A stretch of 64,000 nt of DNA from Pirellulales bacterium (GTDB taxonomy: Bacteria > Planctomycetota > Planctomycetia > Pirellulales > PALSA-1355), in assembly GCA_963733035.1 (NCBI GenBank), contig CAVTBU010000009.1, forward strand, positions 160,001 to 224,000, read 5' to 3'. The position numbers were made by a program, and so were the translations under genes. Under the pieces are notes generated by a model, which was given only the letters and a program-made list of their open reading frames with translations, did not search any database and was not told the DNA's origin. Below are positions 1 through 64,000 of this stretch, piece by piece. How positions within the stretch are numbered: position 1 is the stretch's first letter; each line of letters opens with the position of its first letter.

Positions 1-1723
1 ACGTCTGACCGCCTGGGACGATGGGTTGATTGAAACAAAGTCCACACGTGCTTTGATGTTGGGGAGCAAAATCATATACGCTGGGTTCGTCGAAAACGTC
101 GGGCAAGTGTTTGGGATGCCGCGGCGGGAAGCCGTAATGCCGCCCCGCTTGAATATGGAGCAGTTCATCGAACGGATTGCCGTTGGGTAGCCAGGTGGCC
201 CCTTCCTGGTCGGTGCAAAACAAGTCGCCACGGCGGTTGAAGGCCAGTCCGACCGGAAAGCGGATGCCCGAGCAGATTGGTTCGTAGTGTTTGAAGTCGG
301 GGCTCACCCGCACAATTGCGCCGCGTACGGTACCCGGCACGTAATGCGATTGCCCCTTTTCGTCGACCAGGTGGCCGTTGGTATAGTCCGACGTGCCGGT
401 GCCAAAGTAGATGCTACCGTCCGGTGCAACGGCCACTCCCAGCGCATCGGTGCTCTGCTTGATGGGCGTCCAGCCGTCGGCCACCACGATTAATTCATCG
501 CCGCGGTCGTCGCCGTCTTTATCGACCACCAGCACCACCTGTCCGCGCGACGCAATGAACACTCCGTCGCCACGATCATATCCCGGCGGCGTCAGCGCCA
601 TGCCAACTGGCACGGTGAATCCAGGGCGGTCCCAAAACATTTCCGCGTGGTCTTCCAGGCCGTCGCCGTCGGTGTCGCTGAGTAGGAAGATGCGACCGTC
701 GTAGCTGACTGCCAGCAGCTTGCCGTCGGGACGAAAACGGACGTTGTTCAAGTTTGGTAGTTCGACGGGCAATTGCCGCGCGGTAAAGCCTGGCGCGAAA
801 AGTTGCACTGGCGGCGGATCTTCAACCTTGGGGATAACCCGGGCCGCCAGCAGGTCGCGGGGCAGCGGACACATCCGCGCGTCGCCATATTTTCGCTGCA
901 AGTAGCGGTCGACCTCGTCGATCTCAGAGGCAGACAGGCGGCGGTCGTAAATCAAGATTTCGGCAATCTCACCCCGCAGGAAGCCGGTAGCCTGGGGTGC
1001 ACCACCGTGATGCACAAAGCGGGCCCCGACGGTGAGGCGGTCCAAATGGATCGTGCCAGAGGCACGATCGCGCTGCTCGGCCGGCTGACCGTCGACGTGG
1101 AGGGCGGTTCCACCTGCGCCAGGTGTCGAGGCCACGCACATTCGCACGAGTTGGCCAAATGGCGTTTCATCGTGCTTTAGATTGCGAGCACCACCGAAGC
1201 CCGGCCCCTCGACATTAATTGCGGCAAACTTACGCGAACTGCCGGGCCCCTGATCAATGTTCAGCCCGGACACGTAGTCGTTCTGGCCGTCGCGATTGAA
1301 GGACAGAAAGGCCCGGAACCCGCCGTCGTTTGTGAACGGCGTGCCGACCACGAAGACGGTCACGTCGTTGAAAGACAGGTTCAAGTCGCCGGCAAAGAGC
1401 ACGTCGTTGTCGCCGTCGAAGTGCACGAAGGCGAGTTCGTCTTGGACGTCGTCAAAACGAATCACGGGACGATCGGACGTGACCGGTTGACGCAGGTTTC
1501 GACCGGCACCGGAGGCATCGTGCCACAGATCGACGCGCGAACCGTTCTTCCAGCGGTTCTTGCCGGCGGCCGCACGGGCGGCGGGTTCGACGCCCGCATC
1601 GTACCAGGCGACAAGTCCTTCAGTGAATTTGAGGTTTTTGTCGGCCCATGGTTCGACGGCATCGGCGGTGGAGCGCGTTGCCAGCGCGACGACCAACATG
1701 ATCCAAATACTTCGCAACCACAT
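1..1723 (-). CDS. Secreted LamG-like + glucose/sorbosone-dehydrogenase-type beta-propeller protein (planctomycete type); runs off the left edge
   Basis: Hand-translated from ATG 1723 (MWLRSIWIMLVVALAT, signal-like), then GLVAWYDA, GEIAEILIYDRRLS, DTDGDGLED, GIRFPVGLAFN, DQEGATWLPNGNPFDEL. Absent from the ORF track because it has no stop in the window. Confidence 0.8.
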   Translation of the reverse strand, partial: MWLRSIWIMLVVALATRSTADAVEPWADKNLKFTEGLVAWYDAGVEPAARAAAGKNRWKNGSRVDLWHDASGAGRNLRQPVTSDRPVIRFDDVQDELAFVHFDGDNDVLFAGDLNLSFNDVTVFVVGTPFTNDGGFRAFLSFNRDGQNDYVSGLNIDQGPGSSRKFAAINVEGPGFGGARNLKHDETPFGQLVRMCVASTPGAGGTALHVDGQPAEQRDRASGTIHLDRLTVGARFVHHGGAPQATGFLRGEIAEILIYDRRLSASEIDEVDRYLQRKYGDARMCPLPRDLLAARVIPKVEDPPPVQLFAPGFTARQLPVELPNLNNVRFRPDGKLLAVSYDGRIFLLSDTDGDGLEDHAEMFWDRPGFTVPVGMALTPPGYDRGDGVFIASRGQVVLVVDKDGDDRGDELIVVADGWTPIKQSTDALGVAVAPDGSIYFGTGTSDYTNGHLVDEKGQSHYVPGTVRGAIVRVSPDFKHYEPICSGIRFPVGLAFNRRGDLFCTDQEGATWLPNGNPFDELLHIQAGRHYGFPPRHPKHLPDVFDEPSVYDFAPQHQSTCGLCFNQPIVPGGQT

Positions 1724-1959
1724 CCTCGTGAATCGAGGTGTCTTGAGGGCCTGCATTGTACGTCTCGCGTCCGGATCACAAGATTGGTATGTGAGACTTG
1801 CGGTTGCCTGTCACCTTAACTTGCCGTCGGGGCAACAGTCCAGCTTCGATGGCCCCGTGAATGGTACCGGCCAAATTCGCGGGCCGGAAATCGGCATGTT
1901 ATAGTAGCGCGGGCCTGCCAACGGCCTCTTTTCTTGAATTCTCGCCGGAGCTGCTTGCT

Positions 1960-3667
1960 ATGTTGCGACGATGCCTGCTCGCCGGGGCTCTGCTGTTGAA
2001 CTCCCTTCCCACCCTCATAGCCGCCGGTCCAATCTATGACACGATCCTGCGGGGCGGCACCGTGTACGACGGTCAAGGCGGACCGGGACGCGAGGTTGAC
2101 GTGGCGATCGTCGGCGACCGAATCGCGGCCATCGGCAATTTGGCAGACGCCAAGGCGAAGCGAGTGATCGACGTTAGCGGTCAGGCGGTCGCCCCTGGTT
2201 TTATCAATATGCTGAGCTGGGCCACCGTGTCGCTGCTGGCGGACGGGCATTCGCAGGCCGACATTCGCCAGGGCGTCACGCTCGAGGTATTTGGAGAAGG
2301 TTTCTCGATGGGGCCGCTCAACCCGCGCATGAAGCAGGACATGCTCGAGCGGCAAGGGGACATTCAGTACGCGGTTCCCTGGACGACGCTGGCCGAATAC
2401 CTGACCCACCTCCAGACGCGGGGGGTGTCATGCAATGTGGCGTCGTTTCTTGGCGCGACGACGGTTCGCATCAATGTACTCGGCTATCAGGACCGCCGAC
2501 CGACGCCCAAGGAGCTCGACGAAATGCGGGCCATCGTGCGACAGGCCATGGAGGAGGGCGCCCTGGGAATCGGCTCGTCGCTCATCTATGCGCCGGCCTT
2601 TTATGCCGACACGCACGAGTTGATCGAGCTTTGCAAAGTTGCCGCCGAATACGACGGGATGTACATCTCGCACATTCGCAGCGAAGGCAATCAACTGGTC
2701 GAGGCCGTGGAAGAGTTAATCAAAATTGCACGCGAGGCGAACCTGCCGGCGGAGATATATCACCTGAAAGCGGCCGGCAAGGAAAACTGGCCGAAGCGCG
2801 AGCGGGTGGTCGAATTGGTTGAGCAAGCCCGGGCCGGCGGCGTGCGAATCACGGCCGACATGTATCTCTACACCGCGGGGGCGACTGGATTGAACGGCGC
2901 GATGCCTCCCTGGGTGCAAGAAGGAGGCTTGCGAAAGTGGATTGAGCGGATGCGTGATCCAGAGACGCGCAAACGGGTGGCCGAGGAGATGCGGACACCA
3001 ACCGACGAGTGGGAAAATTTGCTATTGGCCGCCGGCTCACCCGAAAATGTGTTGTTGGTCGGCTTCAAAAACCCAACGCTCAAGCACCTGACCGGCAAGA
3101 CGCTGGCCGAGGTCGCAGCCCGGCGGGGCACTTCGCCCGAGGAGACGGCAATGGACCTGGTGATCGAGGACGACAGCCGGGTCGACACGGTTTATTTCAT
3201 GATGAATGAAGACGACGTGAAGAAGAACATCGCGCTGCCGTGGGTCAGTTTCGGCTCGGATGCTTCGTCGCCGGCGGCCGAAGGGGCATTTTTGCTCTCT
3301 CAACCGCATCCGCGCACCTACGGCAATTTCGCCCGCTTGCTAGGTAAGTACGTGCGCGACGAGAAAGTGATTCCCACTGGAAGAAGCGATCCGCAAACTG
3401 ACCGGCCTGCCGGCCACGAACCTGGGACTGACCGACCGCGGGCTGCTCAAGGAAGGCTACTACGCCGACGTCGTGGTATTCGATCCGGCGACGATCCAGG
3501 ATCATGCCACCTACGCCGAGCCGCATCAATACGCCACGGGCATGCAGCACGTTTTCGTAAACGGGATGCAGGTGTTGGCCGCCGGAGAGCATACCGGCGC
3601 GACGCCGGGGAGGGCGGTGTGGGGAAAGGGGAGGAAGGAAGCCAAGCCTCAGCGGAATGAGGAATGA
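1960..3667 (+). CDS. N-acyl-D-amino-acid deacylase (D-aminoacylase family), apparent +1 frameshift at ~3373
   Basis: ILRGGTVYDG, VAPGFIN, HIRSE, HPRTYGNFAR. Removing one C from attcccactg restores PLEEAIRKLTGLPA...DVVVFDP...VFVNG (ORF 3473..3667). Confidence 0.85.
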
Positions 3668-3682
3668 GAAAGTCCGCGGAGC

Positions 3683-4248
3683 TCAAGCGCTCTTGTCGCG
3701 CGCCGCTTCCAGCATTTTCATCCAGGGCCCGATGTAATGCCCGTGGTCGTGGTACGTGCGGCCGCTGACCAGGTTGCCGTCGATGACGCAGGGTTCGTTG
3801 ACGAACGTGCCGCCACAGACTTCCAGGTCGAATTTGCACTTGGGCACCGTGGCCATGCGGCGGCCTTTGACGCAGCCGGCGCGAGCGGGGATCTCCACGC
3901 CGTGGCAGACGCTGGCGATGGGTTTGTTCTTTTCGAAGAAGTGGCGCGTGATGCGAAGCAGGTCTTCATCTTCGCGAATGTACTCTGGCGCCCGGCCGCC
4001 GCTGAAGAAGATGCCGAGGTACTCGTCGGGGTTGATGTCGGCAAAGGCGATGTCGGCTTCGATCGTGTAGCCTTCCCATTCCTTGGTGATCGTCCAGCCG
4101 GGCTTCACTTCGTGGAGCACCATCTGGTAACGCCGCTTTTCGGCGCGGCCACGACAGGCTTGAAGCCCCCTTCGATGAGTCGGTAGTAAGGATAGAGCGT
4201 ATCGACGGTTTCGGTCGCATCTCCCACGATGATCAACACCTGATCCAT
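3683..4248 (-). CDS. DJ-1/PfpI family protein, apparent 1-nt deletion at ~4142
   Basis: MDQVLIIVGDATETVDTLYPYYRL joins EKRRYQMVLHE...GGRAPEYIR...SVCHG after a frame change; GGAG RBS upstream. Confidence 0.85.
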
Positions 4249-4405
4249 GATTTCTCCGCTTGCTAGCACGCCAAAACTTGAACTGCTGTAGGTCGAAGCG
4301 ACCCGCCGCCATTAGAATCAGCTGTCCCAGCGGGGTCAAACGACGTTGCGGGTCAGGAAGACCTGGCATGATTCCCGCCTCAAGGCATGCCGGAGGCCGG
4401 CCAGG

Positions 4406-5524
4406 GTGAAAGCATTCGACTATCTCGTCGTGGGCGGTGGTATGTTCGGCGCGGTGTTCGCGCGGAGAGCCGCCGAAGGCGGGCAGCGAGTGCGCCTGAT
4501 CGATAAGCGAGATCACATCGCCGGCAATTGCTACTCCGAAAAGATCGCCGGCATTGAGGTGCACCGCTACGGCCCGCACATCTTTCATACGGACAACGAG
4601 CGGGTTTGGCGGTTCCTGAATCGTTTCGCCCGCTTCAATCACTATCGGCATCATGGCCGCGTTCGCTATGGCGGTCGCACGTTTTCATTTCCGATCAACC
4701 TGATGACGCTCTCGCAGTTGTGGGGCGTCAACACGCCGGCCGAAGCGGAGCAAAAACTGGCCGCGGTGCGCGTTCCATGCGAAAACCCTCGAAACCTGCG
4801 CGATTGGATTCTCTCGCAGGTGGGCGAGGAATTGTACGAAGTGTTCGTGCGTGGATACACGACCAAGCAATGGGGCCGCGACCCGGCGGACCTGCCGCCC
4901 TCGATCATTCGGCGAATTCCGATTCGGCAGACCTATGACGACCGCTATTTTGCCGACGAATTCCAAGGGATTCCAATCGGCGGATATACCGCCATGTTCG
5001 AGAACATGCTCGATCACCATGCCATCGACATTGTGCTGGGGATCGACTACTTCGAGCATGCGAGCGAGTTGGAGTCCGCGTCCGCTAAAGTGGTTTATAC
5101 GGGCAAGATCGACGAGTACTTTGACTATCGTTTCGGCGAGTTGGAGTACCGGTCGCTGCGATTCGAGAACGAAGTGCTGGCCGGCGATTTCCAGGGAGCC
5201 GCCATCGTCAATTACACCGAGGCCGAGGTGCCGTACACGCGGATCACCGAACACAAGCACTTCGAGTTTCAGACCTCGGCCCAAACGGTCATCACGCGCG
5301 AGTATCCCGCCAAGTGTGATCGCAACCAGGTGCCGTATTATCCGATTCGCGATGCGGCCAATTCGGCGCTCTATGAGCAGTATCGTGCCGAGGCCCAGCG
5401 TGCCGGCTTGTTGCTGGGCGGCCGCCTGGCGACGTACCAGTACTATGACATGCACCAGGTCGTCGCCCAGGCGCTGACGCTGGCCGACAAAGAGTTTGCC
5501 AGCTCGCGAAGAATTGCAGCATAA
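4406..5524 (+). CDS. glf: UDP-galactopyranose mutase
   Basis: DYLVVGGG FAD motif, HRYGPHIFHT, YTTKQWG, PYYPI, GRLATYQYYDMHQVV. Confidence 0.95.
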   Translation: MKAFDYLVVGGGMFGAVFARRAAEGGQRVRLIDKRDHIAGNCYSEKIAGIEVHRYGPHIFHTDNERVWRFLNRFARFNHYRHHGRVRYGGRTFSFPINLMTLSQLWGVNTPAEAEQKLAAVRVPCENPRNLRDWILSQVGEELYEVFVRGYTTKQWGRDPADLPPSIIRRIPIRQTYDDRYFADEFQGIPIGGYTAMFENMLDHHAIDIVLGIDYFEHASELESASAKVVYTGKIDEYFDYRFGELEYRSLRFENEVLAGDFQGAAIVNYTEAEVPYTRITEHKHFEFQTSAQTVITREYPAKCDRNQVPYYPIRDAANSALYEQYRAEAQRAGLLLGGRLATYQYYDMHQVVAQALTLADKEFASSRRIAA

Positions 5525-5542
5525 CGCCGATTGAGACTCTAC

Positions 5543-6337
5543 ATGTCCCAAACACGTCGCAATCTCGTGATCAGCCCGATCGGCGATGAATCGATGCACG
5601 CAAGCTGGCTGTCCGGTGGTGAGGATCGCTCGTTCGATTTGTTCCTGGTGCATTACGGCCAATGCGTCGACTTCGGTCGCAGCGACGCCGAACACTATCT
5701 GAGCCGCCAGGGTTTCAAATGGGAACTGCTCGACTATGTCGCGCAGGAACATCGCGCGATGCTCGAGCGCTACGAACGGATATGGTGCCCCGATTGCGAT
5801 ATCGGTGCCGATACCCAAAGCGTCAACCGCTTGTTCGCATTGCACGAACAGCACGCCTTGCAGCTTAGCCAGCCGGCCATCGCCGGCGGCGAAGTGACGT
5901 ATCAGTTTTTGCGCAAGCGTCCGGGCGTGGTACTGCGGTACACGCCGTTCGTGGAAGTGATGTGCCCGTTGTTCACGCGGGAGGCGTTCTTCCGCGTGCA
6001 ACCGACGTTCCTAGAGAGCCGATCCGGCTGGGGATTGGATTTGCTCTGGCCGCGGTATTTTGGCCGGCGTGAGATGGCGGTGATCGATGCTGTGGGCGTC
6101 GAACATACCGGAAAGCTCTTCCGGGGGGAGAACTACAGCAGCCTCGACAAGTTGGGCATCAATCCGGGCCAGGAACTACAGCGAATCATCACGACACACG
6201 GCGGATTCAACCGCCGCCTGCACCGCAAGCTCGTGCGGGGGCGAATCAAGTTGCCGGCAATCTTCGAATCGACGCGGCGAGTCAGTTTGGCCGAGCGATG
6301 CTGGGCGAGTCTGGGCCTCGGCCGGGCCCAAGCCTAG
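5543..6337 (+). CDS. DUF707-like protein (possible GT-A-type glycosyltransferase)
   Basis: FDLFLVHY, KWE, IWCPDCDI, LSQPA, FVEVMCPLF, SGWGLD, VIDAVGVEHT. Confidence 0.7.
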   Translation: MSQTRRNLVISPIGDESMHASWLSGGEDRSFDLFLVHYGQCVDFGRSDAEHYLSRQGFKWELLDYVAQEHRAMLERYERIWCPDCDIGADTQSVNRLFALHEQHALQLSQPAIAGGEVTYQFLRKRPGVVLRYTPFVEVMCPLFTREAFFRVQPTFLESRSGWGLDLLWPRYFGRREMAVIDAVGVEHTGKLFRGENYSSLDKLGINPGQELQRIITTHGGFNRRLHRKLVRGRIKLPAIFESTRRVSLAERCWASLGLGRAQA

Positions 6338-7075
6338 TCGAACACCAGCGTTCCGAACTTCTCGTATTCGTGAAAGCTGGGGCCGACGCGAGCCCAATCC
6401 CAACTTGTGCTCCGATCGTCATCGTAGTCGACGCGGTAGAAGTTCGCCCGCCAGCGCGTGCCCGGCTTTGGCGGCACGTTGCCTAGCGGTTTGAGCAAAT
6501 CGTAGGGAACGAACACCTCGGCGGACCAGCCAGAGATTTTCGCTCCCGACTGTTTCTCGCCGCCGCGCACGGTGGTTGCCTTTTGGATTTTGCGGTCACC
6601 GTCGTAGTGCCAAGGACGCCAGCCGAGAAACTTGCCGCCGACATTAGGAATCAGAATCGGCAGTTCGTATCCCAGCGGCGATATTTCGTATTCGAAATAG
6701 AGTGGTAGCTGTTCGTCGGTCCAAAAGAAAAACTCGAAAACGTCCTCGTTCCACAGATCGAGAAAGTCTTCGCGCATCGTGGCGGTCACCCGGCCGTCAC
6801 TACCGGAGAAAAGAATGTAGACGCCTTGGTTCGAGTAGAGCAACTTGACCCGCGCGTCGTAAGGAAGTGCCGTCGAGTCGGTACTTCGCTTGGAGAGTTC
6901 CAGCCAGGCAGTGTTTTGCCAGGCGGGATTGCTGCCATCGCCCGTGATCTGGAAATCGACGGTACGTTTGACGTGCAAGGGACTGGACGCCTGGTCCGCG
7001 GCCATTGTCGCGCGCGAGGCAGGCAACACACAACGTTAGCTGGAACAACAGTGAGACCGGATGACGAAGTGACAC
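6334..7075 (-). CDS. CBM9-like carbohydrate-binding protein; signal peptide probably joined via a frameshift at ~7012
   Basis: LWNEDVFEFF, YFEYEISPLG, WRANFYRVD, FHEYEKFGTLVF. Upstream GTG 7075 gives a hydrophobic leader if a GC is restored in the gcgcgc run. Confidence 0.8.
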
Positions 7076-7286
7076 GATAAGATCTCTCAGGTAACACGGT
7101 GTTCGTCTAAGCCGCCGGCGGCCGTCCAACGTAGTCATCGCTGGTCTGCGTGTCGAGTTTCGAAACCACGCCGGGCAGCAATCCGCTGAAAACAGCCATT
7201 TGCAGTGGACGGGCTGGCCGTAGGGAGACATGATGAGGGCACCAAGAGGTATACAATATACCGAATGCCGCGATGGCGAATTGCTG

Positions 7287-8636
7287 ATGAATTCCGTTCA
7301 CCCCACGCCAACCCTCGAACCCAGCCGCATGGCTTGGAAGCATTGGCGGCTCGTGTTGCTGTTGATGGGGGTCTGCTTCCTGGGTCATTTCAATCGCATC
7401 AGTATGGCCACGGCTGCGGACCTGCGCATCATGTCCGAGTATGACATCTCCACGTCGAAGATGGGGACCGTCTATTCGGCATTTCTCCTGGCGTACACGC
7501 TGATGATGATTCCGGGAGGCTGGGTCATCGACCGGCGAGGAACACGATTTGCGCTGGCAGTGGTTTGCCTGGGCTCGGCGCTGTTCGTTGCGCTGACGGC
7601 CAGCGTGAGCCTGGCGTCGACTGCCGCGGTTGTGCTGGGGCTGTTGCTGGTGATCCGATTCCTGATGGGCGTGCTTAGCGCGCCGCTGCATCCGGCGGCG
7701 GCGACGGCCGTCTCGCTGGGGATTCCCGCCGCGCAACGTTCGGCGGCCAACGGCTTGATTACCGGGGCGGCGCTATTGGGTGTGGCGTCCACCTACGTCG
7801 TGTTCGGCCGATTGATCGACGTCGCCTGGCTGGATTGGCCGGGCGCTTTCATCGTCACCGCCGTGGCAACGGCGCTGTTGGGACTGCTGTGGCTCAACTT
7901 TGGCCCTCGCCGCGCGACGGCTGCGGAAGCCGGCTCGCCGCTGCCAGCGATGCACACGCCGGATATTGCCGCCGAAAACCGCTTTTGGCTTGTCCGCCAT
8001 AAAAACTTGATACTGCTCACGGCCAGTTACGCGGCCGTAGGTTACTTTCAATACCTCTTCTTCTATTGGATGCATCACTACTTCAGCGAAGTGCTGAAGT
8101 TGGGCGAAGACCAAAGCCGCTTCTATGCCAGCATTCCGCCACTGGCCATGGCGCTTGGAATGCCGCTCGGTGGGTTCCTGTCCGATCGGATCCTCGCCTC
8201 GTTTGGATGGCGTGCCGCGCGGCCGGGTCTGGCGTGTGCTGCCATGTGCGCGAGTGCCCTGTTACTTTGGGTGGGGGTGCGGGCGAGCGAGCCGACCTGG
8301 ATCGTCACCTGGCTTTCGCTGGCACTCGGAGTACTCGGCATGGCCGAGGGACCCTTCTGGGTGACCGCCGTCGAAGTCGGCGGTGCGCGGGGTGGATTGT
8401 CGGCGGCAATCTTCAACACCGGCGGCAACGCGGGCGGCATCCTTGCCCCGATGGCGACCCCATTCATCAGCGATGACTTGGGATTCGGCTGGCAAGTGGG
8501 TATTTCCGTCGGCAGCGTCGTCTGCCTCGCGGGGGCCGCCTGTTGGCTGTGGATTGATCACGGCTCGTCGACGACGCTTCGGGGGAATGTTCCATCCATC
8601 GCGCCCGACCCTAACCACGTTTCCCACGCAACCTGA
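7287..8636 (+). CDS. MFS transporter (ACS/sugar-acid type)
   Basis: Many TM segments; GGWVIDRRGTR and GGFLSDR motifs; FNTGGNAGG. Confidence 0.9.
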   Translation: MNSVHPTPTLEPSRMAWKHWRLVLLLMGVCFLGHFNRISMATAADLRIMSEYDISTSKMGTVYSAFLLAYTLMMIPGGWVIDRRGTRFALAVVCLGSALFVALTASVSLASTAAVVLGLLLVIRFLMGVLSAPLHPAAATAVSLGIPAAQRSAANGLITGAALLGVASTYVVFGRLIDVAWLDWPGAFIVTAVATALLGLLWLNFGPRRATAAEAGSPLPAMHTPDIAAENRFWLVRHKNLILLTASYAAVGYFQYLFFYWMHHYFSEVLKLGEDQSRFYASIPPLAMALGMPLGGFLSDRILASFGWRAARPGLACAAMCASALLLWVGVRASEPTWIVTWLSLALGVLGMAEGPFWVTAVEVGGARGGLSAAIFNTGGNAGGILAPMATPFISDDLGFGWQVGISVGSVVCLAGAACWLWIDHGSSTTLRGNVPSIAPDPNHVSHAT

Positions 8637-8648
8637 CCGGCCGACCGC

Positions 8649-9818
8649 ATGAAGATCACCAAAATCGATTGTCACGTCTTGCTGATTCCCGACTACGACA
8701 TGTCCGCGTGTTCGTCTGCCCAAGACGATTTGGTGGTTGAAATTCACACCGATGAAGGACTTGTCGGCATTGGCGAAACCGACACCAATCCTTGGATCGC
8801 GCGCGAGTGCATTCGTGCCCGCGGCACGCATTGCATGGGCCTGGGGCTGGAGGAGATGCTGCTGGGAGCCGATCCGCTCGATCCTGAGGCGCTTTGGGAG
8901 AAACTCTATAGCGGCTCAAAGATGACCGGCCGTCGAGGCGCCGTGATTTGCGCGATCGGCGCGCTCGATATGGCGTTGTGGGATCTGCGCGGCAAAGCGC
9001 TTGGCAAGCCGGTATACGAACTGCTGGGCGGCTCGCGCAGCCGGCCGGTCGTGCCGTACGCGTCGCTGCTGCCAACCGGCAATACCGTGGCCGAACAGCG
9101 GGCATCGCTGCTCGAGAAGGTCGTCAAGGTGCAAAAGCTCGGCTACCGCGCCGCCAAGATCGAAGTCTGCATCAATGGGCCGTACAGTCACAATGGCCTG
9201 CAGGCTAACGATGACGAGGGCGTGGAAATGGTCGCCGCTTGCCGCCAAGCGGTGGGGCCCGATTTCACGTTGATGGTCGACGTGGCCTACGCCTGGCCCA
9301 GCGTCGCACACGCCTTGCGCGTACTTGAGCAACTTGCGCCTCACAATATCTACTTCTGCGAAACGCCGATCGACATTGACGATCTGGAGGGCTACGCCTC
9401 GCTGCATGATCAATCGCCGATTCCGATCGCGGCGGGCGAGTGGCAGAACACGCATTGGGAGTTCCTGGAACTGGCCGATCGCGGGAAACTCGACGTCTTG
9501 CAGCCCGACGTAGGACGTGTGGGCGGCTTTACGGACGCTCGCCGAGTGTGTCGGATCGCCGAGGAGCGTGGCCGCCGCATAGTGCCGCACTGCTGGAAAA
9601 GCGCCATCGGCATCGCCGCTAGCGCCCACCTGGCCACTTCGACGCCGGTCTGTCCGTTCATCGAGTTTTTGCCAGCGGAACTTTCCGAGTCGCCGCTGCG
9701 GCGCGAGCTGGTGCAGCAGGAGTTCGAACTGGTAGACGGTGCCCTGCGATTGCCGACTCAACCGGGGCTGGGCGTCGACCTGAACGACGACGCCCTGCGG
9801 CGTTTTGCGGCCGAGTAG
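8649..9818 (+). CDS. Mandelate racemase/muconate lactonizing enzyme family (enolase superfamily)
   Basis: DMALWDLRGKALGKPVYELLGG, KxE, MVD, ETP, GE, QPDVGRVGG, PH. Confidence 0.92.
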   Translation: MKITKIDCHVLLIPDYDMSACSSAQDDLVVEIHTDEGLVGIGETDTNPWIARECIRARGTHCMGLGLEEMLLGADPLDPEALWEKLYSGSKMTGRRGAVICAIGALDMALWDLRGKALGKPVYELLGGSRSRPVVPYASLLPTGNTVAEQRASLLEKVVKVQKLGYRAAKIEVCINGPYSHNGLQANDDEGVEMVAACRQAVGPDFTLMVDVAYAWPSVAHALRVLEQLAPHNIYFCETPIDIDDLEGYASLHDQSPIPIAAGEWQNTHWEFLELADRGKLDVLQPDVGRVGGFTDARRVCRIAEERGRRIVPHCWKSAIGIAASAHLATSTPVCPFIEFLPAELSESPLRRELVQQEFELVDGALRLPTQPGLGVDLNDDALRRFAAE

Positions 9819-10037
9819 CTCCATCCACTAACCCGACAATCCGGTTCTCGCTCTTCCCAACCATTCGCGCCAGCATCGTACAAAGGCGGCAGCTCGACTG
9901 CACGCAAGCAAAGCGAATCGGTTGGTCGCACAAATGTTATCGAGATGGCGCAGCACAACAGATAGCGCAGTTGCAACAACCATCAGGCGCGATAGGATAA
10001 TTCCAGTCCAACACCTGAAACTCGTGGGAGGATTCCC

Positions 10038-11063
10038 ATGTCGATCGTCGATCGTGAATCTCGTTTCGCGCTCGGAAGCGCGACGATCGAGGCTCCCCAG
10101 CCGTTGCCGCTTCCGCAGCCGCAAGTGCGCGTCGCACCGGTGAAGCTGGTCGAGCTTTGCTACACGCTGGTCCATGCCGCCGAAGCGGTAGGCATTGTCG
10201 ATCTTGCTGACGGCGAATACTTGCCTGGCGATACGACGCTGGAAGAGGGCATCGAGCGGCAGCTCAATTACCTGCTCGACCAGGTCGGCTGCCGGCGGCC
10301 CGGCTTTCGTTTGCTGGAAATCGGATGCGGGTATGGACATCTGCTCCAACTGGCAAAACAGCGTGGAGCACGGGCCATCGGAGTTAATCTATCACCAGAA
10401 CAAGTACGGCATTGCAACGAGCACGGCTTGCAGGCCTATTGCTGCAACTACCGCGATCTGCTGGATGCCGGCGCGTGGCACGGCCAATTTGACGGCGTGA
10501 TTGCCAATGGCTCGCTGGAGCACTGGGTGCAGCCCGAGGATGTGCAAGCGGGCTTGATGGATTCGATCTACCAGGAGTCGTTCGCCATTGCGCACAAACT
10601 ACTCGATCCGCAGGTGGCCGACGCGCGGTACGTGACGACGTCGATTCACGTCAAGCGCGAGGTTAGGCCGGAATACCTGCTCACGCCCTGGTACCGTCAT
10701 CCGCGCGGCTCCAATCGCCGCCACTACAGCCTGCTTCACAATTGGATGGGCGGATACTACCCGGTCGACGGCCAGTTGGCCGAGTGTGCCAAACCGCACT
10801 TCACTCTCGCGGGCGAAACGGATGGCACCGAAGGCTATCGCATTGCCAACGAATACCGGATGGCCCGGATGCTGCGCGGTTTGTATACCTGTCCAAAAAT
10901 GGTGTGGCGGATTGCCCGAGCCCTGGTCCGCTATCCCCGCGTCACCAGCACGATGATCGAATGCTTCTTCATCGAACGCTCGTGGGACTGGCAGTTCCAG
11001 GGAGCAGACCCGCCGATGAAACTGTTGCGTCACACGTGGCGGAAGAGCGCGCCGGAGAATTGA
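10038..11063 (+). CDS. Class I SAM-dependent methyltransferase (cyclopropane fatty-acid synthase-like)
   Basis: LLEIGCGYG, GVNLSPEQ, FDGVIANGSLEH; GGAGG RBS. Confidence 0.8.
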   Translation: MSIVDRESRFALGSATIEAPQPLPLPQPQVRVAPVKLVELCYTLVHAAEAVGIVDLADGEYLPGDTTLEEGIERQLNYLLDQVGCRRPGFRLLEIGCGYGHLLQLAKQRGARAIGVNLSPEQVRHCNEHGLQAYCCNYRDLLDAGAWHGQFDGVIANGSLEHWVQPEDVQAGLMDSIYQESFAIAHKLLDPQVADARYVTTSIHVKREVRPEYLLTPWYRHPRGSNRRHYSLLHNWMGGYYPVDGQLAECAKPHFTLAGETDGTEGYRIANEYRMARMLRGLYTCPKMVWRIARALVRYPRVTSTMIECFFIERSWDWQFQGADPPMKLLRHTWRKSAPEN

Positions 11064-11142
11064 GTTGGTCTGGGGCGGCGATATCCACTGCGCCCTGCCG
11101 TACAAATTGCGCCGCAACCGTTAAGACGACACTATAGCGAGG

Positions 11143-13134
11143 TCACACGCCGGAGTTCCCAGGCGCTGCCAATTCGGCCGGCGTTTCCAGCTCCACGCCA
11201 TCGGTTGTTTGGCCGCTTGTCACATTCACTTTGACCGCCCGCTGCCAGGGATCGGCATTCGCTCGGTGTCGCTTGCGCTCCTCGGCCGAAATCCCGGTGA
11301 GCTCCCGTGGTACCTCGGCGTCTTCAAAGCCGTCGCTGCCGACCTTCAGGCCGTAGGTACCCGGCGGCAAATGTTCGAGCGAAAAGTTGCCGTCCGCATC
11401 GATGCGTGCTTCGGCCCGCAGGCCCTGGTCGTTAAACGCCACGGCCCACAAATTTCCTTGCCACACCGCGGGCACGTTCTTCACCGTTCCGTGAATGCTG
11501 CCGCCGGCGACGCACTCGATGTCGACCTGCTTGGTTTCGTTGGCGGAGATCTCCAGCGGGCCGACTTGTGTGATCGCGTAACCGGGCTCGTCGACGACGA
11601 CGTACTGCCCCTTTCCCGTCTTCGGCACGTCAAGCGTGTACGTTCCGTTGTGAATCGGTACATATGAAGGACGAACCGAGCTTCCGGCAGTCGTGCGACC
11701 GCGCATGATCGGCGCGTTCAGCAGGTTCCTTGGTTTAGGCACCACCCACAGGGCGACCCACCCGGAACTGACGGGCCGCCCATTTCGCGTCACCGTGCCG
11801 GTGATCCGCTGGGTTTGAATTGTTGGTTTCGAGTGTTCCGTCTTTTGCTTGAGCTTGACAACCAGCCCGTCGATCGGCTGCAGATTCTTGATGGGCGGGG
11901 TGAAAGTGTCGCCGTCGTGGAAACCCTTCGCCGAGAGCGTCAGGTGATATTCTTGCGGCTTCGTATAGGGCACGCGGAAATGCCCCGGCGAGGGCTGCTC
12001 GAATGGCGACGTTCCGCATGCATTCAAGACCAGCTCGCCGTCCGGCTTTCGGTAAAACGTACAGAGCACGGCGCGATGGATCTCGACGGGTTCGCCCGAT
12101 TCCGCGTCGACCGCGTCGCCCTCGATCCAGGCGACACGTGGCATCGTGACCAGGAACTCCTTGGTGGTGACGAGTGATCGCTCTTGCGTCGCCAGATCGC
12201 GGTGTTTGAAGCCGTCTTCGTCGATCTGCATGGACCAGTTGATCGGAATGTGCCCTTCCTTCGCCATGTTGAATTGGAAGTTTGGGTTGGCCGCGAAGCC
12301 GTTTATCACAAACCGTCCGCTCGCGTCCGTCTCAGCGGTTCGGCCGAAGGCGTAGATCGCCACTCCCTCAAGCGGCTGACCCGCTTCGTCGACCACCCGC
12401 CCCTGAACCGGCACATCTTTTTTCAATCGGATTGGCTCGGGTAGCGATCGCTCACCGCTGGGAATCGTAAAAGTGGTGCTGCTGGCGATTTGACGGTCCG
12501 GCAGTCGTACAACGAGCTGGGCCTTTCCCACGGGTAACGGAGGCGTTCGGAAGCGGCCCTCGCCGTCGGTGGTGACCGTGACCGGCTCGCCAACTTGCTC
12601 GATCGTGTGCCCACTAATGTATCGATAAATGAAACACTCGACGGTCGTATTTGCGCGCGGCTGCCCATCTGAGTCAATCACCTGGCCGGTGACCTCGCAA
12701 CCGCGATTGAGCTGAATCGTTCCCAGGCCGTTGTCCGCGCCGGGGTAAATGACGTAAGTCAGCCTAGGGACGACTTCCAACGCATAGTTATCGGCCTCGA
12801 TAAGGACGTCGCCTAGTGGACGACAACTTGCTTCGACCGGCCCCAGCTGAAAGTGCCCTTCGGCATCCGTCGTCGTTTCACACACCAACCCGTAGGAGGC
12901 GTCCAGCGTGTCACGATCGTATTTCCGCTGACGGACCGAAACCCGGGCGCCTGCAACCACCTTGCCCGCGGGATCAACCACGGTTCCGGACAACGTGCCA
13001 ACAGCGACCTTGTCCTCGATGGGCTGTCCGTCGGCGGCCTGAATTTCATTGGGGTCGGCGACTGATTGACCAACAAACACAAGTCCGACAAACACAACCA
13101 GCGATAAGCCGCAAACATGGAGTCGGGCGATCAT
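11143..13134 (-). CDS. Secreted carboxypeptidase regulatory-like repeat protein
   Basis: Signal peptide; repeated GxVVDxxGxPxxGA and TDxxGxF units. Confidence 0.8.
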   Translation of the reverse strand: MIARLHVCGLSLVVFVGLVFVGQSVADPNEIQAADGQPIEDKVAVGTLSGTVVDPAGKVVAGARVSVRQRKYDRDTLDASYGLVCETTTDAEGHFQLGPVEASCRPLGDVLIEADNYALEVVPRLTYVIYPGADNGLGTIQLNRGCEVTGQVIDSDGQPRANTTVECFIYRYISGHTIEQVGEPVTVTTDGEGRFRTPPLPVGKAQLVVRLPDRQIASSTTFTIPSGERSLPEPIRLKKDVPVQGRVVDEAGQPLEGVAIYAFGRTAETDASGRFVINGFAANPNFQFNMAKEGHIPINWSMQIDEDGFKHRDLATQERSLVTTKEFLVTMPRVAWIEGDAVDAESGEPVEIHRAVLCTFYRKPDGELVLNACGTSPFEQPSPGHFRVPYTKPQEYHLTLSAKGFHDGDTFTPPIKNLQPIDGLVVKLKQKTEHSKPTIQTQRITGTVTRNGRPVSSGWVALWVVPKPRNLLNAPIMRGRTTAGSSVRPSYVPIHNGTYTLDVPKTGKGQYVVVDEPGYAITQVGPLEISANETKQVDIECVAGGSIHGTVKNVPAVWQGNLWAVAFNDQGLRAEARIDADGNFSLEHLPPGTYGLKVGSDGFEDAEVPRELTGISAEERKRHRANADPWQRAVKVNVTSGQTTDGVELETPAELAAPGNSGV

Positions 13135-13419
13135 CGCAAATCTCCCTTTTAACATTGTCTCGGGCTGTCGAAGCACGGAGTAGACATTCGACCGACGGGT
13201 TGATTATATCACCCCCCGGACGGCTAACAACGAATTCCCGCAGCCGGTTGGGAGCATGCACGATGACCAATGGAGCCTCTCGGCAGGAAATTGCACGACT
13301 GGCGATGTTCGCAACCTACGCAGCCCGGGGCCTCGGCTGTTGTCCTCGCCGGTTTGCCACCGCCTTTCTCGCCGCCTATATTGCGCGGCGGGCGGATTCA
13401 CCGTCGGAGGACTTGACGC

Positions 13420-14370
13420 GTGGCAACGAATCCTGATATTTCGCGGCGTGACTGGTTGCGACAGGCTGGCGTCGCGGGATTGGCGGCCGCGGGGTCAGGC
13501 GTGTTGGAAAGGCCGGCCATGGCAGTGAGCGACAAGAAGTGGCATGTTGTCGACCCGCACGTGCACGTGTGGAAGAACGATCCGCGCTATCCGTGGCCTG
13601 CGGATTTGCAGTCGCCGCCCAGGCAAGACGCGACGACCGAGATGCTGCTCGATCGGATGCGCGAGCACGGCGTCGATCAAACCGTCATCGTGCACGTCAT
13701 CTACTACCGCTGGGATTGTCGATATGCGGCCGATTCGGTGCGAGCGCATCCGAACAAGTTTGGCGGCGTATGCCGGGTCGACCCGCTTCGTTCCGAAGCC
13801 ACTTCGCAGCTAGTACACTGGGTATCGCAAGGGCTGCGCGGCGTGCGGCTCAGTCCGGGGAATGGCCCCGGCGGAGACTGGATTGGCGACGTGCCGCGGA
13901 TGGATGCCATTTGGACCAAGGCGGCCGAGCTCAAGGTGCCGATGTGCATTCTGTGCCCGATTGATCGAATTCCCGATGTCGAGCAAGTGATCGCGCGTCA
14001 CGACGGGCAGCTCGACGTGTGCATCGATCACATGGCTGACTGCCCGATCGATCAGCCGGAGGAATTGAAGAAGCTACTGGTGCTGGCGCGGTATCCAAGG
14101 GTGTATGTCAAGCTGAGCCACTTGTGGATGCTTTCGAAGCAGGACTATCCTTACCGCGATACCCACGACCAGGTGCGCAAACTGTACGACGCGTTCGGTC
14201 CAGAGCGGTTGATGTGGGGCACGGACTGGCCGGTCGTCGAGGACTACTGCGGCTACGGCCGGGCGCTGGCGCTGTATCGCGACGAGATCAAGTTCTTCAG
14301 CGACGACGATCGCCGCTGGATCCTGGGCCAAACGGCGCTCAAGCTCTGGCCGATTGGGAATTCCAGTTGA
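13420..14370 (+). CDS. Tat-exported amidohydrolase_2 family protein (sugar lactonase-like)
   Basis: SRRDWL Tat motif, DPHVHVW, IDHMA, YVKLS, FGPERLMWGTDWP. Confidence 0.88.
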   Translation: MATNPDISRRDWLRQAGVAGLAAAGSGVLERPAMAVSDKKWHVVDPHVHVWKNDPRYPWPADLQSPPRQDATTEMLLDRMREHGVDQTVIVHVIYYRWDCRYAADSVRAHPNKFGGVCRVDPLRSEATSQLVHWVSQGLRGVRLSPGNGPGGDWIGDVPRMDAIWTKAAELKVPMCILCPIDRIPDVEQVIARHDGQLDVCIDHMADCPIDQPEELKKLLVLARYPRVYVKLSHLWMLSKQDYPYRDTHDQVRKLYDAFGPERLMWGTDWPVVEDYCGYGRALALYRDEIKFFSDDDRRWILGQTALKLWPIGNSS

Positions 14371-14399
14371 ACCGATCGCAATTAAGTGGAGGGATAACG

Positions 14400-15410
14400 A
14401 TGGAACGACAGACGCGACGAACGTTTCTCAAGTCGGCCGGTCTCGTGGCAGGCTCCTCCCTCCTCATCACGCGCCCGGCGTTCGCCGAAGAGCCGGCCGC
14501 ACCAGAAAAACCGCGCGAGCGGCCAAACATTCTTTACGCCGTGTCGACCGGATGCTGGGGGCCAGTGACGCCGCCTGGCGAGCATCTGCCGCTGCTCAAG
14601 ATTCTCGACGAAACCGCGGCCGCCGGTTTCAATGGTGTGCGACTGACCGGCTTTCCCGGTTTGCTCGAACAAAACGGACTGAGCGTCGAAGCGTATGGCG
14701 AGGAATTGGCGAGCCGTGGCCTGCGGTTTTCAACCGTGTCGTTTGGCGGAAACTATTACGACACCAACGCGCACGCCGATATTCGCCAGCGGGCTCGCGA
14801 TGCTCTGGCGGCACATAAAAAGTACGGCGCAACGGCCATGGTCTTTTTTCCGCCGTCACCGGTTCCCGAGGCGGAAGAGGCCGAGGCACTTTCTGCCATG
14901 TTTGCCTTCGTCAACGAGCTGGGGAAGATGGCCGTCGAGGAGTACGGCATCCGCATGGGCTTGCACAACCATACCGATACGATTGTGGAAAACCAGCGGC
15001 AGGTCGATCGGTTTCTCGAGGGGACCGATCCGCGCTATGTCTTCGCTGCCTGGGATTCGGCCCATCTGCTGTTGGGCGGGTGCGACGTGCAGGCGACGTA
15101 CAAAAAGGCGATCGATCGGCTCGTCTACACCGACTTCAAGGACGCCACCCTGCAGCCGACGGCCGAGGACTACCTGGCCCCCAACGGCACGCGCTACGCC
15201 GGCGACACGCATCAGGGGCGTTTTTATAATTCGATGCTGGAGCTGGGGCGCGGCCAGATCGACTTTGTGTCGCTGATGCAACTGCTGGCCGACAACAAGT
15301 ATCGTGGCTGGATCAACCACGATCTGGATACAATCCGCGTGTCGATCGACGAGAGCTGGCGAGTGTCGATGGGCTACATCAAAGAGAAACTGGATCCGAT
15401 TTATATGTAG
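14400..15410 (+). CDS. Tat-exported sugar phosphate isomerase/epimerase (IolE-like TIM barrel)
   Basis: TRRTFLK, HNH, DSAH, KD, ELGRGQIDF, YRGW; GGAGG RBS. Confidence 0.85.
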   Translation: MERQTRRTFLKSAGLVAGSSLLITRPAFAEEPAAPEKPRERPNILYAVSTGCWGPVTPPGEHLPLLKILDETAAAGFNGVRLTGFPGLLEQNGLSVEAYGEELASRGLRFSTVSFGGNYYDTNAHADIRQRARDALAAHKKYGATAMVFFPPSPVPEAEEAEALSAMFAFVNELGKMAVEEYGIRMGLHNHTDTIVENQRQVDRFLEGTDPRYVFAAWDSAHLLLGGCDVQATYKKAIDRLVYTDFKDATLQPTAEDYLAPNGTRYAGDTHQGRFYNSMLELGRGQIDFVSLMQLLADNKYRGWINHDLDTIRVSIDESWRVSMGYIKEKLDPIYM

Positions 15411-15429
15411 GTCAGGCCTGGGCCTGACC
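15410..15429. terminator. GC hairpin between convergent genes (possible bidirectional terminator)
   Basis: ggtcaggcc-tg-ggcctgacc dyad between two stop codons; no U-tract. Confidence 0.4.
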
Positions 15430-15433
15430 GGCT

Positions 15434-15766
15434 CTAAGCCGCGCCCTGCGCCTTGCGGAGCTCGTTGCCCATTTGGCCGGTCAGCATTTTGGCCCACATC
15501 TTCCAGTCGGCAATGAAGGACCAGAGCGGGTACTTGAAGCTGGCGGGCTTGTTCTTCTCGATGAAGAAATGTCCGATCCAGGCGAAGCCATAACCAACGA
15601 TCGGCGCGGCGATCAGCAGCCAAGGGTTGTAGAAAATGCCCGCGGCCAGCACGACCAGTGATAGCGTGCTGCCAATAAAGTGCAGCGCCCGGCAGGCCGG
15701 CACCGAATGCTCGCGGACGTAAAACGGCCAGAACTCCTGGAACGTTTGAATGCGCTGTTCAGACAT
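15434..15766 (-). CDS. DUF962 / Mpo1-like membrane protein
   Basis: FWPFYVREH, RALHFIG, GYGFAWIGHFFIEKNKPASFKYP. Confidence 0.9.
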   Translation of the reverse strand: MSEQRIQTFQEFWPFYVREHSVPACRALHFIGSTLSLVVLAAGIFYNPWLLIAAPIVGYGFAWIGHFFIEKNKPASFKYPLWSFIADWKMWAKMLTGQMGNELRKAQGAA

Positions 15767-15799
15767 GACGCATGGCTCCGTGAAACGTGTGTGATTGGT

Positions 15800-17164
15800 T
15801 CAGATCAATTCGGCCAGCGGCCGCGCTCCGTCGTCGACGAGGTATTGCGGCCGGCCCTGAAAATCGGTGATAGTGGTCGTGCTCGCATCGATTCCCAGAT
15901 TGTGATACAGCGTGGCAAACAATTCGGGAAACGTGACCGGGCGATCGATTGCCTCGCCAGCCAGACGGTCCGTCGCGCCGATCACCTGGCCGGTCCGCAT
16001 GCCGCCGCCGGCCAGCAGCCCACAGGCGACGCGGGGCCAATGGTCGCGACCAACGTTTTTATTAATCGTCGGCGTGCGGCCAAACTCGCCCCACACGGCC
16101 ACAGTAACGTCTTTGTCCAGGCCGCGCTCGTGCAAGTCTTCGATCAGGGCTGAAAAACCGCGATCAAAGACGGTCAGGTCTTCCTGACAACGGTCGAAGC
16201 ACGAGCCGTAAGGATGGCCATGCCAGTCCCATTTGCTGTAGTTAAGTGTGACGACGCGCGCGCCCGCTTCGACCAGTCGGCGGGCGAGGAGAAAACTTTG
16301 TGGCACGCGAGGCGCGCCGTTTTCATCAATGTGAACAGTTTCATCGCCAGTGCCATACCGTTCGACGACGCGCGGGTCTTCGTTCGACAGGTCAAGGGCA
16401 TTGGCCAATCGCGGCGAAGTCAGAATACTCATCGCGCGTTCGGTGAAAGCATCCATGCCATGCATCTTGCCACTGGCGTCCGCGCCGCGTCGAAAACGAT
16501 CGAGGCTCGCGAGCAGGGCCTTGCGATTGCCAAGCTGACCGGGCGAGACGCCATGCAAGACCATGTCGTCGCGTGCCGGACCCCGAGGACGCAACGAATC
16601 GTGAGCGATGCCCAAAAACCCGGCTCCGGGCTCATTGTACGGTGGGTGTGTGCACTGGTAGCAGAGACTGACGAACGGCGGCACGCTTTTGTCGCGCGGA
16701 CCCTGCACCTTGGAAACAACCGAACCGAGCTGCGGCCAGCCGCCGGCCGGCACATTCTGCTTTGGATGACGTCCGGTGTAGCACTGGGTCGCATCATGGT
16801 CGTCCTGGGCGCCGACAATGGAACGAATCGGCACCAGTTTGTCCATCATCTGTGCCAGCCGCGGCAGATGCTCGCAGATGTCGATGCCGGCCACATTGGT
16901 GCGAATCGGACGAAACGGCCCAGCTACTTCGCGCGGCGCCTCGGGCTTGAGGTCGAGAATATCTTGATGCGGAGGACCGCCGACCAGGTAGACAAGGATC
17001 ACCGACTTTTGCGAATTGCCCGCGCCGCCGCGCTCTTGGGCGGCCAGCAATTGCGGCAGCGTCATGCCGGCCAGTCCGAGCGTGCCGATCTTGAGAAAGT
17101 CGCGGCGCGTCGTGCCGTCGCAAAAGGGTGTACGGCGGTCCGGTCGGCCTTGAATCGTAAGCAT
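15800..17164 (-). CDS. DUF1501 family protein
   Basis: [42 protein letters not shown]. Confidence 0.93.
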   Translation of the reverse strand: MLTIQGRPDRRTPFCDGTTRRDFLKIGTLGLAGMTLPQLLAAQERGGAGNSQKSVILVYLVGGPPHQDILDLKPEAPREVAGPFRPIRTNVAGIDICEHLPRLAQMMDKLVPIRSIVGAQDDHDATQCYTGRHPKQNVPAGGWPQLGSVVSKVQGPRDKSVPPFVSLCYQCTHPPYNEPGAGFLGIAHDSLRPRGPARDDMVLHGVSPGQLGNRKALLASLDRFRRGADASGKMHGMDAFTERAMSILTSPRLANALDLSNEDPRVVERYGTGDETVHIDENGAPRVPQSFLLARRLVEAGARVVTLNYSKWDWHGHPYGSCFDRCQEDLTVFDRGFSALIEDLHERGLDKDVTVAVWGEFGRTPTINKNVGRDHWPRVACGLLAGGGMRTGQVIGATDRLAGEAIDRPVTFPELFATLYHNLGIDASTTTITDFQGRPQYLVDDGARPLAELI

Positions 17165-17321
17165 CGAACCTCCTCGCTCGCTTTGCGTGGGGCGAGCAAT
17201 CGGCGAAACTCGTGTCGCTCGACATGATAACCGCCCGGCTTGCGGCCACCAAGCCGACGTAAGCGCGCCCCGCACCTTTGGCTTGGTGGCGGTCGTTGGC
17301 TCGTCAAATTATACTGCCTCC

Positions 17322-18926
17322 ATGCATGGTCTGGCTGCGATCTTACTACTCTTGGCGCGGATGCCGACCGAGCCGGCTGAAGACTCACAGCCGCGCAAGG
17401 CATCTTGTTCGCTCACGCTCGAACTCGTCGATGCGAAGTCGCGACAACCGCTTTCTGGCATCGTGCGAATCGTCGGACCGGACCGGCGCGTTTGTAAGCC
17501 GCCGGAGCTGCTCAACCGCGGCCAGGGGCTCGGCGAAACAGACCCGATTCACGAATGGTCGGTGCTGAACAAGAAAATGTCCCTGACCGTACCGGCCGGG
17601 CCGATTTCGATCCATGCACTGGCCGGCTTGGAAAGCGACCTGGCTGAGCAGCAAGTCGATCTGACCGGCAAGCCGCACGCGGAATTGTCCATCGGACTTC
17701 GGCGGTTCAAGAACATGCGGGCGACCGGACACGTGGCCGGCAATACACATCTGCACCTCAAGCAGCTAAGCAAACCGCAGGCCGATCGATATCTGAAAGA
17801 AGTCCCTCTGGGCGACGGGCTCGACGTCGTGTTCGTCTCGTATCTCGAAAGGGCCGGCGCCGATCTGGAGTACACCAGTAATAACTACACAGCGAAGGAC
17901 CTGGCGCGCTTGTCGCACGGTCATCTGCATTTTGGACACGGCGAGGAGCAGCGGCACAACTTCGGCTCACACGGAGAGGGTTATGGACACATCCTGCTAC
18001 TCGACATTCCTTATATCGTGCAGCCAGTAAGCATCGGTCCGGGCATTACAAAGACAGGCGTCGATTCGCCGCCGCTGCAAGAAGGGATCGACAAAGCTCG
18101 CGGCGCCGGGGGCAAGGTAATTTGGGCCCACAACCTGTTCGGCTTCGAGGACATTCCGAATTGGATCACCGGCCGCGTGCACGCCAACAACATTTACGAC
18201 GGCAGCCACCGCGGCAGCTTCAAAGACACCTATTACCGCTATCTGAACATCGGCCTGCACGTTCCCTTTTCCACCGGCACCGATTGGTTCATTTATGACT
18301 TTTCGCGGGTCTATGTGCTGGCCGAGCGGCCGCTCACTCCCACCGAGTGGCTCGACGAACTAGCAGCCGGCAAGTCGATGATCACGAACGGTCCACTCGT
18401 GGAACTGACCGTCGACGGGCAGCCGCTGGGCAGCGTGATCGAGTTAAACCAGCCGCGGGAAGTGCGGGTGCGGGGCAGGGCGATCGGCCGCGCGGACTTC
18501 AAGCGGATCGAACTGGTGCGGAATGGGCGGGTCGTAGAAACGGCGGCGTGCACGGCCGAAGGCGGTCACTTCCGGGCGGAGCTTGATTTGCCGCTGCGGG
18601 TGGACAAGTCCAGTTGGCTAGCGCTGCGAACGGTGCCTCCGCCGGTCGAAGGAGATCCGGAATTGCACGAGCTGGTCGGCACGAACGAGTTCGATCATCC
18701 GCTCTTTTCGCACACCAGCCCAATTTACGTCCTCGTGGCGGGGCAGCCCATTTTCGACGAGGAAACGGCTCGGGGACTGCTGGCGGAAATGGAGTCGGAC
18801 GTGGCGAAAATCGAAGCGGAAGCCAAATTCAGCAATCCGTTCCAGCGGCGGCGCGTGCTCAAGGTTTACGAGGAGGCCATCGAGAAGCTGCGCGAACGAC
18901 TGGCGGGACCGACACCGGCCGGGTAA
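17322..18926 (+). CDS. CehA/McbA-type PHP-like metallohydrolase
   Basis: GNTHLH, GEE, YGH, WAH, STGTDW, RVYV, TNGPL, HTSPIYV. Confidence 0.8.
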   Translation: MHGLAAILLLLARMPTEPAEDSQPRKASCSLTLELVDAKSRQPLSGIVRIVGPDRRVCKPPELLNRGQGLGETDPIHEWSVLNKKMSLTVPAGPISIHALAGLESDLAEQQVDLTGKPHAELSIGLRRFKNMRATGHVAGNTHLHLKQLSKPQADRYLKEVPLGDGLDVVFVSYLERAGADLEYTSNNYTAKDLARLSHGHLHFGHGEEQRHNFGSHGEGYGHILLLDIPYIVQPVSIGPGITKTGVDSPPLQEGIDKARGAGGKVIWAHNLFGFEDIPNWITGRVHANNIYDGSHRGSFKDTYYRYLNIGLHVPFSTGTDWFIYDFSRVYVLAERPLTPTEWLDELAAGKSMITNGPLVELTVDGQPLGSVIELNQPREVRVRGRAIGRADFKRIELVRNGRVVETAACTAEGGHFRAELDLPLRVDKSSWLALRTVPPPVEGDPELHELVGTNEFDHPLFSHTSPIYVLVAGQPIFDEETARGLLAEMESDVAKIEAEAKFSNPFQRRRVLKVYEEAIEKLRERLAGPTPAG

Positions 18927-18977
18927 AAATAGGGTAATCCCCAGAGAGTGCCACCAATCGCTGGAGAGTGCCCATCC

Positions 18978-20729
18978 ATGTCCACTTCCGCTGAATCCTC
19001 CGCTACGCCGAGTTGCGACGTCGTCATTCGCGGCGGCCAGGTATTTGACGGTGCCGGTTCGCCCGCGACGACGGCCGACGTTGCCATTTCGAGCGGCAAG
19101 GTACAAGCCGTCGGTCGTCAGTTGCCACTGCAAGGGCGCCGCGAGATCGACGCCAGGGGCTGCTGGGTGATGCCCGGCATGCTCGACATTCACACGCATT
19201 ACGACGCCGAGATCGAAGCCATGCCGGGGCTTGAGGAATCGGTGCGTCATGGCGTGACCACGGTCGTCATGGGCAACTGCTCCTTGTCGGCGGCGCTGGG
19301 GACGAAGAAAGATCTGCTCGACCTGTTCTGTCGCGTCGAAAGCCTGCCGCGCGACGTGCTCTCGAAATGGCTGGGCGAGGGGGAGCACCTGCCGTGGAAC
19401 GGTGTGCGCGAGTACTACCAGCATCTCGAAACGTTGCCGATGGGCCCCAACGTGGCCAGCCTGATCGGCCATTCGAACGTCCGCTCGCACGTGATGGGCA
19501 TGGAGCGGAGCCTGACGGTCAGCAAGGCCGAGCCCGACGAAGTACGCAAGATGCAGGAGATCGTTGACGACGCGCTGGCCGAAGGCTATCTGGGACTGTC
19601 GATCGACATGCTGCCGTGGCACCGGCTCGACGGTGACCCGTTTCGGGGCATCTCGGTCCCTTCGCAGCACGCCCATCCCAGCGAATATCGCAGCCTGGGC
19701 AATATCGTTCGCAAGCGCGATCGCGTGCTGCAGGCCACGCCCAACGCGCTGACAAAGCGCACCGTTGCGATTCTGGGCATGATGAGCACCGGAGTCGGCC
19801 GCAAGCCGCTGCGAACCACGATCGTGGCGGCGATGGACGTGAAAACCAACCGCCGGATTTATCGCATTGCCACTTCGATGGGACGGGTGCTCAACGGACT
19901 GTTCAACGCGAATGTCCGCTGGCAGACGTTGGCTGAGCCGTTTTTGAACTACTGCGACGGCGTGCACACGCCGCTGTTCGAGGAGTTTGCAACCGGCGTC
20001 AAGGCCATCAGCGCCACCAGCGACGAACGCAGGCAGATGTTTGCCGATCCGGCGTTCCGCCGCGAGTTTCGCCAGGAGTGGGAATCGACGTCAGCCCGCA
20101 TATTTCACCGCGACCTGGCGGACATGTGGGTTGTGTCGTCGCCGATTGCCGGGCAGGCGCGCAAATCGTTCGCCGAGCTGGCTGCGGCCGAGGGACGCGA
20201 TCCGCTCGACTACTTCATGGACCTGCTCGCCGAGCACGATTCGGCCATCCGCTGGAAGACCGTCGTCACTAACGACCGCGATGCCGAGCGGCAGTTTCTG
20301 TTTGCCCACGACACGGCGCTGCCCGGCTTTAACGACTCGGGCGCCCACGCCCGCAACATGGCCTTCCAGGACGGCGGGTTGCAGATGCTCTCGCAGGTGG
20401 TAAACAATCCCTCTTTGATGCCGATCGAAAAGGCCGTGCACAAACTGACCGGCATGACGGCCGAGTGGATGGGCCTGGACACTGGCACGGTGAAACCCGG
20501 CGAGACGGCCGACGTGATCGTCGTCGACCCTGAAAAGCTGCGGAGAGGCCTCGGCGAACCGATCGAACACTACGACGATCGCTTACACGGCGCAATGCGG
20601 ATGGTGAAACGCTCGGACGGCGTGGTGCGGCAAGTGTTCGTCGGCGGACGCCTGGCCTTCGAGAACGCCGAGTTCGTGCCGGAGTTTGGCCGCGAGAAGT
20701 TTGGCCGCCTGCTGCGGTCGAAGCATTAG
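18978..20729 (+). CDS. N-acyl-D-amino-acid deacylase family amidohydrolase
   Basis: VIRGGQVFDG, DIHTHYD, HGVTTVVMGNC, NDSGAH, ADVIVVDP. Confidence 0.88.
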   Translation: MSTSAESSATPSCDVVIRGGQVFDGAGSPATTADVAISSGKVQAVGRQLPLQGRREIDARGCWVMPGMLDIHTHYDAEIEAMPGLEESVRHGVTTVVMGNCSLSAALGTKKDLLDLFCRVESLPRDVLSKWLGEGEHLPWNGVREYYQHLETLPMGPNVASLIGHSNVRSHVMGMERSLTVSKAEPDEVRKMQEIVDDALAEGYLGLSIDMLPWHRLDGDPFRGISVPSQHAHPSEYRSLGNIVRKRDRVLQATPNALTKRTVAILGMMSTGVGRKPLRTTIVAAMDVKTNRRIYRIATSMGRVLNGLFNANVRWQTLAEPFLNYCDGVHTPLFEEFATGVKAISATSDERRQMFADPAFRREFRQEWESTSARIFHRDLADMWVVSSPIAGQARKSFAELAAAEGRDPLDYFMDLLAEHDSAIRWKTVVTNDRDAERQFLFAHDTALPGFNDSGAHARNMAFQDGGLQMLSQVVNNPSLMPIEKAVHKLTGMTAEWMGLDTGTVKPGETADVIVVDPEKLRRGLGEPIEHYDDRLHGAMRMVKRSDGVVRQVFVGGRLAFENAEFVPEFGREKFGRLLRSKH

Positions 20730-20809
20730 ACCAACGAGTCTATTTACGTCGGCTATTTCGTCATCGCATCCACGCAGTGACGCAGCCCGTTGAATTCTTA
20801 AACAGGCCG

Positions 20810-22148
20810 CTATGCCAACAGTTCGGCGATCGGCCGCCCCTCGGCAAGAATACGGCGCGGACGGCCGGCATGATCGTGGAATTCGCGTGTCGTGTCGATG
20901 CCCAAAAAATCGTACATGGTCGCCAGTACGTCCCCCGGCGTGCACGGGCTGCTTACCGGATACGCTGCTTGCGAGTCGGTGGCACCAATGACCTGGCCCA
21001 CGCGCAGGTTGCCGCCGGAAAACAACACCGAGAACGCGCCCGGCCAATGGTCGCGGCCGGCTTGCGGATTGATCTTCGGTGTACGCCCGAACTCGCCATA
21101 AATGAGAACCATCACCTGCCGGTCGAGACCGCGACGGTACAAGTCTGTGACGAGCCCGGCGACCGCGCGATCAAACGGCGGGAGCGACGTTTTCTTGAGC
21201 GTGGCGAAATTGTCGGTATGCGTGTCCCATTCGCCGCCGGAAAGCACCGTGACGAACGTCACGCCGGCCTCAACCAATCGCCGCGCAAGCAGGCAGCGCT
21301 GGCCGGCCGACGTGCGGCCGTAAAGATCACGGGTGGCTTCGTCCTCGCGCGATGTCGAATGCCGTTTGGGCCTTCGATCCGGTAATGATTTCGAGTGCTT
21401 GCCGGCCAAACTGATCGGTGCCGGCCAGATCGCCTTGGCAATCGAGATCGGCGCGCAGGCGATCAAAGCCGTGCAACAGGGCCTCGCGGTCGTGCAGCCG
21501 CGCGGCGTCGAGCCCCAGCGGCAAATTGAGATTCCGTACGGAGAAGTTTTTATCGACCGGGTCACTTTCTGTCGTGAACGGATTGTACGCCACACCCAGG
21601 TAGGCGGGTCCGCCCAAAAGCTGGCGGCGCGGAACGCTGACGTAGGCCGGCAGTCCGGTACCATTTGACCCGCGGGCCCGGGCGACGAGCGCCCCGCACG
21701 AAGGATTGATGTTGGCGGTCGTGCTCGGCGGAGGTTCGTAGCCGGTCATCATCCAATGCGACGCCGGCAGATGACTCGCGTTTCCATGCGTCACTGAGCG
21801 AACCAGCGCAACGCGGTCCATCACTCCGGCCAGGTTGGGCAGGTGCTCGCCAAGTTGCACGCCGGGCAAACGGCTGGAAATCGGGCGGAACTCCCCCCGA
21901 ATCTCGGCCGGTGCCTGCGGCTTGAGATCGTACATATCGATGTGACTCGGCCCGCCCCCCATGAAGACCTGAATTACGGACGTGTGGCGGCGCGAACTGG
22001 CATTGGGAGCGGCCTCGGCGGCCCTGGCCCGATGGCGAAGCAAATCGCCGAGCGTCAGTCCTCCCAGTGCCAGCGAACCAATCCGTAGCACCGCCCGCCG
22101 CGAGACGCGCGTGTGTGTCGAACGACCGATGTCGCGGAGCGGTTGCAC
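20810..22148 (-). CDS. DUF1501 family protein, frameshift at ~21345
   Basis: GGPSHIDMYD...AFDIA (ORF 21327..22214) continues as REDEATRDLYG...LLARRLVEAG...GEFGRTP (ORF 20810..21664). Confidence 0.88.
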
Positions 22149-22413
22149 GTAAAGAACCTCGATGTCGCTACTGCGCAAGACGGATCGGAACCCGTCGTTG
22201 ACAGCCGCTTGCACGGTGCATTGTAGCGCAGACTGCGCAGGGCGAACAGCCCGCCGGCCATTGCGTAAAGGTTCTCCCGACCGTCACTTGTGGCGGACTA
22301 ACCGCGCGAAAAGCAGCATTCCAGGACCACCGCGGAATTGACGGAATGGGGATCGCGCGGATAACATCAAGGTGCATTGATGCGAGTTTTCATCGGTCCT
22401 CGAGGGCTAGGGA

Positions 22414-23743
22414 ATGCTTTCGATACTTGGTCGCAGTCAGCAATTCTGTGATCGCCTCTCGCGCCGCGGGTTCCTCAAGATTGGAGCGCTTGGCCTGGGA
22501 GCCGGTGCTCTCAATCTGGCCGACCTGATGCGGGCCGAGGCCCACACCGGCAGCAGCCACAAGGCGGTGATCCACATCTTCCTGGGAGGCGGACCGCCGC
22601 ATCAGGACATGTGGGAGATCAAGACCGAGGCCCCCTCGGAAATCCGCGGCGAGTTTCGCCCGATTTCGACCAATGTGCCCGGCATTCAGATTGGCGAAGT
22701 CTTCACGCGCATTGCGGGCATCATGGATCGCTGCGCGGTGATTCGTTCGGTGGTGGGCTGCGTCGACCGCCACGAACCGTATCAATGCAACACCGGCTGG
22801 ACCCGAGACAGCCTGGCCACGCTCGGCGGACGGCCGTGCCTTGGGTCGGTGGTTTCGCGTCTGCGGGGCCCGGTCGATCGGTCCGTGCCGCCATTCGTGG
22901 GCCTGGCGAATATGGGTGTATGGAGGGACCCCGGAACGCCCGGTTACCTGGGACCGGCATTCGCGCCGTTTCAGCCCGACGGGCCGGGCATGGCCAACAT
23001 GCGGCTCAACGACATTACGCTCGAGCGGCTCGAAGATCGTAAGTCGCTGCGGGCCAGCTTCGACCATTTTCGGCGGATCGTCGACGCCCAGGGACGCGCC
23101 GAGGCGTTCGATTCGTTTACCGAGCGGGCGTTCGACGTGCTAACCTCCAGCCAGCTGCTCGACGCGCTTGACCTGAGCAAGGAAGACCCCAAGGTTCGCG
23201 AGCGGTACGGCACCGGCAAGCCGTTCAACTACACTTACGACGGCGCGAATACCGACAACGAGCACCTGTTGATCGCGCGGCGGCTGATCGAAGCCGGCGT
23301 GCGCTGCGTCACCACGACGTACGGCCGCTGGGACAGCCACGGGGCCAACTTCGACCTGGTGCGCGATCACGGCTCGAAACTCGATCAGGGATTTAGCGCC
23401 CTGGTCGAAGACCTGGAAGCGCGCGGGATGCTCGACGACGTGACGGTGATCGCCTGGGGCGAGTTTGGCCGCACGCCACGAATCAATCCCCAGGCCGGCC
23501 GCGACCATTGGCCGCAAGTAAGCTGCGCCGATACTGGCCGGCGGCGGCATGCGGACCGGCCAAGCCATTGGTTCGACCGACCGCCTCGGCGGCACGGCGC
23601 AAAGCCGCCCGGTGCACGTGCAAGAGGTTGTCTCCACGCTGTACCACAACCTTGGCTTCAACACGGCGTCGACCACGATCCAGGATCCGACCGGCCGACC
23701 GCAGTACCTGGTGGAGCATCCGCCGATCGCGGAGTTGGTGTAG
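22414..23743 (+). CDS. DUF1501 family protein, +1 frameshift at ~23528
   Basis: GGPPHQD, WDSH, GEFGRTP, GRDHW; C-terminus [11 protein letters not shown]...GRPQYL is in the frame of ORF 23549..23743. Confidence 0.9.
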
Positions 23744-23779
23744 CGATTGATTCGTTTGGTGCGGCCGGGATAACGCTGT

Positions 23780-24775
23780 TCACTGATCGGCGTCCTCATC
23801 GGCGTCTGGCTTCGCCTGTGCTTCGCGAGCCTTTCTTGCTGCCACTTCCTCGGCCATTTTTCGGCGGTATTCACCATTGAGCGTGGACCAGGACTGCCAG
23901 CGGTCGAGGTCCTCGCGTGCTTCGGCAAGAGATTCTCCGTGCTGCTCAAGCCACTGAACAAGTAGTCTGTAGTCGGTTTTCTGTTGTTCCGACCACGTTG
24001 CATTATCGGTTCGTTGTGTTTGTGTAACGAGAATGTGCGCAAGCTTTGTGTTGCTTTGTGGCTGGTAAATCGCGGGATCCGCTCCGGCCTTCAACAACAC
24101 GAGCGCGAGTCCAAATTGTCGCCACGTTGTTATTGCGTTGATGGCGGCTAAATTGCCCTTGAGCCCTTTGATATCGGCACCCTTGCCGATCAGATTTTGT
24201 ATTCGTCCAACCTTGTCGGATGCCGGCGACGAGACCACTTCCACAAGAGGTGTATTACCGCGCTGAAGGACGCAATTGTCGACTAGGTTTAGGTCACCAC
24301 CATGATCGAAGACGGCTTTAAAGTAGCCCGGAAAACGCGTACGCACGGCAAGATGTGTTACGGAAGTGCCTGGCATAATTGCGGCGCGGGTGCCGAAATC
24401 ACTTTCCACGAAAATGTTGGGATTCGCTCCAAGTTCCAGCAACCGCTTAAACCTTGCAAGTTTATTGTCTGGAAAGGCCCAGAGAAGGGGCGTCATATTT
24501 CCCTTACCCTGAGCGTTTGCGTCGGCACCGGCAGCTACCAGGCGATCAATTTCGGCGATGTCGTTTGCCTCGATGGCGCGACAGAGTGCGACCACTTGCG
24601 GATCGCCAAAGTAATCTTCGGCCTTCCAGTTGAACTTTTCGTGCCAGGTAGACTTAGGCAGCACCTTCGTCACCTGCTGGCAGCCAACCAGCGCGAGCAG
24701 GATAGGAACAAGGAGTACGCCGATGATCGGCACGGCCACGCGGTAGCAAGACCTATCAGAACGCGGCATGTCCAT
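23780..24775 (-). CDS. Ankyrin-repeat lipoprotein
   Basis: LLALVGC lipobox; GADANAQGKGNMTPLLWA, LLELGANPN, GNTPL, LLKAGADP. Confidence 0.8.
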   Translation of the reverse strand: MDMPRSDRSCYRVAVPIIGVLLVPILLALVGCQQVTKVLPKSTWHEKFNWKAEDYFGDPQVVALCRAIEANDIAEIDRLVAAGADANAQGKGNMTPLLWAFPDNKLARFKRLLELGANPNIFVESDFGTRAAIMPGTSVTHLAVRTRFPGYFKAVFDHGGDLNLVDNCVLQRGNTPLVEVVSSPASDKVGRIQNLIGKGADIKGLKGNLAAINAITTWRQFGLALVLLKAGADPAIYQPQSNTKLAHILVTQTQRTDNATWSEQQKTDYRLLVQWLEQHGESLAEAREDLDRWQSWSTLNGEYRRKMAEEVAARKAREAQAKPDADEDADQ

Positions 24776-24924
24776 AACTTGGGTTTCACGGAAAGTTCCC
24801 GCCTGTTGGGCCAAATCGTCAGCAACTCGACACGGCTGAGGTTTTCGCCATACGGCTCTTTGCAAAGGCACTGCTCGACATACCCGAAGTGGCACCCGCG
24901 CAACCGAGCCCCAACTGCATTCAC

Positions 24925-26355
24925 TTACAGCCGATAGTACACGTCCATGACTTGCCGCAGCATGTCGTGGACGAAGCTGCGGTCGGGGATGGCGGCGGCC
25001 AGGCCGTAGATGGGAGCCATGCCGCCTTCAATGTTGGGTGTTTCGCGGACGTATTTTTCGCTTCCGCGGAGGTGCTCGACGAACCGCTCGGCAACGCCCG
25101 GCTGGGCCCAGCGAAGCGTGGGACTGACGTGAATGGCGGCCGGGTTCAACAGGCCGGTGAGCGACCAGCCGCGGCTCGACATCTGATCCATCACCTGGTA
25201 GATGTCGACGTCGTCGGATGCAACGGCAAACGGGCCGAGCGGCTGGCCGAGAATCTTGAGCCCCGGGATCGTGGCGACTCCCTGGTGCATGGTGGCCACG
25301 GCGTCGAGGATGCTCTGAGTGGTTTTTTTGTAACCCGACTCGCCCATCGAGACCAGCGCCGCCCAGCAGGCCGCGCTCAATCCGCCGGGGCGGCTGCCGG
25401 AAAAGGTGGGCGAGTAGTACAGACCGCCCGGCCAATCAGCCAACGTAAAGTACTGGAAGCGGCGTAGCTCCTGGCCGCGATAAAGGACGACCGACGTGCC
25501 CTTGGGGGCATAGCCGTACTTGTGCGTGTCGCACGACATGGAGGTAACGCCTGGCACGCGGAAGTCGAACGGCGGCACCTTGCGCCCCAGCTTTTCGACA
25601 AAGGGGAGAAAGTATCCGCCGAGGCAACCGTCGACATGCAAGCCGAGCTTGTGCTGCTGGGCCAGCGCGCCGATCTGGTCGATGGGGTCGATCGTGCCGT
25701 AGGGAAAATTGACGGCCGATGCGATCAGGGCAATCGTGTTGGGCGTAATCGCGTCTGCCATCGCCTGCACGACCGCGCGGAAGTCGCCGTCGAGCGGCGT
25801 GACCTTGATTTTGAGCCCGAAGTATTGTGCGGCTTTGTGGAAAGCCGCGTGGGCGGAGATGGGCGCGACGATTTCCGGCTCGGTGATGCCGCGCTTGTCG
25901 CGGTAGTAGTCGCGATAGGTCTTCATTGCCAGCAGGATGCTCTCCGATCCGCCGGAGGTGACCGAACCGCAGATCCCTTCCTCGCTACCGAAGGGGGCCT
26001 CGACCTGTCCGGCACCAAGCATGTGGGCCGTCATGGCGACAATCTCGGCCTCGAACTTCGCGGCGCTGGGCCACAAGTCGGTGTGCAACTGGTTGCATTG
26101 CGACTGCAGGTTATACACCTGGTTGACGAACGCGATGTGCTCGTCGTCGCCGTTGTAGACCGAGCCCGAGGCGAAGCCTCCCTTCCAGCGATCGCGCTCG
26201 ATTCGTGCGAGCTCTTCCATTTCGCGCAGGATGTCACCGCGCGGCACGCCGTCGGTGGGAAGGTGGTCATGGATTTCAAATTGCTCCCGGTAAGGATGCA
26301 TCATGGCATCGAGCGGACCGAGGATTCCCTGTTCGGATTCGGCTTCAGCAGACAC
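24925..26355 (-). CDS. Sphingosine-1-phosphate lyase-like PLP enzyme (group II decarboxylase fold)
   Basis: SGSVY, LHTDLWP, TSGGSESI, HAAFHKA, HVDGCLGG, SMSCDTHKYGYAPKG, WPGGLY, GSRPGG. Confidence 0.85.
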   Translation of the reverse strand: MSAEAESEQGILGPLDAMMHPYREQFEIHDHLPTDGVPRGDILREMEELARIERDRWKGGFASGSVYNGDDEHIAFVNQVYNLQSQCNQLHTDLWPSAAKFEAEIVAMTAHMLGAGQVEAPFGSEEGICGSVTSGGSESILLAMKTYRDYYRDKRGITEPEIVAPISAHAAFHKAAQYFGLKIKVTPLDGDFRAVVQAMADAITPNTIALIASAVNFPYGTIDPIDQIGALAQQHKLGLHVDGCLGGYFLPFVEKLGRKVPPFDFRVPGVTSMSCDTHKYGYAPKGTSVVLYRGQELRRFQYFTLADWPGGLYYSPTFSGSRPGGLSAACWAALVSMGESGYKKTTQSILDAVATMHQGVATIPGLKILGQPLGPFAVASDDVDIYQVMDQMSSRGWSLTGLLNPAAIHVSPTLRWAQPGVAERFVEHLRGSEKYVRETPNIEGGMAPIYGLAAAIPDRSFVHDMLRQVMDVYYRL

Positions 26356-26376
26356 TTGAATTTCTCCTGTGGAACG

Positions 26377-27978
26377 TCAACTCGATGTGGCCGGATGACG
26401 GGGAGCATTCAGCCGGCGGAAGATTCCCCTGTTCGCTTTATAACTGCTGAGGAACTCGGCGAACAGTTGTTCGTAGACTTGCCGGTGGGCCGGATCGGGC
26501 TCAAACGTATGCTGCACACGCGCCAGCGACGGCAGATCAAACACGGACATTTGTCCCAGTGCGACCCAGGCCACCATTGCCGCCCCGCGCGAAATCGCCA
26601 TTTCGGGGTCTGCCATGCGGCGGATCGGGCGGTCGAGCACGTCGGCCATGATCTGGCACCAGGTGTCGCTACGGGCGCCGCCTCCGATGAAGTGCAGGCT
26701 TTCGAACTTTCGGCCCACGAACGGTTCGACGGCCTCGCGCAGCCAGCGCAAATTCATGGCCACGCCCTCCATCACGGCGCGGGCGGCATGCGCGCGGCCG
26801 GTGCGCAACGATTGATTCAGAAACCCGCCGCGGATCGCGCTTTCGCCGCTCGGCGGTCCGGCACCGTTGAGCCAGGGGAGAAATAACAACCCCTCGCTGC
26901 CGGCGGGAACATCGGCAACCAGGCGTTCGAGTCGCTCATAGACGTCGGCCGGCGCGCCTTCGTCACTGAGCGCGTTGCGCGGACAGAGCCACTGTTCGAC
27001 GAATACTTGCAGGCACTTGCCGGCGGCGCCCTGCTCGGCCATGACCATGTTGCGGCCGTGCATTGCCGAGGGCATCGTGGCGAGATAGGTGAGCAAGTTG
27101 GTTTTTTTGAACGGCACGTGGCAACTCAGCCAGGCTGTGGTGCCCAGGCAGACGTGCCCCTCGAAATCGTGGACCGCGCCCGAGCCGATCGCCGCGGCCT
27201 GGCTATCGGGTGTGCCGGCGACGACTTGCGTCTCGGGCGAGAGCCCCCACTCGGCCGCCGCCTCCGGCCGGATCGTCCCGAGGATGGTGCCGACCGGCAC
27301 CAGGTCAGGAAGTTTGTCGCGGTGCAGGTCGCACCAGGCGATCAGTCCGTCGTTGTAGGTGACGTGCGTGTTGTCGCGATTGTCGGTGAGGAGATAGGGG
27401 TAGACGGTCGCATAGGTGGCCGCCGCGCGGCCGGTGAGCCGAAAGTTGATGTAATCCATCGGCTCGAGCAGCTTGTAGGTAGCGCGATAGATTTCGGGGC
27501 GCTCGTGCCGGAGGAACAGAATGTGGGCCAGCGCGTCGGCGCCTGAGTGCGTGGGGACGCCGCCGGTTAGCTTCACCCAGCGAGTCATGCGGCGGAGTCC
27601 GTAGCCGCTAACCTTTATCAGTCCTCCCGTGATGCGCTTGGTGTGGGGTGCCCCGCGGCTGTCGCTCCAGTGAATGGCGTTCATCAGATGCCGGCCCTCG
27701 CGGTCGACCGGCACGGTAACCGACCACTGCGAGGCGCAGCTCAGCGCGATGATTTGCTGTTTCGACACGCCCGAGGTTTCAACCAGCTGGCGGACGCAGC
27801 CGCCGATGACGCGCCACCACTCGTCCGGGTCTTGTTCGCCGCCGCCATCGGGCGTGGTAAACGTGGCGGTGCGCCCCGATGCGCGGGCCGCGAGTTCGCC
27901 GCATTGTGAGACCAGCGAGACCTTAGGGCCGCTGCTTCCCAGATCAATCGCCAGGACGTATTTTCCTTCGCTCGACAT
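26377..27978 (-). CDS. FGGY-family carbohydrate kinase
   Basis: LAIDLGSSGPK, EQDP, WSDSR, GTPD, GGGARS. Confidence 0.9.
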   Translation of the reverse strand: MSSEGKYVLAIDLGSSGPKVSLVSQCGELAARASGRTATFTTPDGGGEQDPDEWWRVIGGCVRQLVETSGVSKQQIIALSCASQWSVTVPVDREGRHLMNAIHWSDSRGAPHTKRITGGLIKVSGYGLRRMTRWVKLTGGVPTHSGADALAHILFLRHERPEIYRATYKLLEPMDYINFRLTGRAAATYATVYPYLLTDNRDNTHVTYNDGLIAWCDLHRDKLPDLVPVGTILGTIRPEAAAEWGLSPETQVVAGTPDSQAAAIGSGAVHDFEGHVCLGTTAWLSCHVPFKKTNLLTYLATMPSAMHGRNMVMAEQGAAGKCLQVFVEQWLCPRNALSDEGAPADVYERLERLVADVPAGSEGLLFLPWLNGAGPPSGESAIRGGFLNQSLRTGRAHAARAVMEGVAMNLRWLREAVEPFVGRKFESLHFIGGGARSDTWCQIMADVLDRPIRRMADPEMAISRGAAMVAWVALGQMSVFDLPSLARVQHTFEPDPAHRQVYEQLFAEFLSSYKANRGIFRRLNAPRHPATSS

Positions 27979-28029
27979 GCAGGCTGTTTATCCTCGCACC
28001 GTGGGCGGCATGCAAGAGCAAAGAAACCG

Positions 28030-28821
28030 TTAGGCACCCGTATCGGGCTGGTGATCCTGGGCGACGAGCGTTTGCGGCGGTCCGACGTCGAGATCGTTGC
28101 TGGCGCCCTGCCGGGCTCCGTAGCGCATCTCGACACGCTGCGGGCCGATTTCGAGCCAGGTGATACTTTGCGTGCGGGCCTCCGGCCGGGTCATCCAGAC
28201 GCTGGCGAACTGGCGATCGGGCCACACATGGCGATGAAAGTCATCCTGCGCGCTAGGCCAATCCTGGCCGGGAGCGAACAGCTCTTCGAAGAGCTTGCGA
28301 CGCGGGTTGGCCACGACGTCGTCACCCAGACCGGAGGAGGTGAAGAATACTGGCTGGGCAACAGGCTCGGGCTTGCTGACGCTGAACTGACCGGCCGACC
28401 AGACGACTTCGGCGTAGGTAATGTCGTCGACCAGAATGAGGCGGAACGGCTCGAACTGGGCGACCTCGAGCTTATCGGCCAGCACGAGCGCGGCAGCCAT
28501 GTTGCCGGCGGCCAGCATGCGCGGAACGATCGTGCCGCGGCTGACCGGTTGCCGGTCGTCGGGAAGGATGATGTCGCGCGGTTCGGACTGGGCCACGTAG
28601 ACGTTCATCAAGATGCCGGCCAGCGGCGCGTCGCTCACGGCAATCCAGGTGCCGTCGGAAACAGGATCGACCGGCATCAGGATTTGCCGTTCGCCGGCGC
28701 GGCGCATCTCGGGCGGGCGTGCCGGAGGACGCAGCACCGATTCGTCGCGACTGCAGACGATGCGCACGCCAACGGATTGCGGACCGCCGGGCTGCCAGGG
28801 AACGATCGAAAGCGTGCACAT
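28030..28821 (-). CDS. NRDE/TANGO2 family protein
   Basis: N-terminal MCT, SRDE (NRDE variant), GTWI, SRG, FEPFRL. Confidence 0.85.
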   Translation of the reverse strand: MCTLSIVPWQPGGPQSVGVRIVCSRDESVLRPPARPPEMRRAGERQILMPVDPVSDGTWIAVSDAPLAGILMNVYVAQSEPRDIILPDDRQPVSRGTIVPRMLAAGNMAAALVLADKLEVAQFEPFRLILVDDITYAEVVWSAGQFSVSKPEPVAQPVFFTSSGLGDDVVANPRRKLFEELFAPGQDWPSAQDDFHRHVWPDRQFASVWMTRPEARTQSITWLEIGPQRVEMRYGARQGASNDLDVGPPQTLVAQDHQPDTGA

Positions 28822-28835
28822 CGCGTCAGGGGCGC

Positions 28836-30500
28836 CTACTTGGCCGCGGTCTCTCCGTAGACCTTGGTCACGGGCAGCAAGAGCCGCGAGGCCTGCGCCG
28901 CCGTGTGATACACGGTATTTTGTGCCTTGACGGTTTGGTCGGGGCTCGTGACTGGTTTCCAGGTGTTCGAGTGGGGCTCAAAGCGGGGCGAGTTGCTGCT
29001 GCTAACTTGGATCGCGATTTTGTGCCCCTTGTTGAACACGAGCGCGGTGGACCAAAGATCGACGGTGATTGGGTAAACCTTGCCCGGCTCGGCCTTCACC
29101 ATGCGATTGAAGCCCTCGCGGAAGCGAAGCCGGAACGCCTGATCGAGCACCAAGGCTTCGTAGCCGTTCGGATAGACATCGACGAGCTTGACGGTGAAGT
29201 CGGTATCTTCGGCGTCGGTGCTGACGAACAACTCGGCTGCAACGGGACCGGCAATTTCGACGGGCTGCGCGAGCGGCGCGGTTTCGTATTTCAATACGTC
29301 GTCACGGCTACTGACTTTGCGCTGGTCCATCGGGCCCAGCGGCAGCATGAGGTTGTTGCCGCCAACCGTGGGCACGGGGTTCTGAGGATCGTAGACGAAC
29401 GTGTCGGACGCTTCCGACGCGCTGGCGTCGGTCGCCGGCTTGTCAGTGGAGAGCTTTCCGCCAGCGTGCAGGTAGTAGGACGTCTCTTGGTGCGCCGGCG
29501 GCCAAACGTCGGACGTGCGCCACTCATTGCCCGGCGCGTTCTCGTCAAACGTGTCGCCCATCATGTAATAGCGGACGGCCGGTTCGCGGTCGATGCCGTT
29601 GTCCTGGCCCTTGAGCCAGTGGTCGAACCACTTCATGGCGACGTCGTTCAGATTGCCGAGGCCCGCGTTGCCCGGGTACTTGAGGTCGCCCTTCAATTGG
29701 CCGTGTCCGAAGGCGCCCATGATGAGCTTTTGGTTTCCCTTGGCTCCCTCGCCGCCGCGATGCTGGAGGCCCTCGAAGCAATCGATGTTGCCTTGACTGA
29801 AGATGTCATACCAGCCGCCGATGTTGACCGTGGGGACGGTAATCTTATCGAAGTAGTGCTCGATGTCGAGCTTGCGAAACGAATCGTCGTAGACGCGATG
29901 GATCGGCCGCGGAACGTCCGCCGGCGGAACGCCCTGCTTGCGGAGCCATTCCTCGTTCAGGTTCTGGAGGAATACGCCGCCCGGATAGCCGGAATTGTGG
30001 TACGAGCTGCCGTGAGCCACGATCACGACGTTGCACTTGAGATGCGGATTGCCGCTCATGGCGGCGTGGTTAGCCGTGATGCCCAGGGCCGAGCCGCCGA
30101 TCATGCCCACCGTGCCATTCGACCAGGGCTGCTTGGCGATCCATTCGATGGTGTCATAGCCGTCGTTGAAGTCGTCGATGAATGCCCGATACTCCCCTTC
30201 GCTCGCGAACCGGCCGCGACAATCCTGCACGACTCGGGCATAGCCATTTTCGAGATACTGCTTCTCGCCTTTCTCGCGATCCTCGGCCTTGCCTTTGTTG
30301 TAGGGGGTGCGCGACAGCACGACCGGCCAAGGTCCCTCGCCCTCGGGCAGGAAAACGTTGGTGGCCAGCTTCACGCCGTCGCGCATGGGAACCATGACTT
30401 CCCGGTGCGAAGCGATGGCAAGGGAGGACGCCACGACGAGCAGCGCAAGCATCGTGCAAATCCGCGTGGTCATTGTGCGAACAAGATGAGAGTTGACCAT
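28836..30500 (-). CDS. CocE/NonD family serine hydrolase
   Basis: PMRDGVKLA, RTPY, QDCRGRFASEG, GGSALG, GGWYD, SSSNSPRF. Confidence 0.9.
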   Translation of the reverse strand: MVNSHLVRTMTTRICTMLALLVVASSLAIASHREVMVPMRDGVKLATNVFLPEGEGPWPVVLSRTPYNKGKAEDREKGEKQYLENGYARVVQDCRGRFASEGEYRAFIDDFNDGYDTIEWIAKQPWSNGTVGMIGGSALGITANHAAMSGNPHLKCNVVIVAHGSSYHNSGYPGGVFLQNLNEEWLRKQGVPPADVPRPIHRVYDDSFRKLDIEHYFDKITVPTVNIGGWYDIFSQGNIDCFEGLQHRGGEGAKGNQKLIMGAFGHGQLKGDLKYPGNAGLGNLNDVAMKWFDHWLKGQDNGIDREPAVRYYMMGDTFDENAPGNEWRTSDVWPPAHQETSYYLHAGGKLSTDKPATDASASEASDTFVYDPQNPVPTVGGNNLMLPLGPMDQRKVSSRDDVLKYETAPLAQPVEIAGPVAAELFVSTDAEDTDFTVKLVDVYPNGYEALVLDQAFRLRFREGFNRMVKAEPGKVYPITVDLWSTALVFNKGHKIAIQVSSSNSPRFEPHSNTWKPVTSPDQTVKAQNTVYHTAAQASRLLLPVTKVYGETAAK

Positions 30501-30665
30501 GCCCGTAATCCTCCGCCTTGGATGACGCCGAACGGCGATGATTGGAAACGCTTGAGGGATTATCTCCGGCCGGCGCGCGGCGGTCAATAAACACGTGCTT
30601 CATCCGTGGCCGGGCGGACCAGCAGTGGCACCCGAAATCCATAGCGAAATCGCGATGAAGGCGAT

Positions 30666-33341
30666 TCAATCTCCGCGCTGACTCAGCAAGTACGCGAGCA
30701 GATCGAGGATCTCGTGCTCGTGGAGGACGTTGACGATGCCGGCGGGCATGTTGGAAATGTCGCTCTTGCGGCGGGCTTCGATTTCGCCCACCGGAATCTC
30801 GACGAAGGCGTCGAGGGCCGAACCGCCGCGGAGGACGACAAACCGCTCATCCTCGCGATCGATGCGGCCGGAATGAACCTGGCCGTCGGCGGTCTGCAGG
30901 TGCCAGGTAGCGTAGGCATCGGCGATCTTGGCCGAAGGCTCGACAAGCGATTCGAGCAACTCGGCCGAGGTGAGCCGCTTGCCAACGTCCGAGAGGTCGG
31001 GACCGACGCTGCCACCATCGGTGCCCACTTTGTGGCACTGCGCACAGCCAATTTCGCGAAAGGCCTTTTCACCCGTGGCTGGAGAACGGTTTGTCGTAAG
31101 CCCTTCGAGCCGCGGCCGCAGCTCGGCCAGCGACCACTCCCGTACAATCGGGCGTGACGGCTTGAGGCTGGCGATCCATTCTCGCATCAGCGAGACGGCG
31201 TTCTCATCGACTTGTTGGCTCCACAAAGGCGGCATCTGCCCGCGGCCGCGATGCGATAGCCGGCGAATAAGCACCGAACGGTCTGGATCGCCAGGGGCCA
31301 CCAGCATCGCATTGAAAATGCCGAACGAATCGTGCTGCGGGCGCGCTTCGATGAGTTCCATCTTTTCGCGGGGCGTGCCGAAGCCAAGCTCCATGCGGGA
31401 ATTGCCGCCGCCGGCGGCAACGTGACAGGCAGCGCAATTGACATGCAGGTAGCTGCGAGCCCGAGCTTCGAGGTCTTGGCGGGCGTCGTAGGGATTGGCG
31501 AGCGCCGCTCGTGGGGTTTCTGTCTTGGGGAGTTCGGCGGCGAAGAGACCGATGTGGTCGAGCGTTGGCAGTTGGTCGAACGTTTCGCCGGCGAAGTCGT
31601 GAGTGCGGTTTAGCTGAGCCTCAGTGATGCCGAGTACGAAGTTGGCGGCCCGGCTGTGGCAGGTGAGACAGTCGGCGCGGCTGGGGAATCGCCACGTTTG
31701 CGGTTCGCGATGTCCATCTACACGGGTGATCTGAAATTCCGTTTCGGCGCCGTCACGCGAGACGAGTTCGGCGTCGGTTTGCTCGGCGTTCCAACGATAT
31801 GTGTAGCCGGCCCATTCGTTCTGCTGGCGGAGTAAAACGCGTGTTTCGACGCGGAACGCTGTCGCGGGATTACCGACTTCCTTGTCCAGCGAAAGGGTTT
31901 GCACAAGCGCCGTGCCGTCGGGAAAGCCCCAGCTTTGGCCCGCGCTGTAGGTGACTTTCGCATCGCCGGGCACGGCCATGAAGCGCTGAGCAGCGGCACT
32001 ATCCATCCAGGCGGGTGCATTGACCGAGTAGGGGATCAGGCCCGGATCGATTTCATGCCGGGAGGTGTTGAGGAACAGGCCGGTTTCGCTGAGCCGGATG
32101 GGAAACGGTGGCCGATTCTCGCCTTGGGGAGAAGGGATCAGGCGATAGATGCCACTGCCGTGGTCGGCGATGAGCAGCCTGCCGTGCTGGTCGACGCAGA
32201 AGCCGGAGAGCATGAGGCTCGTGTCGGCCAGCTCGCGATGCCAGAGCGGACGTTCGCCGTCGTGCTTCATCCCCCAGATGCGGCCGCTGGAGTAGTCGCC
32301 GTAAATATAAACGCCCGCGAGGTCCGGCAAGACGTCGCCGTGATAGACGACGCCGCCGGTGAGCGAGCGGAATTCGGCATGGGAGTGTTCGATGGTCGGC
32401 GGCACAATGGGCGTCGGGCCGCGCTGGCGTTCGAGATAGAACGGATGGCTCCCTTCGTAAACGCTCCAGCCATAGTTTTCGCCGGGACGGACGAGGTGGG
32501 CCGTTTCCCACAGGTCCTGCCCGTTGTTCCCGACCCACAGTTGATCGGTGGCGCGGTCGTAGCTCATCCGCCAAGGATTGCGGAGGCCGTAAGCGAAAAT
32601 CTCCGGCTTGGCGTCGGCCAACTTGACGAACGGATTGTCCGCCGGCACGCGATACGGCTGCGCGGCTGTTGCGTCGGCGACGTCAATGCGGAGGACGGAA
32701 CCGAGCAGATCGTCGAGCGTTTGACCACTGTTCCAGCCGTCGGAGTCGCCAGTGCCATCGCCGGTGGTGAGATACAGAAAGCTATCGCCACCGAACGCCA
32801 TGTCGCCGCCGTCGTGCCCGGCGGAGCGCCACGCGATGATGGCAAGCTCGGACTCCGGCACCAACCGCGCCGGCGGACCGGCATCGAACTCGTATCGCGC
32901 CACGCGGTCTTGCCGTTCACTCTCCTTCGTCGGACCGTTGGTGAAGACGTATATCAGTCGGTTGATCGCGAAGTTTGGATCGAAGGCGACGGAATAGATG
33001 ATGCGATCGGGCGCCTCGTGGATTGTTTCGAAGCTGGATACGTCGGACTTATTTTCAAACCTTACGATCCGCGACGGCGTGTCGCCGGCCGCGTTCAGGA
33101 CAACCCACAGGTATTCGCTGCCGGGCTCGACGGCAATGTAGATTGGCGTCGGCAGGTCGAGTTGCGTAAAGACCTTCTCAACCGTGTAGGGCAGGGGAGG
33201 CTCGGGTGAACCGACAAGGCGAGTGTTGGCCCAAGGCGTGCGGTGTTCGATACCAAACGGCAGTGTCGTTGCGTTTTCCGCGGCAAGGCGTTGAGCAGAC
33301 GCAAATACCGCCACCAGGGAAATGAGAACTGACAACCGCAT
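30666..33341 (-). CDS. PQQ-dependent sugar dehydrogenase-type propeller with c-type hemes
   Basis: GHDGG, AYGLRNPWR, NYGW, SLTGG; CLTCH, CAACH, CAQCH. Confidence 0.88.
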   Translation of the reverse strand: MRLSVLISLVAVFASAQRLAAENATTLPFGIEHRTPWANTRLVGSPEPPLPYTVEKVFTQLDLPTPIYIAVEPGSEYLWVVLNAAGDTPSRIVRFENKSDVSSFETIHEAPDRIIYSVAFDPNFAINRLIYVFTNGPTKESERQDRVARYEFDAGPPARLVPESELAIIAWRSAGHDGGDMAFGGDSFLYLTTGDGTGDSDGWNSGQTLDDLLGSVLRIDVADATAAQPYRVPADNPFVKLADAKPEIFAYGLRNPWRMSYDRATDQLWVGNNGQDLWETAHLVRPGENYGWSVYEGSHPFYLERQRGPTPIVPPTIEHSHAEFRSLTGGVVYHGDVLPDLAGVYIYGDYSSGRIWGMKHDGERPLWHRELADTSLMLSGFCVDQHGRLLIADHGSGIYRLIPSPQGENRPPFPIRLSETGLFLNTSRHEIDPGLIPYSVNAPAWMDSAAAQRFMAVPGDAKVTYSAGQSWGFPDGTALVQTLSLDKEVGNPATAFRVETRVLLRQQNEWAGYTYRWNAEQTDAELVSRDGAETEFQITRVDGHREPQTWRFPSRADCLTCHSRAANFVLGITEAQLNRTHDFAGETFDQLPTLDHIGLFAAELPKTETPRAALANPYDARQDLEARARSYLHVNCAACHVAAGGGNSRMELGFGTPREKMELIEARPQHDSFGIFNAMLVAPGDPDRSVLIRRLSHRGRGQMPPLWSQQVDENAVSLMREWIASLKPSRPIVREWSLAELRPRLEGLTTNRSPATGEKAFREIGCAQCHKVGTDGGSVGPDLSDVGKRLTSAELLESLVEPSAKIADAYATWHLQTADGQVHSGRIDREDERFVVLRGGSALDAFVEIPVGEIEARRKSDISNMPAGIVNVLHEHEILDLLAYLLSQRGD

Positions 33342-33556
33342 GAGAATGTTTCAGGCACGCGCCAGGCAAGGAGTGACGGAAGCGGGAGGGCGACTGCTAT
33401 TCTGGCAAACAGAACTTGCATACGCAAGAAAACCGGGTCCGATGGGCACCCTTGTGTTTGGCAAGCCGGCAGCGACACCCGGGGAACGAAGAATCGGCCG
33501 CGCCCCCTCAACTCAGCCGAGCTTGGCAATCGCAATTCAAACCCGACAGCTAGCGG

Positions 33557-35257
33557 TTATTTCGCGCTAAACTCCGCCGCGAAAGCCTTCGCGTTCAAGT
33601 CCTCGCCGGTGGCGTGCTTCGTCAGCTCGTTCCAGCTGAGCGTGGCGCCAGGCCCAAACACGCGGCTCTTCATGTATTCGCCGACGTTTTTGTTGTCGGT
33701 GTAAATCGCACCTGGAATGTCCTTGGCGTGCAGAACTTCTTTGGCGATCGTGGCGTGAACCTGGCAGGCGAAAAGCTGCCCCATCATGTAGTTGTGATAG
33801 TAGGCCGGCGCCGAGACGACGTGGATCTTGGCGGCGAAGTCGGGGGCGTTGCGTCCCTTGGGCCGCTTAATAAGCTGGTACTTCTCGACCAGGTCCCACC
33901 ACAACTTGTTGAGGTCTTGATTTGGATTGGCGTACATCTGCTGCTCGAAGCGAAGCATCACCTGGCACCAGCGCGAGAAGATCAACAATTGGTTGCGGCG
34001 CATCGTGGCGCCGGCCTTGCTGTAGGCCGCCGGGTCGGCAACCGAGACGCCCATCTCCTCGAGCCACTCACCGCTCTTGCTGAACCGCTCGAACATCATC
34101 GCCACCCCTTCGGTGCATAGAATGTGCGCGTCGGTCCGGAGCGTATAGGGGAGACTGCGCGGAATGTTCTTACTGCTGTAAACCGAATGGCCCAATTCGT
34201 GCAGCATCGTGCCCATCCAATATTCGTTGGGAACGATGTTGGCCAGCACGCGAACGTCTCCCTCGCGGTTGATATCCGTGCAGAAGGCGTGTGGGCTCTT
34301 GCCGGGTTTTTCGTACAGGTCGCTGCGGGCGATCACGTCGTCGATCGGCAGGCCGATGCCATCGTAGAACTTTCGGCAGATGGCCAAAATGTCAGCATTG
34401 GCGAACGCCTTGTCGAGGCTCACGTCGCTGATGGCCGGCGCTTCCTGAAAGAACGGGTCCTGGTAGTGCCAGGGATGCAATTCGTCGACCGAAATGCCGA
34501 AGTAATCGGCCAGCGCAACGTCGATTTCGGCCTTCGCCCGGGCGAACGGCTCGCGGGTTAATTCGTCGAGTTGGTCGAACAGCGCCAGGACCTGCTGCTG
34601 GTCTTGCTCGGCCAGGTAGAGCCGCATGGCGTGGAAGTCCTTGAAGCCCAGCTGCTTCGCGGCCTCGTTGCGATAAGCGACGAGTTGCCGCAGGTCGTCG
34701 TTGACAGCGGCGCCGACACCCTTGCTCGATTCCCATACGGCCTGCCGCTCGGCGGAGTTTTTCGATTCCTTGAGGATGCGGCGCACTTCGCTATCGGTGA
34801 TCTCCTTGCCGTTCAGCTTGGCCCGATAAACGTTGAACACCTGCTCGATCTCATTGGCCTTCGAGTTGATTCGCTGCAGCAATTCCGCCGGCACCTGCTT
34901 TTCGAGGTAAATGCGGTAGAGCACGTCAACTTGACGGGCCAGAATCGGATCGTCGAGCTTGGCTCCCTTGAGTTCTTTGAGTTCGGCAAACTGCTCGCGG
35001 TTGGTCAGGGCCGCGTCGTATTTGTTTTGGGCTTCGACCTTGGCGGCAAAGTCCTCATCCTTGCCCGTGGTGTTGGCTTTCCACCAGGCGAGATTGAGCG
35101 CGATTTCCAGCGGACGAACTTGTTTCTCGTAGCGGTCGACGAAGGCCTGTGCCGCCTTGTTTGGATCGGCCGCCTGGTCGGCCCCCCAGGTCTGAGCCGA
35201 ATGGCTCATGACACCCAAGACGATTCCACCGGCAACAAGTCGCAAGAGACCATTCAT
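33557..35257 (-). CDS. M2/M3 family zinc metallopeptidase
   Basis: LHELGH, TEGVA, HAFC, YYHNY; signal peptide. Confidence 0.88.
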   Translation of the reverse strand: MNGLLRLVAGGIVLGVMSHSAQTWGADQAADPNKAAQAFVDRYEKQVRPLEIALNLAWWKANTTGKDEDFAAKVEAQNKYDAALTNREQFAELKELKGAKLDDPILARQVDVLYRIYLEKQVPAELLQRINSKANEIEQVFNVYRAKLNGKEITDSEVRRILKESKNSAERQAVWESSKGVGAAVNDDLRQLVAYRNEAAKQLGFKDFHAMRLYLAEQDQQQVLALFDQLDELTREPFARAKAEIDVALADYFGISVDELHPWHYQDPFFQEAPAISDVSLDKAFANADILAICRKFYDGIGLPIDDVIARSDLYEKPGKSPHAFCTDINREGDVRVLANIVPNEYWMGTMLHELGHSVYSSKNIPRSLPYTLRTDAHILCTEGVAMMFERFSKSGEWLEEMGVSVADPAAYSKAGATMRRNQLLIFSRWCQVMLRFEQQMYANPNQDLNKLWWDLVEKYQLIKRPKGRNAPDFAAKIHVVSAPAYYHNYMMGQLFACQVHATIAKEVLHAKDIPGAIYTDNKNVGEYMKSRVFGPGATLSWNELTKHATGEDLNAKAFAAEFSAK

Positions 35258-35452
35258 GTTCGCTAGTCCGCACGGGGTTTGAGGGAATTGCCAGTTTCGA
35301 GCACTCATAACCTTACCTTACGGGGCAGGGGGCTCAAGGCCCGTGACCGTGCGGTTGTCGTCAAAGCACAACAGAAACCACTGCCCAAACGCATCGGCGT
35401 TCGGTTATACTAGGGCCTGGCCTTCCCGCCTAAAGAAATATCAGAGGCCACG

Positions 35453-38400
35453 ATGCGGAAACTTTGCTTCGCGCTGTTTATATCCTTGGCGAGCACGCAG
35501 GCTTTGCTGGCTGCCGAGGACGCCCCGCCGCGGCTGTTGCACGACGTCGTGCCGCTGCTCAAAACACGGTGCGTCAAATGCCACGGCCCGGCCAAGACCG
35601 AGGGAACGCTGAACCTCAGCACGCCGGGTCTGCTCGCGCGTGGGGGAGAAAGCGGACCGGCCGTCGCGGCGGGTAATCTCGACCAGAGCTTGCTCTGGCA
35701 ACGCGTTGTGGCGGACGAAATGCCGCCCGAGGAACCGCTGGGGGACGACGAAAAGGAGGTCCTGCGCCACTGGATTGCCGCGGGAGCAACCGGCCTGCCA
35801 CCACAGGGAAGCGACCATCCGTCAGGCGATCACTGGGCGTTCGTACCGCTAGCAAAAGTCGCGCCGCCCAAGGTAGCGGATGCTTCGCGAGTAGCCGGTG
35901 ACGTCGACCGGTTTCTGCTCGCGGAGTTGGAGCGCGACGGACTTTCGTTCAATCCCGAGGCGGATCGGGCGACGCTGATTCGCCGGGTGGCGCTGGATTT
36001 GATTGGTTTGCCCCCCACGCCGCAGGAGGTCGCGCAGTTTCAAAACGACGCCACGCCGGACGCCTACGCGCAAATGGTCGATCGCTATTTGGCCTCACCA
36101 CACTACGGCGAGCGATGGGGCAAATTCTGGCTCGATGCGGCCGGCTACGCCGACAGCAATGGCTACTTCAACGCCGACACCGACCGGCCACTGGCCTATC
36201 GCTATCGCGACTACGTTATCCGCTCGTTCAACGAAGACAAGCCCTGGGACCAGTTCGTCCGCGAACAAATCGCCGGCGATGAGCTGTCGGGCTTCATTCC
36301 TGGTGGCGACGCGACGCCCGCGATCATTTCGCTACTGGAGGCGACGCATTATCTGCGCAACGGGCAGGACGGTACGGGCGAAAGCGACGGCAATCCGGAT
36401 GAACTCAAGAACGATCGCTACACGGCGCTGGAAACGTGCATGCAGATCGTGGCCTCGTCACTGTTAGGGCTGACCGTGCAATGCGCGAAGTGCCACGACC
36501 ACAAATTCGAGCCCTTTTCGCAGCGCGACTACTATCAATTGCAGTCGGTATTCTATCCGGCGTTCGACATCAAAAATTGGATCAAGCCCAACGATCGCTT
36601 CGTGCGGGCCAATCTGCCGGGCGAACTGGAAGAGTGGCAAGAAAAAGGACGTCGGATCGACGCTGAGATCGCCGCGCTGCGAAGCGATTTTCGCCAGTGG
36701 GTCGAGCAGCACCGCCTGACCGGCCAGGTCCTGTTTCGTGACGAGTTTGTTGAAGGCGGCGCACCCCTGGCCGACGCCTGGAGCGCCACCGCGCCGGGCG
36801 ACGATACGGCAGGCGGCATACCGGTGGTCAACCTCGACGCCGCCACGACACCGGGAGCGCAAATCAGAAACGGCGCACTGTGTGTGTTGGAAAGTGGCTC
36901 CAGCGGAGATCGGTGGCTATCGACACGTCAATCGTTCGACTGGTCGCCCGAGCCGGAAGGTGCCTGGATTCAAGTGACCTTCGATCTGATCGACGACAAG
37001 GCGGAAGAAGGGGGCATGCCGGCGGCGCGCGTTGGATACTTTGTGGCCCTGCATGACTTTGACGACAGCGGCCCAGTCTCCGGGGGCAACGTGCTCATCG
37101 ACGGCAATCCGGCCGGGGGCGCGGGCGTGCACGTCGATTACCCGGGCGCCGACGCGGACACGGCCGGCACGCTTGGCGCGGCGAAGTATCAGCCGGGTCA
37201 CAGCTACGGCCTGCGGATCACGCGTCTGGCCGACGGCAAGTGCCTGGTGGAACATCTCTACGACGGGATTCCCGAACCTCGAACGCTCACTCTTTCGGCC
37301 GAGCAATTGCCGGCCGGCGGCTTCGGCTTCGAGTATTGCTGCGGTCGTAGCTTCGTGGTCGACAATGTAATCATCGAGCAGGGAGACGCGGCCCGGGTCG
37401 AAGAGGACAAGCAGCTCCGCGTAGTGCTTACGGAGCGGCAGGAAAAGTTGACCACGGCGATTGCGGAGAAAGAGAAATCTCGCGGCATCGAGCCGGGAAA
37501 AATCTCCTGGCTGACGGACGGTTCGGCGTCACCGCCCGACGTATTTTTGCTGGAACGCGGCAGCCACGCCACGCCGGGCGAAAAGGTATTTCCGGCACCG
37601 ATCACCGCGTTGGCCGAAACGGACGAATCGCTTGACGTTGACGTGCCATTCAAAGGCGCCGGGTCGACAGGACGCCGGCTGGCCTGGGCCCGCTGGGTCA
37701 CGGCGCCCGGTTCGCGCCCAGCTTCACTCATGGCCCGCGTGCAGGCGAATCGAATTTGGCATCATCATTTTGGCACCGGCATCGTGGCGACGACGGAAAA
37801 CCTGGGCGTGAGCGGTTCGCCACCGTCGCATCCAGGGCTGCTTGAGTACCTGGCTGGCCGGCTGGTGGAAAGCGGCTGGAGCGTGAAAGCGCTGCACCGG
37901 GCGATTTTGAACTCGGCCGCATACCGGCAGTCGAGCGCGCTCAATTCCAAAGCATTCGACGTCGATCCGGAGAATCGCCTGGTGTGGCGGATGCCGGCGC
38001 GGCGGCTCGATGCCGAAGCGCTTCGCGACACGATTCTGGCCACCAGCGGCGCACTCGATTCGGGAATGACCGGGCACTATATTCCCACGACGCGCGACGC
38101 CGCGGGGGAAGTTGTTGTGAAGCACGACACACCAGGTGCCAGCCGCCGCTCGATCTATTTGCAACAGCGCCGTACACAGACGTTGAGTCTATTGGGCGTG
38201 TTCGATTCGCCGAGCATCGTGTTCAATTGCATCCAGCGGCCAGTGTCGACCATGCCTTTGCAATCGTTGAGCCTGTTGAATTCGCCGTTCATGCTGCGCC
38301 AGTCGAGGCAGTTTGCCGAGCGGCTGGCATCCGAGGCGGGGCAGGACGCAAGCGCGCGAATCGAGCGGGCGTTTCTGCTGGCCGTGTCGCGGCCGCCAAC

Positions 38401-38539
38401 GGACGCCGAGCGCCAAGCCGCATTGGAATTCGTCGCATCGCAGCAGGAACTGTACGGCGGTAATGGCGACGACTTGCGACCCTGGAACGACTTTTGCCAG
38501 ATGCTGCTGGCCAGCAACGCGTTTCTCTATGTGGAGTAA
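35453..38539 (+). CDS. Planctomycete cytochrome c / DUF1549 / DUF1553 protein
   Basis: CVKCH, HWAF, YGERWG, CAKCHDHK, PSHPGLL, RRLDAE, RRSIY. Confidence 0.93.
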   Translation: MRKLCFALFISLASTQALLAAEDAPPRLLHDVVPLLKTRCVKCHGPAKTEGTLNLSTPGLLARGGESGPAVAAGNLDQSLLWQRVVADEMPPEEPLGDDEKEVLRHWIAAGATGLPPQGSDHPSGDHWAFVPLAKVAPPKVADASRVAGDVDRFLLAELERDGLSFNPEADRATLIRRVALDLIGLPPTPQEVAQFQNDATPDAYAQMVDRYLASPHYGERWGKFWLDAAGYADSNGYFNADTDRPLAYRYRDYVIRSFNEDKPWDQFVREQIAGDELSGFIPGGDATPAIISLLEATHYLRNGQDGTGESDGNPDELKNDRYTALETCMQIVASSLLGLTVQCAKCHDHKFEPFSQRDYYQLQSVFYPAFDIKNWIKPNDRFVRANLPGELEEWQEKGRRIDAEIAALRSDFRQWVEQHRLTGQVLFRDEFVEGGAPLADAWSATAPGDDTAGGIPVVNLDAATTPGAQIRNGALCVLESGSSGDRWLSTRQSFDWSPEPEGAWIQVTFDLIDDKAEEGGMPAARVGYFVALHDFDDSGPVSGGNVLIDGNPAGGAGVHVDYPGADADTAGTLGAAKYQPGHSYGLRITRLADGKCLVEHLYDGIPEPRTLTLSAEQLPAGGFGFEYCCGRSFVVDNVIIEQGDAARVEEDKQLRVVLTERQEKLTTAIAEKEKSRGIEPGKISWLTDGSASPPDVFLLERGSHATPGEKVFPAPITALAETDESLDVDVPFKGAGSTGRRLAWARWVTAPGSRPASLMARVQANRIWHHHFGTGIVATTENLGVSGSPPSHPGLLEYLAGRLVESGWSVKALHRAILNSAAYRQSSALNSKAFDVDPENRLVWRMPARRLDAEALRDTILATSGALDSGMTGHYIPTTRDAAGEVVVKHDTPGASRRSIYLQQRRTQTLSLLGVFDSPSIVFNCIQRPVSTMPLQSLSLLNSPFMLRQSRQFAERLASEAGQDASARIERAFLLAVSRPPTDAERQAALEFVASQQELYGGNGDDLRPWNDFCQMLLASNAFLYVE

Positions 38540-38548
38540 GACGTGACC

Positions 38549-39976
38549 ATGAAGCTTGAAAGTCGTCCGTCGGCAATCGACATCTCGCGTCGGATGTTTC
38601 TGGGGGGATATGCCGGGTCGCTGGGCGGTCTGGCATTGGCGCATCTACTGGCAGGCGGAAAGCCCGCGGCGGGTGCCACGTCGGACCTCAAACCGGCGGC
38701 GGCGCACCTGCCAGCGAAGGCCAAGAGCGTGATCTGCCTGTTCCAGCATGGCGGTCCGAGCCAGATGGATTTGTTCGACCCCAAGCCAGCCCTGACGAAG
38801 TACCACGGCAAACCGTATCCCGGCGGCGACCTGGAGGTGCACTTCACCAATCAGGCGGGCAATGTGCTGGGATCGCCGTTCAAGTTTGCCCCGGCCGGGC
38901 AGTGCGGCATGGAGTTGTGCGAACTGTTGCCGCACACAGCCGGCATCGCCGATGAACTGACACTCGTGCGTTCGATGAACACCGAGAGCGTCGACCACGA
39001 GTCGGCGCTGCGATTGATTCATAGCGGCAAGTTCCTGGCTGGCATGCCGACTTGGGGTTCGTGGGTAACCTATGCCCTGGGAACGGAAAATCAGAACCTG
39101 CCGGCGTACGTGGTGCTGTCCGATCCGGGTGGATTGCCCGTCGATGGCACGCGGAATTGGACGGCCGGATGGTTGCCCGCGCTTTACCAGGGGACACCGT
39201 TCGGCGCTGGCAAGTCGCCCGTGCTCAATTTGCAAACCCCTGAAGGAATGTCGCACGAAGCGCGCCGTAATCAACTCGGCTTTCTGGAGCGCCTGAATCG
39301 GGCGCACTTGGAGCGGCATCCAGAGAACACCGAATTGGCCGCGCGGTTGGCGAACTTCGAAACGGCCGCCCGCATGCAAACGGCGGTGCCCGACGTTCTC
39401 GACATTTCTGACGAAACGGCCGAGACTCGGGCGCTGTACGGTCTCGACGATCCGGCCACGCGCGAATACGGCACGCGCTGCCTGGTTGCCCGGCGATTGG
39501 TGGAGCAGGGCGTCCGCTTCGTGCAAATCTTTTTGAGCTCGCAGCCTTGGGACACGCACAGCAAAAACGCCGAGAGCCTCAAGGGGCTGTGTGCCAAGAC
39601 TGATCGGCCTAGCGCGGCACTGGTGCAGGACCTCAAAAGACGCGGGCTGCTCGATTCGACGATCGTATTGTGGACGGGCGAATTCGGCCGTCTGCCTATT
39701 TCGCAAGGGTCTGACGGGCGCGATCACAACCGCCGTGGTTTCTCGCTGTGGCTGGCCGGCGGCGGGTTCAAACGCGGCTATGTGCACGGTGCCACCGATG
39801 ATTTTGGCTACGAGGCCGTCGACAAGGTCGTCACGGTGCACGACTTTCATGCCACGCTGCTGACGGCGCTCGGTCTCGACCATCGTCGCTTAACTTTTCC
39901 GCACGACGGTCGCTTGGCAAGCCTGACGGACGCCGACGTCACGCAAGCCAAGCTGGTGAGCGACCTGCTGGCGTAA
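38549..39976 (+). CDS. DUF1501 family protein (partner of the DUF1549/1553 gene)
   Basis: GGPSQMDLFDPKP, WDTH, GEFGR, GRDH. Confidence 0.93.
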   Translation: MKLESRPSAIDISRRMFLGGYAGSLGGLALAHLLAGGKPAAGATSDLKPAAAHLPAKAKSVICLFQHGGPSQMDLFDPKPALTKYHGKPYPGGDLEVHFTNQAGNVLGSPFKFAPAGQCGMELCELLPHTAGIADELTLVRSMNTESVDHESALRLIHSGKFLAGMPTWGSWVTYALGTENQNLPAYVVLSDPGGLPVDGTRNWTAGWLPALYQGTPFGAGKSPVLNLQTPEGMSHEARRNQLGFLERLNRAHLERHPENTELAARLANFETAARMQTAVPDVLDISDETAETRALYGLDDPATREYGTRCLVARRLVEQGVRFVQIFLSSQPWDTHSKNAESLKGLCAKTDRPSAALVQDLKRRGLLDSTIVLWTGEFGRLPISQGSDGRDHNRRGFSLWLAGGGFKRGYVHGATDDFGYEAVDKVVTVHDFHATLLTALGLDHRRLTFPHDGRLASLTDADVTQAKLVSDLLA

Positions 39977-39984
39977 ACGGCACG

Positions 39985-42900
39985 TCAAAGTTCGAGCTCC
40001 AGCGATTCCACATCGCCTAGCAGGACAGAAACGAGTTCGTCTTCGACTTCCTCGCCGCTCAGCACTAGCATTGGCTCAGTCTCGTAAAGTGCAGTTGCCC
40101 GCCCAGTAGCCTGTTCCACCGCCAAAGCGTTCGCTCGTAGAACCACAACGGGCGCAACTACCGGATCGGCCACGTACAAATCGTTCCTTGCAAGGGTGAG
40201 CGCGAACGCCACGGAGTCGATCGTGTCAGCTGATGCAACAACGCTCAACTCATTTGCCACCAGCGCTCCGCCCGGCGGCGGGTTGACCGGCATGTAATAG
40301 GGCCACGGTGTCGTGCTGAATGTGTCGACGACGCTCACCTGCGTGGTGAAAGTCTGATCGGCGCCCGGATACGATCCGGGAAACGTCAATTGGATAAAGA
40401 ACGCCTGAGCGCCGGCACCGGCCAACGTCGACTCGGCACGGTACATACCGTCGGGCGATTGCGGCACCGTCGTGGACGTCCAAGTGACCGACGTATATGC
40501 CTTGCGAAAGTCGCGGGCGGTGGGATTCGTGGCGCGCCATACGACGACACTCGATGGAGTCGTGGTGGCGTCGACGGCAATCTGTCCGTCGGACCGAACG
40601 GTCCACGAGAACTCCGGCAGCGGCGCGTTCTGCACCACGGAATTGAAGAAGGCGACCGTGCTCTGACCGGCAATCGTGGAGGAAATGCCGTGCCCCGAAT
40701 TGGGCACGTAGCGCACATAGTTTTGCGTGCCGGGAATGTCGCTAAAGTAAAACTGTCCCGAATCCGGTACGAAGAATTCATCGCCCGAGGCGTTCAGCAG
40801 CAACTTTGGCATGTCGTCGAAGCGCCCGTTGTTCAAGTAGAAGTACGGGTCGATAACCCGGCCGAGCTCCTGCCCCTCGGGAGTAAAGGAATCCTGCACG
40901 ATGTTGAAGCCCACGTAGTCGTTGATGGCGGATGAAAAGCCGCCGTAGAACTCGTAATGATGCTTCATCTGCTCGTCGATGTTAAGTACGTCGATCACGC
41001 CCGGTATGATGGCCCGCACCCGATCGTCGACCGCGGCGGTGAGCCAGGTAGTCCAGCCGCGTTTGGAATAGCCGGTGACGACAAAGTCGTCGACGTGGCC
41101 CGAGGGAACAACCGTGGGCACGAACGACTGGGTGGCGTCCATGGCGGCCACGGCGCTTTTGACCATCGGCAACAGCGCGGGCCAGGTCTCGTTGCCCGGT
41201 TCGCCGAGGTGGTCCATGTATTGCCGGAAAGTATACGAGAGAATCTCATCTTCCGTGCGGCTGTTGCCGGGGTCGCCGGTGAAGATCAGCGGTTGGTTTG
41301 GAACCGTGGGCAGGTCGATCACAATGCTGCCCGTTTGCTCGGCAATGCTCACCAGTTGGGAGCTGACGGAAGTGGGCGCCGTGGCTTGCGTGGAGCCGCC
41401 GTCGATAAGCAGCAGCGCCGTGTTGGAACTGAGGCTCGCGCCGTTGGGCACGATGATCTGCAGCCAGTGCTGCCAGACCGGCTTATTGACGTCGGCCGTG
41501 CTTCGCCAGGTCTGGCTGGTCAGGTCAAGCACGTAGGCCGTGTAGGTACTGCCGTTGATGGTGCGGGCCAGCGAGTAGCCGTAACTGGGGTCGGGCGTGT
41601 TGACGTAGTCCTCGAGGACCGTGTTGCCGAGCGTGTCGATCTTCAGCGAAAGCGGCGTGCTCGTCCCCTCGTTGCCAGCGGAGTCGCTTGCCCGGGCGCG
41701 AATCTGCACGTAGTAAGCGGCGCCGCCAATGTTGGCCGGCAGTGCCGGCTGCAGTTGGAAATAGCCAAGTCCGTCCCATAGGCTGGCGGTGCCGTAGTTG
41801 AGTTCGCCCGGGTCCGAAAAATCGCCGTCGTAGTTGAGGTCGACGTCGACCGTCACATTGTCAAGCGGCACGCCATCGTCCGAACCCGTGACCGTCAGGT
41901 GAGGCGTGACGTCGTTCGATACCGTGACTGCGCTGGCGGCCGTTACCACCGGCGCCGTCGTGCTGAGCGTGAAATTGAGCATCGAGATGGCGTTTTGACC
42001 GTGCGCGTCCACCAGGTTGATACGCAATTGGTAGTCGCCATCGAGCAGCGGCCCGCCGTTTAGGACTTGGTAGAGCGCGCTATCGACCGTCAACGTGTTG
42101 CCACTCAAATAGCTCGAAACGTCGACGGGCCCGAGCCCGTTCAGCTCGGCAGTGAGGCTGGCAAGGCCCTTGGGCGCGTCGATCGTCGCTACCACGGTGG
42201 GATCGCTGGTCACCCCGTCGTTGTTGGTCGTTCCGCCGGGCGCTGTGTCGTTGGACAATTGTGCGGCAACGGAAGGCAGCTCCGAGGCCACGGAAATCCG
42301 GCTTAGGTAACCACCGTTCGTGCGGGCAATGATTTGATCGGCGGCGTTAACAAACTGGTTGCGATCGAAGTCGAGCGCATTCGTCAGTCCGACGTTGAAC
42401 GCCGGATTCAGTCGGGCAGCAATCTCATCGCCCGCATTCGTGACGAACAGTGTCGGGGGCGAACCGGCAAAATTATCGCCCACGCGGTTGCCAAAGAAAA
42501 ACCGATCGGACACCGCCAGCCCCGTGTCGTCGTTGGCCACGACGATCACCTCCAGCCACTCATTCAGAATCGCGCCCGCATTCCAGGTGACCGTCACCCG
42601 GTCGGCCCCGCCTTCGCCGGCGGCGGCACGCGCTTGCACGCCCGAGGGAGCGGGGGCCGCGGACCAATTATCGAGCGTGTTCGGATCGGTACCCACGCGA
42701 AACACGAAGTCGTCGGCCGAGATGCTCGGGTGCGAGCCGCTGATGTCGACCATGATGCCGTTGATGCCGCGCGAATAGCTGGTCGCGCTGGCCGGGGTGA
42801 CAACGCCCGAACCAGGAATGTAGGCCGACTTGTCGGGGGCGATTGCGGTGTCGTCCGATGGCGACGGCCCGGGCGTCTGCCCGTCGAAGCTCGACTCGTT

Positions 42901-43098
42901 GTAAAAGATGTGCCGCGCCACGACCTCCCCGGTCGCCGCCAACAGGCGCCGCGACTCGAGCTCTTCGACGCGCGGAGAAAACGACGACCACGCGCGGTTT
43001 GCGATGGAACAAAGCGGCGCTGCGCGCGTGCGAAAAACGAAACATTGCCCGGTCTCCTGGCTGGACAAATCGAAGCGGCGGTTCGAAATCGTCAGCAT
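39985..43098 (-). CDS. Large secreted protein: LEPR-XLL motif, FYN module, Ig-like repeats, PqaA-like alpha/beta hydrolase
   Basis: VEELESRRLL; LTSQTW, GYSKRGWTTWL, DEFF, PNSGH. Confidence 0.8.
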   Translation of the reverse strand: MLTISNRRFDLSSQETGQCFVFRTRAAPLCSIANRAWSSFSPRVEELESRRLLAATGEVVARHIFYNESSFDGQTPGPSPSDDTAIAPDKSAYIPGSGVVTPASATSYSRGINGIMVDISGSHPSISADDFVFRVGTDPNTLDNWSAAPAPSGVQARAAAGEGGADRVTVTWNAGAILNEWLEVIVVANDDTGLAVSDRFFFGNRVGDNFAGSPPTLFVTNAGDEIAARLNPAFNVGLTNALDFDRNQFVNAADQIIARTNGGYLSRISVASELPSVAAQLSNDTAPGGTTNNDGVTSDPTVVATIDAPKGLASLTAELNGLGPVDVSSYLSGNTLTVDSALYQVLNGGPLLDGDYQLRINLVDAHGQNAISMLNFTLSTTAPVVTAASAVTVSNDVTPHLTVTGSDDGVPLDNVTVDVDLNYDGDFSDPGELNYGTASLWDGLGYFQLQPALPANIGGAAYYVQIRARASDSAGNEGTSTPLSLKIDTLGNTVLEDYVNTPDPSYGYSLARTINGSTYTAYVLDLTSQTWRSTADVNKPVWQHWLQIIVPNGASLSSNTALLLIDGGSTQATAPTSVSSQLVSIAEQTGSIVIDLPTVPNQPLIFTGDPGNSRTEDEILSYTFRQYMDHLGEPGNETWPALLPMVKSAVAAMDATQSFVPTVVPSGHVDDFVVTGYSKRGWTTWLTAAVDDRVRAIIPGVIDVLNIDEQMKHHYEFYGGFSSAINDYVGFNIVQDSFTPEGQELGRVIDPYFYLNNGRFDDMPKLLLNASGDEFFVPDSGQFYFSDIPGTQNYVRYVPNSGHGISSTIAGQSTVAFFNSVVQNAPLPEFSWTVRSDGQIAVDATTTPSSVVVWRATNPTARDFRKAYTSVTWTSTTVPQSPDGMYRAESTLAGAGAQAFFIQLTFPGSYPGADQTFTTQVSVVDTFSTTPWPYYMPVNPPPGGALVANELSVVASADTIDSVAFALTLARNDLYVADPVVAPVVVLRANALAVEQATGRATALYETEPMLVLSGEEVEDELVSVLLGDVESLELEL

Positions 43099-43279
43099 TT
43101 CTATATGACCGCCTGGCCAATTCCTGGCCAGTATAGCAAAATCGCACACAACTTGCGTCGCTTCACCACGGTGCCAACAGGACCACCACCTGCAATGAGA
43201 AACGATCCTCGGCCAGTGCTGCCGAGGATCGTTTTGTGGGGTGAATCGCTTTTTTTGAGCGGACTTGTGCCCGAGCCGA

Positions 43280-46200
43280 CTACGTCAGAGCGTCGCCGAG
43301 AAGTTCGAGCGCCGTTTCGTCGACTTCGTTCGCATCGCCAGTTGAAAACAGCTCGTCGAGACCATCGGCGGCATACGACCAATCGGCCGCCAGGGCCCAG
43401 TCGACCTGGGCGGCGCCCAGCGGAGCGGCTTTCGCCAGGACTACGGCCGGAGCAGGTGACTCCGCGTCGGCGGTCACGCTTTTGGCCGGTACTGTCAGCG
43501 ACGCGGCCACGGCGTTTCGCAGGTCGTCGCTTGGTTTACTGGCCAGCGCGTCGCTTGTGCCTAACGGCCGCGCGAGCGGGGCGGGAGGGGGAGAAATCTG
43601 AATGCGCGGCAGGACGCCGGCATTGGTATGGACGATAAACCGATCGTCGAGCGAGCCGTTCCGGTTGATGTCCAAGTTGCTGGTAATCGGGAGGTTCCTG
43701 TATTGCGTCGCCGTACGCACCGCGATCTCGTCCGCCGCGTTGGTGACAAAATAATTCGCCGGCGTGCCTGCCAGCGTATCGCCAATCCGGTTGCCGAAGA
43801 AGAATTCGTCGGGGGACGAAAGGCCCGTGTGGGCGTCGGCCGCGACGATCACTTCGAGATAGGTGTTCTTGATCGCGCCGTCGGGCCAGACGATTTCCAC
43901 GCGGTCGGATCCGCCGTCTCCCTGGCCCGGCAGCACCACCACGGCCGATGGCGCGGGCGCCGCCGCCCAGGTATCGGGTGCGTTGTTGCTTCCCACGCGG
44001 AAGATGAAGTCGGCGGCCGTGATATCCGGATGCGAACCGGCGATGTCGACCATGATGCCGTTAATACCACGCGAGTAGCTGGTGACGTTTTGCGGCCCAG
44101 CCAGGCTGCCATTGGGGAGCAGGGCTTGTTTGTCGGTGGCGATGGCGAACACATCGAAGGGACCAACGCCGGAAATGTTACCGTTGAAGGTCGAGTTGTC
44201 GTAGAAAACGTGCCGGCCGGCGATGACGGTCTGAAAGGTGGCACCAGATTCAAACGCCCCGATGTCCACATGCCGTCCAACGACGCGACTGTACCCCGCG
44301 CCTCGTTGATCGAAGGGCGTCGGTGGATCGGTTGCGTTGGGATCGAACGCCGGATCGCCGGCGTTGATGGCCGGGCTGTCGTCGACAAGCTTGTGCGTCT
44401 GCGTCGGCCCGCCGTTGTCGGCCAGGTTGGTGTCGAGAATTGCGTGGACATCCAGTGCGTGCCCGCTCCCATCGCCGACTATGTTGCCTCTTGTGCCGTA
44501 CACTAAACCGCCGGCTGTTTCCGGATCGGCAATCAGATTGAACGAACTCGCCAGATCGATCTGCCCGCCATCGAGTTGGATATCGCTGGCGGTTGCTGGC
44601 ATTGCATTTGTGAGTCGATTGCCGGCAATGATCGTGCTAGTTAGCATGGTCGTTCCACCCGCCAGGTCGAGCCCACCTCCGGTACCGAACCCATCTCCGT
44701 CCGCATCCGCTTGGTTAACCGCAACCGTGGTATTTGACAGAGTTAGCTGGGTAGTGGCGCCGCCGGTATAAACCCCGCCGCCCGAGGCACCCGCCGCATT
44801 GCCTGACAGAGTGCTGCTGGCCAAGGTCGCAATGGAGCCAGCCGCGTTATAGAGGCCGCCTCCCTCGACGGCCGCCTGGTTTACCGACAAGGTGCTGTCG
44901 GCGACAGTGACCACTGCCTGGTTGGCATTGAAGATCGCGCCGCCGCTGGCCGATGCCGTATTCTCACTGAGCGTGCTACTCGTGATTTGACACTGCGCCG
45001 CCTGCAGGTTGTTGACACCGCCGCCGTATCCGTTGGTGGCCGCGTTCCCGGAAATCGTACTCAACGCAATCTGCAGCACACTGTTGTTACCCATGTTAAA
45101 AACTCCGCCTCCGCTGGCGGCGGAATTGCCGGTGAGCGTGCTACGCTCAAGCACCGTGACGCTACCGTGGGAAACTCCACCGTTATTGATTCCGCCGCCC
45201 GAATTGTTGGCCGTGTTGCCCGAGAGGATGGTGTCGGTCACGGCGACAGCTGCTATTGCTATTTGGGGAAAAACCGAATAGTTGTCGATGGCGCCGCCAC
45301 GGTTTGTCGCGGTGTTGTCTGACAGGGTACTGGCGTTTATCGTTGTCGTTCCCGCACTGATGGAGATTGCGCCACCGTTTTCCGCGACGTTGGAGGAGAT
45401 GTTGCTAGAGTTGATCGTCAATTCTCCACTGCCAGCGGCGTAGATTCCCCCACCGGACGCTGCGGAGTTGCCCGTGATCGTGCAATCGTTGATGGTCCCC
45501 CCGCCGATTTGGATCGCGCCGCCGTAACTTTCCGCAGAGTTGTTTGAAAGAGTGACGCGTGAGAACGATGCCAGACTAGCGTAAACTGCTCCGCCAAAGC
45601 GGCTCGAATTGCCCGTAAGCGTGCTGTCACTCATGGATAAGAGGCTGTATCGTGTCCCTGTGTCATCGTAGATGGCCCCGCCCTCGTCTTGTGCTGCGTT
45701 GTCGGAAAACGTGGTCTCCTCAATCGTTAGCTCCGGCAAAAGGTGTGGCGCGATTAGGCTGATCGCGCCACCAATGATTGCGCGGTTTCCCACAAATACG
45801 CAATTGTTAACCCTCACTCGGGCATCCACATCGGCTAGTGCGCCACCGCGACCGCTCCAACCGCCAGTAAGTGTGAGCCCCTCGACGTCGAGGGACGCCC
45901 CGCTGTGTGCATCGAGAATCCGGTCGCCGTAGCCGAGGCTGGGGTCAACCAGGCCGGAAGCGTCGATCGTCGTCGTGTCGGCGCCCGCGCCGACGATCGT
46001 GACGCTGCCGCTACTGAGAATGTCCAAGTCGCCCGTGAGCGCGGCATCTTCATTCGCCCCTTGGATTGTCAAGGTATAGGTGCCGGCGGGGAGCACGATC
46101 TGGTAGTCATTCGGCGAGGCGTTTGCTTCGAGCACGGCTTCGCGCAAGGAGACGAGGCCGTCGTTCGGATCGATGACGTCCTGGGTGGTGGTCACTTCGA

Positions 46201-46348
46201 CCACCGTGGCCGTCAGCAGGTGACGCTGTTCGAGGGCTTCGAGTCTGAGGCTGGAAAACCGGCTGGAAGCGAAATTGCGGGAACGTGCAAAACGCTGGGG
46301 GCGCGCAACAGCGCATGGTCCGCGCGGGACCGTTCGATAGGTCGACAT
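43280..46348 (-). CDS. Large secreted beta-helix protein (CSLREA / Pmp-like GGAI repeats / choice-of-anchor Q-like)
   Basis: LEALEQRHLL, VSLREAV, many NxAxxGGAI repeats, LADNGGPTQT...DQRG...DIGAFE. Confidence 0.85.
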   Translation of the reverse strand: MSTYRTVPRGPCAVARPQRFARSRNFASSRFSSLRLEALEQRHLLTATVVEVTTTQDVIDPNDGLVSLREAVLEANASPNDYQIVLPAGTYTLTIQGANEDAALTGDLDILSSGSVTIVGAGADTTTIDASGLVDPSLGYGDRILDAHSGASLDVEGLTLTGGWSGRGGALADVDARVRVNNCVFVGNRAIIGGAISLIAPHLLPELTIEETTFSDNAAQDEGGAIYDDTGTRYSLLSMSDSTLTGNSSRFGGAVYASLASFSRVTLSNNSAESYGGAIQIGGGTINDCTITGNSAASGGGIYAAGSGELTINSSNISSNVAENGGAISISAGTTTINASTLSDNTATNRGGAIDNYSVFPQIAIAAVAVTDTILSGNTANNSGGGINNGGVSHGSVTVLERSTLTGNSAASGGGVFNMGNNSVLQIALSTISGNAATNGYGGGVNNLQAAQCQITSSTLSENTASASGGAIFNANQAVVTVADSTLSVNQAAVEGGGLYNAAGSIATLASSTLSGNAAGASGGGVYTGGATTQLTLSNTTVAVNQADADGDGFGTGGGLDLAGGTTMLTSTIIAGNRLTNAMPATASDIQLDGGQIDLASSFNLIADPETAGGLVYGTRGNIVGDGSGHALDVHAILDTNLADNGGPTQTHKLVDDSPAINAGDPAFDPNATDPPTPFDQRGAGYSRVVGRHVDIGAFESGATFQTVIAGRHVFYDNSTFNGNISGVGPFDVFAIATDKQALLPNGSLAGPQNVTSYSRGINGIMVDIAGSHPDITAADFIFRVGSNNAPDTWAAAPAPSAVVVLPGQGDGGSDRVEIVWPDGAIKNTYLEVIVAADAHTGLSSPDEFFFGNRIGDTLAGTPANYFVTNAADEIAVRTATQYRNLPITSNLDINRNGSLDDRFIVHTNAGVLPRIQISPPPAPLARPLGTSDALASKPSDDLRNAVAASLTVPAKSVTADAESPAPAVVLAKAAPLGAAQVDWALAADWSYAADGLDELFSTGDANEVDETALELLGDALT

Positions 46349-46614
46349 GGCTCTTCCTCTGTCCGTAGGAACGCGATAACGAAAATAAGACGCACTTCGC
46401 TCGGCCGGACTCTCGCGTTGCCCTCGCGAGCCTCTTCGTCCTGCCAACTGTCGACCCGATTTTCGTCCGCGTGGGCCACGCGAAAAATAAACGATCCAAA
46501 AGGAGGCGGCCCACACGCCACCCGTCAGAGTAAAGGAACCCGCTAGCTTTGTCCAGAGAATTCCGGGCAAAAAGTTCGGTGAGCCAAGCGATAGTGAACG
46601 CGACGATCAGACGC

Positions 46615-47036
46615 CTACGTCCACAGGTTCCGGTCGAGCGTGCGGTAGTTGATCGCCTCGCTGATGTGCTCGGGACGGATCGACTCGCTGGACTCGATGT
46701 CGGCGATGGTACGGGCGAGGCGCAGGATTTTGTCGTGCGCCCGGGCCGAAAGGCCGAGTTCGGTCATCGTGGCGCGAAGGAGATTCATACAGGGGTCGTC
46801 CAAGGGGCAGAACTGCCGAATCTGCCGGTGCGTCATGCGGCCGTTGTGACGGGTGCCAGTTCCGGCGAAGCGAGCTTGTTGCACTTCGCGGGCGGCTTCC
46901 ACGACCTCGCGCATCTGGGCGCTGGAGGTGCCCGGCGTTTTCGCCGAAAGTTCGCGGAAGGGAACGGCCGGCACTTCGATTTGGATGTCGATGCGGTCGA
47001 GCAGGGGGCCGGAAATCTTGGCCATGTAGCGTTCGA
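46615..47036 (-). pseudogene. comM: 3' fragment of a YifB/ComM Mg-chelatase-like ATPase, interrupted by the island
   Basis: VERYMAKISGPLLDRIDI...LGLSARAHDKILRLARTIAD...HISEAINYR; an in-frame TAA and unrelated sequence lie immediately upstream. Confidence 0.92.
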
Positions 47037-47041
47037 CTTAC
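47009..47041 (-). repeat. att-like site 1 (comM/island junction), 33 bp
   Basis: ccggaaatcttggccatgtagcgttcgacttac is the exact reverse complement of 52701..52733. Confidence 0.9.
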
Positions 47042-47231
47042 GGAACCTTAGAAAACCTTACGCCGGAAATGATCGAAGCTTTAGGGGTCATTGATCGGGT
47101 GTTCGACGGCTCGGCTATCCCCCAGGAGAAGCCACCCAGCCCCATGCCTAAGGCAATCTAACCGTTTCCGCCGCATTCGGGGCCACGGAGGGCGCGGGTG
47201 CACCACCTACGCAACAGGGAGATTGACGACG

Positions 47232-48014
47232 ATGTGTCTAGTTGAATCAATCGACCGGGCAATTGAGTTTGTCCGTGAACATGAGCTGCTAATGACGGAG
47301 GACGATGTGGATGAGCTAATACGGATCGCGGGCAGGGTCGTCGAGTTGGCTTTCCGCAGCGGCCTTCATTATGTTCTGCCGGGCATCGACATGCGTTCGC
47401 TGGTTGAATATCCCAGCGTGTCGGAGCCTCCCGTTGTATTGTCCGCCCTCAACGTGCCGGGCGATTGGAGTCGTGATGTTCTTAACCTGGAGGGTGAAAC
47501 ACTTGAACGTGCGTTTCTGCCGTGCGTGCCGGACCGTTGGTACGAAGCAATGATGATTCTACGATCTCTGGCCTGCCGTGACGCTCCTGCGGAGGAGCCG
47601 AACCAGCCCCAACCCAAGAAGCCCAAGGCAAAGGGCATGGGCCGAGAGGAGGTATTCAAGCGACTGGTGGAGCTGTGGCAGCAGGGAGAGCCGTTCACCA
47701 CTTGTGAGGAAATGGCTGAGCGGTTTGGTTGTTCTGATACCACCGTCCACCGAGCAATCCAGCGCAGTGAGAAGCTAAAGGCTTGGGCTGCGAAAGGGCC
47801 GAAGCGTACCCAACGGCTCGATGACGTAGTGCTAGACCGGACGGCTCAGAGCCGGGAGCCCGCACCGGACGATGACGCCCAATTGCGAGAATTGATTGAA
47901 CAGGCCGAACCGTCTTTGCGAGCATTCTTACACACAGTGCCACCCGAGAAACTGCGGCAGATGTCGGCCGATGATTTGAAGCAGCTAGTAGTCAATCCTG
48001 AGTGCAGAGCCTAG
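47232..48014 (+). CDS. Hypothetical protein with C-terminal HTH (putative regulator)
   Basis: TCEEMAERFGCSDTTVHRAI HTH pattern; GGAGA RBS. Confidence 0.65.
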   Translation: MCLVESIDRAIEFVREHELLMTEDDVDELIRIAGRVVELAFRSGLHYVLPGIDMRSLVEYPSVSEPPVVLSALNVPGDWSRDVLNLEGETLERAFLPCVPDRWYEAMMILRSLACRDAPAEEPNQPQPKKPKAKGMGREEVFKRLVELWQQGEPFTTCEEMAERFGCSDTTVHRAIQRSEKLKAWAAKGPKRTQRLDDVVLDRTAQSREPAPDDDAQLRELIEQAEPSLRAFLHTVPPEKLRQMSADDLKQLVVNPECRA

Positions 48015-48021
48015 GCCCAGC

Positions 48022-48085
48022 AGAAACGTTTCTCAGGCATTTCTCCGCAAAAACACGGCATTTCTAGCAAAAACCGGAAACGTTT
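48022..48085. promoter_or_regulatory. Putative operator cluster
   Basis: Palindrome agaaacgtttct (48022-33), aaacgttt (48078-85), and a tandem ggcatttct..gcaaaaac pair between them. Confidence 0.5.
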
Positions 48086-48133
48086 ACCACCTATAGAGGC
48101 CCGCGATTTTGGGCTGGAAAGGATTGGTGAACG

Positions 48134-48355
48134 ATGAACGACGGTACTGCTCCCCGGCTGCGTACGCCGGGCATTATCGCTGTGGAGTTAAAGGCTCCAC
48201 TCTCCCGAGTGCTCTACGTCTTACGCACTCGCCCCCACATTCGTCCGGCTGCCTACGCTGGCACGATCCGCCTCTACCGCGAAGACGCTGTGGCGATGGT
48301 CCGCCATGAGCTCAACGCGATTGACTCTAGAAAGGGGGGCCGAAGCGATGCCTAA
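48134..48355 (+). CDS. Small DNA-binding protein (excisionase/AlpA-like)
   Basis: 73 aa, TPGIIAVELKAPLSRVLYVL...GTIRLY winged-HTH pattern; overlaps the helicase start. Confidence 0.6.
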   Translation: MNDGTAPRLRTPGIIAVELKAPLSRVLYVLRTRPHIRPAAYAGTIRLYREDAVAMVRHELNAIDSRKGGRSDA

Positions 48356-49943
48356 GCGTGACGACTGCAGGAGGGAAGACCCTATTGCGAAGCGGCCCGA
48401 GTTCAAAAAACGCCTCAAAGAAGCTGAACTGGCATACCAGGTGCGTGACAAGAGGAGCATAGGTGAAGAGCTTACGCCAGAGGAAGAAGACATCTACCTG
48501 TTGGACGTTGCTCGACGTACGGAGCAAGCCCTATCCAAGAGAGATCCAAACGCCAAGTCACCGGCTCGTGCACCACTCCTCACGAGGCGGACGAAACACG
48601 ACTCAACCGATGAGCAAAAACTAGATCGGCTCCGACGTGAATGTGCGGAGTTTAACGGACCACCGACCCTTGGCCCGCACGGTGACCTGCGCACGATGGC
48701 CCAGGTGTTGGCTTTGCTTCAACATGCCACGCCATTGCGTGACGCGTTCCTGGAGGGAGTTGGTATTCCACCGTCCGCTCTCTCAGTCCGTGTTTGTGAC
48801 CGACTATCCCACGGGATTTTGGAGGATCTTGACCGCACGGAGGCGTCAGGAATCTGGGATATACCCTGGGAGAAGCTAGAGATTGATCGCCAGGAACGTC
48901 GTCCACGCCAAGGCATCAACACCCGTCGATTGTCGGACGTTTTGGCCCATGAAGTCGAATGGCAGTGGCCAGGCGTGACCGCCCTAGGAAAGTTGACCCT
49001 GTTCAGCGGCAATCCAGGCGTGGGTAAGACCTGGCTGGCGTTGGATATCATAGCCCGACTTACAACCGGTCGCCCTTTTCCGCTCCAGGCGAATCCGCCC
49101 AACGTTGACCGTAAATTTCCAAAGGGTGAATTACTTGTCGGCGGGTCAATCCGGCGCAATGCGTTGTTCATAAGTGCGGAAGACGCAGACGAAGATACCG
49201 TCAAGCCACGAATCGAGCTACTTGGTGGCGATTCGACGCGGATTCACACGTTGGACTTCATTTTTGAGAACCGCAATAGAAGAACCCTCTCGCTCGCGGA
49301 CCATATCAACTATTTAGACAAGTGGCTCTTTTCTGAGCCGATGGTTGAACTCGTGGTGATTGACCCGCTAACCGCGTTCCTGGGGAAAACAGACAGTCAC
49401 AAGAACGCGGACGTGCGAGCCGTCTTGGAGCCGTTATCGAAAGTGGCGGAAAAACGACGCGTAGCCATCATCGGCGTCAACCATCTCACCAAGGGAACGG
49501 AAGGATCAGCCGTACATCGCTCGATGGGCTCGATTGGCTTTATGGCTGCTGCCCGAGTCGCATGGCAAGTCACTGCCGATCCTGATGAGCCAGACCGTAG
49601 CCTAATGCTGCCCGTCAAGGTCAACATCGGGAAGACCCCACGGGGCTTAGCGTTTCGGCTCAGCGAAACGACCGGCATCGAGTGGGAACAGGAAAGCATT
49701 GATCTGACCGCTGACGAAGCCCTCAACGGACCACGCGAGAGCAAGCTTGACGACGCTAAGGACTTCTTGCGCAACCTGCTGCGAGAGGGGCCAATGCCTG
49801 CGACGGCGGTGGAGGACGCAGCCGCGAAGGCAAGAATCTTCGGATCGACACTCAAGACCGCCAAACGGCAACTCGGCATCAAGTCCGAAAAGAGCCCGGC
49901 ACCGAACGGCGGTTGGGAGTGGCGGCTACCGGAGCGTCGGTAA
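48348..49943 (+). CDS. AAA_25 / RepA-type replicative helicase
   Basis: EWQWPG..ALGKLTLFSGNPGVGKT (Walker A), SAED, VVIDP (Walker B), HLTK, GSIGF, KVNIG. Confidence 0.85.
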   Translation: MPKRDDCRREDPIAKRPEFKKRLKEAELAYQVRDKRSIGEELTPEEEDIYLLDVARRTEQALSKRDPNAKSPARAPLLTRRTKHDSTDEQKLDRLRRECAEFNGPPTLGPHGDLRTMAQVLALLQHATPLRDAFLEGVGIPPSALSVRVCDRLSHGILEDLDRTEASGIWDIPWEKLEIDRQERRPRQGINTRRLSDVLAHEVEWQWPGVTALGKLTLFSGNPGVGKTWLALDIIARLTTGRPFPLQANPPNVDRKFPKGELLVGGSIRRNALFISAEDADEDTVKPRIELLGGDSTRIHTLDFIFENRNRRTLSLADHINYLDKWLFSEPMVELVVIDPLTAFLGKTDSHKNADVRAVLEPLSKVAEKRRVAIIGVNHLTKGTEGSAVHRSMGSIGFMAAARVAWQVTADPDEPDRSLMLPVKVNIGKTPRGLAFRLSETTGIEWEQESIDLTADEALNGPRESKLDDAKDFLRNLLREGPMPATAVEDAAAKARIFGSTLKTAKRQLGIKSEKSPAPNGGWEWRLPERR

Positions 49944-49959
49944 TGCTATCCCGCGACCC

Positions 49960-50114
49960 CTTCACCCCCTTCGACTCCTTCGACAAATCTCCCACAAAAT
50001 TTGGGGGTAATCGAAGAAGGTGGTTTCACCCCCTTCGACTCCTTCAACTCACCAATTTTTGAAGGGGGTGAAGAAGGTGAAGGGGACGAAGGGGGTGAAG
50101 AAGACGAAGAAAGT
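49960..50114. repeat. Convergent 9-bp iteron array (putative replication origin)
   Basis: CTTC at 9-bp spacing (49960/69/78; 50024 variant/33/42) facing six GAAG-headed 9-mers (50061/70/79/88/97/106), with A/T-rich spacers. Confidence 0.75.
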
Positions 50115-50226
50115 TACCCCCATCGCACACCCGGACTGACACCCTTGTTGCCTTCCCCCAGGAAGCAGTCGCTAGACGACGCTTGTGAAGGTTGCGAAGC
50201 AAACTGACCAACGGAGAAACACCGCG

Positions 50227-50445
50227 ATGACTGAACGACTCGCTAGGTACGAAGAGTTGCTGAAACGGGCTCGCCTAAATGTCCTGCTGCTACGGCGGGA
50301 GATTCTGCGAGTGGAGCGGGCGATGGGCAAAGGACTGCCCCCGCTCGACATAGAGCCTTGGCGTGTAGAGGTTTTGGACATGCGACGGATTGAGAAAGTG
50401 ATTCTGGGCCTAATCGAGTTGGAGAAAAACCGCACGCAGACTTGA
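50227..50445 (+). CDS. Small hypothetical protein
   Basis: 72 codons after a GGAGA RBS; helical and charged. Confidence 0.55.
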   Translation: MTERLARYEELLKRARLNVLLLRREILRVERAMGKGLPPLDIEPWRVEVLDMRRIEKVILGLIELEKNRTQT

Positions 50446-50533
50446 CTTCCTGAATGGGGACATACGATTGTTATTAGCGTATAACCCACTTGGGTGGTTA
50501 GATATCCCCTCATTCATAGGAGAGACTAGCGAG

Positions 50534-51139
50534 ATGGCTATAGACTATTCAAAGTTGATTGGGAAGCGTTCAAAGTTGATCCCCATCGTCCCAACTTCGG
50601 ACCTGTACTTAGCGAACCTGGCAAGAGACTGCGCCGACGGGCACCGCTTCGCCAGAATCTTTAGGGATACATGGCGTCAGATTCCATTGGGGGATCGGCG
50701 GCGAATGGTGAAGCATTGGCACACCGATGAAAGAATGGATTCTGGCTGGTCCCACCCGCGTATATCGCGGAGGATGGAGCGGGAAAGATTTCCCATCTCG
50801 CGTTCTGATTACATTGCGAGTATCCAGCTAATTGCGGGCTGGAATAAAGAATATATCTACCCACACTATCTACCGGACGACGCCGAACATTGCGGTGCGT
50901 TTGTCACTGTCGCCGCAATGGGTCATAAGTTATGGTTCCACGCGCCATCGGTTGCACGGATGCCGGACAATGTTGTGGCGAACTTGATAGCCAAGGGGCT
51001 GGCTCATGTGTATCAGTGGGCGACAGAGCCGGAGCTGTTTGACGATCCAGATGACCCAGGCAACACGGAGTACCTTGAAGGGGACGCCAACCAGAAAGTT
51101 GAGAGTTGGGGCTTTGAACTGTACTCGATTGAGGAATAG
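50534..51139 (+). CDS. Hypothetical protein with degenerate zincin-like motif
   Basis: LIAKGLAHVY...EGDAN..VESWGF; AGGAG RBS. Confidence 0.55.
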   Translation: MAIDYSKLIGKRSKLIPIVPTSDLYLANLARDCADGHRFARIFRDTWRQIPLGDRRRMVKHWHTDERMDSGWSHPRISRRMERERFPISRSDYIASIQLIAGWNKEYIYPHYLPDDAEHCGAFVTVAAMGHKLWFHAPSVARMPDNVVANLIAKGLAHVYQWATEPELFDDPDDPGNTEYLEGDANQKVESWGFELYSIEE

Positions 51140-51165
51140 CTGCACTCCCGAGCTGGATGAATCGA

Positions 51166-51206
51166 CCATCTACAGAATCCAACAACCCACTACGCCTACC
51201 CCTAGC
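51166..51206 (+). repeat. 41-bp direct repeat, copy 1
   Basis: ccatctacagaatccaacaacccactacgcctacccctagc, identical to 58873..58913. Confidence 0.95.
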
Positions 51207-51261
51207 ACTCACGGCTGGCGAATCGCTTCGCTTTATCGTGTTGCAGTCAATGAAGTGCCTG

Positions 51262-52449
51262 TCAGTCTGCATCGCCAAACGCGAGCAGCTCACCGCCTTT
51301 GCTTAGAAACAGCAGTTTCCCATTGGTCATCAAACCTTCGATTCGCTCGCTATCGGAAGCACCGATCTTCCATTTCAATTCGCCGTTGGCTGCGTCTAGC
51401 CCGTAGAGCTGGCCGTACAAGGTGGCAACATATACCAACCCGCCACCGAGAAGAGGCGGATCATAAATCGGCGCACCATGACCTGGAACATAATCGCATT
51501 TGAATTTCCAGATCATCTTGCCAGTTTCTGCGTTGAGTCGATAGACGCTCCCGTTGAGGGATCCAAAAAATACAGCGTCGCCTTGCACGGCGGCAGCGGC
51601 TTCCACCTCGAAGCCGCAATGGAAATCCCATTTAACCAGGCCAGTTTCCCTGTCAAGGCAATACAAACGCCTATCCTTTGAACCGATATACACATACTTT
51701 TCAGTGACAACAGGATTGCCGTAAATCCAACCCTTGGTCTGAAAGGACCATTTTACCTGCGCCGTCTCGCAATTAATGGCAACGATTCGCGACTGATCAA
51801 AGATAGGCTGAAACAAGGTCTTTCCATCGGTGGCCGGCATCCTGGGCCTGGCTCCATCAGCGCCAATTCGGCCTCGCCTAGCATCGAAACCGGGCGGCGA
51901 CGGTGGTGCGTCCTTCAGCAAGTCGACAGTCCACTTGCAAACGCCAGACTTTGCATCAAATGCATAGACTAAGCCGTCTTCCGCCATGAAAACCAACAAA
52001 TCGCCGATCATCACCGGCACGAAACCTTGTGAGCCCGTCTCCCGTGTCCAAACCACGTTGCCGTTGGAGGTGTTAATCGCGACCACGTATTTCTCCGTCA
52101 AAAAGTACGCAACGTCGGCCATGACCAAAGATAATTTCAGTGGCGCTGCGTACGCTGGGCAGTTTGCATACCGTAGCAATGTTCCGTCAGAAGCTCGGCA
52201 TGAGCTCAGCTGCTGGCGATCCACCGAATAAAGGAGGTCGCCAGCAGGAATCACGTTCGTTCCATGCTGTCTCCAGACAACCTTTGGTTCGTGTTCCAAT
52301 TTCAGTCTCGAATCGCAATTCGTTCTGGCTTGGTCCACTTGCAAAATCGCATCCGCGCCATAAAGTAGCGCCCTCGCATCGAGAGTAAATGACAAGGCCA
52401 TGGCAAGAGCCACACTTGTGTAACGTGCGGGCCGCTTAGTGTTCAGCAT
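51262..52449 (-). CDS. PQQ-binding-like (BamB-type) beta-propeller protein
   Basis: Repeated LYxLDxxTGxxxW blades; signal-like N-terminus. Confidence 0.85.
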   Translation of the reverse strand: MLNTKRPARYTSVALAMALSFTLDARALLYGADAILQVDQARTNCDSRLKLEHEPKVVWRQHGTNVIPAGDLLYSVDRQQLSSCRASDGTLLRYANCPAYAAPLKLSLVMADVAYFLTEKYVVAINTSNGNVVWTRETGSQGFVPVMIGDLLVFMAEDGLVYAFDAKSGVCKWTVDLLKDAPPSPPGFDARRGRIGADGARPRMPATDGKTLFQPIFDQSRIVAINCETAQVKWSFQTKGWIYGNPVVTEKYVYIGSKDRRLYCLDRETGLVKWDFHCGFEVEAAAAVQGDAVFFGSLNGSVYRLNAETGKMIWKFKCDYVPGHGAPIYDPPLLGGGLVYVATLYGQLYGLDAANGELKWKIGASDSERIEGLMTNGKLLFLSKGGELLAFGDAD

Positions 52450-52643
52450 GACGATTTTCCCCAAGGTGATTAACGAGCCAAGCGAAGAGAGCTCAGCGAC
52501 AAAAGATCCTGGCAAAGATCACTATAGCGAAGGTGCGCCGAGCGGTAAGTGGGCTGCCTACCCTTGACCGCCAAGCTGCTCCCGAGCGGCAACACCACGG
52601 AGATCAGAAACAGCATTCCGCGGTCTTGCAAATCTCGGGACTC

Positions 52644-52668
52644 ACAACCCACTACGCCCACCTCAATC
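52644..52668 (+). repeat. Degenerate partial copy of the 41-bp repeat
   Basis: acaacccactacgcccacctcaatc vs acaacccactacgcctacccctagc: 15-bp exact core, 21/25 identical. Confidence 0.7.
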
Positions 52669-52700
52669 CAGCTCCTCTCGCACGTTAGTTATAGGGCTCA

Positions 52701-52733
52701 GTAAGTCGAACGCTACATGGCCAAGATTTCCGG
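52701..52733 (+). repeat. att-like site 2 (inverted copy of the comM junction)
   Basis: gtaagtcgaacgctacatggccaagatttccgg; contains the TAG of the recombinase on the minus strand. Confidence 0.9.
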
Positions 52734-54299
52734 GGCGTTGGTGACAGGTTCCTGGTTTCGCATCCAGACGATGCCGCGCTCCAGTCGGTACTTGGACCGC
52801 TTGCCCCAGGGTCGCTTATCCGTGAAGATGTCCACGCGCGAGATTGACCCGCGGAAGAATTGCCGCAGTAGATGTGGATCGGCTTTCGTGGCAGCCTCCC
52901 TGAAGCGTCCAAACCACTCTAGAGCAGCTTCGACCCTCCTGTCTATGTCATCGCCCTTCGTGCGTGAATTGGACGCACAGGACGCCAGACGGGCTTCTGC
53001 AGCCACACGTTGTCGACGCAATCCTCTGATCTGCTCTTGTACGTCGTCAAGCAGATCGGCGTCGACTTCCACCAGACGTTGCTTGGCCTTGGCCAGCTTC
53101 GCCTCGATGGCATCAAGTTCACGACGCAGTGCCTGCGGCTCGGGTTCCCGTTTCAGTTCCTTCAGTTGGCGTCTCATCGAGGATGCCAACTGCGCCAGGG
53201 TCTCGGGGTTGTAGTACCGTTCCTGCAGGCCATCCAGCACGCCGGCAACGATTTCATTCTGGCGTAGGGTGTTGCGGTCGCAGTACGTCTTCCCGTGCTG
53301 GCGGTATCCGTAGCAGGTGTAGTGGTGCTTGCCGTTCGACAAATCGCCGATCATCTTGTGCCCACACTTGCCACAGCGCAGCACTCCCGAGAGTACGAAA
53401 CCACCGCCGCTTGGGTGCGGTGTGGAGCAGTTCCTGCGCTCGGCCAACTGCTGCTGCACCCGGTCGAACGTATCCCGGTCGATAATCGCCTCATGGTGAT
53501 CCTCGAAGACGATCCAGTCGGCCGCGTTGTTCCGTTGCTCGGGGCGGCCCTTCCGCTTGTATTTCGACATGCAGCGCATGTTCCAGATGTAGTCTCCCAC
53601 GTAGACCCGGTTGCGGAGCATTCCAGCGATTCCGTTCGCTGTCCAGCCCTTCCCCTTGGGTGATGGTCGGCCTGAGTTGTTCAGCTCGTCGGCCAGCCCG
53701 CGCAGGCTCTTGGCCGCTAGGTACTCGGTGAAGAGCCAACGAACGAGCGCGACATCCTCTGTTGGCCCCAGCAAGAGTCGCTTATTGACCGCGACGTACC
53801 CCAACGCCGGCTTGCCGGATGCCCACAGGCCCTGCTCTGCGAGGCTAGTCATGCCGCGCGTGACATTCCTCGACAGATCGGTCAGGTATTGGTTCTTAGC
53901 CTCCTGCTGAATGCCGTACAGTACTCGACCAGCGAAGTCCCCCCAATCGATGAACCCTTGGGCGACGGTCGCGAGATGTACGCCAGCCCTGCGCAGTGGA
54001 AAGATCCAGTACCCAGCCTCGAGGGAATCAAATCGCCCGAACCGATCAATATCCCAACACAGGATCGCTTGGAACTTCCGGTGTTGTCCGTCTCTGACCA
54101 TCGCTTGGAATTCACGCCGCTTGTCGGTCGCATCGCCGCTGATTCCCTCGTCGATGTATTCACGAACGATGTGATAGCCGTTGGCCTTGGCGTACTTCTC
54201 GACTGCCGTCCGTTGGTCAGGAATCGAGGTTTCCTGTCGGTCGGTGCTCATGCGGTAGTAGGCCACCGCAGGGATGTAGTTTTCATTCGTCGCAATCAC
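52713..54299 (-). CDS. Large serine recombinase (integrase) 1
   Basis: YYRMST, DEGISG, DRFGR, recombinase domain (GY, LRNRVYVG, HEAII), zinc ribbon CGKCG/YTC/YC, coiled coil. Confidence 0.95.
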   Translation of the reverse strand: MIATNENYIPAVAYYRMSTDRQETSIPDQRTAVEKYAKANGYHIVREYIDEGISGDATDKRREFQAMVRDGQHRKFQAILCWDIDRFGRFDSLEAGYWIFPLRRAGVHLATVAQGFIDWGDFAGRVLYGIQQEAKNQYLTDLSRNVTRGMTSLAEQGLWASGKPALGYVAVNKRLLLGPTEDVALVRWLFTEYLAAKSLRGLADELNNSGRPSPKGKGWTANGIAGMLRNRVYVGDYIWNMRCMSKYKRKGRPEQRNNAADWIVFEDHHEAIIDRDTFDRVQQQLAERRNCSTPHPSGGGFVLSGVLRCGKCGHKMIGDLSNGKHHYTCYGYRQHGKTYCDRNTLRQNEIVAGVLDGLQERYYNPETLAQLASSMRRQLKELKREPEPQALRRELDAIEAKLAKAKQRLVEVDADLLDDVQEQIRGLRRQRVAAEARLASCASNSRTKGDDIDRRVEAALEWFGRFREAATKADPHLLRQFFRGSISRVDIFTDKRPWGKRSKYRLERGIVWMRNQEPVTNAPEILAM

Positions 54300-54381
54300 A
54301 ATCCCGAGCCTCCATGGTTGAGATCAACAGTTGACATTGAGAAAACCAGATCGGCGACAATTCGTCAAGGAAACGCCACCG

Positions 54382-55047
54382 CTAGACCTCTCCCAATCTG
54401 TGGATTGAGTAATCCTCGACCTTATCCCAAAGGATGGTCACTACGCCGTTTTGCGTCATCACCGCAATGCCCGGATCGTTGTAGAGCACGTACCCGGTCG
54501 GCCCCGCGTCGTTATGACCGATGATAACCTTCCACTGCTGGGGAATCGGAACTTTGATGCCTTCAATGCGATGGAGTTCAATAAACCGTCCACTGTTTCG
54601 CAATTCGATGCACGCCTCAGAGAATTCCTCGAGTTGCGATACAGCCGACTTGGAGAGTTGCTGGTTCACAACTGTTTCTACTAGTCCAAGCGTTAATGCG
54701 CGACTCACGACGGACGTGAACGATCCAATAAAGAAGAGCCCGCTGCTGAAACCCTTGAACTTGGCTTCGATTTGCCGCTGGATGCGTTCAGCGGCACGTA
54801 CAAAGCCAACATCGAACATGAGGATTGCAGAACAGACGTGCTCACGACCGGAAACCATTCGTATTCTGGCCACGATGGGGTCCGGTGGGACGGGCTCAGC
54901 GAGTGGTGGCTCCATGCTACCGCCGACCATTTCGTCGGTAAGGCGGACAGGCTGTTTGCACGACGGACATGACACGACCCGGCCGACTAGTCTCTGGTCA
55001 TACTTAATGCGTCGGCCACACATGGGACAATTCGTTGTGGCACTCAT
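54382..55047 (-). CDS. Hypothetical protein with N-terminal zinc ribbon
   Basis: CPMC...CPSC, Pro-rich linker, unknown C-terminal domain. Confidence 0.65.
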   Translation of the reverse strand: MSATTNCPMCGRRIKYDQRLVGRVVSCPSCKQPVRLTDEMVGGSMEPPLAEPVPPDPIVARIRMVSGREHVCSAILMFDVGFVRAAERIQRQIEAKFKGFSSGLFFIGSFTSVVSRALTLGLVETVVNQQLSKSAVSQLEEFSEACIELRNSGRFIELHRIEGIKVPIPQQWKVIIGHNDAGPTGYVLYNDPGIAVMTQNGVVTILWDKVEDYSIHRLGEV

Positions 55048-55123
55048 GCACGGCAGCCCTCGCGGCTTGGATTTGGAAATATATCCCCGCCCCCAGTTCG
55101 CCCAGGGGCGGGGTCAGGGACGC

Positions 55124-55384
55124 TCAAGTCTCGTATCCGCCTATCTCCTGCCCAAGACCATGTCCTGCAGGATCGGCCATGATGTCCGCAAGGGTTGCGG
55201 CCCAGCCGCCGTCATCACCGCAACCGCGATTGTAGCCTTCGATGTACGCTTGGGCTTCGAGCGCGTTGTCCGCGATGTGGAGCAACGTCGGGGCAACATC
55301 CGGCCAGCACACAAAGATGGGCACGGGTGCCTCGCGACGGTTCGGGTCACCAAGGGTCAGATCGTCATCGTTCCAACGGACCAT
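55124..55384 (-). CDS. Small hypothetical protein
   Basis: MVRWNDDD... preceded by an AAGGAGG RBS. Confidence 0.5.
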   Translation of the reverse strand: MVRWNDDDLTLGDPNRREAPVPIFVCWPDVAPTLLHIADNALEAQAYIEGYNRGCGDDGGWAATLADIMADPAGHGLGQEIGGYET

Positions 55385-55649
55385 GGCAGCACCTCCTTGC
55401 GCCGCGAGGAGCGCAGCAAAACAGCCACAGGCCCGTTGATCGTTGTCTGGGTGCCGAGACACCCTGCGCAGCCTCACGGTATGCGCACCGGTCAACGGGC
55501 TTGCGGCCATTCTGTCGACTTGACGGCATGGTATTCGACTCTCGGGTTTAGACGCCCACGAATCTAACAATCTGGTCAGCGCGAGACAAGTTAACATAAA
55601 ATGCCGCGAACGTTGTTGGAACCATCCATCGAAGTAGGATAATCCCAAA

Positions 55650-56264
55650 ATGGTGCTTTCGACTGTCGATTGGCTATCCAGTGAATGGGTAATGGTGGCG
55701 ATTGCCCTAATTCAGTTGGCCGCAACTTATTTTGCTTACAAGGTCGCGGGCGAGGCCGCATCCGCAGCCAAGGACTCAGTTACGATCGGCCACCTCACAG
55801 TGGAACAGATGCAACTCGAACGGCGTGCTTGGCTGACTTGCGAAACACCTCAAATCGAGCCATTTGAAATTGGTAAGTCGGTGCGATCCACGGTCAGCAT
55901 CAAAAATGACGGAAACACCCCCGCAGTTGTCAATCGGCAAATCGCTCAGGTGCTGGTGACGGATGCTGGTGGTGATGCGCTCGCAGAAATGGTCAAGACG
56001 GTTGAGCGTGAAATAGAACAATCAATGGCGCGAGAAGATGTCGTGGCACCCAATGCTAAGGTGGTTTTCAAAGGTGATCACGGCCTCCATTTAACGAAGG
56101 AACAGATCGATGCCATTTCTGTCGGCCAATGCGCCGTATACATACTTGTCCGCGTCAAGTACTGCGACATGTTCGGTGTTCGCCATATCACCCAGGGTTG
56201 TTATGTGTACACCCCTAGTGTGAAGCAGGTGTGGGGTTACCATGAGTTCAATTTCATGACTTAG
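55650..56264 (+). CDS. Hypothetical protein, N-terminal membrane anchor
   Basis: TM helix, then RAWL and a beta-rich domain. Confidence 0.65.
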   Translation: MVLSTVDWLSSEWVMVAIALIQLAATYFAYKVAGEAASAAKDSVTIGHLTVEQMQLERRAWLTCETPQIEPFEIGKSVRSTVSIKNDGNTPAVVNRQIAQVLVTDAGGDALAEMVKTVEREIEQSMAREDVVAPNAKVVFKGDHGLHLTKEQIDAISVGQCAVYILVRVKYCDMFGVRHITQGCYVYTPSVKQVWGYHEFNFMT

Positions 56265-56305
56265 CGTCGGTCACGGCAAGCAACCTCAATTGCATTTGGA
56301 GCGAT

Positions 56306-56908
56306 ATGGTGCCACTACCCGATGCGGAATTCTGGCTGAAGACCCTGACTCCTTGGGCTGCGATTGTCGGCGCCGTTACAGGCGCCATAGGCCTAGGGCT
56401 CGGTATCTACAACCTGGTCCTGGCGCGAAAGTCACACAGAGTTAAGGTAGTGATTGAATGCAGTCTAGGCGGGAGCAATGTAGGGAAGGCGGAAGGAGGG
56501 GAGCCGATTCCGCAAGACCGCTGGCTCACGATCAAGATTATCAACTGCAGCTACTTTCCGATTACAGTGGACCGCGTAGGCCTCTCCATTCGGAAGCGGC
56601 GCTTGGCTAGGAGTAAGTTGTTTACGGTTCCACTCCGCAAGGATGTCTTTACCAAGCAATTGCGAATCGAATCTCGAGACGCAACTGAAGTCAAGTTATA
56701 CCTGGGCCGCCGAAGTCGGTTTGAGAAGTCGCGGTCTTTCGAGTATCTCAGCCAGCACACCGAAGAGCAAATTGTCGGTGCATTCGCGCACTTACCCACA
56801 GGTCAGACTTTCGTCGGTGGACGTGAGGATGCGCGAGCGGCATTGCGAGAGATGCGTCAAGTGTTCGAGTATTTCACCGAACATCAACTTCACCACACGA
56901 AGCAGTAG
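56306..56908 (+). CDS. Hypothetical protein, N-terminal membrane anchor
   Basis: WAAIVGAVTGAIGLGLGIYN TM segment, then an IINxSxxPITVDRVG Ig-like pattern. Confidence 0.65.
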   Translation: MVPLPDAEFWLKTLTPWAAIVGAVTGAIGLGLGIYNLVLARKSHRVKVVIECSLGGSNVGKAEGGEPIPQDRWLTIKIINCSYFPITVDRVGLSIRKRRLARSKLFTVPLRKDVFTKQLRIESRDATEVKLYLGRRSRFEKSRSFEYLSQHTEEQIVGAFAHLPTGQTFVGGREDARAALREMRQVFEYFTEHQLHHTKQ

Positions 56909-56912
56909 TCCA

Positions 56913-57830
56913 TCACGAGAACGGCCCCGGGTTCAGCTGGTTCAAGTCCGCGTATGCGAACCGGTTGAACGCCAAGTAGATCGCTGGCTGGCCCTCAGGC
57001 AGGATGGTGCCATCCTCATCGAGGTTGACCGTCATCGGCTCGCCCGTCTTCCGGTCGATGACGCGCTCTGCAGGCAGGCCGGGAAACGGCCGTGCGTAGT
57101 TGCCGTAGTTCAGCGCGGTACCCTTCCAGGTGTTCTCTGCAAACTGCCCCGGGTTGTCCGGGTCTTCCCTCAGCCGGAACCGAATCCGATAGGTGACGTG
57201 CTCGTAGATATCGCCGTTCACGTCCTCCTCGTCGGTTTCGATGTCATACAGCCACGCAGTACCGACCGGTGCGCCGTAGAACTCGGTCGCGCTGATCCGG
57301 TTGTGGAACCCAAGGAACACCGTAGGGTCGAAGGGAAACAGCTCGTAGCGGGTGACCTCGCGAATGTAGTCCCCTGAGGGCCCAGTCACCACAAGCGGCT
57401 CGCCGGCCGCAGTAGCGATGGAGTCTCCGGTCAAGACATCACGGGGCAGCGCCTCGTCGACCGTCTCACACCGCCACTTGCATATCGGCCGCCGGTAGAG
57501 TGGGTTCTCATCCTCGTTCGCGTTGGTGTAGCTGATGTCGTTCGTCAGCTTGGCGGTAACATCCCACAGCAGGCCTGGCAACCCGGTAATCGGGTTGCGG
57601 ATGGGACTCACCTCGCGGGCATCGTGATCCATCACCACCATGCCACGGTACAGCGTGCCGATCTGGGGAACACCGACTGCCCCGCAGATCTGATCGTAGT
57701 CCTCGGTGAGGCTCGAGACGACCTGAAAGGTGCGTGAGGCTTCGCGCTGCTTGTACCACAGCTTGTCCTTCTTCACCAACGCGATCTTGGCCGATTCGGT
57801 TTCGGCTTTCTCGCCAAGGCTAACCGCCAT
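56913..57830 (-). CDS. Hypothetical phage-associated protein
   Basis: 305-aa ORF coupled to the upstream CSD gene, GGAGG RBS; function not recognised. Confidence 0.6.
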   Translation of the reverse strand: MAVSLGEKAETESAKIALVKKDKLWYKQREASRTFQVVSSLTEDYDQICGAVGVPQIGTLYRGMVVMDHDAREVSPIRNPITGLPGLLWDVTAKLTNDISYTNANEDENPLYRRPICKWRCETVDEALPRDVLTGDSIATAAGEPLVVTGPSGDYIREVTRYELFPFDPTVFLGFHNRISATEFYGAPVGTAWLYDIETDEEDVNGDIYEHVTYRIRFRLREDPDNPGQFAENTWKGTALNYGNYARPFPGLPAERVIDRKTGEPMTVNLDEDGTILPEGQPAIYLAFNRFAYADLNQLNPGPFS

Positions 57831-58036
57831 CAGTCGAGCACCTCCACTCGCTCAGCACGCGGGCCACGGCCGGTGTCCTTGCCCAGCTCGAACTCGACGC
57901 GCTTACCGACGAGGTCGCTATTGAGTCTGCACCGGACGAGCGCGGAATGATGAAAGAATACGTCCTTGCTGATGTCCGCGCAGACGATGAAACCGAAACC
58001 GTACAGGTCTTTCACTGCCGAAACCAAACCCGTCAC
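57830..58036 (-). CDS. Cold-shock domain protein
   Basis: YGFGFI (RNP1), DVFFHHSAL (RNP2), VEFE..GRGPRA; GGAGG RBS before GTG 58036. Confidence 0.85.
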   Translation of the reverse strand: MTGLVSAVKDLYGFGFIVCADISKDVFFHHSALVRCRLNSDLVGKRVEFELGKDTGRGPRAERVEVLD

Positions 58037-58154
58037 CGCGATGGCCCTCCGATAGTGTTTCGTGGCGGGCCGCAGTCGCCGAACTACGGACCCGCCGCAC
58101 GGCCGAGGCAACTCAATCAAGCCGTGATTTCCTTGTTAGTTTGCTACGCCTGGT

Positions 58155-58866
58155 TCAGCTGGCGTCACCGCTCGACATGATGGCGAACTGCTCATCGCCC
58201 TGTGCCACGCCGAAGTCGTGGTAGCCACGCCATTGCATGCCCAGGGTGTTGAAGTCGGTCTGGCTGGACTCGATGGTCGGAACCGCGCGGCCGTTCAGGA
58301 GGGCGACCACGATTGCAGAACCAATTGAAGGTTCGGACATCAGGAACCACACAGTGCTGCTCTGGTTGCTGATTCCGCTGCCGTCCGGCTTCTTGATGCC
58401 GGTCACGTCCAGGTACTTGCTCTTCACGGGACGGTAGCGGCCTTGGTAGATGTTCTCGGTGCCGATCTGCGATCCGTTCGCGTCGACCGACAGTAGGGTC
58501 GTCTGTCGATACAGATTCGTCGCGGTGACGATCTGGGCAGTGCCCGTGAGCAGGATGGCTGGATCGGCCATAATCGGCTTTCCTCCTGCACCGGTGAACT
58601 TGCCGAAGGCGATTTCCCCGGCCTCCAGGCCCCCGATCGACAGCACATCATCGATCAGGTTGTTGTTGCCGACCGAGAAGAAACTGCCCGTGTTCGACAG
58701 TAGGGTGTCGTACACCTCCGATTCGATGGCCCAAACAGCACCATCAGCCAGACCGTTGAGCACCTGACGGAAGGCGTCCAGGTCGTCGTTGATGATGTGC
58801 CGGCGGTCGAGCGAAAGCATCCGCCCGCGGGTCTCCGCCTGCACGGTACGCTTCGAGTCCGACAGC
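58155..58866 (-). pseudogene. C-terminal fragment of a Mu-like (gpT / ClpP-fused type) major capsid protein
   Basis: ETRGRMLSLDRRHIINDDLDAF, VALLNGRAVPTIE, DFNTLGMQWRGYHDFGV; the frame is closed by TAG next to the 41-bp repeat. Confidence 0.75.
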
Positions 58867-58872
58867 TATTCT

Positions 58873-58913
58873 CCATCTACAGAATCCAACAACCCACTAC
58901 GCCTACCCCTAGC
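58873..58913 (+). repeat. 41-bp direct repeat, copy 2
   Basis: Identical to 51166..51206; ~200 bp upstream of the resolvase. Confidence 0.95.
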
Positions 58914-59039
58914 CGAAACCGCAGCTGATCCTCGCCCGGATCGTAAAGCGTCAATGTCGCTGCGCTAGCCCCGTCGATTCCCGAGCGTTCTGCCCCTAGC
59001 TGCCCCCTCTGACCGTAACGTTTCGGCTCTAGTCGATAA

Positions 59040-59070
59040 TTTACTACGTGTGTGGTAGAGCGTAGACTAA
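59040..59070 (+). repeat. Dyad-containing repeat upstream of the resolvase
   Basis: tttactacgtgtgtggtagagcgtagactaa, 24/31 identical to 59770..59800; CTAC-N7-GTAG. Confidence 0.65.
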
Positions 59071-59114
59071 GGGTAACGGTACGTATGTTCACTACGATAC
59101 AGGAGGGGCGAACC

Positions 59115-59714
59115 ATGAAGCATATTGCGATCTACTTGCGGGTATCCACGACCGGACAGGACACGAAAAGCCAGCTACCCGACCTGGAACGATGGGCTGC
59201 GGCTCAATCCGATCCGGTCAAGTTCTACAGCGACAAGGCGAGCGGTAAGACGATGGACCGGCCGGGCTGGGCGAAGCTAGAGGCAGCGATTCGACAGGGC
59301 CGCGTTAAGGCTGTCGTAGTGTGGAGGATTGATCGACTCGGCCGCACCGCCAAAGGGCTTACTGCGCTGTTCGACGAACTACGCGAGCGGAAGATCAACC
59401 TAGTCTCGCTACGCGATGGCCTGGACCTATCGACCCCGGCCGGGCGGTTGATGGCGAACGTGCTTGCGTCTGTGGCTCAGTATGAAACCGAAGTGCGGGG
59501 CGAGCGAGTAGCAGCCGGGCAAGCCAAAGCACGGTCGCAGGGCAAGCGTTGGGGCGGCTCGCAACCGGGAGTGCGGAAGAAGGTCACCGATACGCAGCTC
59601 AAGGCTATCCACTCGATGCGTGCGAACGGCGAGCGTATCACCCATATCGCCACCGCTCTGGGGCTCTCTCGGCCCACGATCTATGCCGTCCTACGCGAGC
59701 CCGCAGCAGCGTAA
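59115..59714 (+). CDS. Small serine resolvase/invertase with C-terminal HTH
   Basis: YLRVST, DKASG..RPG, RIDRLGR, STPAGRL, IATALGLSRPTIY; AGGAGG RBS. Confidence 0.95.
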   Translation: MKHIAIYLRVSTTGQDTKSQLPDLERWAAAQSDPVKFYSDKASGKTMDRPGWAKLEAAIRQGRVKAVVVWRIDRLGRTAKGLTALFDELRERKINLVSLRDGLDLSTPAGRLMANVLASVAQYETEVRGERVAAGQAKARSQGKRWGGSQPGVRKKVTDTQLKAIHSMRANGERITHIATALGLSRPTIYAVLREPAAA

Positions 59715-59769
59715 AGTGAGGGCCGAGTGGAGCCTACGAAATACCCCGCAGATACTGGGCAGATAACGG

Positions 59770-59800
59770 TTTACTACAAGTGTGGTAGTAGCTAGGCTAA
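59770..59800 (+). repeat. Dyad-containing repeat downstream of the resolvase
   Basis: tttactacaagtgtggtagtagctaggctaa; TACTAC-N7-GTAGTA. Confidence 0.65.
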
Positions 59801-59824
59801 TAGTAAGCGATGGGGGTATAAGCA

Positions 59825-60220
59825 ATGCCCAGAGTCAGCAGGGGCACCCGAACCAACCAAAGCCATAAGGGCCGAGTCTTGCCTCCCAAGTACACAGCCG
59901 GGTTTCTCACAACGCTGGACGGCCGCACTGAGTTGGCCCGTGGTCTACGCGAGCGGTTTGACTCGATTGTGGCCGATCTGGGCGGACCCGGAGAGCTATC
60001 GCAAATCAAGGCATCGCTGGTTGAACGGTTTGTCTGGCTGGAAGCATCGTTGATGAGCATCGAAGCAGCGATGGCCGAGACGACCGACCCGAAGCAGTAT
60101 GCCGACCTAGTTGCCCGCTGGACTCAGGCTTGCAACACGCTGCTAGGCATCGGTAAGTCGCTCGGCATTGACCGCAAGCTTGGCTCGGCGCCTTGGCTGG
60201 CGGAGGCTAAGCAAACATGA
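59825..60220 (+). CDS. Hypothetical protein, candidate terminase small subunit
   Basis: 131-aa helical protein (LDGRT..AR, DLGG..LS, LGIDR) with an ATGA overlap to the large subunit. Confidence 0.55.
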   Translation: MPRVSRGTRTNQSHKGRVLPPKYTAGFLTTLDGRTELARGLRERFDSIVADLGGPGELSQIKASLVERFVWLEASLMSIEAAMAETTDPKQYADLVARWTQACNTLLGIGKSLGIDRKLGSAPWLAEAKQT

Positions 60221-61845
60221 TCGACGCCCAACAGTACCAGCTCTATGCCTCCAATCCGGCTGCCTTCCGCGATGATCTCAACGTAGAGGTAAGCGGCTCG
60301 GTCTGTCGCTTCGGTGATATCCAGGACGACTGGCAGCGTCGTGACTTTGAATCCCTAGACCCGGCTTGGCTGCGCTGTACAGGCAGGGACCACGGCGACA
60401 ACGCAATACGGACACGCGGCTACCTGGAACGCGGACGCGGACACTCCAAGACAACCGACCTAGCGATGATGGCCATCTGGGCCTTGGCGTTCGCCACTCG
60501 CTCACTGCGGGGCTACTGCTTCGCTGCCGACAAGGATCAAGCCGCGTTGCTCCACGATGCGATGCGTACGCTCGTGCGCTTGAATCCCTGGCTGGCTGAG
60601 ATCCTAGAAGTTCAGCGGGAACAGGTTGTAAACGTCGCACAAGACCATCGGGGCAACGGGAGCCGATTAACGATCTTCACCAGTGACGTCGGATCGTCCT
60701 ACGGTATCCTCCCGGACTTCATCATTGCCGACGAACTAACGCACTGGGCTGGTGATGGCTCGCTCTGGTACTCGATCATCAGCTCTGCCGCCAAGCAGAC
60801 GAATTGCGTGCTGGTCGTTATCTCCAACGCGGGTTTCGTCGACTCATGGCAGTGGAACGTCCGGGAAGCGGCTCGCAACGATCCTAGCTGGATCTTCTCT
60901 CGGCTCGATGGGCCAAGGGCTTCTTGGCTGACCAAAGATCGACTAGCCGAACAACGGCGCATGCTTCCGCCCATAGCGTATGACCGGCTGTGGGGAAACC
61001 GTTGGAGTTCAGGCGGTGGCGATGCCTTAACGGAGGAGGATATCCAGGCCGCATTCGACAACAACCTGCGGCCGATGACCGGTCGTGAATCAGATTGGGT
61101 ATTCGTAGCGGGACTGGATTTAGGGCTCAAGCGTGACGGCTCGGCCGTGGTTGTACTGGCGGCACCGGTCAACGGTCGCAACGGCGGTAGGATTCGCCTA
61201 GCTCATCATCAACTCTGGCGTCCTCAGGATTCAGGCGGCAAGGTCAAGCTGACGGAAATCGAAGACCATATCAAAAAGTTGGATCGGCGGTTTAACCTGC
61301 GATGCGTTGGCTTCGATCCATGGCAAGCCGAACACATGGCCCAACGCCTGGAAGTCCATTCCCGGCACCGTAGCCGCAGCTCTCGCTTTCGCTCGATAGA
61401 TGGGCCCTGGATGCGGGAGGTACCGCCCACAGGCGGCAACCTTCGCACAATCGCCAACCTAACCATCGAGACGTTCACGGATCGTCGGTTAATGCTCTTC
61501 GACTGTCCGCCGTTGGAGCGTGACCTACGCAAGCTGCGAGCGGAAGAGAAGAGCTACGGCGTTCGCCTTACCAGCCCACGCGATGAACATGGCCACGGCG
61601 ATAGCTTCACAGCCCTTGCCAATGCCTTGCTGCTGGCCCATGAGATAGCCGGTGAAAAGGTAATCACGCTCCAGGCTTGGGGCAGCGGGATGCCGTACGA
61701 CGATGGCGATGAGGAAGACGACCGGCACGCGATTGACGACTACCTGGAAGAAATGGAGTACCTGGAGAGCTTGCCTGATGGACCAGAGCGAGTGATTCGA
61801 GGCATCGAACACTGGGAGAACAACACGAATGACCCACTACTTTGA
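60217..61845 (+). CDS. Terminase large subunit-like protein
   Basis: ERGRGHSKT Walker A, FAADKDQA, FIIADEL Walker B, ISNAG, GLDLGLKRD nuclease motif, FDPWQA, HGD. Confidence 0.82.
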   Translation: MIDAQQYQLYASNPAAFRDDLNVEVSGSVCRFGDIQDDWQRRDFESLDPAWLRCTGRDHGDNAIRTRGYLERGRGHSKTTDLAMMAIWALAFATRSLRGYCFAADKDQAALLHDAMRTLVRLNPWLAEILEVQREQVVNVAQDHRGNGSRLTIFTSDVGSSYGILPDFIIADELTHWAGDGSLWYSIISSAAKQTNCVLVVISNAGFVDSWQWNVREAARNDPSWIFSRLDGPRASWLTKDRLAEQRRMLPPIAYDRLWGNRWSSGGGDALTEEDIQAAFDNNLRPMTGRESDWVFVAGLDLGLKRDGSAVVVLAAPVNGRNGGRIRLAHHQLWRPQDSGGKVKLTEIEDHIKKLDRRFNLRCVGFDPWQAEHMAQRLEVHSRHRSRSSRFRSIDGPWMREVPPTGGNLRTIANLTIETFTDRRLMLFDCPPLERDLRKLRAEEKSYGVRLTSPRDEHGHGDSFTALANALLLAHEIAGEKVITLQAWGSGMPYDDGDEEDDRHAIDDYLEEMEYLESLPDGPERVIRGIEHWENNTNDPLL

Positions 61846-62311
61846 ACGTATGGCTAAAGAGGCCGAACACTTCTATGCATTTACAGACCGCATGGGTTCT
61901 GAGCCGGTGTTTGCCGGGGGATGGTGGTACTTCAAGAACGGGGCTGTAAGCGATGGTTTCCGGTCGCATCACGAACCGCCAGAAGACCCTAACGAATTGC
62001 TCAAGAACCGATACCGCTATGCCGTCACAAGACTCGACGAGCTGCTAGACCTATACATCCACAACAAAAAAGTGATCGCCGAGCAAATTGACATCCATCG
62101 CATGGGGGCAGGACCAATGCCCGCGTCGGGCTGGGACGACGGGATGAAATCGCTCCGATCAAAAGTCCAGGTCGCTAGGGCCGTCGTCCGCTTGCTGTTG
62201 AAGAGACACCTACCGGACGAACAACCTGATGACGATTACGACAAGAACGAAGCACGGCGAGAGCTGACAGACAGCGCCCGTCGCACACTCGTCAAACTAG
62301 AGCGAGAGTAG
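61829..62311 (+). CDS. Hypothetical protein
   Basis: 160-aa ORF overlapping the terminase end; GGAG RBS. Confidence 0.6.
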   Translation: MTHYFERMAKEAEHFYAFTDRMGSEPVFAGGWWYFKNGAVSDGFRSHHEPPEDPNELLKNRYRYAVTRLDELLDLYIHNKKVIAEQIDIHRMGAGPMPASGWDDGMKSLRSKVQVARAVVRLLLKRHLPDEQPDDDYDKNEARRELTDSARRTLVKLERE

Positions 62312-62315
62312 AGGC

Positions 62316-63149
62316 ATGCTGACGCTTACCGTCAACCTGACCGCCGCAGCTCGCAGCGAATCAATCAACGGACGGCCCTACCTGGTCGCTCCAATGACGT
62401 TGATCGTGCCGGGAGTCTTGAACGGCAGCAGGGGCCCGTTGCTCTATCCGCCCGAAGAGATTGAACGGAGCGTAGCGGCCTGGAACGGTGTACCGCTCGT
62501 GTTGGGCCACCCTCGCAACAGCAATGGCGTTCCTATCTCGGCTCGCTCGCTGGAGATTCTGAACCGGATCGGCCTAGGTTTCGTCCAGGGAGCCCGCACG
62601 GAGAACGGCAAGCTGATGGCGGAAGGCTGGTTTGATGTAATCCGCATGAAAGAAGTCCATCCAGCGGCCCTTGCTCGACTTCAAGGCGGACTACCGCTTG
62701 AACTGAGTACGGGGCTCAACACCGACAACTATCGGGCCACGCCTGGATCAACCTACAACGGCCGAGCCTACCATGCCGTGGCTCGCAACTACGAACCCGA
62801 CCACCTAGCAATCCTGCCGGAAGACAAAGGAGCCTGTTCCCTTAACGACGGATGTGGAGTCCTAAACATGCGATATGAAGATTTCAACCAATACCCCCAA
62901 CAGCTTGTTCACAACGGAGTGGTCTACCAGCCGGTAGGTCCAGTAGCCAACGACCTGAATGAAGAGCTGCTGGAAGAGCCGACGATCAACTGGCGGGAGT
63001 GGGCCGGCTGGGAAGATCCCAAGCCCGCAGCTCAGCCTTGCTCGAATCGTGCCGCAACAGAGAACGTCCAAGCTGATCCGAACGACATCAACGCCGAGAA
63101 GCTTGAAGAGGCGGATATCAACTGGGCCGAGTGGGCGAAAGGGAATTGA
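62316..63149 (+). CDS. DUF2213-type prohead protease-like protein
   Basis: PGVLNG, WNGVPLVLGHP, ELSTG, YNGRAY, PDHLAILP..KGACS..DGCG. Confidence 0.8.
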   Translation: MLTLTVNLTAAARSESINGRPYLVAPMTLIVPGVLNGSRGPLLYPPEEIERSVAAWNGVPLVLGHPRNSNGVPISARSLEILNRIGLGFVQGARTENGKLMAEGWFDVIRMKEVHPAALARLQGGLPLELSTGLNTDNYRATPGSTYNGRAYHAVARNYEPDHLAILPEDKGACSLNDGCGVLNMRYEDFNQYPQQLVHNGVVYQPVGPVANDLNEELLEEPTINWREWAGWEDPKPAAQPCSNRAATENVQADPNDINAEKLEEADINWAEWAKGN

Positions 63150-63159
63150 ACACGAACAC

Positions 63160-63345
63160 AGGCGGCAAGTCAGAGCGGGAGTTGTTCCCTGACTCGCTCC
63201 TTCGCCGCTGAGGGGTCGGGTTGGACTTTCCTCATTGGTCTGCCCGGCCCCTCGGAAAACAACTAAGCGGGGCTTTACGTCCGTGGGTTCTGCTTGGGGG
63301 TAACGACCGGGCTGCCGGGAGCGTATCCGGTGGCTCGGTCGTCTA
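63160..63345 (+). ncRNA. Candidate structured RNA (two long stems)
   Basis: Stems 63210-20/63243-53 and 63303-18/63327-42; all non-Watson-Crick positions are G-U on the + strand. Confidence 0.4.
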
Positions 63346-63520
63346 AATCAATTGTGACTTTTACGCCTCCTTTACCGCACATGGGGGCAGGCGAATAATT
63401 CCGAAATGGCGGCACGTGTCGGACTAATTACCCGATGCGGGCTATCTCTCTAGCGACTTCAGATAGCCAGCCGCCTGTTTTTCTCTTACCCGAAGTCGCG
63501 GAAGTCGCGGAAGTCGTACC

Positions 63521-64000
63521 ATGTCCAAGAAGCTGATGCCGGCCGCAGGCTACCTTCGTAAGTCAACGGCTGGAGAAGGTAAGGAAGGTAAAGAGCGTCA
63601 AGAAAAGTCCATCCCTACTCAAAAGGCTGAGATTGAAAAGCTGGCCAAGGCAGAGGGCTACAAGATCGTTCGCTGGTACGCCGATCCCGGCATCAGCGGA
63701 TGGAAGAGGGGCGTCAAGCGTCCAGACTTTACCCGGATGATTGCCGAAGCGCAGCAGCTTCGGGATATCCAAGCCATCGTCTGCGACGACATCGACCGAT
63801 TTAGCCGTGCGGATATGGATGAGGTCCAAGCTGATGTGTTCGCTCTGAAACAGGCGGGAGTTCAGTACATCATTACCGCAGCCCAAGGCGTCTATGACCT
63901 GGGCAGCCACGGCACTGACTTCGGTAAGGTTGTAAAGTTCATGGCCGACGTGTGGGGCTCGAATCAATTCAGTCGCAAACTGTCTCGCCGGATAGCTCGG
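63521..64000 (+). CDS. Large serine recombinase 2 (5' part; runs off the right edge)
   Basis: Hand translation MSKKLMPAAGYLRKST...QEKSIPTQ...YADPGISG...KRPDF...DDIDRFSR...FSRKLSRRI; missing from the ORF track. Confidence 0.9.
   Translation, partial: MSKKLMPAAGYLRKSTAGEGKEGKERQEKSIPTQKAEIEKLAKAEGYKIVRWYADPGISGWKRGVKRPDFTRMIAEAQQLRDIQAIVCDDIDRFSRADMDEVQADVFALKQAGVQYIITAAQGVYDLGSHGTDFGKVVKFMADVWGSNQFSRKLSRRIAR

Follow-up and report, generated by a model that had tools for sequence, protein, structure and literature searches.

A 64,000-nucleotide stretch of a Pirellulales genome (the window) carries an exact inverted repeat of 33 bp, one copy of which (site 1) stands at the left end of a mobile island that splits comM, and the other of which (site 2), 5.66 kb inside that island, is probably not an attP but the relic of a double junction, that is, a scrap of comM enclosed by the termini of two distinct mobile elements (Table 1). 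Sequence extraction bore out what an earlier note on this DNA had observed, namely that the two sites are exact reverse complements and that their inner flanks agree at 12 of 16 positions (by eye, 8 of the 12 that lie outside the shared TTAC). The repeat is real and lies far beyond chance, an exact inverted pair of 33-mers being expected about 3e-11 times in 64 kb by our own arithmetic. In a repeat search of positions 40000-60000 it is the longest inverted pair, reaching 45 nt at 91% with its flanks, and the runners-up extend over at most 33 nt at 76%; self-BLAST of 46000-67000 returned only this pair and one 41-bp direct repeat. Its 33 bp are made up of 29 bp of comM, a central AA and 2 nt of a P arm, and a search of the 6.65-Mb assembly for the 29-nt comM part gave exactly two occurrences, one on each strand, against 0 for the reversed control pattern.

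Table 1. Features of the comM island and its surroundings (window coordinates; positions above 64,000 are window-equivalent).
Feature	Position	Strand	Remarks
comM 3' fragment	46615..47037	-	last 140 codons, from V-E-R-Y-M-A-K-I-S-G-P-L-L-D-R-I-D
Site 1	47009..47041		CCGGAAATCTTGGCCATGTAGCGTTCGACTTAC; LSR1-family crossover CCGG 47009-47012; LSR2 crossover TT 47038-47039; island-arm AC (2 nt)
P2	47040..47063	-	LSR2 P-type half-site, left island end
307-aa protein	47091..48014	+	weak HTH match, Pfam HTH_11 4.7e-5, below curated cut-off
73-aa small protein	48134..48355	+	directionality-factor candidate of the earlier note
AAA_25 / DnaB-like protein of replication helicase-primase type	48306..49943	+	Pfam AAA_25 3.8e-27; PHROG matches to primase/helicase families
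9-bp-periodic direct and inverted repeats	49952..50109		just past helicase gene; families D3, D4, D8; pairs I3, I6, I13
41-bp exact direct repeat, copy 1	51166..51206	+	left block border
PQQ-like beta-propeller protein (cargo)	51262..52515	-	Pfam PQQ_2 3.7e-36
Diverged third copy of 41-bp motif	52628..52668	+	63% over 41 nt; 3 mismatches in 22-nt core
P3	52679..52702	+	LSR2-family P-type half-site of another element; abuts central AA 52703-52704
Site 2	52701..52733		GT + AA + 29-bp comM islet 52705-52733, comM sense on + strand
LSR1	52713..54299	-	528-aa large serine recombinase; Pfam Resolvase + Recombinase + Zn_ribbon_recom
P1' arm	about 52734-52755
5'-truncated capsid gene	58155..58844	-	229 aa, right block edge; Phage_capsid_4 positions 74-250 of 262 only
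41-bp exact direct repeat, copy 2	58873..58913	+	right block border
Small serine recombinase, invertase/resolvase type	59052..59714	+	Pfam Resolvase 2.6e-40 + HTH_7; PHROG 'DNA invertase' 6.3e-54
Large terminase	60217..61845	+	Pfam TerL_ATPase; PHROG terminase large subunit 3e-29
DUF2213 / head-maturation-protease-like protein	62316..63149	+	Pfam, PHROG
LSR2, 5' part	63521..64000	+	gene runs to ~65284; 587 aa
P2' arm	65257-65280		beyond window; central TT 65281-65282

Site 1 had rightly been labelled a comM junction: the adjoining minus-strand fragment encodes the last 140 ComM residues, starting VERYMAKISGPLLDRIDI, is 84-87% identical to ComM of same-genus genomes and matches positions 177-205 of the PF01078 model. 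The 5' part of comM is found at C9:225278-, straight after the LSR2 stop codon and 1.3 kb beyond the window end, and the two halves flank the island, the 3' part ending at 47037 and the 5' part starting at ~65283. In an empty-site comparison (13 loci searched, 12 aligned), comM is unbroken at both positions in all 3 same-genus genomes and likewise in 11 of the 12 aligned relatives' loci. The island spans 47040-65282 (18.2 kb) with an attL-type junction at 65281, and the core common to both of its junctions is AAG, the central AA (the TT of site 1 read in comM sense) being assigned from symmetry. The end of the LSR2 gene coincides with the right junction; this large serine recombinase (LSR), whose gene crosses the window end, was only partly visible to the earlier reader, and its whole protein has Resolvase, Recombinase and Zn_ribbon_recom domains, all above the Pfam cut-offs. 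P2 is the best match to the LSR2-family half-site matrix (26.8 bits, or 19.7 on leave-one-out, P2 being a training site), and P2 and P2' pair as a dyad-symmetric attP (13 of 22 positions, a level reached by 20 of 2000 shuffles). This dyad attP, together with the abutment of the other comM half on LSR2, points to LSR2 and not LSR1 as the maker of site 1. As judged from these arms and junctions, the island is a single unit put in by LSR2, and site 1 with 47040-47063 is its live, attR-type left junction splitting comM, so that the earlier reading of site 1 as an attR-type integration junction stands while its assignment to the recombinase adjoining site 2 falls. Site 1 also keeps an uninterrupted LSR1-family attB.

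LSR1 and LSR2 are only 31% identical, and their families meet comM at different points. The LSR2-family crossover lies between the P-Q codons and the V-E-R codons; among 400 other genomes four have an LSR2-family match, two of them with comM junctions at this point. In G107, whose LSR is 54% identical to LSR2, both junctions fall between P-Q and I-E-R and the LSR adjoins the comM 5' part, and in G172 (50% identity) one junction lies at the same place. The equivalent search for the LSR1 family, again in 400 other genomes, gave 12 with a match, and comM lies within 1.5 kb of the recombinase gene in 5 of these 12 loci. The nearest relatives found are 61-63% identical to LSR1, among them the G085 enzyme (62%), which is located at the same comM codon and has its stop within comM-derived bases (by eye). 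In G085, G354 and G350 the break in comM falls immediately behind K-I-S-G and the LSR runs antisense to the gene, which is also the arrangement at site 2; in G326 and in the fusion protein P0097 the reading frame continues into G-P-L-L-D-R-I-D. Some members of the LSR1 family are fused to DprA domains.

The two edges of site 2 fall on these two crossovers. At the outer edge comM identity stops between CCGG and GGCG, the LSR1-family crossover, and the 3' end of the LSR1 gene abuts the comM 5' side in antisense, as it does in G085, G354 and G350, its last six codons (PEILAM) and stop being comM antisense inside the repeat. At the inner edge GT-AA is the LSR2-family crossover, flanked by P3, and comM starts there with the V/I codon with which it also starts in G107, in G172 and at site 1. 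On a matrix from five other family half-sites P3 scores 6.74 bits, a value reached at 84 of 127954 window positions. It would not emerge from a blind scan (median shuffle maximum 12.5 bits), and its significance (p ~7e-4) holds only for the one position predicted beforehand. Of the 14 nucleotides of P3 nearest the core, 12 agree with the G107 P' arm, and its cognate recombinase is absent from the island. The 29-bp islet is this genome's own comM allele; in the two nearest members of the genus, 2 of the 29 positions are different. Set against the two families, both edges are thus identified as recombinase crossover points and site 2 as a hybrid, of attL type for LSR1 and of attR type for an LSR2-family enzyme, the 33 bp spanning comM from one recombinase target point to the other. 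All 61 invariant columns of the 15-sequence family alignment are, by definition, kept in LSR1 too, and the enzyme looks intact but is probably stranded, being left with only an attL-type site and no detectable partner.

Starting from what the sequences show, namely what the two edges are, where each family crosses over, that P3 is of half-site type and that site 2 lacks attP symmetry (see below), we propose a history in which comM of this lineage would have served as target for two LSR families crossing over 29 bp apart. Copy 1 is resident comM in the attR-type left junction of the LSR2 island (in the order P2, AA, comM), and copy 2, with P3 on its inner side and the LSR1 3' end and P' arm on its outer side, would be the relic double junction, since this is the layout expected from an LSR2-family island and an LSR1 island together in comM. 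An earlier comM allele would accordingly have held both islands at once, 29 bp apart, and the relic would have arisen in a comM bearing the allele of this genome before being brought into the present island in inverted orientation. The two island types are found side by side in comM in direct orientation in 0 of the 6 genomes that have either type there, which leaves the relic as the only witness of co-occupancy, and among the genomes searched no close relative of LSR1 or of the 7.7-kb block described next shows an earlier state. Site-specific recombination cannot by itself take up the comM DNA next to its sites, so this history calls for one or more other events, whether homologous, illegitimate or by cis-inversion.

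The most likely route of import, which we put forward tentatively, is the 7.7-kb block 51207-58872 between the exact 41-bp direct repeats. This pair, the island's only other repeat in the self-comparison, sits at the two strand-switch gaps, its motif is confined to this island within the genome, and the ORFs of the block lie mostly on the minus strand, against the rest of the island. An inversion of the block by the 41-bp repeats themselves is excluded by their direct orientation. Among 400 other genomes of the order, the beta-propeller cargo of the block has just 2 homologues at E<=1e-60, and the truncated capsid product at its right edge matches only C-terminal parts of PHROG head proteins, the homologue in the G172 island having 397 aa.

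A different origin of the inverted arrangement, which we consider unlikely, is that LSR2 joined an internal attP (P3 + P2') to an inverted comM attB on the same molecule, the LSR1 element already lying 29 bp away, whereby one step would have produced site 2 and the right junction and flipped 52.7-65.3 kb. The inverted orientation and the order P3, AA, 29 bp, LSR1 would indeed both follow from one canonical attP x attB reaction, and the inverted attR-type and attL-type products that it predicts agree with site 2 and the 65281 junction. P3 and P2' nevertheless make a poor pair (11 of 22, reached by 226 of 2000 shuffles), in contrast to the good pairing of P2 with P2'; the second 29-bp copy at site 1 and the adjoining P2 arm are left unexplained; and the prior state needs an LSR1 attP with 33 bp of comM, unlike those of the relatives.

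One inference of the earlier note was that site 2 is an intact attP of LSR1 carried in inverted orientation, a reading under which the 33-bp identity would be attP/attB homology and which we regard as improbable. Part of it survives, as site 2 does overlap the att arm situated at the 3' terminus of the neighbouring recombinase gene, and att arms overlap that terminus in this family; LSR1 moreover looks intact, and a block entering as a circle via its 41-bp site would leave its own att site unrecombined. Centred on CCGG, however, site 2 is without dyad symmetry (9 of 22, reached by 1170 of 2000 shuffles), whereas the attPs rebuilt for three LSR1 relatives are clearly symmetric (15, 14 and 13 of 22, reached by 1, 3 and 24 of 2000 shuffles) and have only about 3-5 bp in common with comM. 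The comM identity of site 2, furthermore, breaks off precisely where the other family crosses over, and a half-site of that family comes next. The 9/22 dyad and the 29-bp arm of host comM bearing the host-specific allele likewise speak against site 2 as an LSR1 attP.

Inverted repeats do flank 47042-52700, which the earlier note alternatively took for an invertible or excisable unit, and the relic may not be inert: with identical inner arms across both crossovers at sites 1 and 2, either recombinase could conceivably flip the 5.66-kb replication module, although active inversion is very improbable in our judgement. It might proceed via RecA, via LSR2 with a directionality factor (attR x attR) or via LSR1 (attL x attB); the three routes would lead to the same product with both sites unchanged, making the inversion reversible. 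Both recombinase genes look intact, and the exact inverted arms hold complete half-sites for both families. Against this, 33 bp is a poor RecA substrate, and inspection of the ORF map reveals no gene straddling either arm whose state inversion would change. On its island side site 1 is not spanned by any ORF, and a flip would leave the tail of LSR1 as it is, this tail lying within the repeat. Serine integrases are described as recombining attP with attB, and attL with attR only in the presence of a directionality factor (PMC5499577; 10.1101/2025.05.02.651858), and the canonical rules as set out in PMC5499577 allow no pairing of attR with attR or of attL with attB. Were inversion to occur, it would change which P arm faces comM, the cognate P2 or the foreign P3, and this choice would set whether LSR2 excises the whole island or inverts 52.7-65.3 kb.

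An assembly mis-join behind the inverted arrangement is barely credible, given a 344-kb contig in a 10-contig assembly, a 33-bp repeat too short to mislead most assemblers, and two site 2 edges that are biologically coherent junctions matching independent genomes.

The remaining contents of the island, comprising a replication module, terminase, protease and truncated capsid, suggest that it is satellite-like, and the 9-bp-periodic repeats past the helicase gene are possible iterons or a possible origin. The 73-aa small protein, proposed earlier as a directionality factor, has no match in Pfam or PHROG and no specific tie to either LSR: its homologues, present in 27 of 401 genomes of the order and including those in two LSR1-type comM islands, belong mostly to genomes that lack these recombinases. 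Homologues of the C-terminal part of the 307-aa protein adjoin the small-protein gene in 3 of the 27 loci.

The junctions resemble the hybrid attL/attR junctions of serine-integrase elements, of which phiC31, Bxb1 and Listeria A118/LI are model examples. LSR1 and LSR2 have the shared architecture of Resolvase, Recombinase and Zn-ribbon domains, and the split target gene, the 2-3-bp core, the dyad-symmetric attP and the att arm overlapping the recombinase 3' end are likewise found in such elements. They differ in that one target stretch is bounded by junctions of two LSR families and lies inverted in an island. In classic accretion a single integrase family is at work and the relic sites left behind are direct rather than inverted; the likeness to tandem or nested accretion lies in an internal hybrid att site that records an earlier integration and in the mosaic of modules from different elements. 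As in the serine-invertase switches of the Hin, Gin and Cin type, in which inverted repeats flank a DNA segment, there are inverted repeats around a segment and a small serine recombinase in the same island; unlike in those switches, the arms are comM-derived hybrid integrase sites and the invertase gene lies 6.3 kb off, outside the segment. The att sites of large serine recombinases are given as 40-50 bp (10.1101/2025.05.02.651858).

In Acinetobacter baumannii, comM is described as an insertion hotspot for AbaR/AbGRI Tn7-like islands and other elements, with reduced natural transformation expected from its insertion (PMC11472951). In both settings varied mobile elements hit comM in or near the Mg-chelatase domain, AbaR/AbGRI by Tn7-like transposition and the present islands by serine recombinases at fixed codons. 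The gene has at least two such fixed insertion points here, and probably a third near the Walker A motif. The relic reading explains the odd inverted att copy without a new mechanism, and the comparison of the families shows comM in this order to be parcelled among LSR families cutting fixed codons only 29 bp apart. A single comM can thus accommodate two or more islands, and scraps of the target may persist in composite ones. This bears on how satellite-like islands turn mosaic, and internal att-like copies of this kind can mislead the annotation of island boundaries. With a defined natural attB each, LSR1 and LSR2 are ordinary candidates for orthogonal integrase tools. Finally, the split comM fits the familiar pattern of transformation genes being disabled by mobile elements, with which the DprA-domain fusions in the LSR1 family may be compared.

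The 33-bp inverted repeat reported in the earlier note stands, with 47009-47041 (site 1, the comM junction) and 52701-52733 (site 2) being exact reverse complements, and the 12/16 match reported between their inner flanks is likewise correct. The repeat is confirmed and lies far beyond chance: in a repeat search the two sites form the top-ranked inverted repeat in 40-60 kb (45 nt at 91% with their flanks), self-BLAST of the island region returns nothing but this pair and a single 41-bp direct repeat, and the 29-nt comM part is present in exactly two copies in the 6.65-Mb assembly, one per strand.

An insertion of 18.2 kb separates the Q and V codons of comM. The last 140 ComM residues, starting with VERYMAKISGPLLDRIDI, are encoded to the left of 47037 on the minus strand, while the remaining part of the gene lies past the window end, at window-equivalent 65283-66670 on the minus strand, and terminates in ...CHCTLPQ. 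The only sequence common to both island junctions is AAG, and the stop codon of LSR2, the large serine recombinase next to the 5' part of comM, by eye spans the crossover (window-equivalent 65279-65284; L007 2279-2284). The att arms P2 and P2', the 24 nt inside each island end, are related as inverted copies, and an attP rebuilt from them matches at 13/22 dyad positions; 20 of 2000 shuffles do as well. comM is unbroken across the LSR2 insertion point in all three same-genus genomes, and unbroken in 11 of the 12 alignable loci from relatives (13 loci searched). On the strength of the dyad and the uninterrupted comM of relatives, site 1 is the attR-type junction of an LSR2-integrated island, which bears out the attR reading first proposed from the window sequence, although the recombinase involved is LSR2 and not the one next to site 2. 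The one exception among the relatives is a same-family genome (L039, G016:C16:1-1937), where comM diverges from the consensus immediately upstream of L-D-R-I-D, at a distance of 50 nt from a contig start; this locus may hold another island at the LSR1-type position. A search of 400 other genomes of the order gave LSR2 relatives in 4, two of them in comM: G107 (54% identity to LSR2) has both junctions, and G172 (50%) one junction, at the same point between P-Q and I-E-R.

Features of the island and of its two recombinase systems
Feature	Position	Strand	Details
P2	47040-47063		att arm at the site 1 end
41-bp exact direct repeat	51166-51206, 58873-58913	+	in the two strand-switch gaps, bordering the 7.7-kb block
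P3	52679-52702		24 nt left of site 2; putative LSR2-family P-type half-site, 6.74 bits on the matrix
LSR1	52713-54299	-	528 aa; Resolvase, Recombinase and Zn_ribbon_recom domains, as in LSR2
Truncated capsid gene	58155-58844	-	last gene of the block; 229 aa vs 397 aa in the G172 island; 5'-truncated
LSR2	63521-65284	+	587 aa; Resolvase, Recombinase and Zn_ribbon_recom domains; adjoins the 5' part of comM and is directed towards it
P2'	65257-65280		att arm at the far end

LSR1, the second large serine recombinase of the island, is only 31% identical to LSR2, and its final six codons plus stop (PEILAM*) fall within the repeat, where 52713-52733 is comM antisense. By eye, both recombinase ORFs end in target-derived bases, and their C-termini would therefore differ between excised and integrated forms. 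No close relative of LSR1 was found in a set of 5.8 billion proteins, the nearest being 61-63% identical, and a search of genome contigs gave matches at ≤35% identity only. The protein set did contain a homologue (P0097, 648 aa) joined in frame to the ComM C-terminus, with ...G followed directly by GPLLDRIDI, and two of the LSR1 family (P0086 and P0089, 761 and 785 aa) with precomputed DprA domains. These fusions suggest two different transformation genes as insertion targets of the family, and a recombinase ORF that can continue into the target. At E≤1e-70, LSR1 relatives are present in 12 of 400 other genomes of the order, with comM ≤1.5 kb away at 5 of the 12 loci. G085 (62% identity to LSR1), G354 and G350 have comM cut directly after K-I-S-G with the recombinase 3' end abutting in antisense, and in G326 an LSR1-family enzyme reads into G-P-L-M-D-R-I-D on the same strand. 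The geometry of G085, G354 and G350 recurs at the outer edge of site 2, where comM identity ends between CCGG and GGCG.

In these three genomes the two island junctions have just ~3-5 bp in common, and their rebuilt attPs are dyad-symmetric at 15, 14 and 13 of 22 positions (1, 3 and 24 of 2000 shuffles as high), whereas site 2 centred on CCGG reaches 9/22, matched by 1170 of 2000 shuffles. Given this lack of symmetry, the outer edge of site 2 is an attL-type LSR1-comM junction rather than half of an attP, and the proposal that site 2 is an intact attP of LSR1 is very improbable. At ≤3 mismatches, the genome contains no near-identical partner of P1', the LSR1 arm, and the start of the comM 3' part is not duplicated. 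LSR1 thus has an attL-type site for which no attR is detectable at that threshold. According to PMC5499577, serine integrases recombine attP with attB alone and attL with attR only with a directionality factor, so that by the usual rules LSR1 would be immobile.

At the inner edge, the two repeat copies stay identical up to 2 nt past the AA that marks the LSR2 crossover in site 1. Five LSR2-family half-sites, from the host genome (P2 and P2'), G107 (two) and G172 (one), gave a clear consensus on alignment and were used to build a matrix. The score of P3 on this matrix is matched by only 84 of 127954 window positions, P3 sits at the single predicted position, and 12 of its 14 core-proximal bases are identical to the G107 arm; elsewhere, outside the trained sites, the scan found nothing above the median shuffle maximum. 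Paired with P2', P3 gives 11/22 (226 of 2000 shuffles as high), a weaker match than that of P2 with P2'. The inner flanks singled out in the earlier note are therefore related because both are LSR2-family P-type half-sites, but from different elements. Translation upstream of P3 gives an arm-encoded tail only and no recombinase gene remnant, and 21 nt of the arm, sought as an exact match in metagenome contigs, returned 0 matches. By eye, 51228-51246, after the 41-bp repeat, had looked like a further LSR2-type half-site; it is not in the top 15 matrix matches. A second CCGGAAAT lies at 47062-47069, beside the P2 arm and 53 bp inside the island from the comM copy. Homology of 47042-47100 to the LSR1 3' end, considered for GGAACCT and this second CCGGAAAT, was rejected, with 428 and 192 of 2000 shuffles reaching the local alignment score.

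Site 2 is thus best read, from its sequence, as an LSR2-family P half-site, a central AA, 29 bp of comM and an LSR1 junction. Two islands in one comM, one per crossover point, would be expected to have such a structure between them, and the 33-bp repeat is the interval between the two crossover points. Serine-integrase att sites span 40-50 bp according to 10.1101/2025.05.02.651858, and on that measure the 29-bp comM islet is long enough for a whole half-site of either family. The islet carries the host's own comM allele, with 2 of its 29 bases changed in the two nearest genus members; this relic therefore arose either in the present lineage or in another that has that allele. It is probably young, since LSR1 is intact.

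Conservative site-specific recombination alone cannot capture flanking target DNA into an element, and another step is therefore needed to account for the inverted relic. The cognate pairing of P2 with P2' makes it most likely that all 18.2 kb went into an unbroken comM together, as a single circle already holding the relic, whose orientation would then be arbitrary. As to how the circle could have acquired it, we tentatively favour import within the 7.7-kb block (51207-58872) through a crossover at the 41-bp sequence, because the 41-bp repeats sit in the strand-switch gaps, the ORFs of the block are mostly opposed to their surroundings and the capsid gene is truncated, matching only the C-terminal parts of head-protein profiles. 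All 10 ORFs taken as genes outside the block are on the plus strand, vs 6 minus-strand and 2 plus-strand ORFs inside it (ORF calls, not validated genes), and outside the island the 41-bp motif was not found in the 6.65-Mb genome. One-step inversion in cis by LSR2, through attP x attB, would account neatly for the orientation of the relic but is improbable, as P3 would then have to be an arm of LSR2 itself, and the site 1 copy would go unaccounted for. A diverged third copy of the 41-bp motif lies at 52628-52668 on the plus strand. The packaging module is rearranged, and the island is therefore probably a decayed satellite or prophage remnant. A head-protease-like gene (62316-63149, +) lies 3.5 kb from the capsid gene on the opposite strand, with no notable inverted repeats accounting for this split.

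Both arms hold complete half-sites and both crossover points fall within the identical 33 bp, so that a putative inversion of 47042-52700 by RecA, LSR1 or LSR2, possible in principle, would leave both sites unchanged and be reversible; against it, the site pairs are not canonical substrates by the rules in PMC5499577, and the flip would alter no ORF. The 73-aa protein (48134..48355, +), put forward earlier as a directionality factor, has no family match and no evident tie to either recombinase: of 401 genomes of the order, 27 have homologues of it, and in most of these no relative of LSR1 or LSR2 was found. Nor does it serve as a marker of LSR1-type islands that would assign 47042-51206 to LSR1, as none of the 27 loci has comM within 1.5 kb and the 307-aa protein encoded beside it shows no relationship to proteins of ~300 aa in the G350 and G354 islands (E = 2.1 and 1.1). 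The PQQ protein, with only 2 homologues in 400 genomes, was uninformative as a marker of the LSR2-family island end.

The present junctions are of the ordinary serine-integrase type and comM is an already known insertion hotspot, as in Acinetobacter, where, according to PMC11472951, AbaR and many other elements interrupt it and transformation is reduced. Less ordinary is that recombinase families divide up comM, using fixed codons separated by 29 bp, and the preserved double junction is unusual. A limited literature search of incomplete coverage found no publication on serine-recombinase islands in comM. The gene may hold a further, third target position for recombinases close to the Walker A motif (...ITIAA(A/S)G / NHNLL): an LSR1-family gene in G136 adjoins a comM 5' part ending near this motif (L071, 1200-1560), and in G172 the 5' part stops at residue 237 and the 3' part begins V-E-R-Y (L090, 51-470 and 14046-14732). 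Residues 238-394 are absent between the LSR2-type junction and the second junction of G172, which is therefore another composite in comM.

Other repeats nearby include dense 9-bp-periodic direct and inverted repeats (GAAGGGGGT / GAAGAAGGT types) at 49952-50109, directly after the AAA_25 helicase gene, which look like iterons of a replication origin. Direct repeats of 37 nt (76% identical) at 59040-59076 and 59770-59806 flank a small, invertase-type serine recombinase gene (59052-59714). Upstream of comM, a 92-nt direct repeat (83% identical; 42692-42783 and 43992-44083, 1300 nt spacing) lies in a region that includes a 1096-aa minus-strand ORF (43280-46570), and resembles the internal repetition of a large repetitive protein, unrelated to the inverted pair.

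Follow-up and report, generated by a model that had tools for sequence, protein, structure and literature searches.

All positions below are those of the window, which is the whole 64,000-nucleotide stretch of DNA analysed. Within comM lies E2, a phage-like integrative element of 18.2 kb that runs from ~47040 to 65282, past the window end, and whose insertion into comM is attributed to the large serine recombinase LSR2 at its right end. The features of comM and E2 are as follows.

46615..47039, minus strand: comM 3′ fragment (Mg_chelatase_C; Pfam Mg_chelatase_C 2.7e-32)
47009..47060, plus strand: attL2, the left junction of E2, from comparison with attR2 (beyond the window) and the G099 element
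47091..48014, plus strand: HTH protein, E2 left arm (Pfam HTH_11 4.7e-5, below the family cut-off)
48306..49943, plus strand: AAA_25/primase-helicase-like replication protein, E2 left arm (Pfam AAA_25 3.8e-27; PHROG DNA primase/helicase families)
50468..51139, plus strand: 223-aa ORF, last gene of the E2 left arm (from the ORF list)
58914..59114, plus strand: resolvase upstream region with four CTAG-centred motifs, the first CTAG lying inside the right repeat at 58909
59115..59714, plus strand: small serine recombinase of the resolvase/invertase type, 199 aa (Pfam Resolvase 2.6e-40, HTH_7; PHROG 'DNA invertase' 1e-52)
59825..63149, plus strand: E2 right arm, with a 131-aa ORF, the large terminase (60217-61845), a 160-aa ORF and a DUF2213 protease-like protein (62316-63149) (Pfam and PHROG)
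63521..64000, plus strand: LSR2, 5′ part; the gene continues to 65281 outside the window

The two halves of comM meet at one point, the 3′ fragment ending at 47039 and the 5′ part, which lies beyond the window (~65283-66400), starting at ~65283. When joined, the fragments read ..CHCTLPQ|VERYMAKISGPLLDRIDI, in agreement with comM of genome G077. The 3′ fragment contains an unbroken LSR1-type site (codons ISG|PLL) and reads on without interruption as far as the LSR2-type crossover. In attL2, the comM arm ...GCGTTCGAC is followed by a central TT (47038-47039) and the element arm ACGGAACCTTAG..., and the element of genome G099 breaks comM at the same position as E2, with a P′ arm that likewise starts ACnGAAC. 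An LSR2 crossover at GTA|GCGT was ruled out by the comparison with G077. At the right end, the LSR2 stop overlaps attR2, beside the comM 5′ fragment. A Resolvase domain was found by a scan of the window part of LSR2; the LSR2 reading frame stays open over 605 aa and closes at the junction, and full-length homologs reach up to 54% identity (G099).

The left arm of E2 ends with the 223-aa ORF, which has no family in Pfam, PHROGs, NCBIfam or PADLOC and stops 26 nt ahead of a 41-bp repeat. The primase-helicase matched 47 of 301 genomes (E ≤ 1e-40) through its C-terminal half only, at 35-45% identity, and no E2-like left arm was found among them. A hairpin at 49937-50128 gave sub-threshold microRNA-model matches only in Rfam.

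Between the two arms, a block is bracketed by direct copies of the 41-mer CCATCTACAGAATCCAACAACCCACTACGCCTACCCCTAGC.

51166..51206, plus strand: left 41-bp direct repeat, an exact match to the right copy
58873..58913, plus strand: right 41-bp direct repeat, an exact match to the left copy

The copies are 7,707 bp apart from start to start, with 7,666 bp between them. Without the block, E2 would measure ~10.6 kb and carry, in order, the HTH gene, the primase-helicase, the uncharacterised ORF, the resolvase, the 131-aa ORF, the large terminase, the 160-aa ORF, DUF2213 and LSR2. An earlier, sequence-only reading of this DNA had reported identical intergenic 41-mers at 51166 and 58873, the right one ~200 bp upstream of the resolvase, and both points agree with the sequence: each copy is intergenic, and 201 bp separate the end of the right one from the resolvase ATG at 59115. 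A chance 41-mer match in 64 kb has a probability of ~1e-15 (~2e9 position pairs against 4^41 sequences), and chance origin is negligible. Moreover, the 41-mer occurs at two sites only in the 6,645,485-base genome when both strands are searched. It is therefore not a dispersed repeat, which excludes the genome-wide repeat that the earlier reading had named as its own refutation. The identity stops sharply, and the flanks of the two copies lack homology; in alignments of the left with the right copy, the right-flank score was equalled by 646 of 2000 shuffles and the left-flank score by 1499 of 2000. Promoter and terminator scans returned nothing at the repeats.

The block itself contains the following features.

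51262..52515, minus strand: PQQ/BamB-like beta-propeller protein (Pfam PQQ_2 3.7e-36; GC3 0.58)
52628..52668, plus strand: third, diverged repeat copy, 26/41 identical, with a perfect 15-nt core
52690..52745, minus strand: 'site 2', a composite junction, from comparison with G077, L085, E2 and G099
52713..54299, minus strand: LSR1, an intact large serine recombinase (Pfam Resolvase, Recombinase, Zn_ribbon_recom)
54300..56912, no strand assigned: region in which gene calls are uncertain and no family could be assigned (Pfam, PHROGs, NCBIfam and PADLOC searched)
56913..57830, minus strand: 305-aa protein (GC3 0.81)
57830..58120, minus strand: cold-shock-domain (CSD) protein (Pfam CSD 4.8e-13)
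58155..58868, minus strand: capsid gene, 3′ part, its 5′ end cut at the right repeat (Pfam Phage_capsid_4, profile positions 74-250 of 262)

The beta-propeller gene is taken as the first gene at the left end of a third element, E3, read on the minus strand. In the stretch with uncertain gene calls, ORFs lie on the plus strand (54521-55567, 55650-56264 and 56306-56908) and on the minus strand (54382-55047 and 55124-55648), together with a strong minus-strand hairpin at 55085-55113; the 348-aa plus-strand ORF is doubtful by codon-position GC. For the 305-aa protein, the nearest Atlas clusters are Uroviricota phage proteins without known function (score 0.97, a lead only), and no match was obtained in 50,697 phage records. 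The CSD gene is also carried by the G077 element, at 42% identity.

The capsid fragment aligns to residues 446-673 of the 673-aa capsid fusion protein of genome G037. The homology starts at 58865, within ~7 bp of the repeat, as expected from the earlier description of the right copy as adjoining the capsid truncation, and an in-frame TAG occupies 58866-58868. Because the block ends inside the capsid gene, its borders are arbitrary and not evolved element ends. The genome holds no second match to the full-length G037 protein. An alternative in which the DUF2213 ORF and the capsid fragment are inversion-split halves of one gene was rejected: similarity to the N-terminal portion of the G037 fusion was not significant (best E 0.017), and the supposed breakpoints carry no inverted repeats. 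Codon-position GC is 0.80 for the capsid fragment, 0.74 for CSD, 0.81 for the 305-aa ORF and 0.73 for LSR1; in E2 it is 0.60-0.62 for the left arm and 0.61-0.70 for the right arm. Neither a tyrosine recombinase (Phage_integrase-type) nor a transposase was matched among the scanned block ORFs in Pfam, PHROGs, NCBIfam and PADLOC, several of these ORFs lacking an assignment, and no tyrosine recombinase was detected next to the block. Terminal inverted repeats were not seen by eye at the block ends, and no listed inverted pair spans both ends.

A homolog of LSR1 in G077 (62% identity) and another on metagenome contig L085 (66%) lie directly beside the 5′ part of comM, and both carry the same P1 arm, ..GCCCCG. 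Since two other records thus place relatives of LSR1 in comM, the LSR1 family is, by sequence comparison, one of genuine comM integrators. Reading along 'site 2', the LSR1 3′ end (P1 arm ..AACGCCCCG) gives way to comM for ~28 bp and then to a P′ arm of LSR2 type (ACTGAGCCCTATAAC); 33 bp at 52701-52733 equal 47009-47041, but inverted. In G077 and L085, the LSR1-type attR is followed by uninterrupted comM. In 'site 2', comM runs for ~28 bp and breaks off at precisely the point at which it is interrupted by E2 and by the G099 element. The arm that follows has the start ACnGArC seen in both of these elements, and it agrees with the inverted P arm of G099 at 11 of 11 nt (GAGCCCTATAA). Given that the LSR1 site in the comM 3′ fragment is uninterrupted, 'site 2' is a second, inverted copy from elsewhere. 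Collectively, as judged from these alignments, 'site 2' is the fossil attR1-comM-attL3 junction of a former tandem array, inverted with respect to comM, and not an attP.

Integration by large serine recombinases requires both attP and attB. For LSR1, neither an attP (P-P′) nor a matching attL/attR pair was found: the attR1-type half stands alone, joined through ~28 bp of comM to a foreign attL3 arm, attL1 is absent, and the comM LSR1 site at ~47010 is unbroken. The comM integration kit is therefore incomplete. The sequence-only reading had described a passenger with its own such kit; the LSR1 lineage does integrate in comM, as G077 and L085 attest, but the supposed kit site is the fossil junction. 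Its further view that the block is secondary to the host island is supported.

The resolvase is 83% identical to its homolog in genome G003, where resolvase, 131-aa ORF and terminase follow one another as in E2 and then give way to unrelated ORFs and an LSR. Upstream of the E2 gene, CTAG occurs 4 times in 242 nt (58873-59114), versus 0.21 expected. Related resolvase genes are preceded by a CCTACCC-type motif in 4 of 7 loci, two of the four from one genome, and by GTAAAG in 6 of 7; whole-region DNA searches of the resolvase upstream gave chance-level matches only. The right portion of the 41-mer, together with the flank to its right, resembles these regions, and that part of the repeat is therefore probably native to the region upstream of the E2 resolvase.

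This location bears on the proposal that the 41-mers are res-like sites at which the adjacent small serine recombinase docks the block or releases it as a 7,707-bp circle. The 'res position' was a fair description: the recombinase gene begins 201 bp downstream of the right copy, which sits among CTAG-centred motifs in a region partly conserved in relatives, and the three motif copies are all direct. However, a resolvase crossover site needs two symmetric half-sites, and recombination of res with res needs two complete copies of res. No dyad is present in the 41-mer, no inverted repeat of at least 7 nt with at most 1 mismatch being found in it, and it thus offers no crossover subsite of two inverted half-sites. 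What the two sites have in common is limited to 41 bp between unrelated flanks, not two complete, directly repeated, multi-subsite res. In addition, the G003 element, with its closely similar recombinase, carries one motif copy and no such repeats, one block end cuts a gene, and resolvases are known to resolve rather than to fuse. We therefore regard docking through res as very unlikely. An invertible segment of a DNA invertase would be flanked by inverted crossover sites, one of them close to the invertase gene; among the 25 longest of the 93 inverted pairs between 46900 and 64000, no arm falls within 58873-59114.

The third copy, 63% identical, is the sole motif copy inside the block. Its 15-nt core, ACAACCCACTACGCC, has exactly three genomic occurrences, all in the island and all on the plus strand, where 0.012 would be expected. 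The same orientation and perfect core hint at a functional site, which would permit a site-directed or homology-directed process. The middle copy was also considered as a diverged 'empty site'; its flank tests were singly marginal (17 and 51 of 2000 shuffles did as well), and the combined test was not significant (228 of 1000), so this candidate was dropped.

A homology-directed process could take the form of a Campbell-type insertion, in which a circle with the same 41 bp recombined with the E2 copy via RecA or a phage annealing protein, and the same repeats could loop the block out again. A single crossover of this kind yields direct repeats around the insert, 41 bp exceeds the minimal length for RecA-dependent recombination, and the related motif in the E3 part of the block indicates that the elements share a motif family. 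Nevertheless, the donor would need exactly 41 identical bases within unrelated flanks, whereas the donor-side motif is seen only at 63% identity, and the circle junction would set the 41-mer against the cut capsid gene, requiring a prior illegitimate event. Since the outer pair is perfect and the inner copy only 63% identical, duplication of E2 sequence fits better than pre-existing homology, and we consider a Campbell-type origin unlikely.

The same core could instead mark a site of an unrecognised module-shuffling or packaging system, with the repeats as functional ends and not a scar. Its three direct copies, confined to the island, all lie between gene modules and upstream of the terminase module. 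A bold, related reading is that the core is the site of a module-exchange system not yet described. Against a shuffling or packaging system, no motif copy turned up in 300 other genomes of the order, nor in metagenome or viral collections: a degenerate 24-nt pattern spanning both motif variants had 0 matches in metagenome contigs and 0 in viral contigs. We know of no candidate enzyme for such a system, and we rate module shuffling or packaging as very unlikely.

Neither an empty site nor a donor arrangement was found in any collection searched, and no close relative of E2 was found. When 58845-59125 was compared by BLAST with the 300 other genomes of the order, the best non-self match had E 0.0026 over 33 nt and none covered the 41-mer. 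Island DNA (46600-64000) compared with 40 relatives matched in 38 of 41 genomes (including G000), nearly all in comM only, and among the listed non-self matches none covers either repeat. LSR1 found 21 loci in genome contigs, all at ≤35% identity, and 19 in metagenome contigs, of which only L085 is close; the large terminase found 1 weak locus in viral contigs.

The arrangement could also be an assembly artefact, produced when the chromosome contig was led at the common 41-mer through an independent 7.7-kb circle or through the locus of a second strain. A loop entering and leaving via one common sequence gives exactly this picture, and the assembly statistics (10 contigs, 92% completeness, 2.9% contamination) suggest a mixed-sample assembly. 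Contigs of up to 2.99 Mb, on the other hand, suggest long reads that would easily span 41 bp, and even a circular block would keep the fossil junction and the cut capsid gene; its location alone would change. We consider an artefact improbable.

Among these explanations, we give somewhat better than an even chance to a foreign fragment having been spliced once into E2, with 41 bp of E2 sequence duplicated, so that the repeats are a scar. The source would have been an arrangement in which comM contained two elements in tandem, one with LSR1 (E1) and a further one of LSR2 type (E3). One end of the fragment would lie in the middle of the E1 capsid gene and the other just beyond the first E3 gene, with LSR1 and the E1/E3 junction in between. 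The fragment would have entered the non-coding stretch upstream of the E2 resolvase gene in one event, and is now inverted with respect to comM. Most likely, the ends of a staggered break were filled in before end joining to the fragment, which would duplicate the 41 bp of E2; end joining is plausible because the genome encodes a Ku homolog. The block thus looks like a non-autonomous mosaic fragment from other comM islands and not a discrete, self-moving passenger, and it might still be lost by rare homologous recombination across the 41 bp. We infer the order of these events, the mechanism of duplication and the immobility of the block by itself.

Several observations stand against the splice. 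The history is rebuilt from one locus, the nativeness of the 41-mer to the resolvase module rests on short C-rich motifs, and several block ORFs have no assignment, so that an unrecognised recombinase is possible. Furthermore, we know of no bacterial mechanism for a 41-nt staggered break. Another reading takes the 41 bp as the physical genome ends of small, terminase-carrying, LSR-borne elements: the terminase would leave a 41-nt stagger, or a 41-bp terminal repeat, upstream of the resolvase-terminase module, and a foreign fragment would be ligated between the filled-in ends before re-circularisation and integration into comM. This is improbable in our estimation; if true, the repeat would record an unusually long cohesive or terminally redundant end and the capture of DNA at phage termini.

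The repeats were further compared with known systems. Similar to the res sites of Tn3 and gamma-delta, the repeat lies ~200 bp upstream of a small serine recombinase gene in direct orientation; unlike in Tn3 and gamma-delta cointegrates, the duplication covers only 41 bp, dyad half-sites are lacking, and there is neither a duplicated transposon nor another recombinase-proximal region. As with attL and attR of tyrosine integrases, the inserted block lies between perfect, sharply bounded repeats some tens of bases long, but no tyrosine recombinase was detected in or next to it, and one block end is inside the capsid gene. Transposon and casposon target-site duplications and CRISPR spacer insertion likewise produce a target duplication around an insert, as staggered cuts followed by fill-in give. 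Known target-site duplications are ~2-15 bp long; here, in contrast, the duplication is 41 bp, the insert is an arbitrary fragment, and there are neither terminal inverted repeats nor a transposase. The repeat-flanked block is most likely a rearrangement scar and not a new kind of nested mobile element.

LSR-bearing prophages and islands in the magnesium-chelatase gene comM have been described, for example the sr1WO prophages of Wolbachia, and multiple elements with later rearrangement at the same gene are reported there (PMC9203015). E2 resembles such insertions in having its LSR gene at one element end, the target gene split into two flanking fragments, and true ends without a long direct repeat (PMC9203015). 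It differs from the sr1WO case in that two LSR families use comM sites ~30 bp apart and that the junction of a former tandem pair is preserved, inverted, inside another element. For research on mobile elements, the unexplained 41-bp duplication beside a terminase module remains of interest, and the targeting of comM by two serine-integrase lineages at such closely spaced sites should be useful. Finally, the fossil tandem-pair junction inside a third element offers a worked example of island mosaicism.

Based on a repeat finder, two 41-mers occupy 51166-51206 and 58873-58913, are 100% identical, as the sequence-only reading had claimed, and start 7,707 bp apart. In an exact search of both strands of the source genome (G000; 10 contigs, 6,645,485 bases; the window is C9:160001-224000), they were found in these two places only, and thus the 41-mer is not a genome-wide dispersed repeat. 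The chance origin of a 41-base match within 64 kb is negligible. Moreover, a third copy at 52628-52668 (63% identity) retains a perfect 15-nt core, ACAACCCACTACGCC, which occurs three times in the genome (0.012 expected), always on the + strand and within the island formed by E2, the outer phage-like element in comM. With one mismatch allowed, the core has no further genome copies; with two, it has 12 genome-wide compared with 12.3 expected, and C9:200000-230000 holds only the three known. Beyond their 41 bases, the three repeat places do not align, and local alignment scores for the flanks of the two perfect copies were reached by 646 of 2000 shuffles on the right and 1499 of 2000 on the left.

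The C-terminal part of comM lies at 46615-47025 on the - strand (Pfam, Mg-chelatase/ComM), and a genome-wide search placed its N-terminal part at C9:225278-225814, which corresponds to about 65.3 kb in window coordinates, slightly past the window end. No tRNA genes were found within the window.

Features between the comM fragments (window position, strand, description)
47091-48014, +, HTH protein
48306-49943, +, AAA_25 primase-helicase-like protein
50468-51139, +, 223-aa ORF without assignment
51166-51206, +, left 41-bp repeat
51262-52515, -, PQQ/BamB-like beta-propeller
52713-54299, -, large serine recombinase LSR1
54.3-56.9 kb, mixed strands, uncertain ORFs
56913-57830, -, 305-aa ORF without assignment
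57830-58120, -, cold-shock-domain (CSD) gene
58155-58868, -, capsid gene fragment
58873-58913, +, right 41-bp repeat
59115-59714, +, 199-aa serine recombinase (small recombinase)
59825-60220, +, 131-aa ORF
60217-61845, +, large terminase
61829-62311, +, 160-aa ORF
62316-63149, +, DUF2213 protein
63521-65281, +, second large serine recombinase LSR2

Directly 3' of the primase-helicase gene, dense inverted and direct GAAGGGGGTGAAG-like repeats at 49937-50128 form a long hairpin, which may be the replication origin of the element; Rfam returned only sub-threshold matches to microRNA models there.

The right junction of E2, which adjoins the comM 5' fragment, overlaps with the stop codon of LSR2. 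The split gene reads ..CHCTLPQ at the right junction and VERYMAKISGPLLDRIDI.. at the left junction. Since the rejoined halves agree with the continuous comM of G077, another genome of the order (..CHCTVPQIERYMSKISG..), the E2 crossover is placed at a TT dinucleotide, with attL2 as ..GCGTTCGAC-TT-ACGGAACCTTAG.. (TT at 47038-47039) and attR2 as ..GTGTTCAGC-TT-GAGGTAACG.. (about 65281-65282). LSR2 matches at E <= 1e-80 occur in 4 of the 301 order genomes, the source genome included. Among them is G099, in which a homolog with 54% identity lies at the right end of a 14.4-kb element that breaks comM at the position of E2 and has an arm starting with ACCGAAC. E2 is an ordinary LSR-integrated element without a long direct repeat at its real ends. 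Prophages of Wolbachia phage WO are described in one report as integrating into a magnesium-chelatase gene via a large serine recombinase (PMC9203015). In a further genome, G164 (contig C53, loci L112/L113), comM contains an LSR2 homolog (~50% identity) in reverse orientation, with both genes on one strand; the frame of the homolog is interrupted by one TGA in an LSR1-based search, and the LSR2 tblastn match falls into three pieces. Its element, which has a full capsid gene, probably represents a degenerating relative with a different site or orientation.

For LSR1, matches at E <= 1e-20 were obtained in 54 of the 301 order genomes, the source genome included. The best relative, in G077 (62% identity over residues 3-515), lies at the right end of an 11.4-kb element that breaks comM at codons ISG|PLL, ~30 bp from the E2 break. 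Two LSR lineages thus have comM sites ~30 bp apart, ISG|PLL for the LSR1 type and PQ|VE for the LSR2 type (window 46990-47045; G077 loci L067/L068; L085), and therefore tandem occupancy of one gene is possible. In L085, a metagenome contig, the 3' end of an LSR1 homolog (66% identity), ..AACGCCCCG, passes directly into unbroken comM, GATATCTTGGCCATGTAGCGCTCGATTTGTGGCAGCGTGCAGTGG... On the - strand of the window, LSR1 likewise ends with ..AACGCCCCG and is followed by GAAATCTTGGCCATGTAGCGTTCGACTT, the comM stretch between the LSR1-type and LSR2-type breaks. After this stretch, site 2, the att-like site at the LSR1 3' end, switches to an arm, ACTGAGCCCTATAAC.., which starts with ACnGArC like the E2 and G099 arms and matches the P arm of the G099 element, when inverted, at 11/11 bases (GAGCCCTATAA). 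Because an LSR1-type attR, short comM and an LSR2-type arm follow in order, site 2 is the attR of an LSR1 element (E1), ~28 bp of comM and the attL of a second LSR2-type element (E3), which makes it the junction of a tandem pair. The sequence-only reading had credited the block between the 41-mers with an att-like integration site of its own, and this composite junction takes its place. The junction is inverted relative to comM. Since the LSR1 site in the resident comM 3' fragment has no break, site 2 is a second copy that came from another DNA molecule. The 33 bases common to site 2 and the resident comM junction are identical, which points to the same or a very close strain as donor.

On the - strand, the block runs from the cut capsid gene through the CSD gene, the 305-aa ORF, the uncertain ORFs, LSR1, the tandem junction and the diverged motif copy to the PQQ gene, and ends 55 bp beyond the stop codon of the last. 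The capsid fragment aligns to residues 446-673 of the 673-aa capsid fusion protein of G037, a genome of the same order, in which Phage_capsid_4 spans residues 380-669; against the source genome, this fusion protein gave no match besides the fragment. Capsid homology begins at 58865, just past an in-frame TAG and ~7 bp from the right repeat. Third-position GC is 0.80 for the capsid fragment, 0.74 for the CSD gene, 0.81 for the 305-aa ORF and 0.73 for LSR1, compared with 0.60-0.62 for the left arm of E2, 0.61-0.70 for its right arm and 0.58 for the PQQ gene. The 305-aa ORF is similar to phage proteins without an assigned function. No tyrosine recombinase, transposase or defence families were found in the block (Pfam, PHROGs, NCBIfam, PADLOC). 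The block is an arbitrary fragment. Within it, a 348-aa + strand ORF has codon-position GC atypical for a gene and gave no Atlas lead. Between two - strand ORFs, at 55085-55113 (- strand), there is a strong GC-rich hairpin of 12 bp with a T-rich tail after it; this hairpin and the codon-position GC suggest that at 54.4-55.6 kb the - strand carries the real genes, in place of the 348-aa + strand ORF.

A homolog of the small recombinase in G003, a genome of the same genus, shows 83% identity to it, and six others show 61-68%. Downstream of its recombinase gene, G003 has homologs of the 131-aa ORF (59%) and the terminase (57%), then further ORFs with no evident relation to those of E2, and an LSR. 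The order resolvase, 131-aa ORF, terminase at the start of the E2 right arm thus recurs in G003, which likewise has an LSR at the end. Upstream of the recombinase genes, a GTAAAG word is present at six of the seven loci, and 30-70 nt before it, a C-rich CCTACCC-type motif occurs at four (G003, two G016 loci and the window). The window copy of this motif forms the right part of the 41-mer, and the likeness crosses the right border of the repeat (..CCCTAGC|CGAAAC.. compared with ..CCCGAGC|CGAAC..). Whole-region BLAST against 300 genomes gave chance-level matches only. These likenesses tentatively suggest that the right copy and its right flank are native to the recombinase module. In the G003 element, the motif occurs once, and the 16 kb examined contain no repeat of at least 18 nt. 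CTAG occurs four times in 58873-59114 (0.21 expected), and the CTAG-centred motifs there, CCCTAGCC, CGCTAGCC, CCCTAGCT and CTCTAGTC, spaced 56, 31 and 33 nt, may bind a protein upstream of the small recombinase gene. Elsewhere, loci L114 (G013:C39) and L115 (G016:C86), from different genera, are identical as printed over the 400 nt upstream of their resolvase homologs, a fourfold CCAGGCT tandem repeat included, which suggests that G013 and G016 recently shared one element.

The sequence-only reading had taken the 41-mers for res-like sites. Several results speak against a res or invertase site: the 41-mer has no dyad, its identity stops sharply at 41 bp, and of the 93 inverted pairs, the 25 longest include no inverted partner for the recombinase-upstream region. 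The lack of matches to such an enzyme, the lack of terminal inverted repeats and the position of one end inside a gene likewise speak against a tyrosine att site or a transposon. The arbitrary ends, mosaic content and inverted orientation favour a one-off splice. In such a splice, a staggered break in E2 would have been filled in and joined to the fragment, duplicating 41 bp of E2. Alternatively, a circle carrying the same 41 bases could have recombined with E2; however, the sole donor-side motif copy is only 63% identical, and an extra illegitimate join beside the motif would be required, and for these reasons we prefer the duplication. Neither the E2 empty site nor the donor arrangement was found in any collection searched. 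No enzyme known to us cuts with a 41-nt stagger. Because the 41-mer site lies upstream of the terminase module, one bold possibility is that the packaging enzyme of the element itself made the cut. The genome encodes a Ku homolog (G000:C5:280178-280726, 6.5e-40), and the organism can therefore probably carry out non-homologous end joining.

Collectively, the repeats and positions described by the sequence-only reading stand, and its interpretation is supported in part. The locus is a mosaic LSR island within comM that most likely bears the scar of an insertion. It belongs to an already known kind of element and is of moderate interest to mobile-element specialists. Next to comM, a 1096-aa protein with Chlamydia-PMP-type repeats (43280-46570, - strand) includes a 92-nt internal repeat in two copies, at 42692 and 43992 (83% identity). 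Remote from the block, long imperfect inverted repeats ~7.2 kb apart (15951-16165 and 23383-23598; 131 nt at 73%, 65 nt at 80%) may be paralogous genes on opposite strands.

Follow-up and report, generated by a model that had tools for sequence, protein, structure and literature searches.

Large serine recombinases (LSRs) integrate DNA by recombining attP with attB, and excision requires a directionality factor. Many LSR clusters share one target gene, and an 'ATP-dependent protease' gene is the target of 12.4% of the site-specific LSRs in a survey (Durrant et al., preprint 10.1101/2021.11.05.467528) limited to LSRs that lie no more than 500 nt from their att sites; we suspect that this target is comM/yifB. 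The comM gene is also interrupted by diverse mobile elements, e.g. the AbaR islands of Acinetobacter (PMC11472951). In two described systems, attP lies within a coding sequence. The tyrosine integrase gene of the Myxococcus phage Mx8 contains attP, and integration gives int a new 3' end (PMC6070905). In the mycobacteriophage BPs, attP lies inside the repressor gene, and the prophage form of the repressor is C-terminally shorter and has lost a degradation tag (PMC4557955). In open-access papers and bioRxiv, we found no serine integrase described as having attP within its ORF.

The locus analysed here shares several traits with LSR elements: the LSR gene lies at the element edge adjoining the att site and encodes a three-domain enzyme, the attP sites that could be rebuilt are imperfect palindromes with a 2-bp crossover at their centre, and integration is specific to one gene, comM, which is targeted here by several unrelated LSR lineages. 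It differs from described LSRs in that the crossover appears to lie within the integrase ORF in both families present. As in the AbaR case, comM is interrupted by mobile elements, although AbaR islands rely on Tn7-like transposition and the elements here on serine integrases acting at two points 29 nt apart. As in Mx8, attP is placed within the integrase coding sequence; however, the Mx8 enzyme is a tyrosine recombinase with a measured change of activity, whereas those described here are serine recombinases known from sequence alone.

The window (the whole stretch of DNA analysed, 64,000 nt) corresponds to C9:160001-224000 of genome G000, a 6.6-Mb draft in 10 contigs that is 92% complete. Pfam profiles revealed an interrupted comM gene (YifB/Mg-chelatase family) on the minus strand, with Mg_chelatase positions 1-178 at C9:225278-225814, past the window end, and positions 177-205 together with the whole of Mg_chelatase_C at window positions 46642-47040. 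The two halves are about 18.2 kb apart and enclose an island between window position 47038 and window-equivalent position 65282. The features that delimit this island are as follows.

46615..47037, minus strand: comM 3' fragment, with Mg_chelatase positions 177-205 and Mg_chelatase_C
47009..47053, minus strand: J3, attR of the LSR3 element (P1 arm-AA-comM), from sequence comparison
63521..64000, plus strand, gene continuing to window-equivalent 65284: 5' part of LSR3 (587 aa), from its ORF, domains and junction reading

The comM 5' half ends ...CACTGCACGTTACCTCAAG|CTGAACACGAT... at junction J1, where comM itself provides the stop codon TGA of LSR3: the crossover TT lies at 65281-65282, beyond the window, and the last sense codon GCT and the stop straddle J1. 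On the minus strand, the 3' half starts ...ttccg TAAG TCGAACGCTACATGGCCAAGATTTCCGG ccccctgctcgac. Joining J1 and J3 in silico at AA produces an open comM frame of 533 aa, and the restored protein is 89% identical to ComM of the same-genus genome G001 over 513 ungapped residues. As the cognate ends of the LSR3 element, J1 and J3 flank DNA whose excision would exactly restore the comM gene that it now disrupts. The attP rebuilt from the element sides of J3 and J1, GGTTTTCTAAGGTTCCG-T AA G-CTGAACACGATAAAACC, is an imperfect palindrome centred on AA, with its symmetry judged by eye. J3 also retains an uncut attB of a second type (…TTTCC GG CCCCC…), that of LSR1, described below.

The island encodes a primase/helicase-like AAA_25 protein, a large terminase, a head protease and a Hin-type invertase. 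It is mosaic and partly decayed: its capsid gene persists only as a 3' fragment (Pfam positions 74-250 of 262), the counterpart of which in genome G160 is a 401-aa reading frame with 34% identity. When island DNA was sought in 40 relatives, only matches of about 70% identity to the invertase and terminase genes were found, located elsewhere in genome G003. A contig break at the crossover in the latter genome was discarded as a lead, being two contigs that overlap by 119 nt, with no third branch found.

The second integrase gene, LSR1, lies within the LSR3 element and has an unusual 3' end, annotated below together with the adjoining junction, J2.

52684..52702, plus strand: P2, an LSR3-type attP arm abutting the relic, resembling the tail-side arm of the G093 element (likeness judged by eye)
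52701..52733, no strand assigned: J2, read as a compound relic junction; 33-nt exact inverted copy of 47009-47041
52703..52704, plus strand: AA, centre of the LSR3-type crossover and left edge of the relic, placed by the symmetry of the attP rebuilt from J3 and J1
52705..52731, plus strand: 27-nt comM relic, codons V-E-R-Y-M-A-K-I-S, antisense to E-I-L-A-M-stop of LSR1
52713..54299, minus strand: LSR1, 528-aa large serine recombinase, integrated-state form, from its ORF and Pfam domains
52732..52733, plus strand: GG, LSR1-type crossover dinucleotide, placed by the symmetry of the G071 attP and a three-way tail alignment
52734..52760, minus strand: P' arm of the LSR1-type attP, which is LSR1 3' coding sequence (...EPVTNA), homologous in L076 and G071

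LSR1 has the three domains of a large serine recombinase: Resolvase (PF00239, 1.5e-25), Recombinase (PF07508, 1.2e-26) and Zn_ribbon_recom (PF13408, 4.8e-12). It shares 32% identity with LSR3. An earlier note, made from the sequence of the stretch, had proposed that its C-terminus is encoded antisense to comM. This holds: the protein ends ...VTNAPEILAM-stop, window positions 52714-52734 translate as YMAKISG on the plus strand, the stop codon TAG is the antisense of CTA in comM CGC TAC, and the 33-nt exact inverted repeat places the same sequence at 47009-47041, the point where the real comM 3' fragment begins. With its flanks, the repeat between J2 and J3 extends to 45 nt at 91% complementarity. 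Because the 26-nt core of J2 occurs exactly twice in the 6.6-Mb genome, the match to comM is far beyond chance, and in a tblastn search the ComM of a relative matched window positions 52705-52743.

The relic is not only comM-like but identical to the comM allele of this host (28 of 28 positions); the comM genes of relatives differ at one to six positions. Host comM and relic have a GTC (Val) codon where six aligned relatives have ATC. From left to right, J2 consists of the P2 arm, AA, 27 nt of comM, GG and the 3' end of LSR1, GG being the first two bases of a Pro codon of LSR1 on the minus strand. The PEILAM-stop end of LSR1, antisense to YMAKISG, follows from this composition of J2.

The origin of this arrangement is indicated by the homologues of LSR1. 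Among 300 genomes of the same order, the only close homologue is that of G071 (62% identity). No homologue at E<=1e-80 was present in 400 other genomes of the phylum, a search of contigs with LSR1 returned just relatives at 30% identity or less, and viral contigs searched with single proteins gave nothing useful for LSR1 or LSR3. Residues 370-528 searched against 5.8 billion proteins matched, besides LSR1 itself, two homologues and nothing else: that of G071 and that of L076, a metagenome contig, which is 66% identical over residues 123-528. The comparison therefore includes three genes (n=3). Both close homologues are integrated in comM at the position equivalent to J2, which bears out the view of the earlier note that the gene end overlaps the target of its own recombinase.

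In G071, the LSR gene is convergent with a directly downstream comM 5' fragment ending ...YMSKISG, ...CHCTVPQIERYMSKISG, and the comM 3' fragment restarts at GPLLDRID, 11.4 kb away. The attL and attR of this element have GCGGG alone in common, and the rebuilt attP, TGTTCAGCTTGGC-GG-GGCAAGCTTAACA, has imperfect palindromic symmetry about GG, the same GG as in the Gly codon of comM ...KISG|P. The stop codon TGA of the G071 LSR lies within comM-derived DNA in another reading frame, so that one R and the stop are the only host-encoded part. In L076, the LSR ends ...VQNAPDILAM-stop, running antisense into a comM 5' fragment that ends ...YMAKISG and is 96% identical to ComM of the same genus. The alignment of C-termini with host comM that the earlier note had called for shows the 3' ends of all three genes in register up to ...GCC|CC, after which each follows comM; the crossover dinucleotide, also sought there, is GG for the LSR1 type by homology to G071. 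Since the tails of G071 and L076 run antisense into genuine comM, positions 52705-52733 can be read as a relic attL with its crossover at the GG of ...KISG|P, six codons inside the LSR1 ORF. The palindromic attP and attB around a 2-bp crossover were demonstrated for the 62%-identical G071 homologue, the attR of LSR1 being absent from the genome, and the LSR1 crossover is placed by this homology rather than from an attR of its own.

These comparisons bear directly on the reading originally offered for the overlap, namely that the comM-like stretch is a mimic: an attP arm that came to resemble the target, by evolution or by capture, and that serves LSR1 as its working attP. It is true that the gene ends in target-like sequence, and some likeness between attP and attB arms is to be expected, given that both are bound by the same LSR. 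Against this, the identity of 33 out of 33 positions stops abruptly at two crossovers that are defined independently in other genomes; the first 5 of the 33 nt (GTAAG) are LSR3-type arm and crossover, not comM, and are found at J3 too; and the true attP arm of G071 bears no resemblance to comM. The similarity to GPLLDRI that had been noted past the core (ggg gcg ttg gt- gac agg ttc) is at chance level: its alignment score was matched or bettered by 654 of 5,000 shuffles and by 989 of the 1,516 24-mers under the LSR1 gene. We consider a mimic very improbable. Rather than a mimic or an attP arm, the stretch appears to be the B arm of an attL and to consist of comM DNA from this host, down to the host-specific GTC codon.

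The left edge of the relic is explained by the homologues of LSR3. In G093 (54% identity) and in the IMG/VR contig L121 (39% identity), the LSR3 homologue is convergent with a comM 5' fragment, and these fragments end at residues 396-398. The G093 element is 14.4 kb long and carries AG at the matching codon, where Gln is CAG versus CAA in the host of the present window. L121 came from a viral contig search with an alignment of LSR3-type proteins (12/16), which also gave one non-comM case; the L121 record is without the comM 3' part. A frameshifted homologue in G160 has the opposite polarity (tail, arm, AA, comM 3' part), and one in G241 reads in frame into ispH. A further LSR was observed near comM residue 365 in G135. 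The P2-AA edge, read alongside these junctions, identifies J2 as a compound junction, in which an LSR3-type crossover has cut the LSR1-type attL. We infer the exact crossover dinucleotides of both types from symmetry and shared bases.

The ORF of LSR1 is intact. Its attR is absent from the genome: none of three arms (the comM arm downstream of GG, the comM 5' arm and the LSR3 tail arm) recurs there, and the search for a symmetric partner arm of LSR1 gave nothing convincing, just low-similarity matches at chance level. Given that neither an attR nor an attP partner is present in the genome, LSR1 appears to be stranded and locked in its integrated-state form.

J2 lies inverted relative to comM, and with J3 it could also be taken for one end of a working switch, a 5.66-kb invertible segment at 47054-52688 that an LSR or the Hin-like invertase would flip. 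Three further features matter for this possibility and for the history of the island.

51166..51206, plus strand: left copy of a 41-nt perfect direct repeat, from a repeat search
58873..58913, plus strand: right copy of the same repeat, from the same search
59052..59714, plus strand: small serine recombinase of the DNA invertase type, some 140 nt beyond the right-hand repeat copy

The perfect 33-bp inverted repeat (45 bp at 91%), its two copies 5.6 kb apart, and the invertase gene in the island would suit a Hin/Gin-type system, and J2 is a complete attR-like LSR3 site inverted relative to J1, such that LSR3, given a directionality factor, could flip 12.6 kb rather than excise. Against this, the invertase gene is located beyond the segment, and the inverted repeats are themselves hybrid att sites of LSRs. 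J2 and J3 are both of the attR type (P arm-AA-comM arm), and LSRs are not known to act on such a pair; worked from the map, an inversion between them alters neither the type of any site nor a single codon of LSR1. We therefore regard a working switch as unlikely.

An assembly chimera might be invoked too, considering that the genome is an incomplete draft. Yet an assembly as contiguous as this one should not be misled by a repeat of only 33 bp, J2 and J3 both have unique flanks, and the LSR1 side of J2 is homologous to two independent attL sites, which makes an artefact scarcely credible. We conclude that J2 is probably the fossil attL of an LSR1-type comM integrase, clipped by an LSR3-type crossover.

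On this fossil-attL explanation, two unrelated LSR families would use crossover points 29 nt apart in comM: the final two bases of codon Gln394 (CAA in this host) for the LSR3 type, and the GG of ...K-I-S-G|P for the LSR1 type. In both families, attP would lie inside the 3' end of the integrase ORF, with the consequence that the ORF of an integrated element finishes in host DNA read antisense. The relic is cut at AA by the LSR3-type arm P2, which implies that elements of the two types were once adjacent in comM. This adjacent pair would have sat in a comM gene carrying the allele of this host and thereby created J2, and a block with J2 and LSR1 would later have entered the present LSR3 element. 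A candidate for the entering block is the 7.7-kb segment delimited by the 41-nt direct repeats, a segment that contains a PQQ-repeat gene, J2, LSR1 and the shortened capsid gene (58158-58865, minus strand), the latter cut off right at the right repeat; that this block carried J2 and LSR1 is our guess. No related block was found in the 40 relatives.

Conservative site-specific recombination alone cannot turn one comM into a map with two 27-nt copies and an inverted J2. Worked by hand, single inversions between J1 and J2 or between J2 and J3 (at AA or GG) do not give the present map from one comM, nor does tandem integration or integration at a palindromic pseudo-site; the J1 x J2 inversion does produce an attL like that of G071, yet it does not account for the second 27-nt copy. 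Since none of the single inversions or integrations worked through fits the present map, the history given here is incomplete. Gene conversion between the inverted copies could be the source of the perfect identity to the host allele and would blur where the relic was formed. A permissive tblastn search for relics of an LSR3-type gene to the left of J2 gave only noise, and a likeness of ...SYRAQ-stop to the G093 tail in that region was set aside as too short for use.

The placement of the crossover has a consequence for the integrases themselves. The ORF crosses the crossover and stops in antisense comM in all three known LSR1-type members, and it reads past the element edge at all five LSR3-type loci examined, the arrangement of an integration-dependent C-terminal switch. 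Because recombination takes place within the reading frame, before the stop codon is reached, integration and excision must yield proteins with different C-termini. The earlier note had suggested that recombination could set the integrase tail and had named a crossover downstream of the stop codon as fatal to this idea; in both families, the crossover lies upstream, and differing forms could be rebuilt in silico for G071 and the LSR3 family. The rebuilt excised and integrated forms measure 546 versus 522 aa for the G071 LSR (24 aa shorter when integrated), 627 versus 587 aa for LSR3 (40 aa shorter) and 618 versus 612 aa for the G093 LSR, which has 32 codons past the crossover in the rebuilt excised form and 26 in the integrated one. 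The shortening in LSR3 and G071 recalls BPs, with the difference that the BPs gene encodes a repressor whose long form has an ssrA-like tag, whereas here the gene encodes an integrase and no tag was identified. The DNA concerned in LSR3 is the following.

47039..47161, plus strand: C-terminal extension of LSR3 on excision (J1 x J3), 40 codons and stop, from the in-silico join

The coding part of this extension (47039-47158) lies at the far end of the integrated element. The excised tails of LSR3 and G093 can be aligned (NL.P....L..[IV]DRVF[DE].SA), with a score that none of 20,000 shuffles reached and that, after removal of the nine residues encoded by the arm, one of 20,000 reached (n=2 elements in both cases). 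Beyond the arm-encoded part, six of nine identical residues use different codons in LSR3 and G093, which points to selection on the protein, not the DNA. This comparison of two elements points to the excised extension of the LSR3 type being a conserved part of the protein. A phmmer search of the 40-aa extension against 1.84 billion representatives found no protein with such a tail; the sole match was a repeat protein, judged spurious. Fifteen database homologues of LSR3, compared as proteins alone, share ...RGRFRLGQ..G..P..VL and then continue into unrelated tails, as would be expected if they come from integrated copies.

A free circular element would thus make a longer enzyme. In the LSR3 type, the additional 35-40 aa or so (E.L...DRVF..SA), specified by the far element end, would form a conserved module at the C-terminus. 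An integrated element would make a truncated enzyme with a tail dictated by the host. The element would in this way 'know' its own state via its integrase. The central dinucleotide, being on a synonymous Gln codon (CAA/CAG), would set which host alleles can be entered. The host-encoded tails of the LSR1 type vary between elements (PEILAM, PDILAM and R), so a conserved degron or tag in the integrated form is unlikely. It is tempting, though still speculative, to propose that attP is contained in the integrase gene of two or more unrelated serine-integrase lineages and that the state-specific enzymes differ in activity, directionality or stability. If true, this would be the serine-recombinase counterpart of the integration-dependent control seen in Mx8 IntP and BPs.

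The locus is ordinary in kind, a case of nested mobile elements in a hotspot, and what looked like an odd mimic can be explained as a molecular fossil that records two integrases acting at adjacent points of one host gene. An integrase C-terminus that is rewritten by integration and excision is a testable proposal, apparently undescribed for serine integrases, which are widely used as genome-engineering tools. If the tail is rewritten on integration, integrases annotated from integrated elements may be truncated or carry junk tails relative to the form that carries out integration.

The central dinucleotide of LSR3-type recombination, read from the comM alignment and from attL and attR of the LSR3-type element that occupies comM in genome G093 (L118), is the last two bases of the comM Gln394 codon (47038-47040). 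This codon is CAA in the present host and in G002, and CAG in G001, G003 and G093. The central dinucleotides match the host codon: AA in the element of this host and AG in that of G093. A synonymous Gln394 polymorphism of the host may decide which LSR3-type element gets in.

In G003, a genome of the same genus, the LSR3-type crossover coincides with an assembly break, which falls precisely behind ...CCTCAG, at the start of contig C5 and the end of contig C24 (L020 and L021); these contigs overlap by 119 nt. A mixed population, in which only some cells carry an island, may account for the break; a third branch was looked for at this point and not found.

LSR3-type integrases also occur at the following loci:

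L109 (G241:C12), 5671-8326: LSR3-type integrase ORF fused in frame with an ispH-like gene start
L108 (G160:C53), 8250-10412: frameshifted LSR3-type gene, polarity reversed

At L109, the reading frame passes from ...KVPPSEET directly to MHIILAAPRGFCAGV... and continues in frame into the target gene, which we take to be ispH-like from its sequence. To judge by this junction, the target is other than comM and the read-through habit is unchanged. At L108, AA separates the LSR3-type tail arm from the comM 3' part, which comes after it; such a flipped central dinucleotide would reverse the orientation of the element in comM.

Two long ORFs include or border a part of the split comM:

L001, 1210-2670, minus strand, outside the window: chimeric ORF of 486 aa, comM 5' half open into the island
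43280-46570, minus strand: ORF of 1096 aa with Chlamydia-PMP-type repeats

The chimeric ORF crosses the junction as ...CHCTLPQ followed by AEHDKTGRGIFPAF... and runs antisense to the LSR3 tail. The repeat ORF immediately adjoins the comM 3' end.

Within the island, the following features were located:

49950-50110: clustered 9-nt periodic repeats (GAAGGGGGT/GAAGAAGGT) opposite inverted copies (TTCACCCCCTTCGAC)
51166-51206 and 58873-58913: perfect 41-nt direct repeat
52628-52668: third copy of this repeat, 63%
58158-58865, minus strand: capsid gene fragment
62316-63149, plus strand: head-protease gene

The 9-nt cluster lies directly 3' of a primase/helicase-like AAA_25 gene (48306-49943) and resembles an iteron-type origin of replication for the island. 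Both perfect 41-nt copies terminate at the ATG of small minus-strand ORFs (50930-51169 and 58655-58876) and have unrelated flanks, the right copy adjoining the truncation point of the capsid gene fragment. The capsid gene fragment and the head-protease gene are encoded on opposite strands, and a Hin-type invertase gene (59052-59714) separates them; this arrangement suggests that the segment at ~58.9-63.3 kb is inverted.

G135 (L074) and G122 (L075) carry further LSRs, ~40% identical to LSR1, that occupy different positions of comM; in G135, comM is split near residue 365 by ~17 kb. Given these additional positions, comM is a gene with at least three LSR target points within this order.
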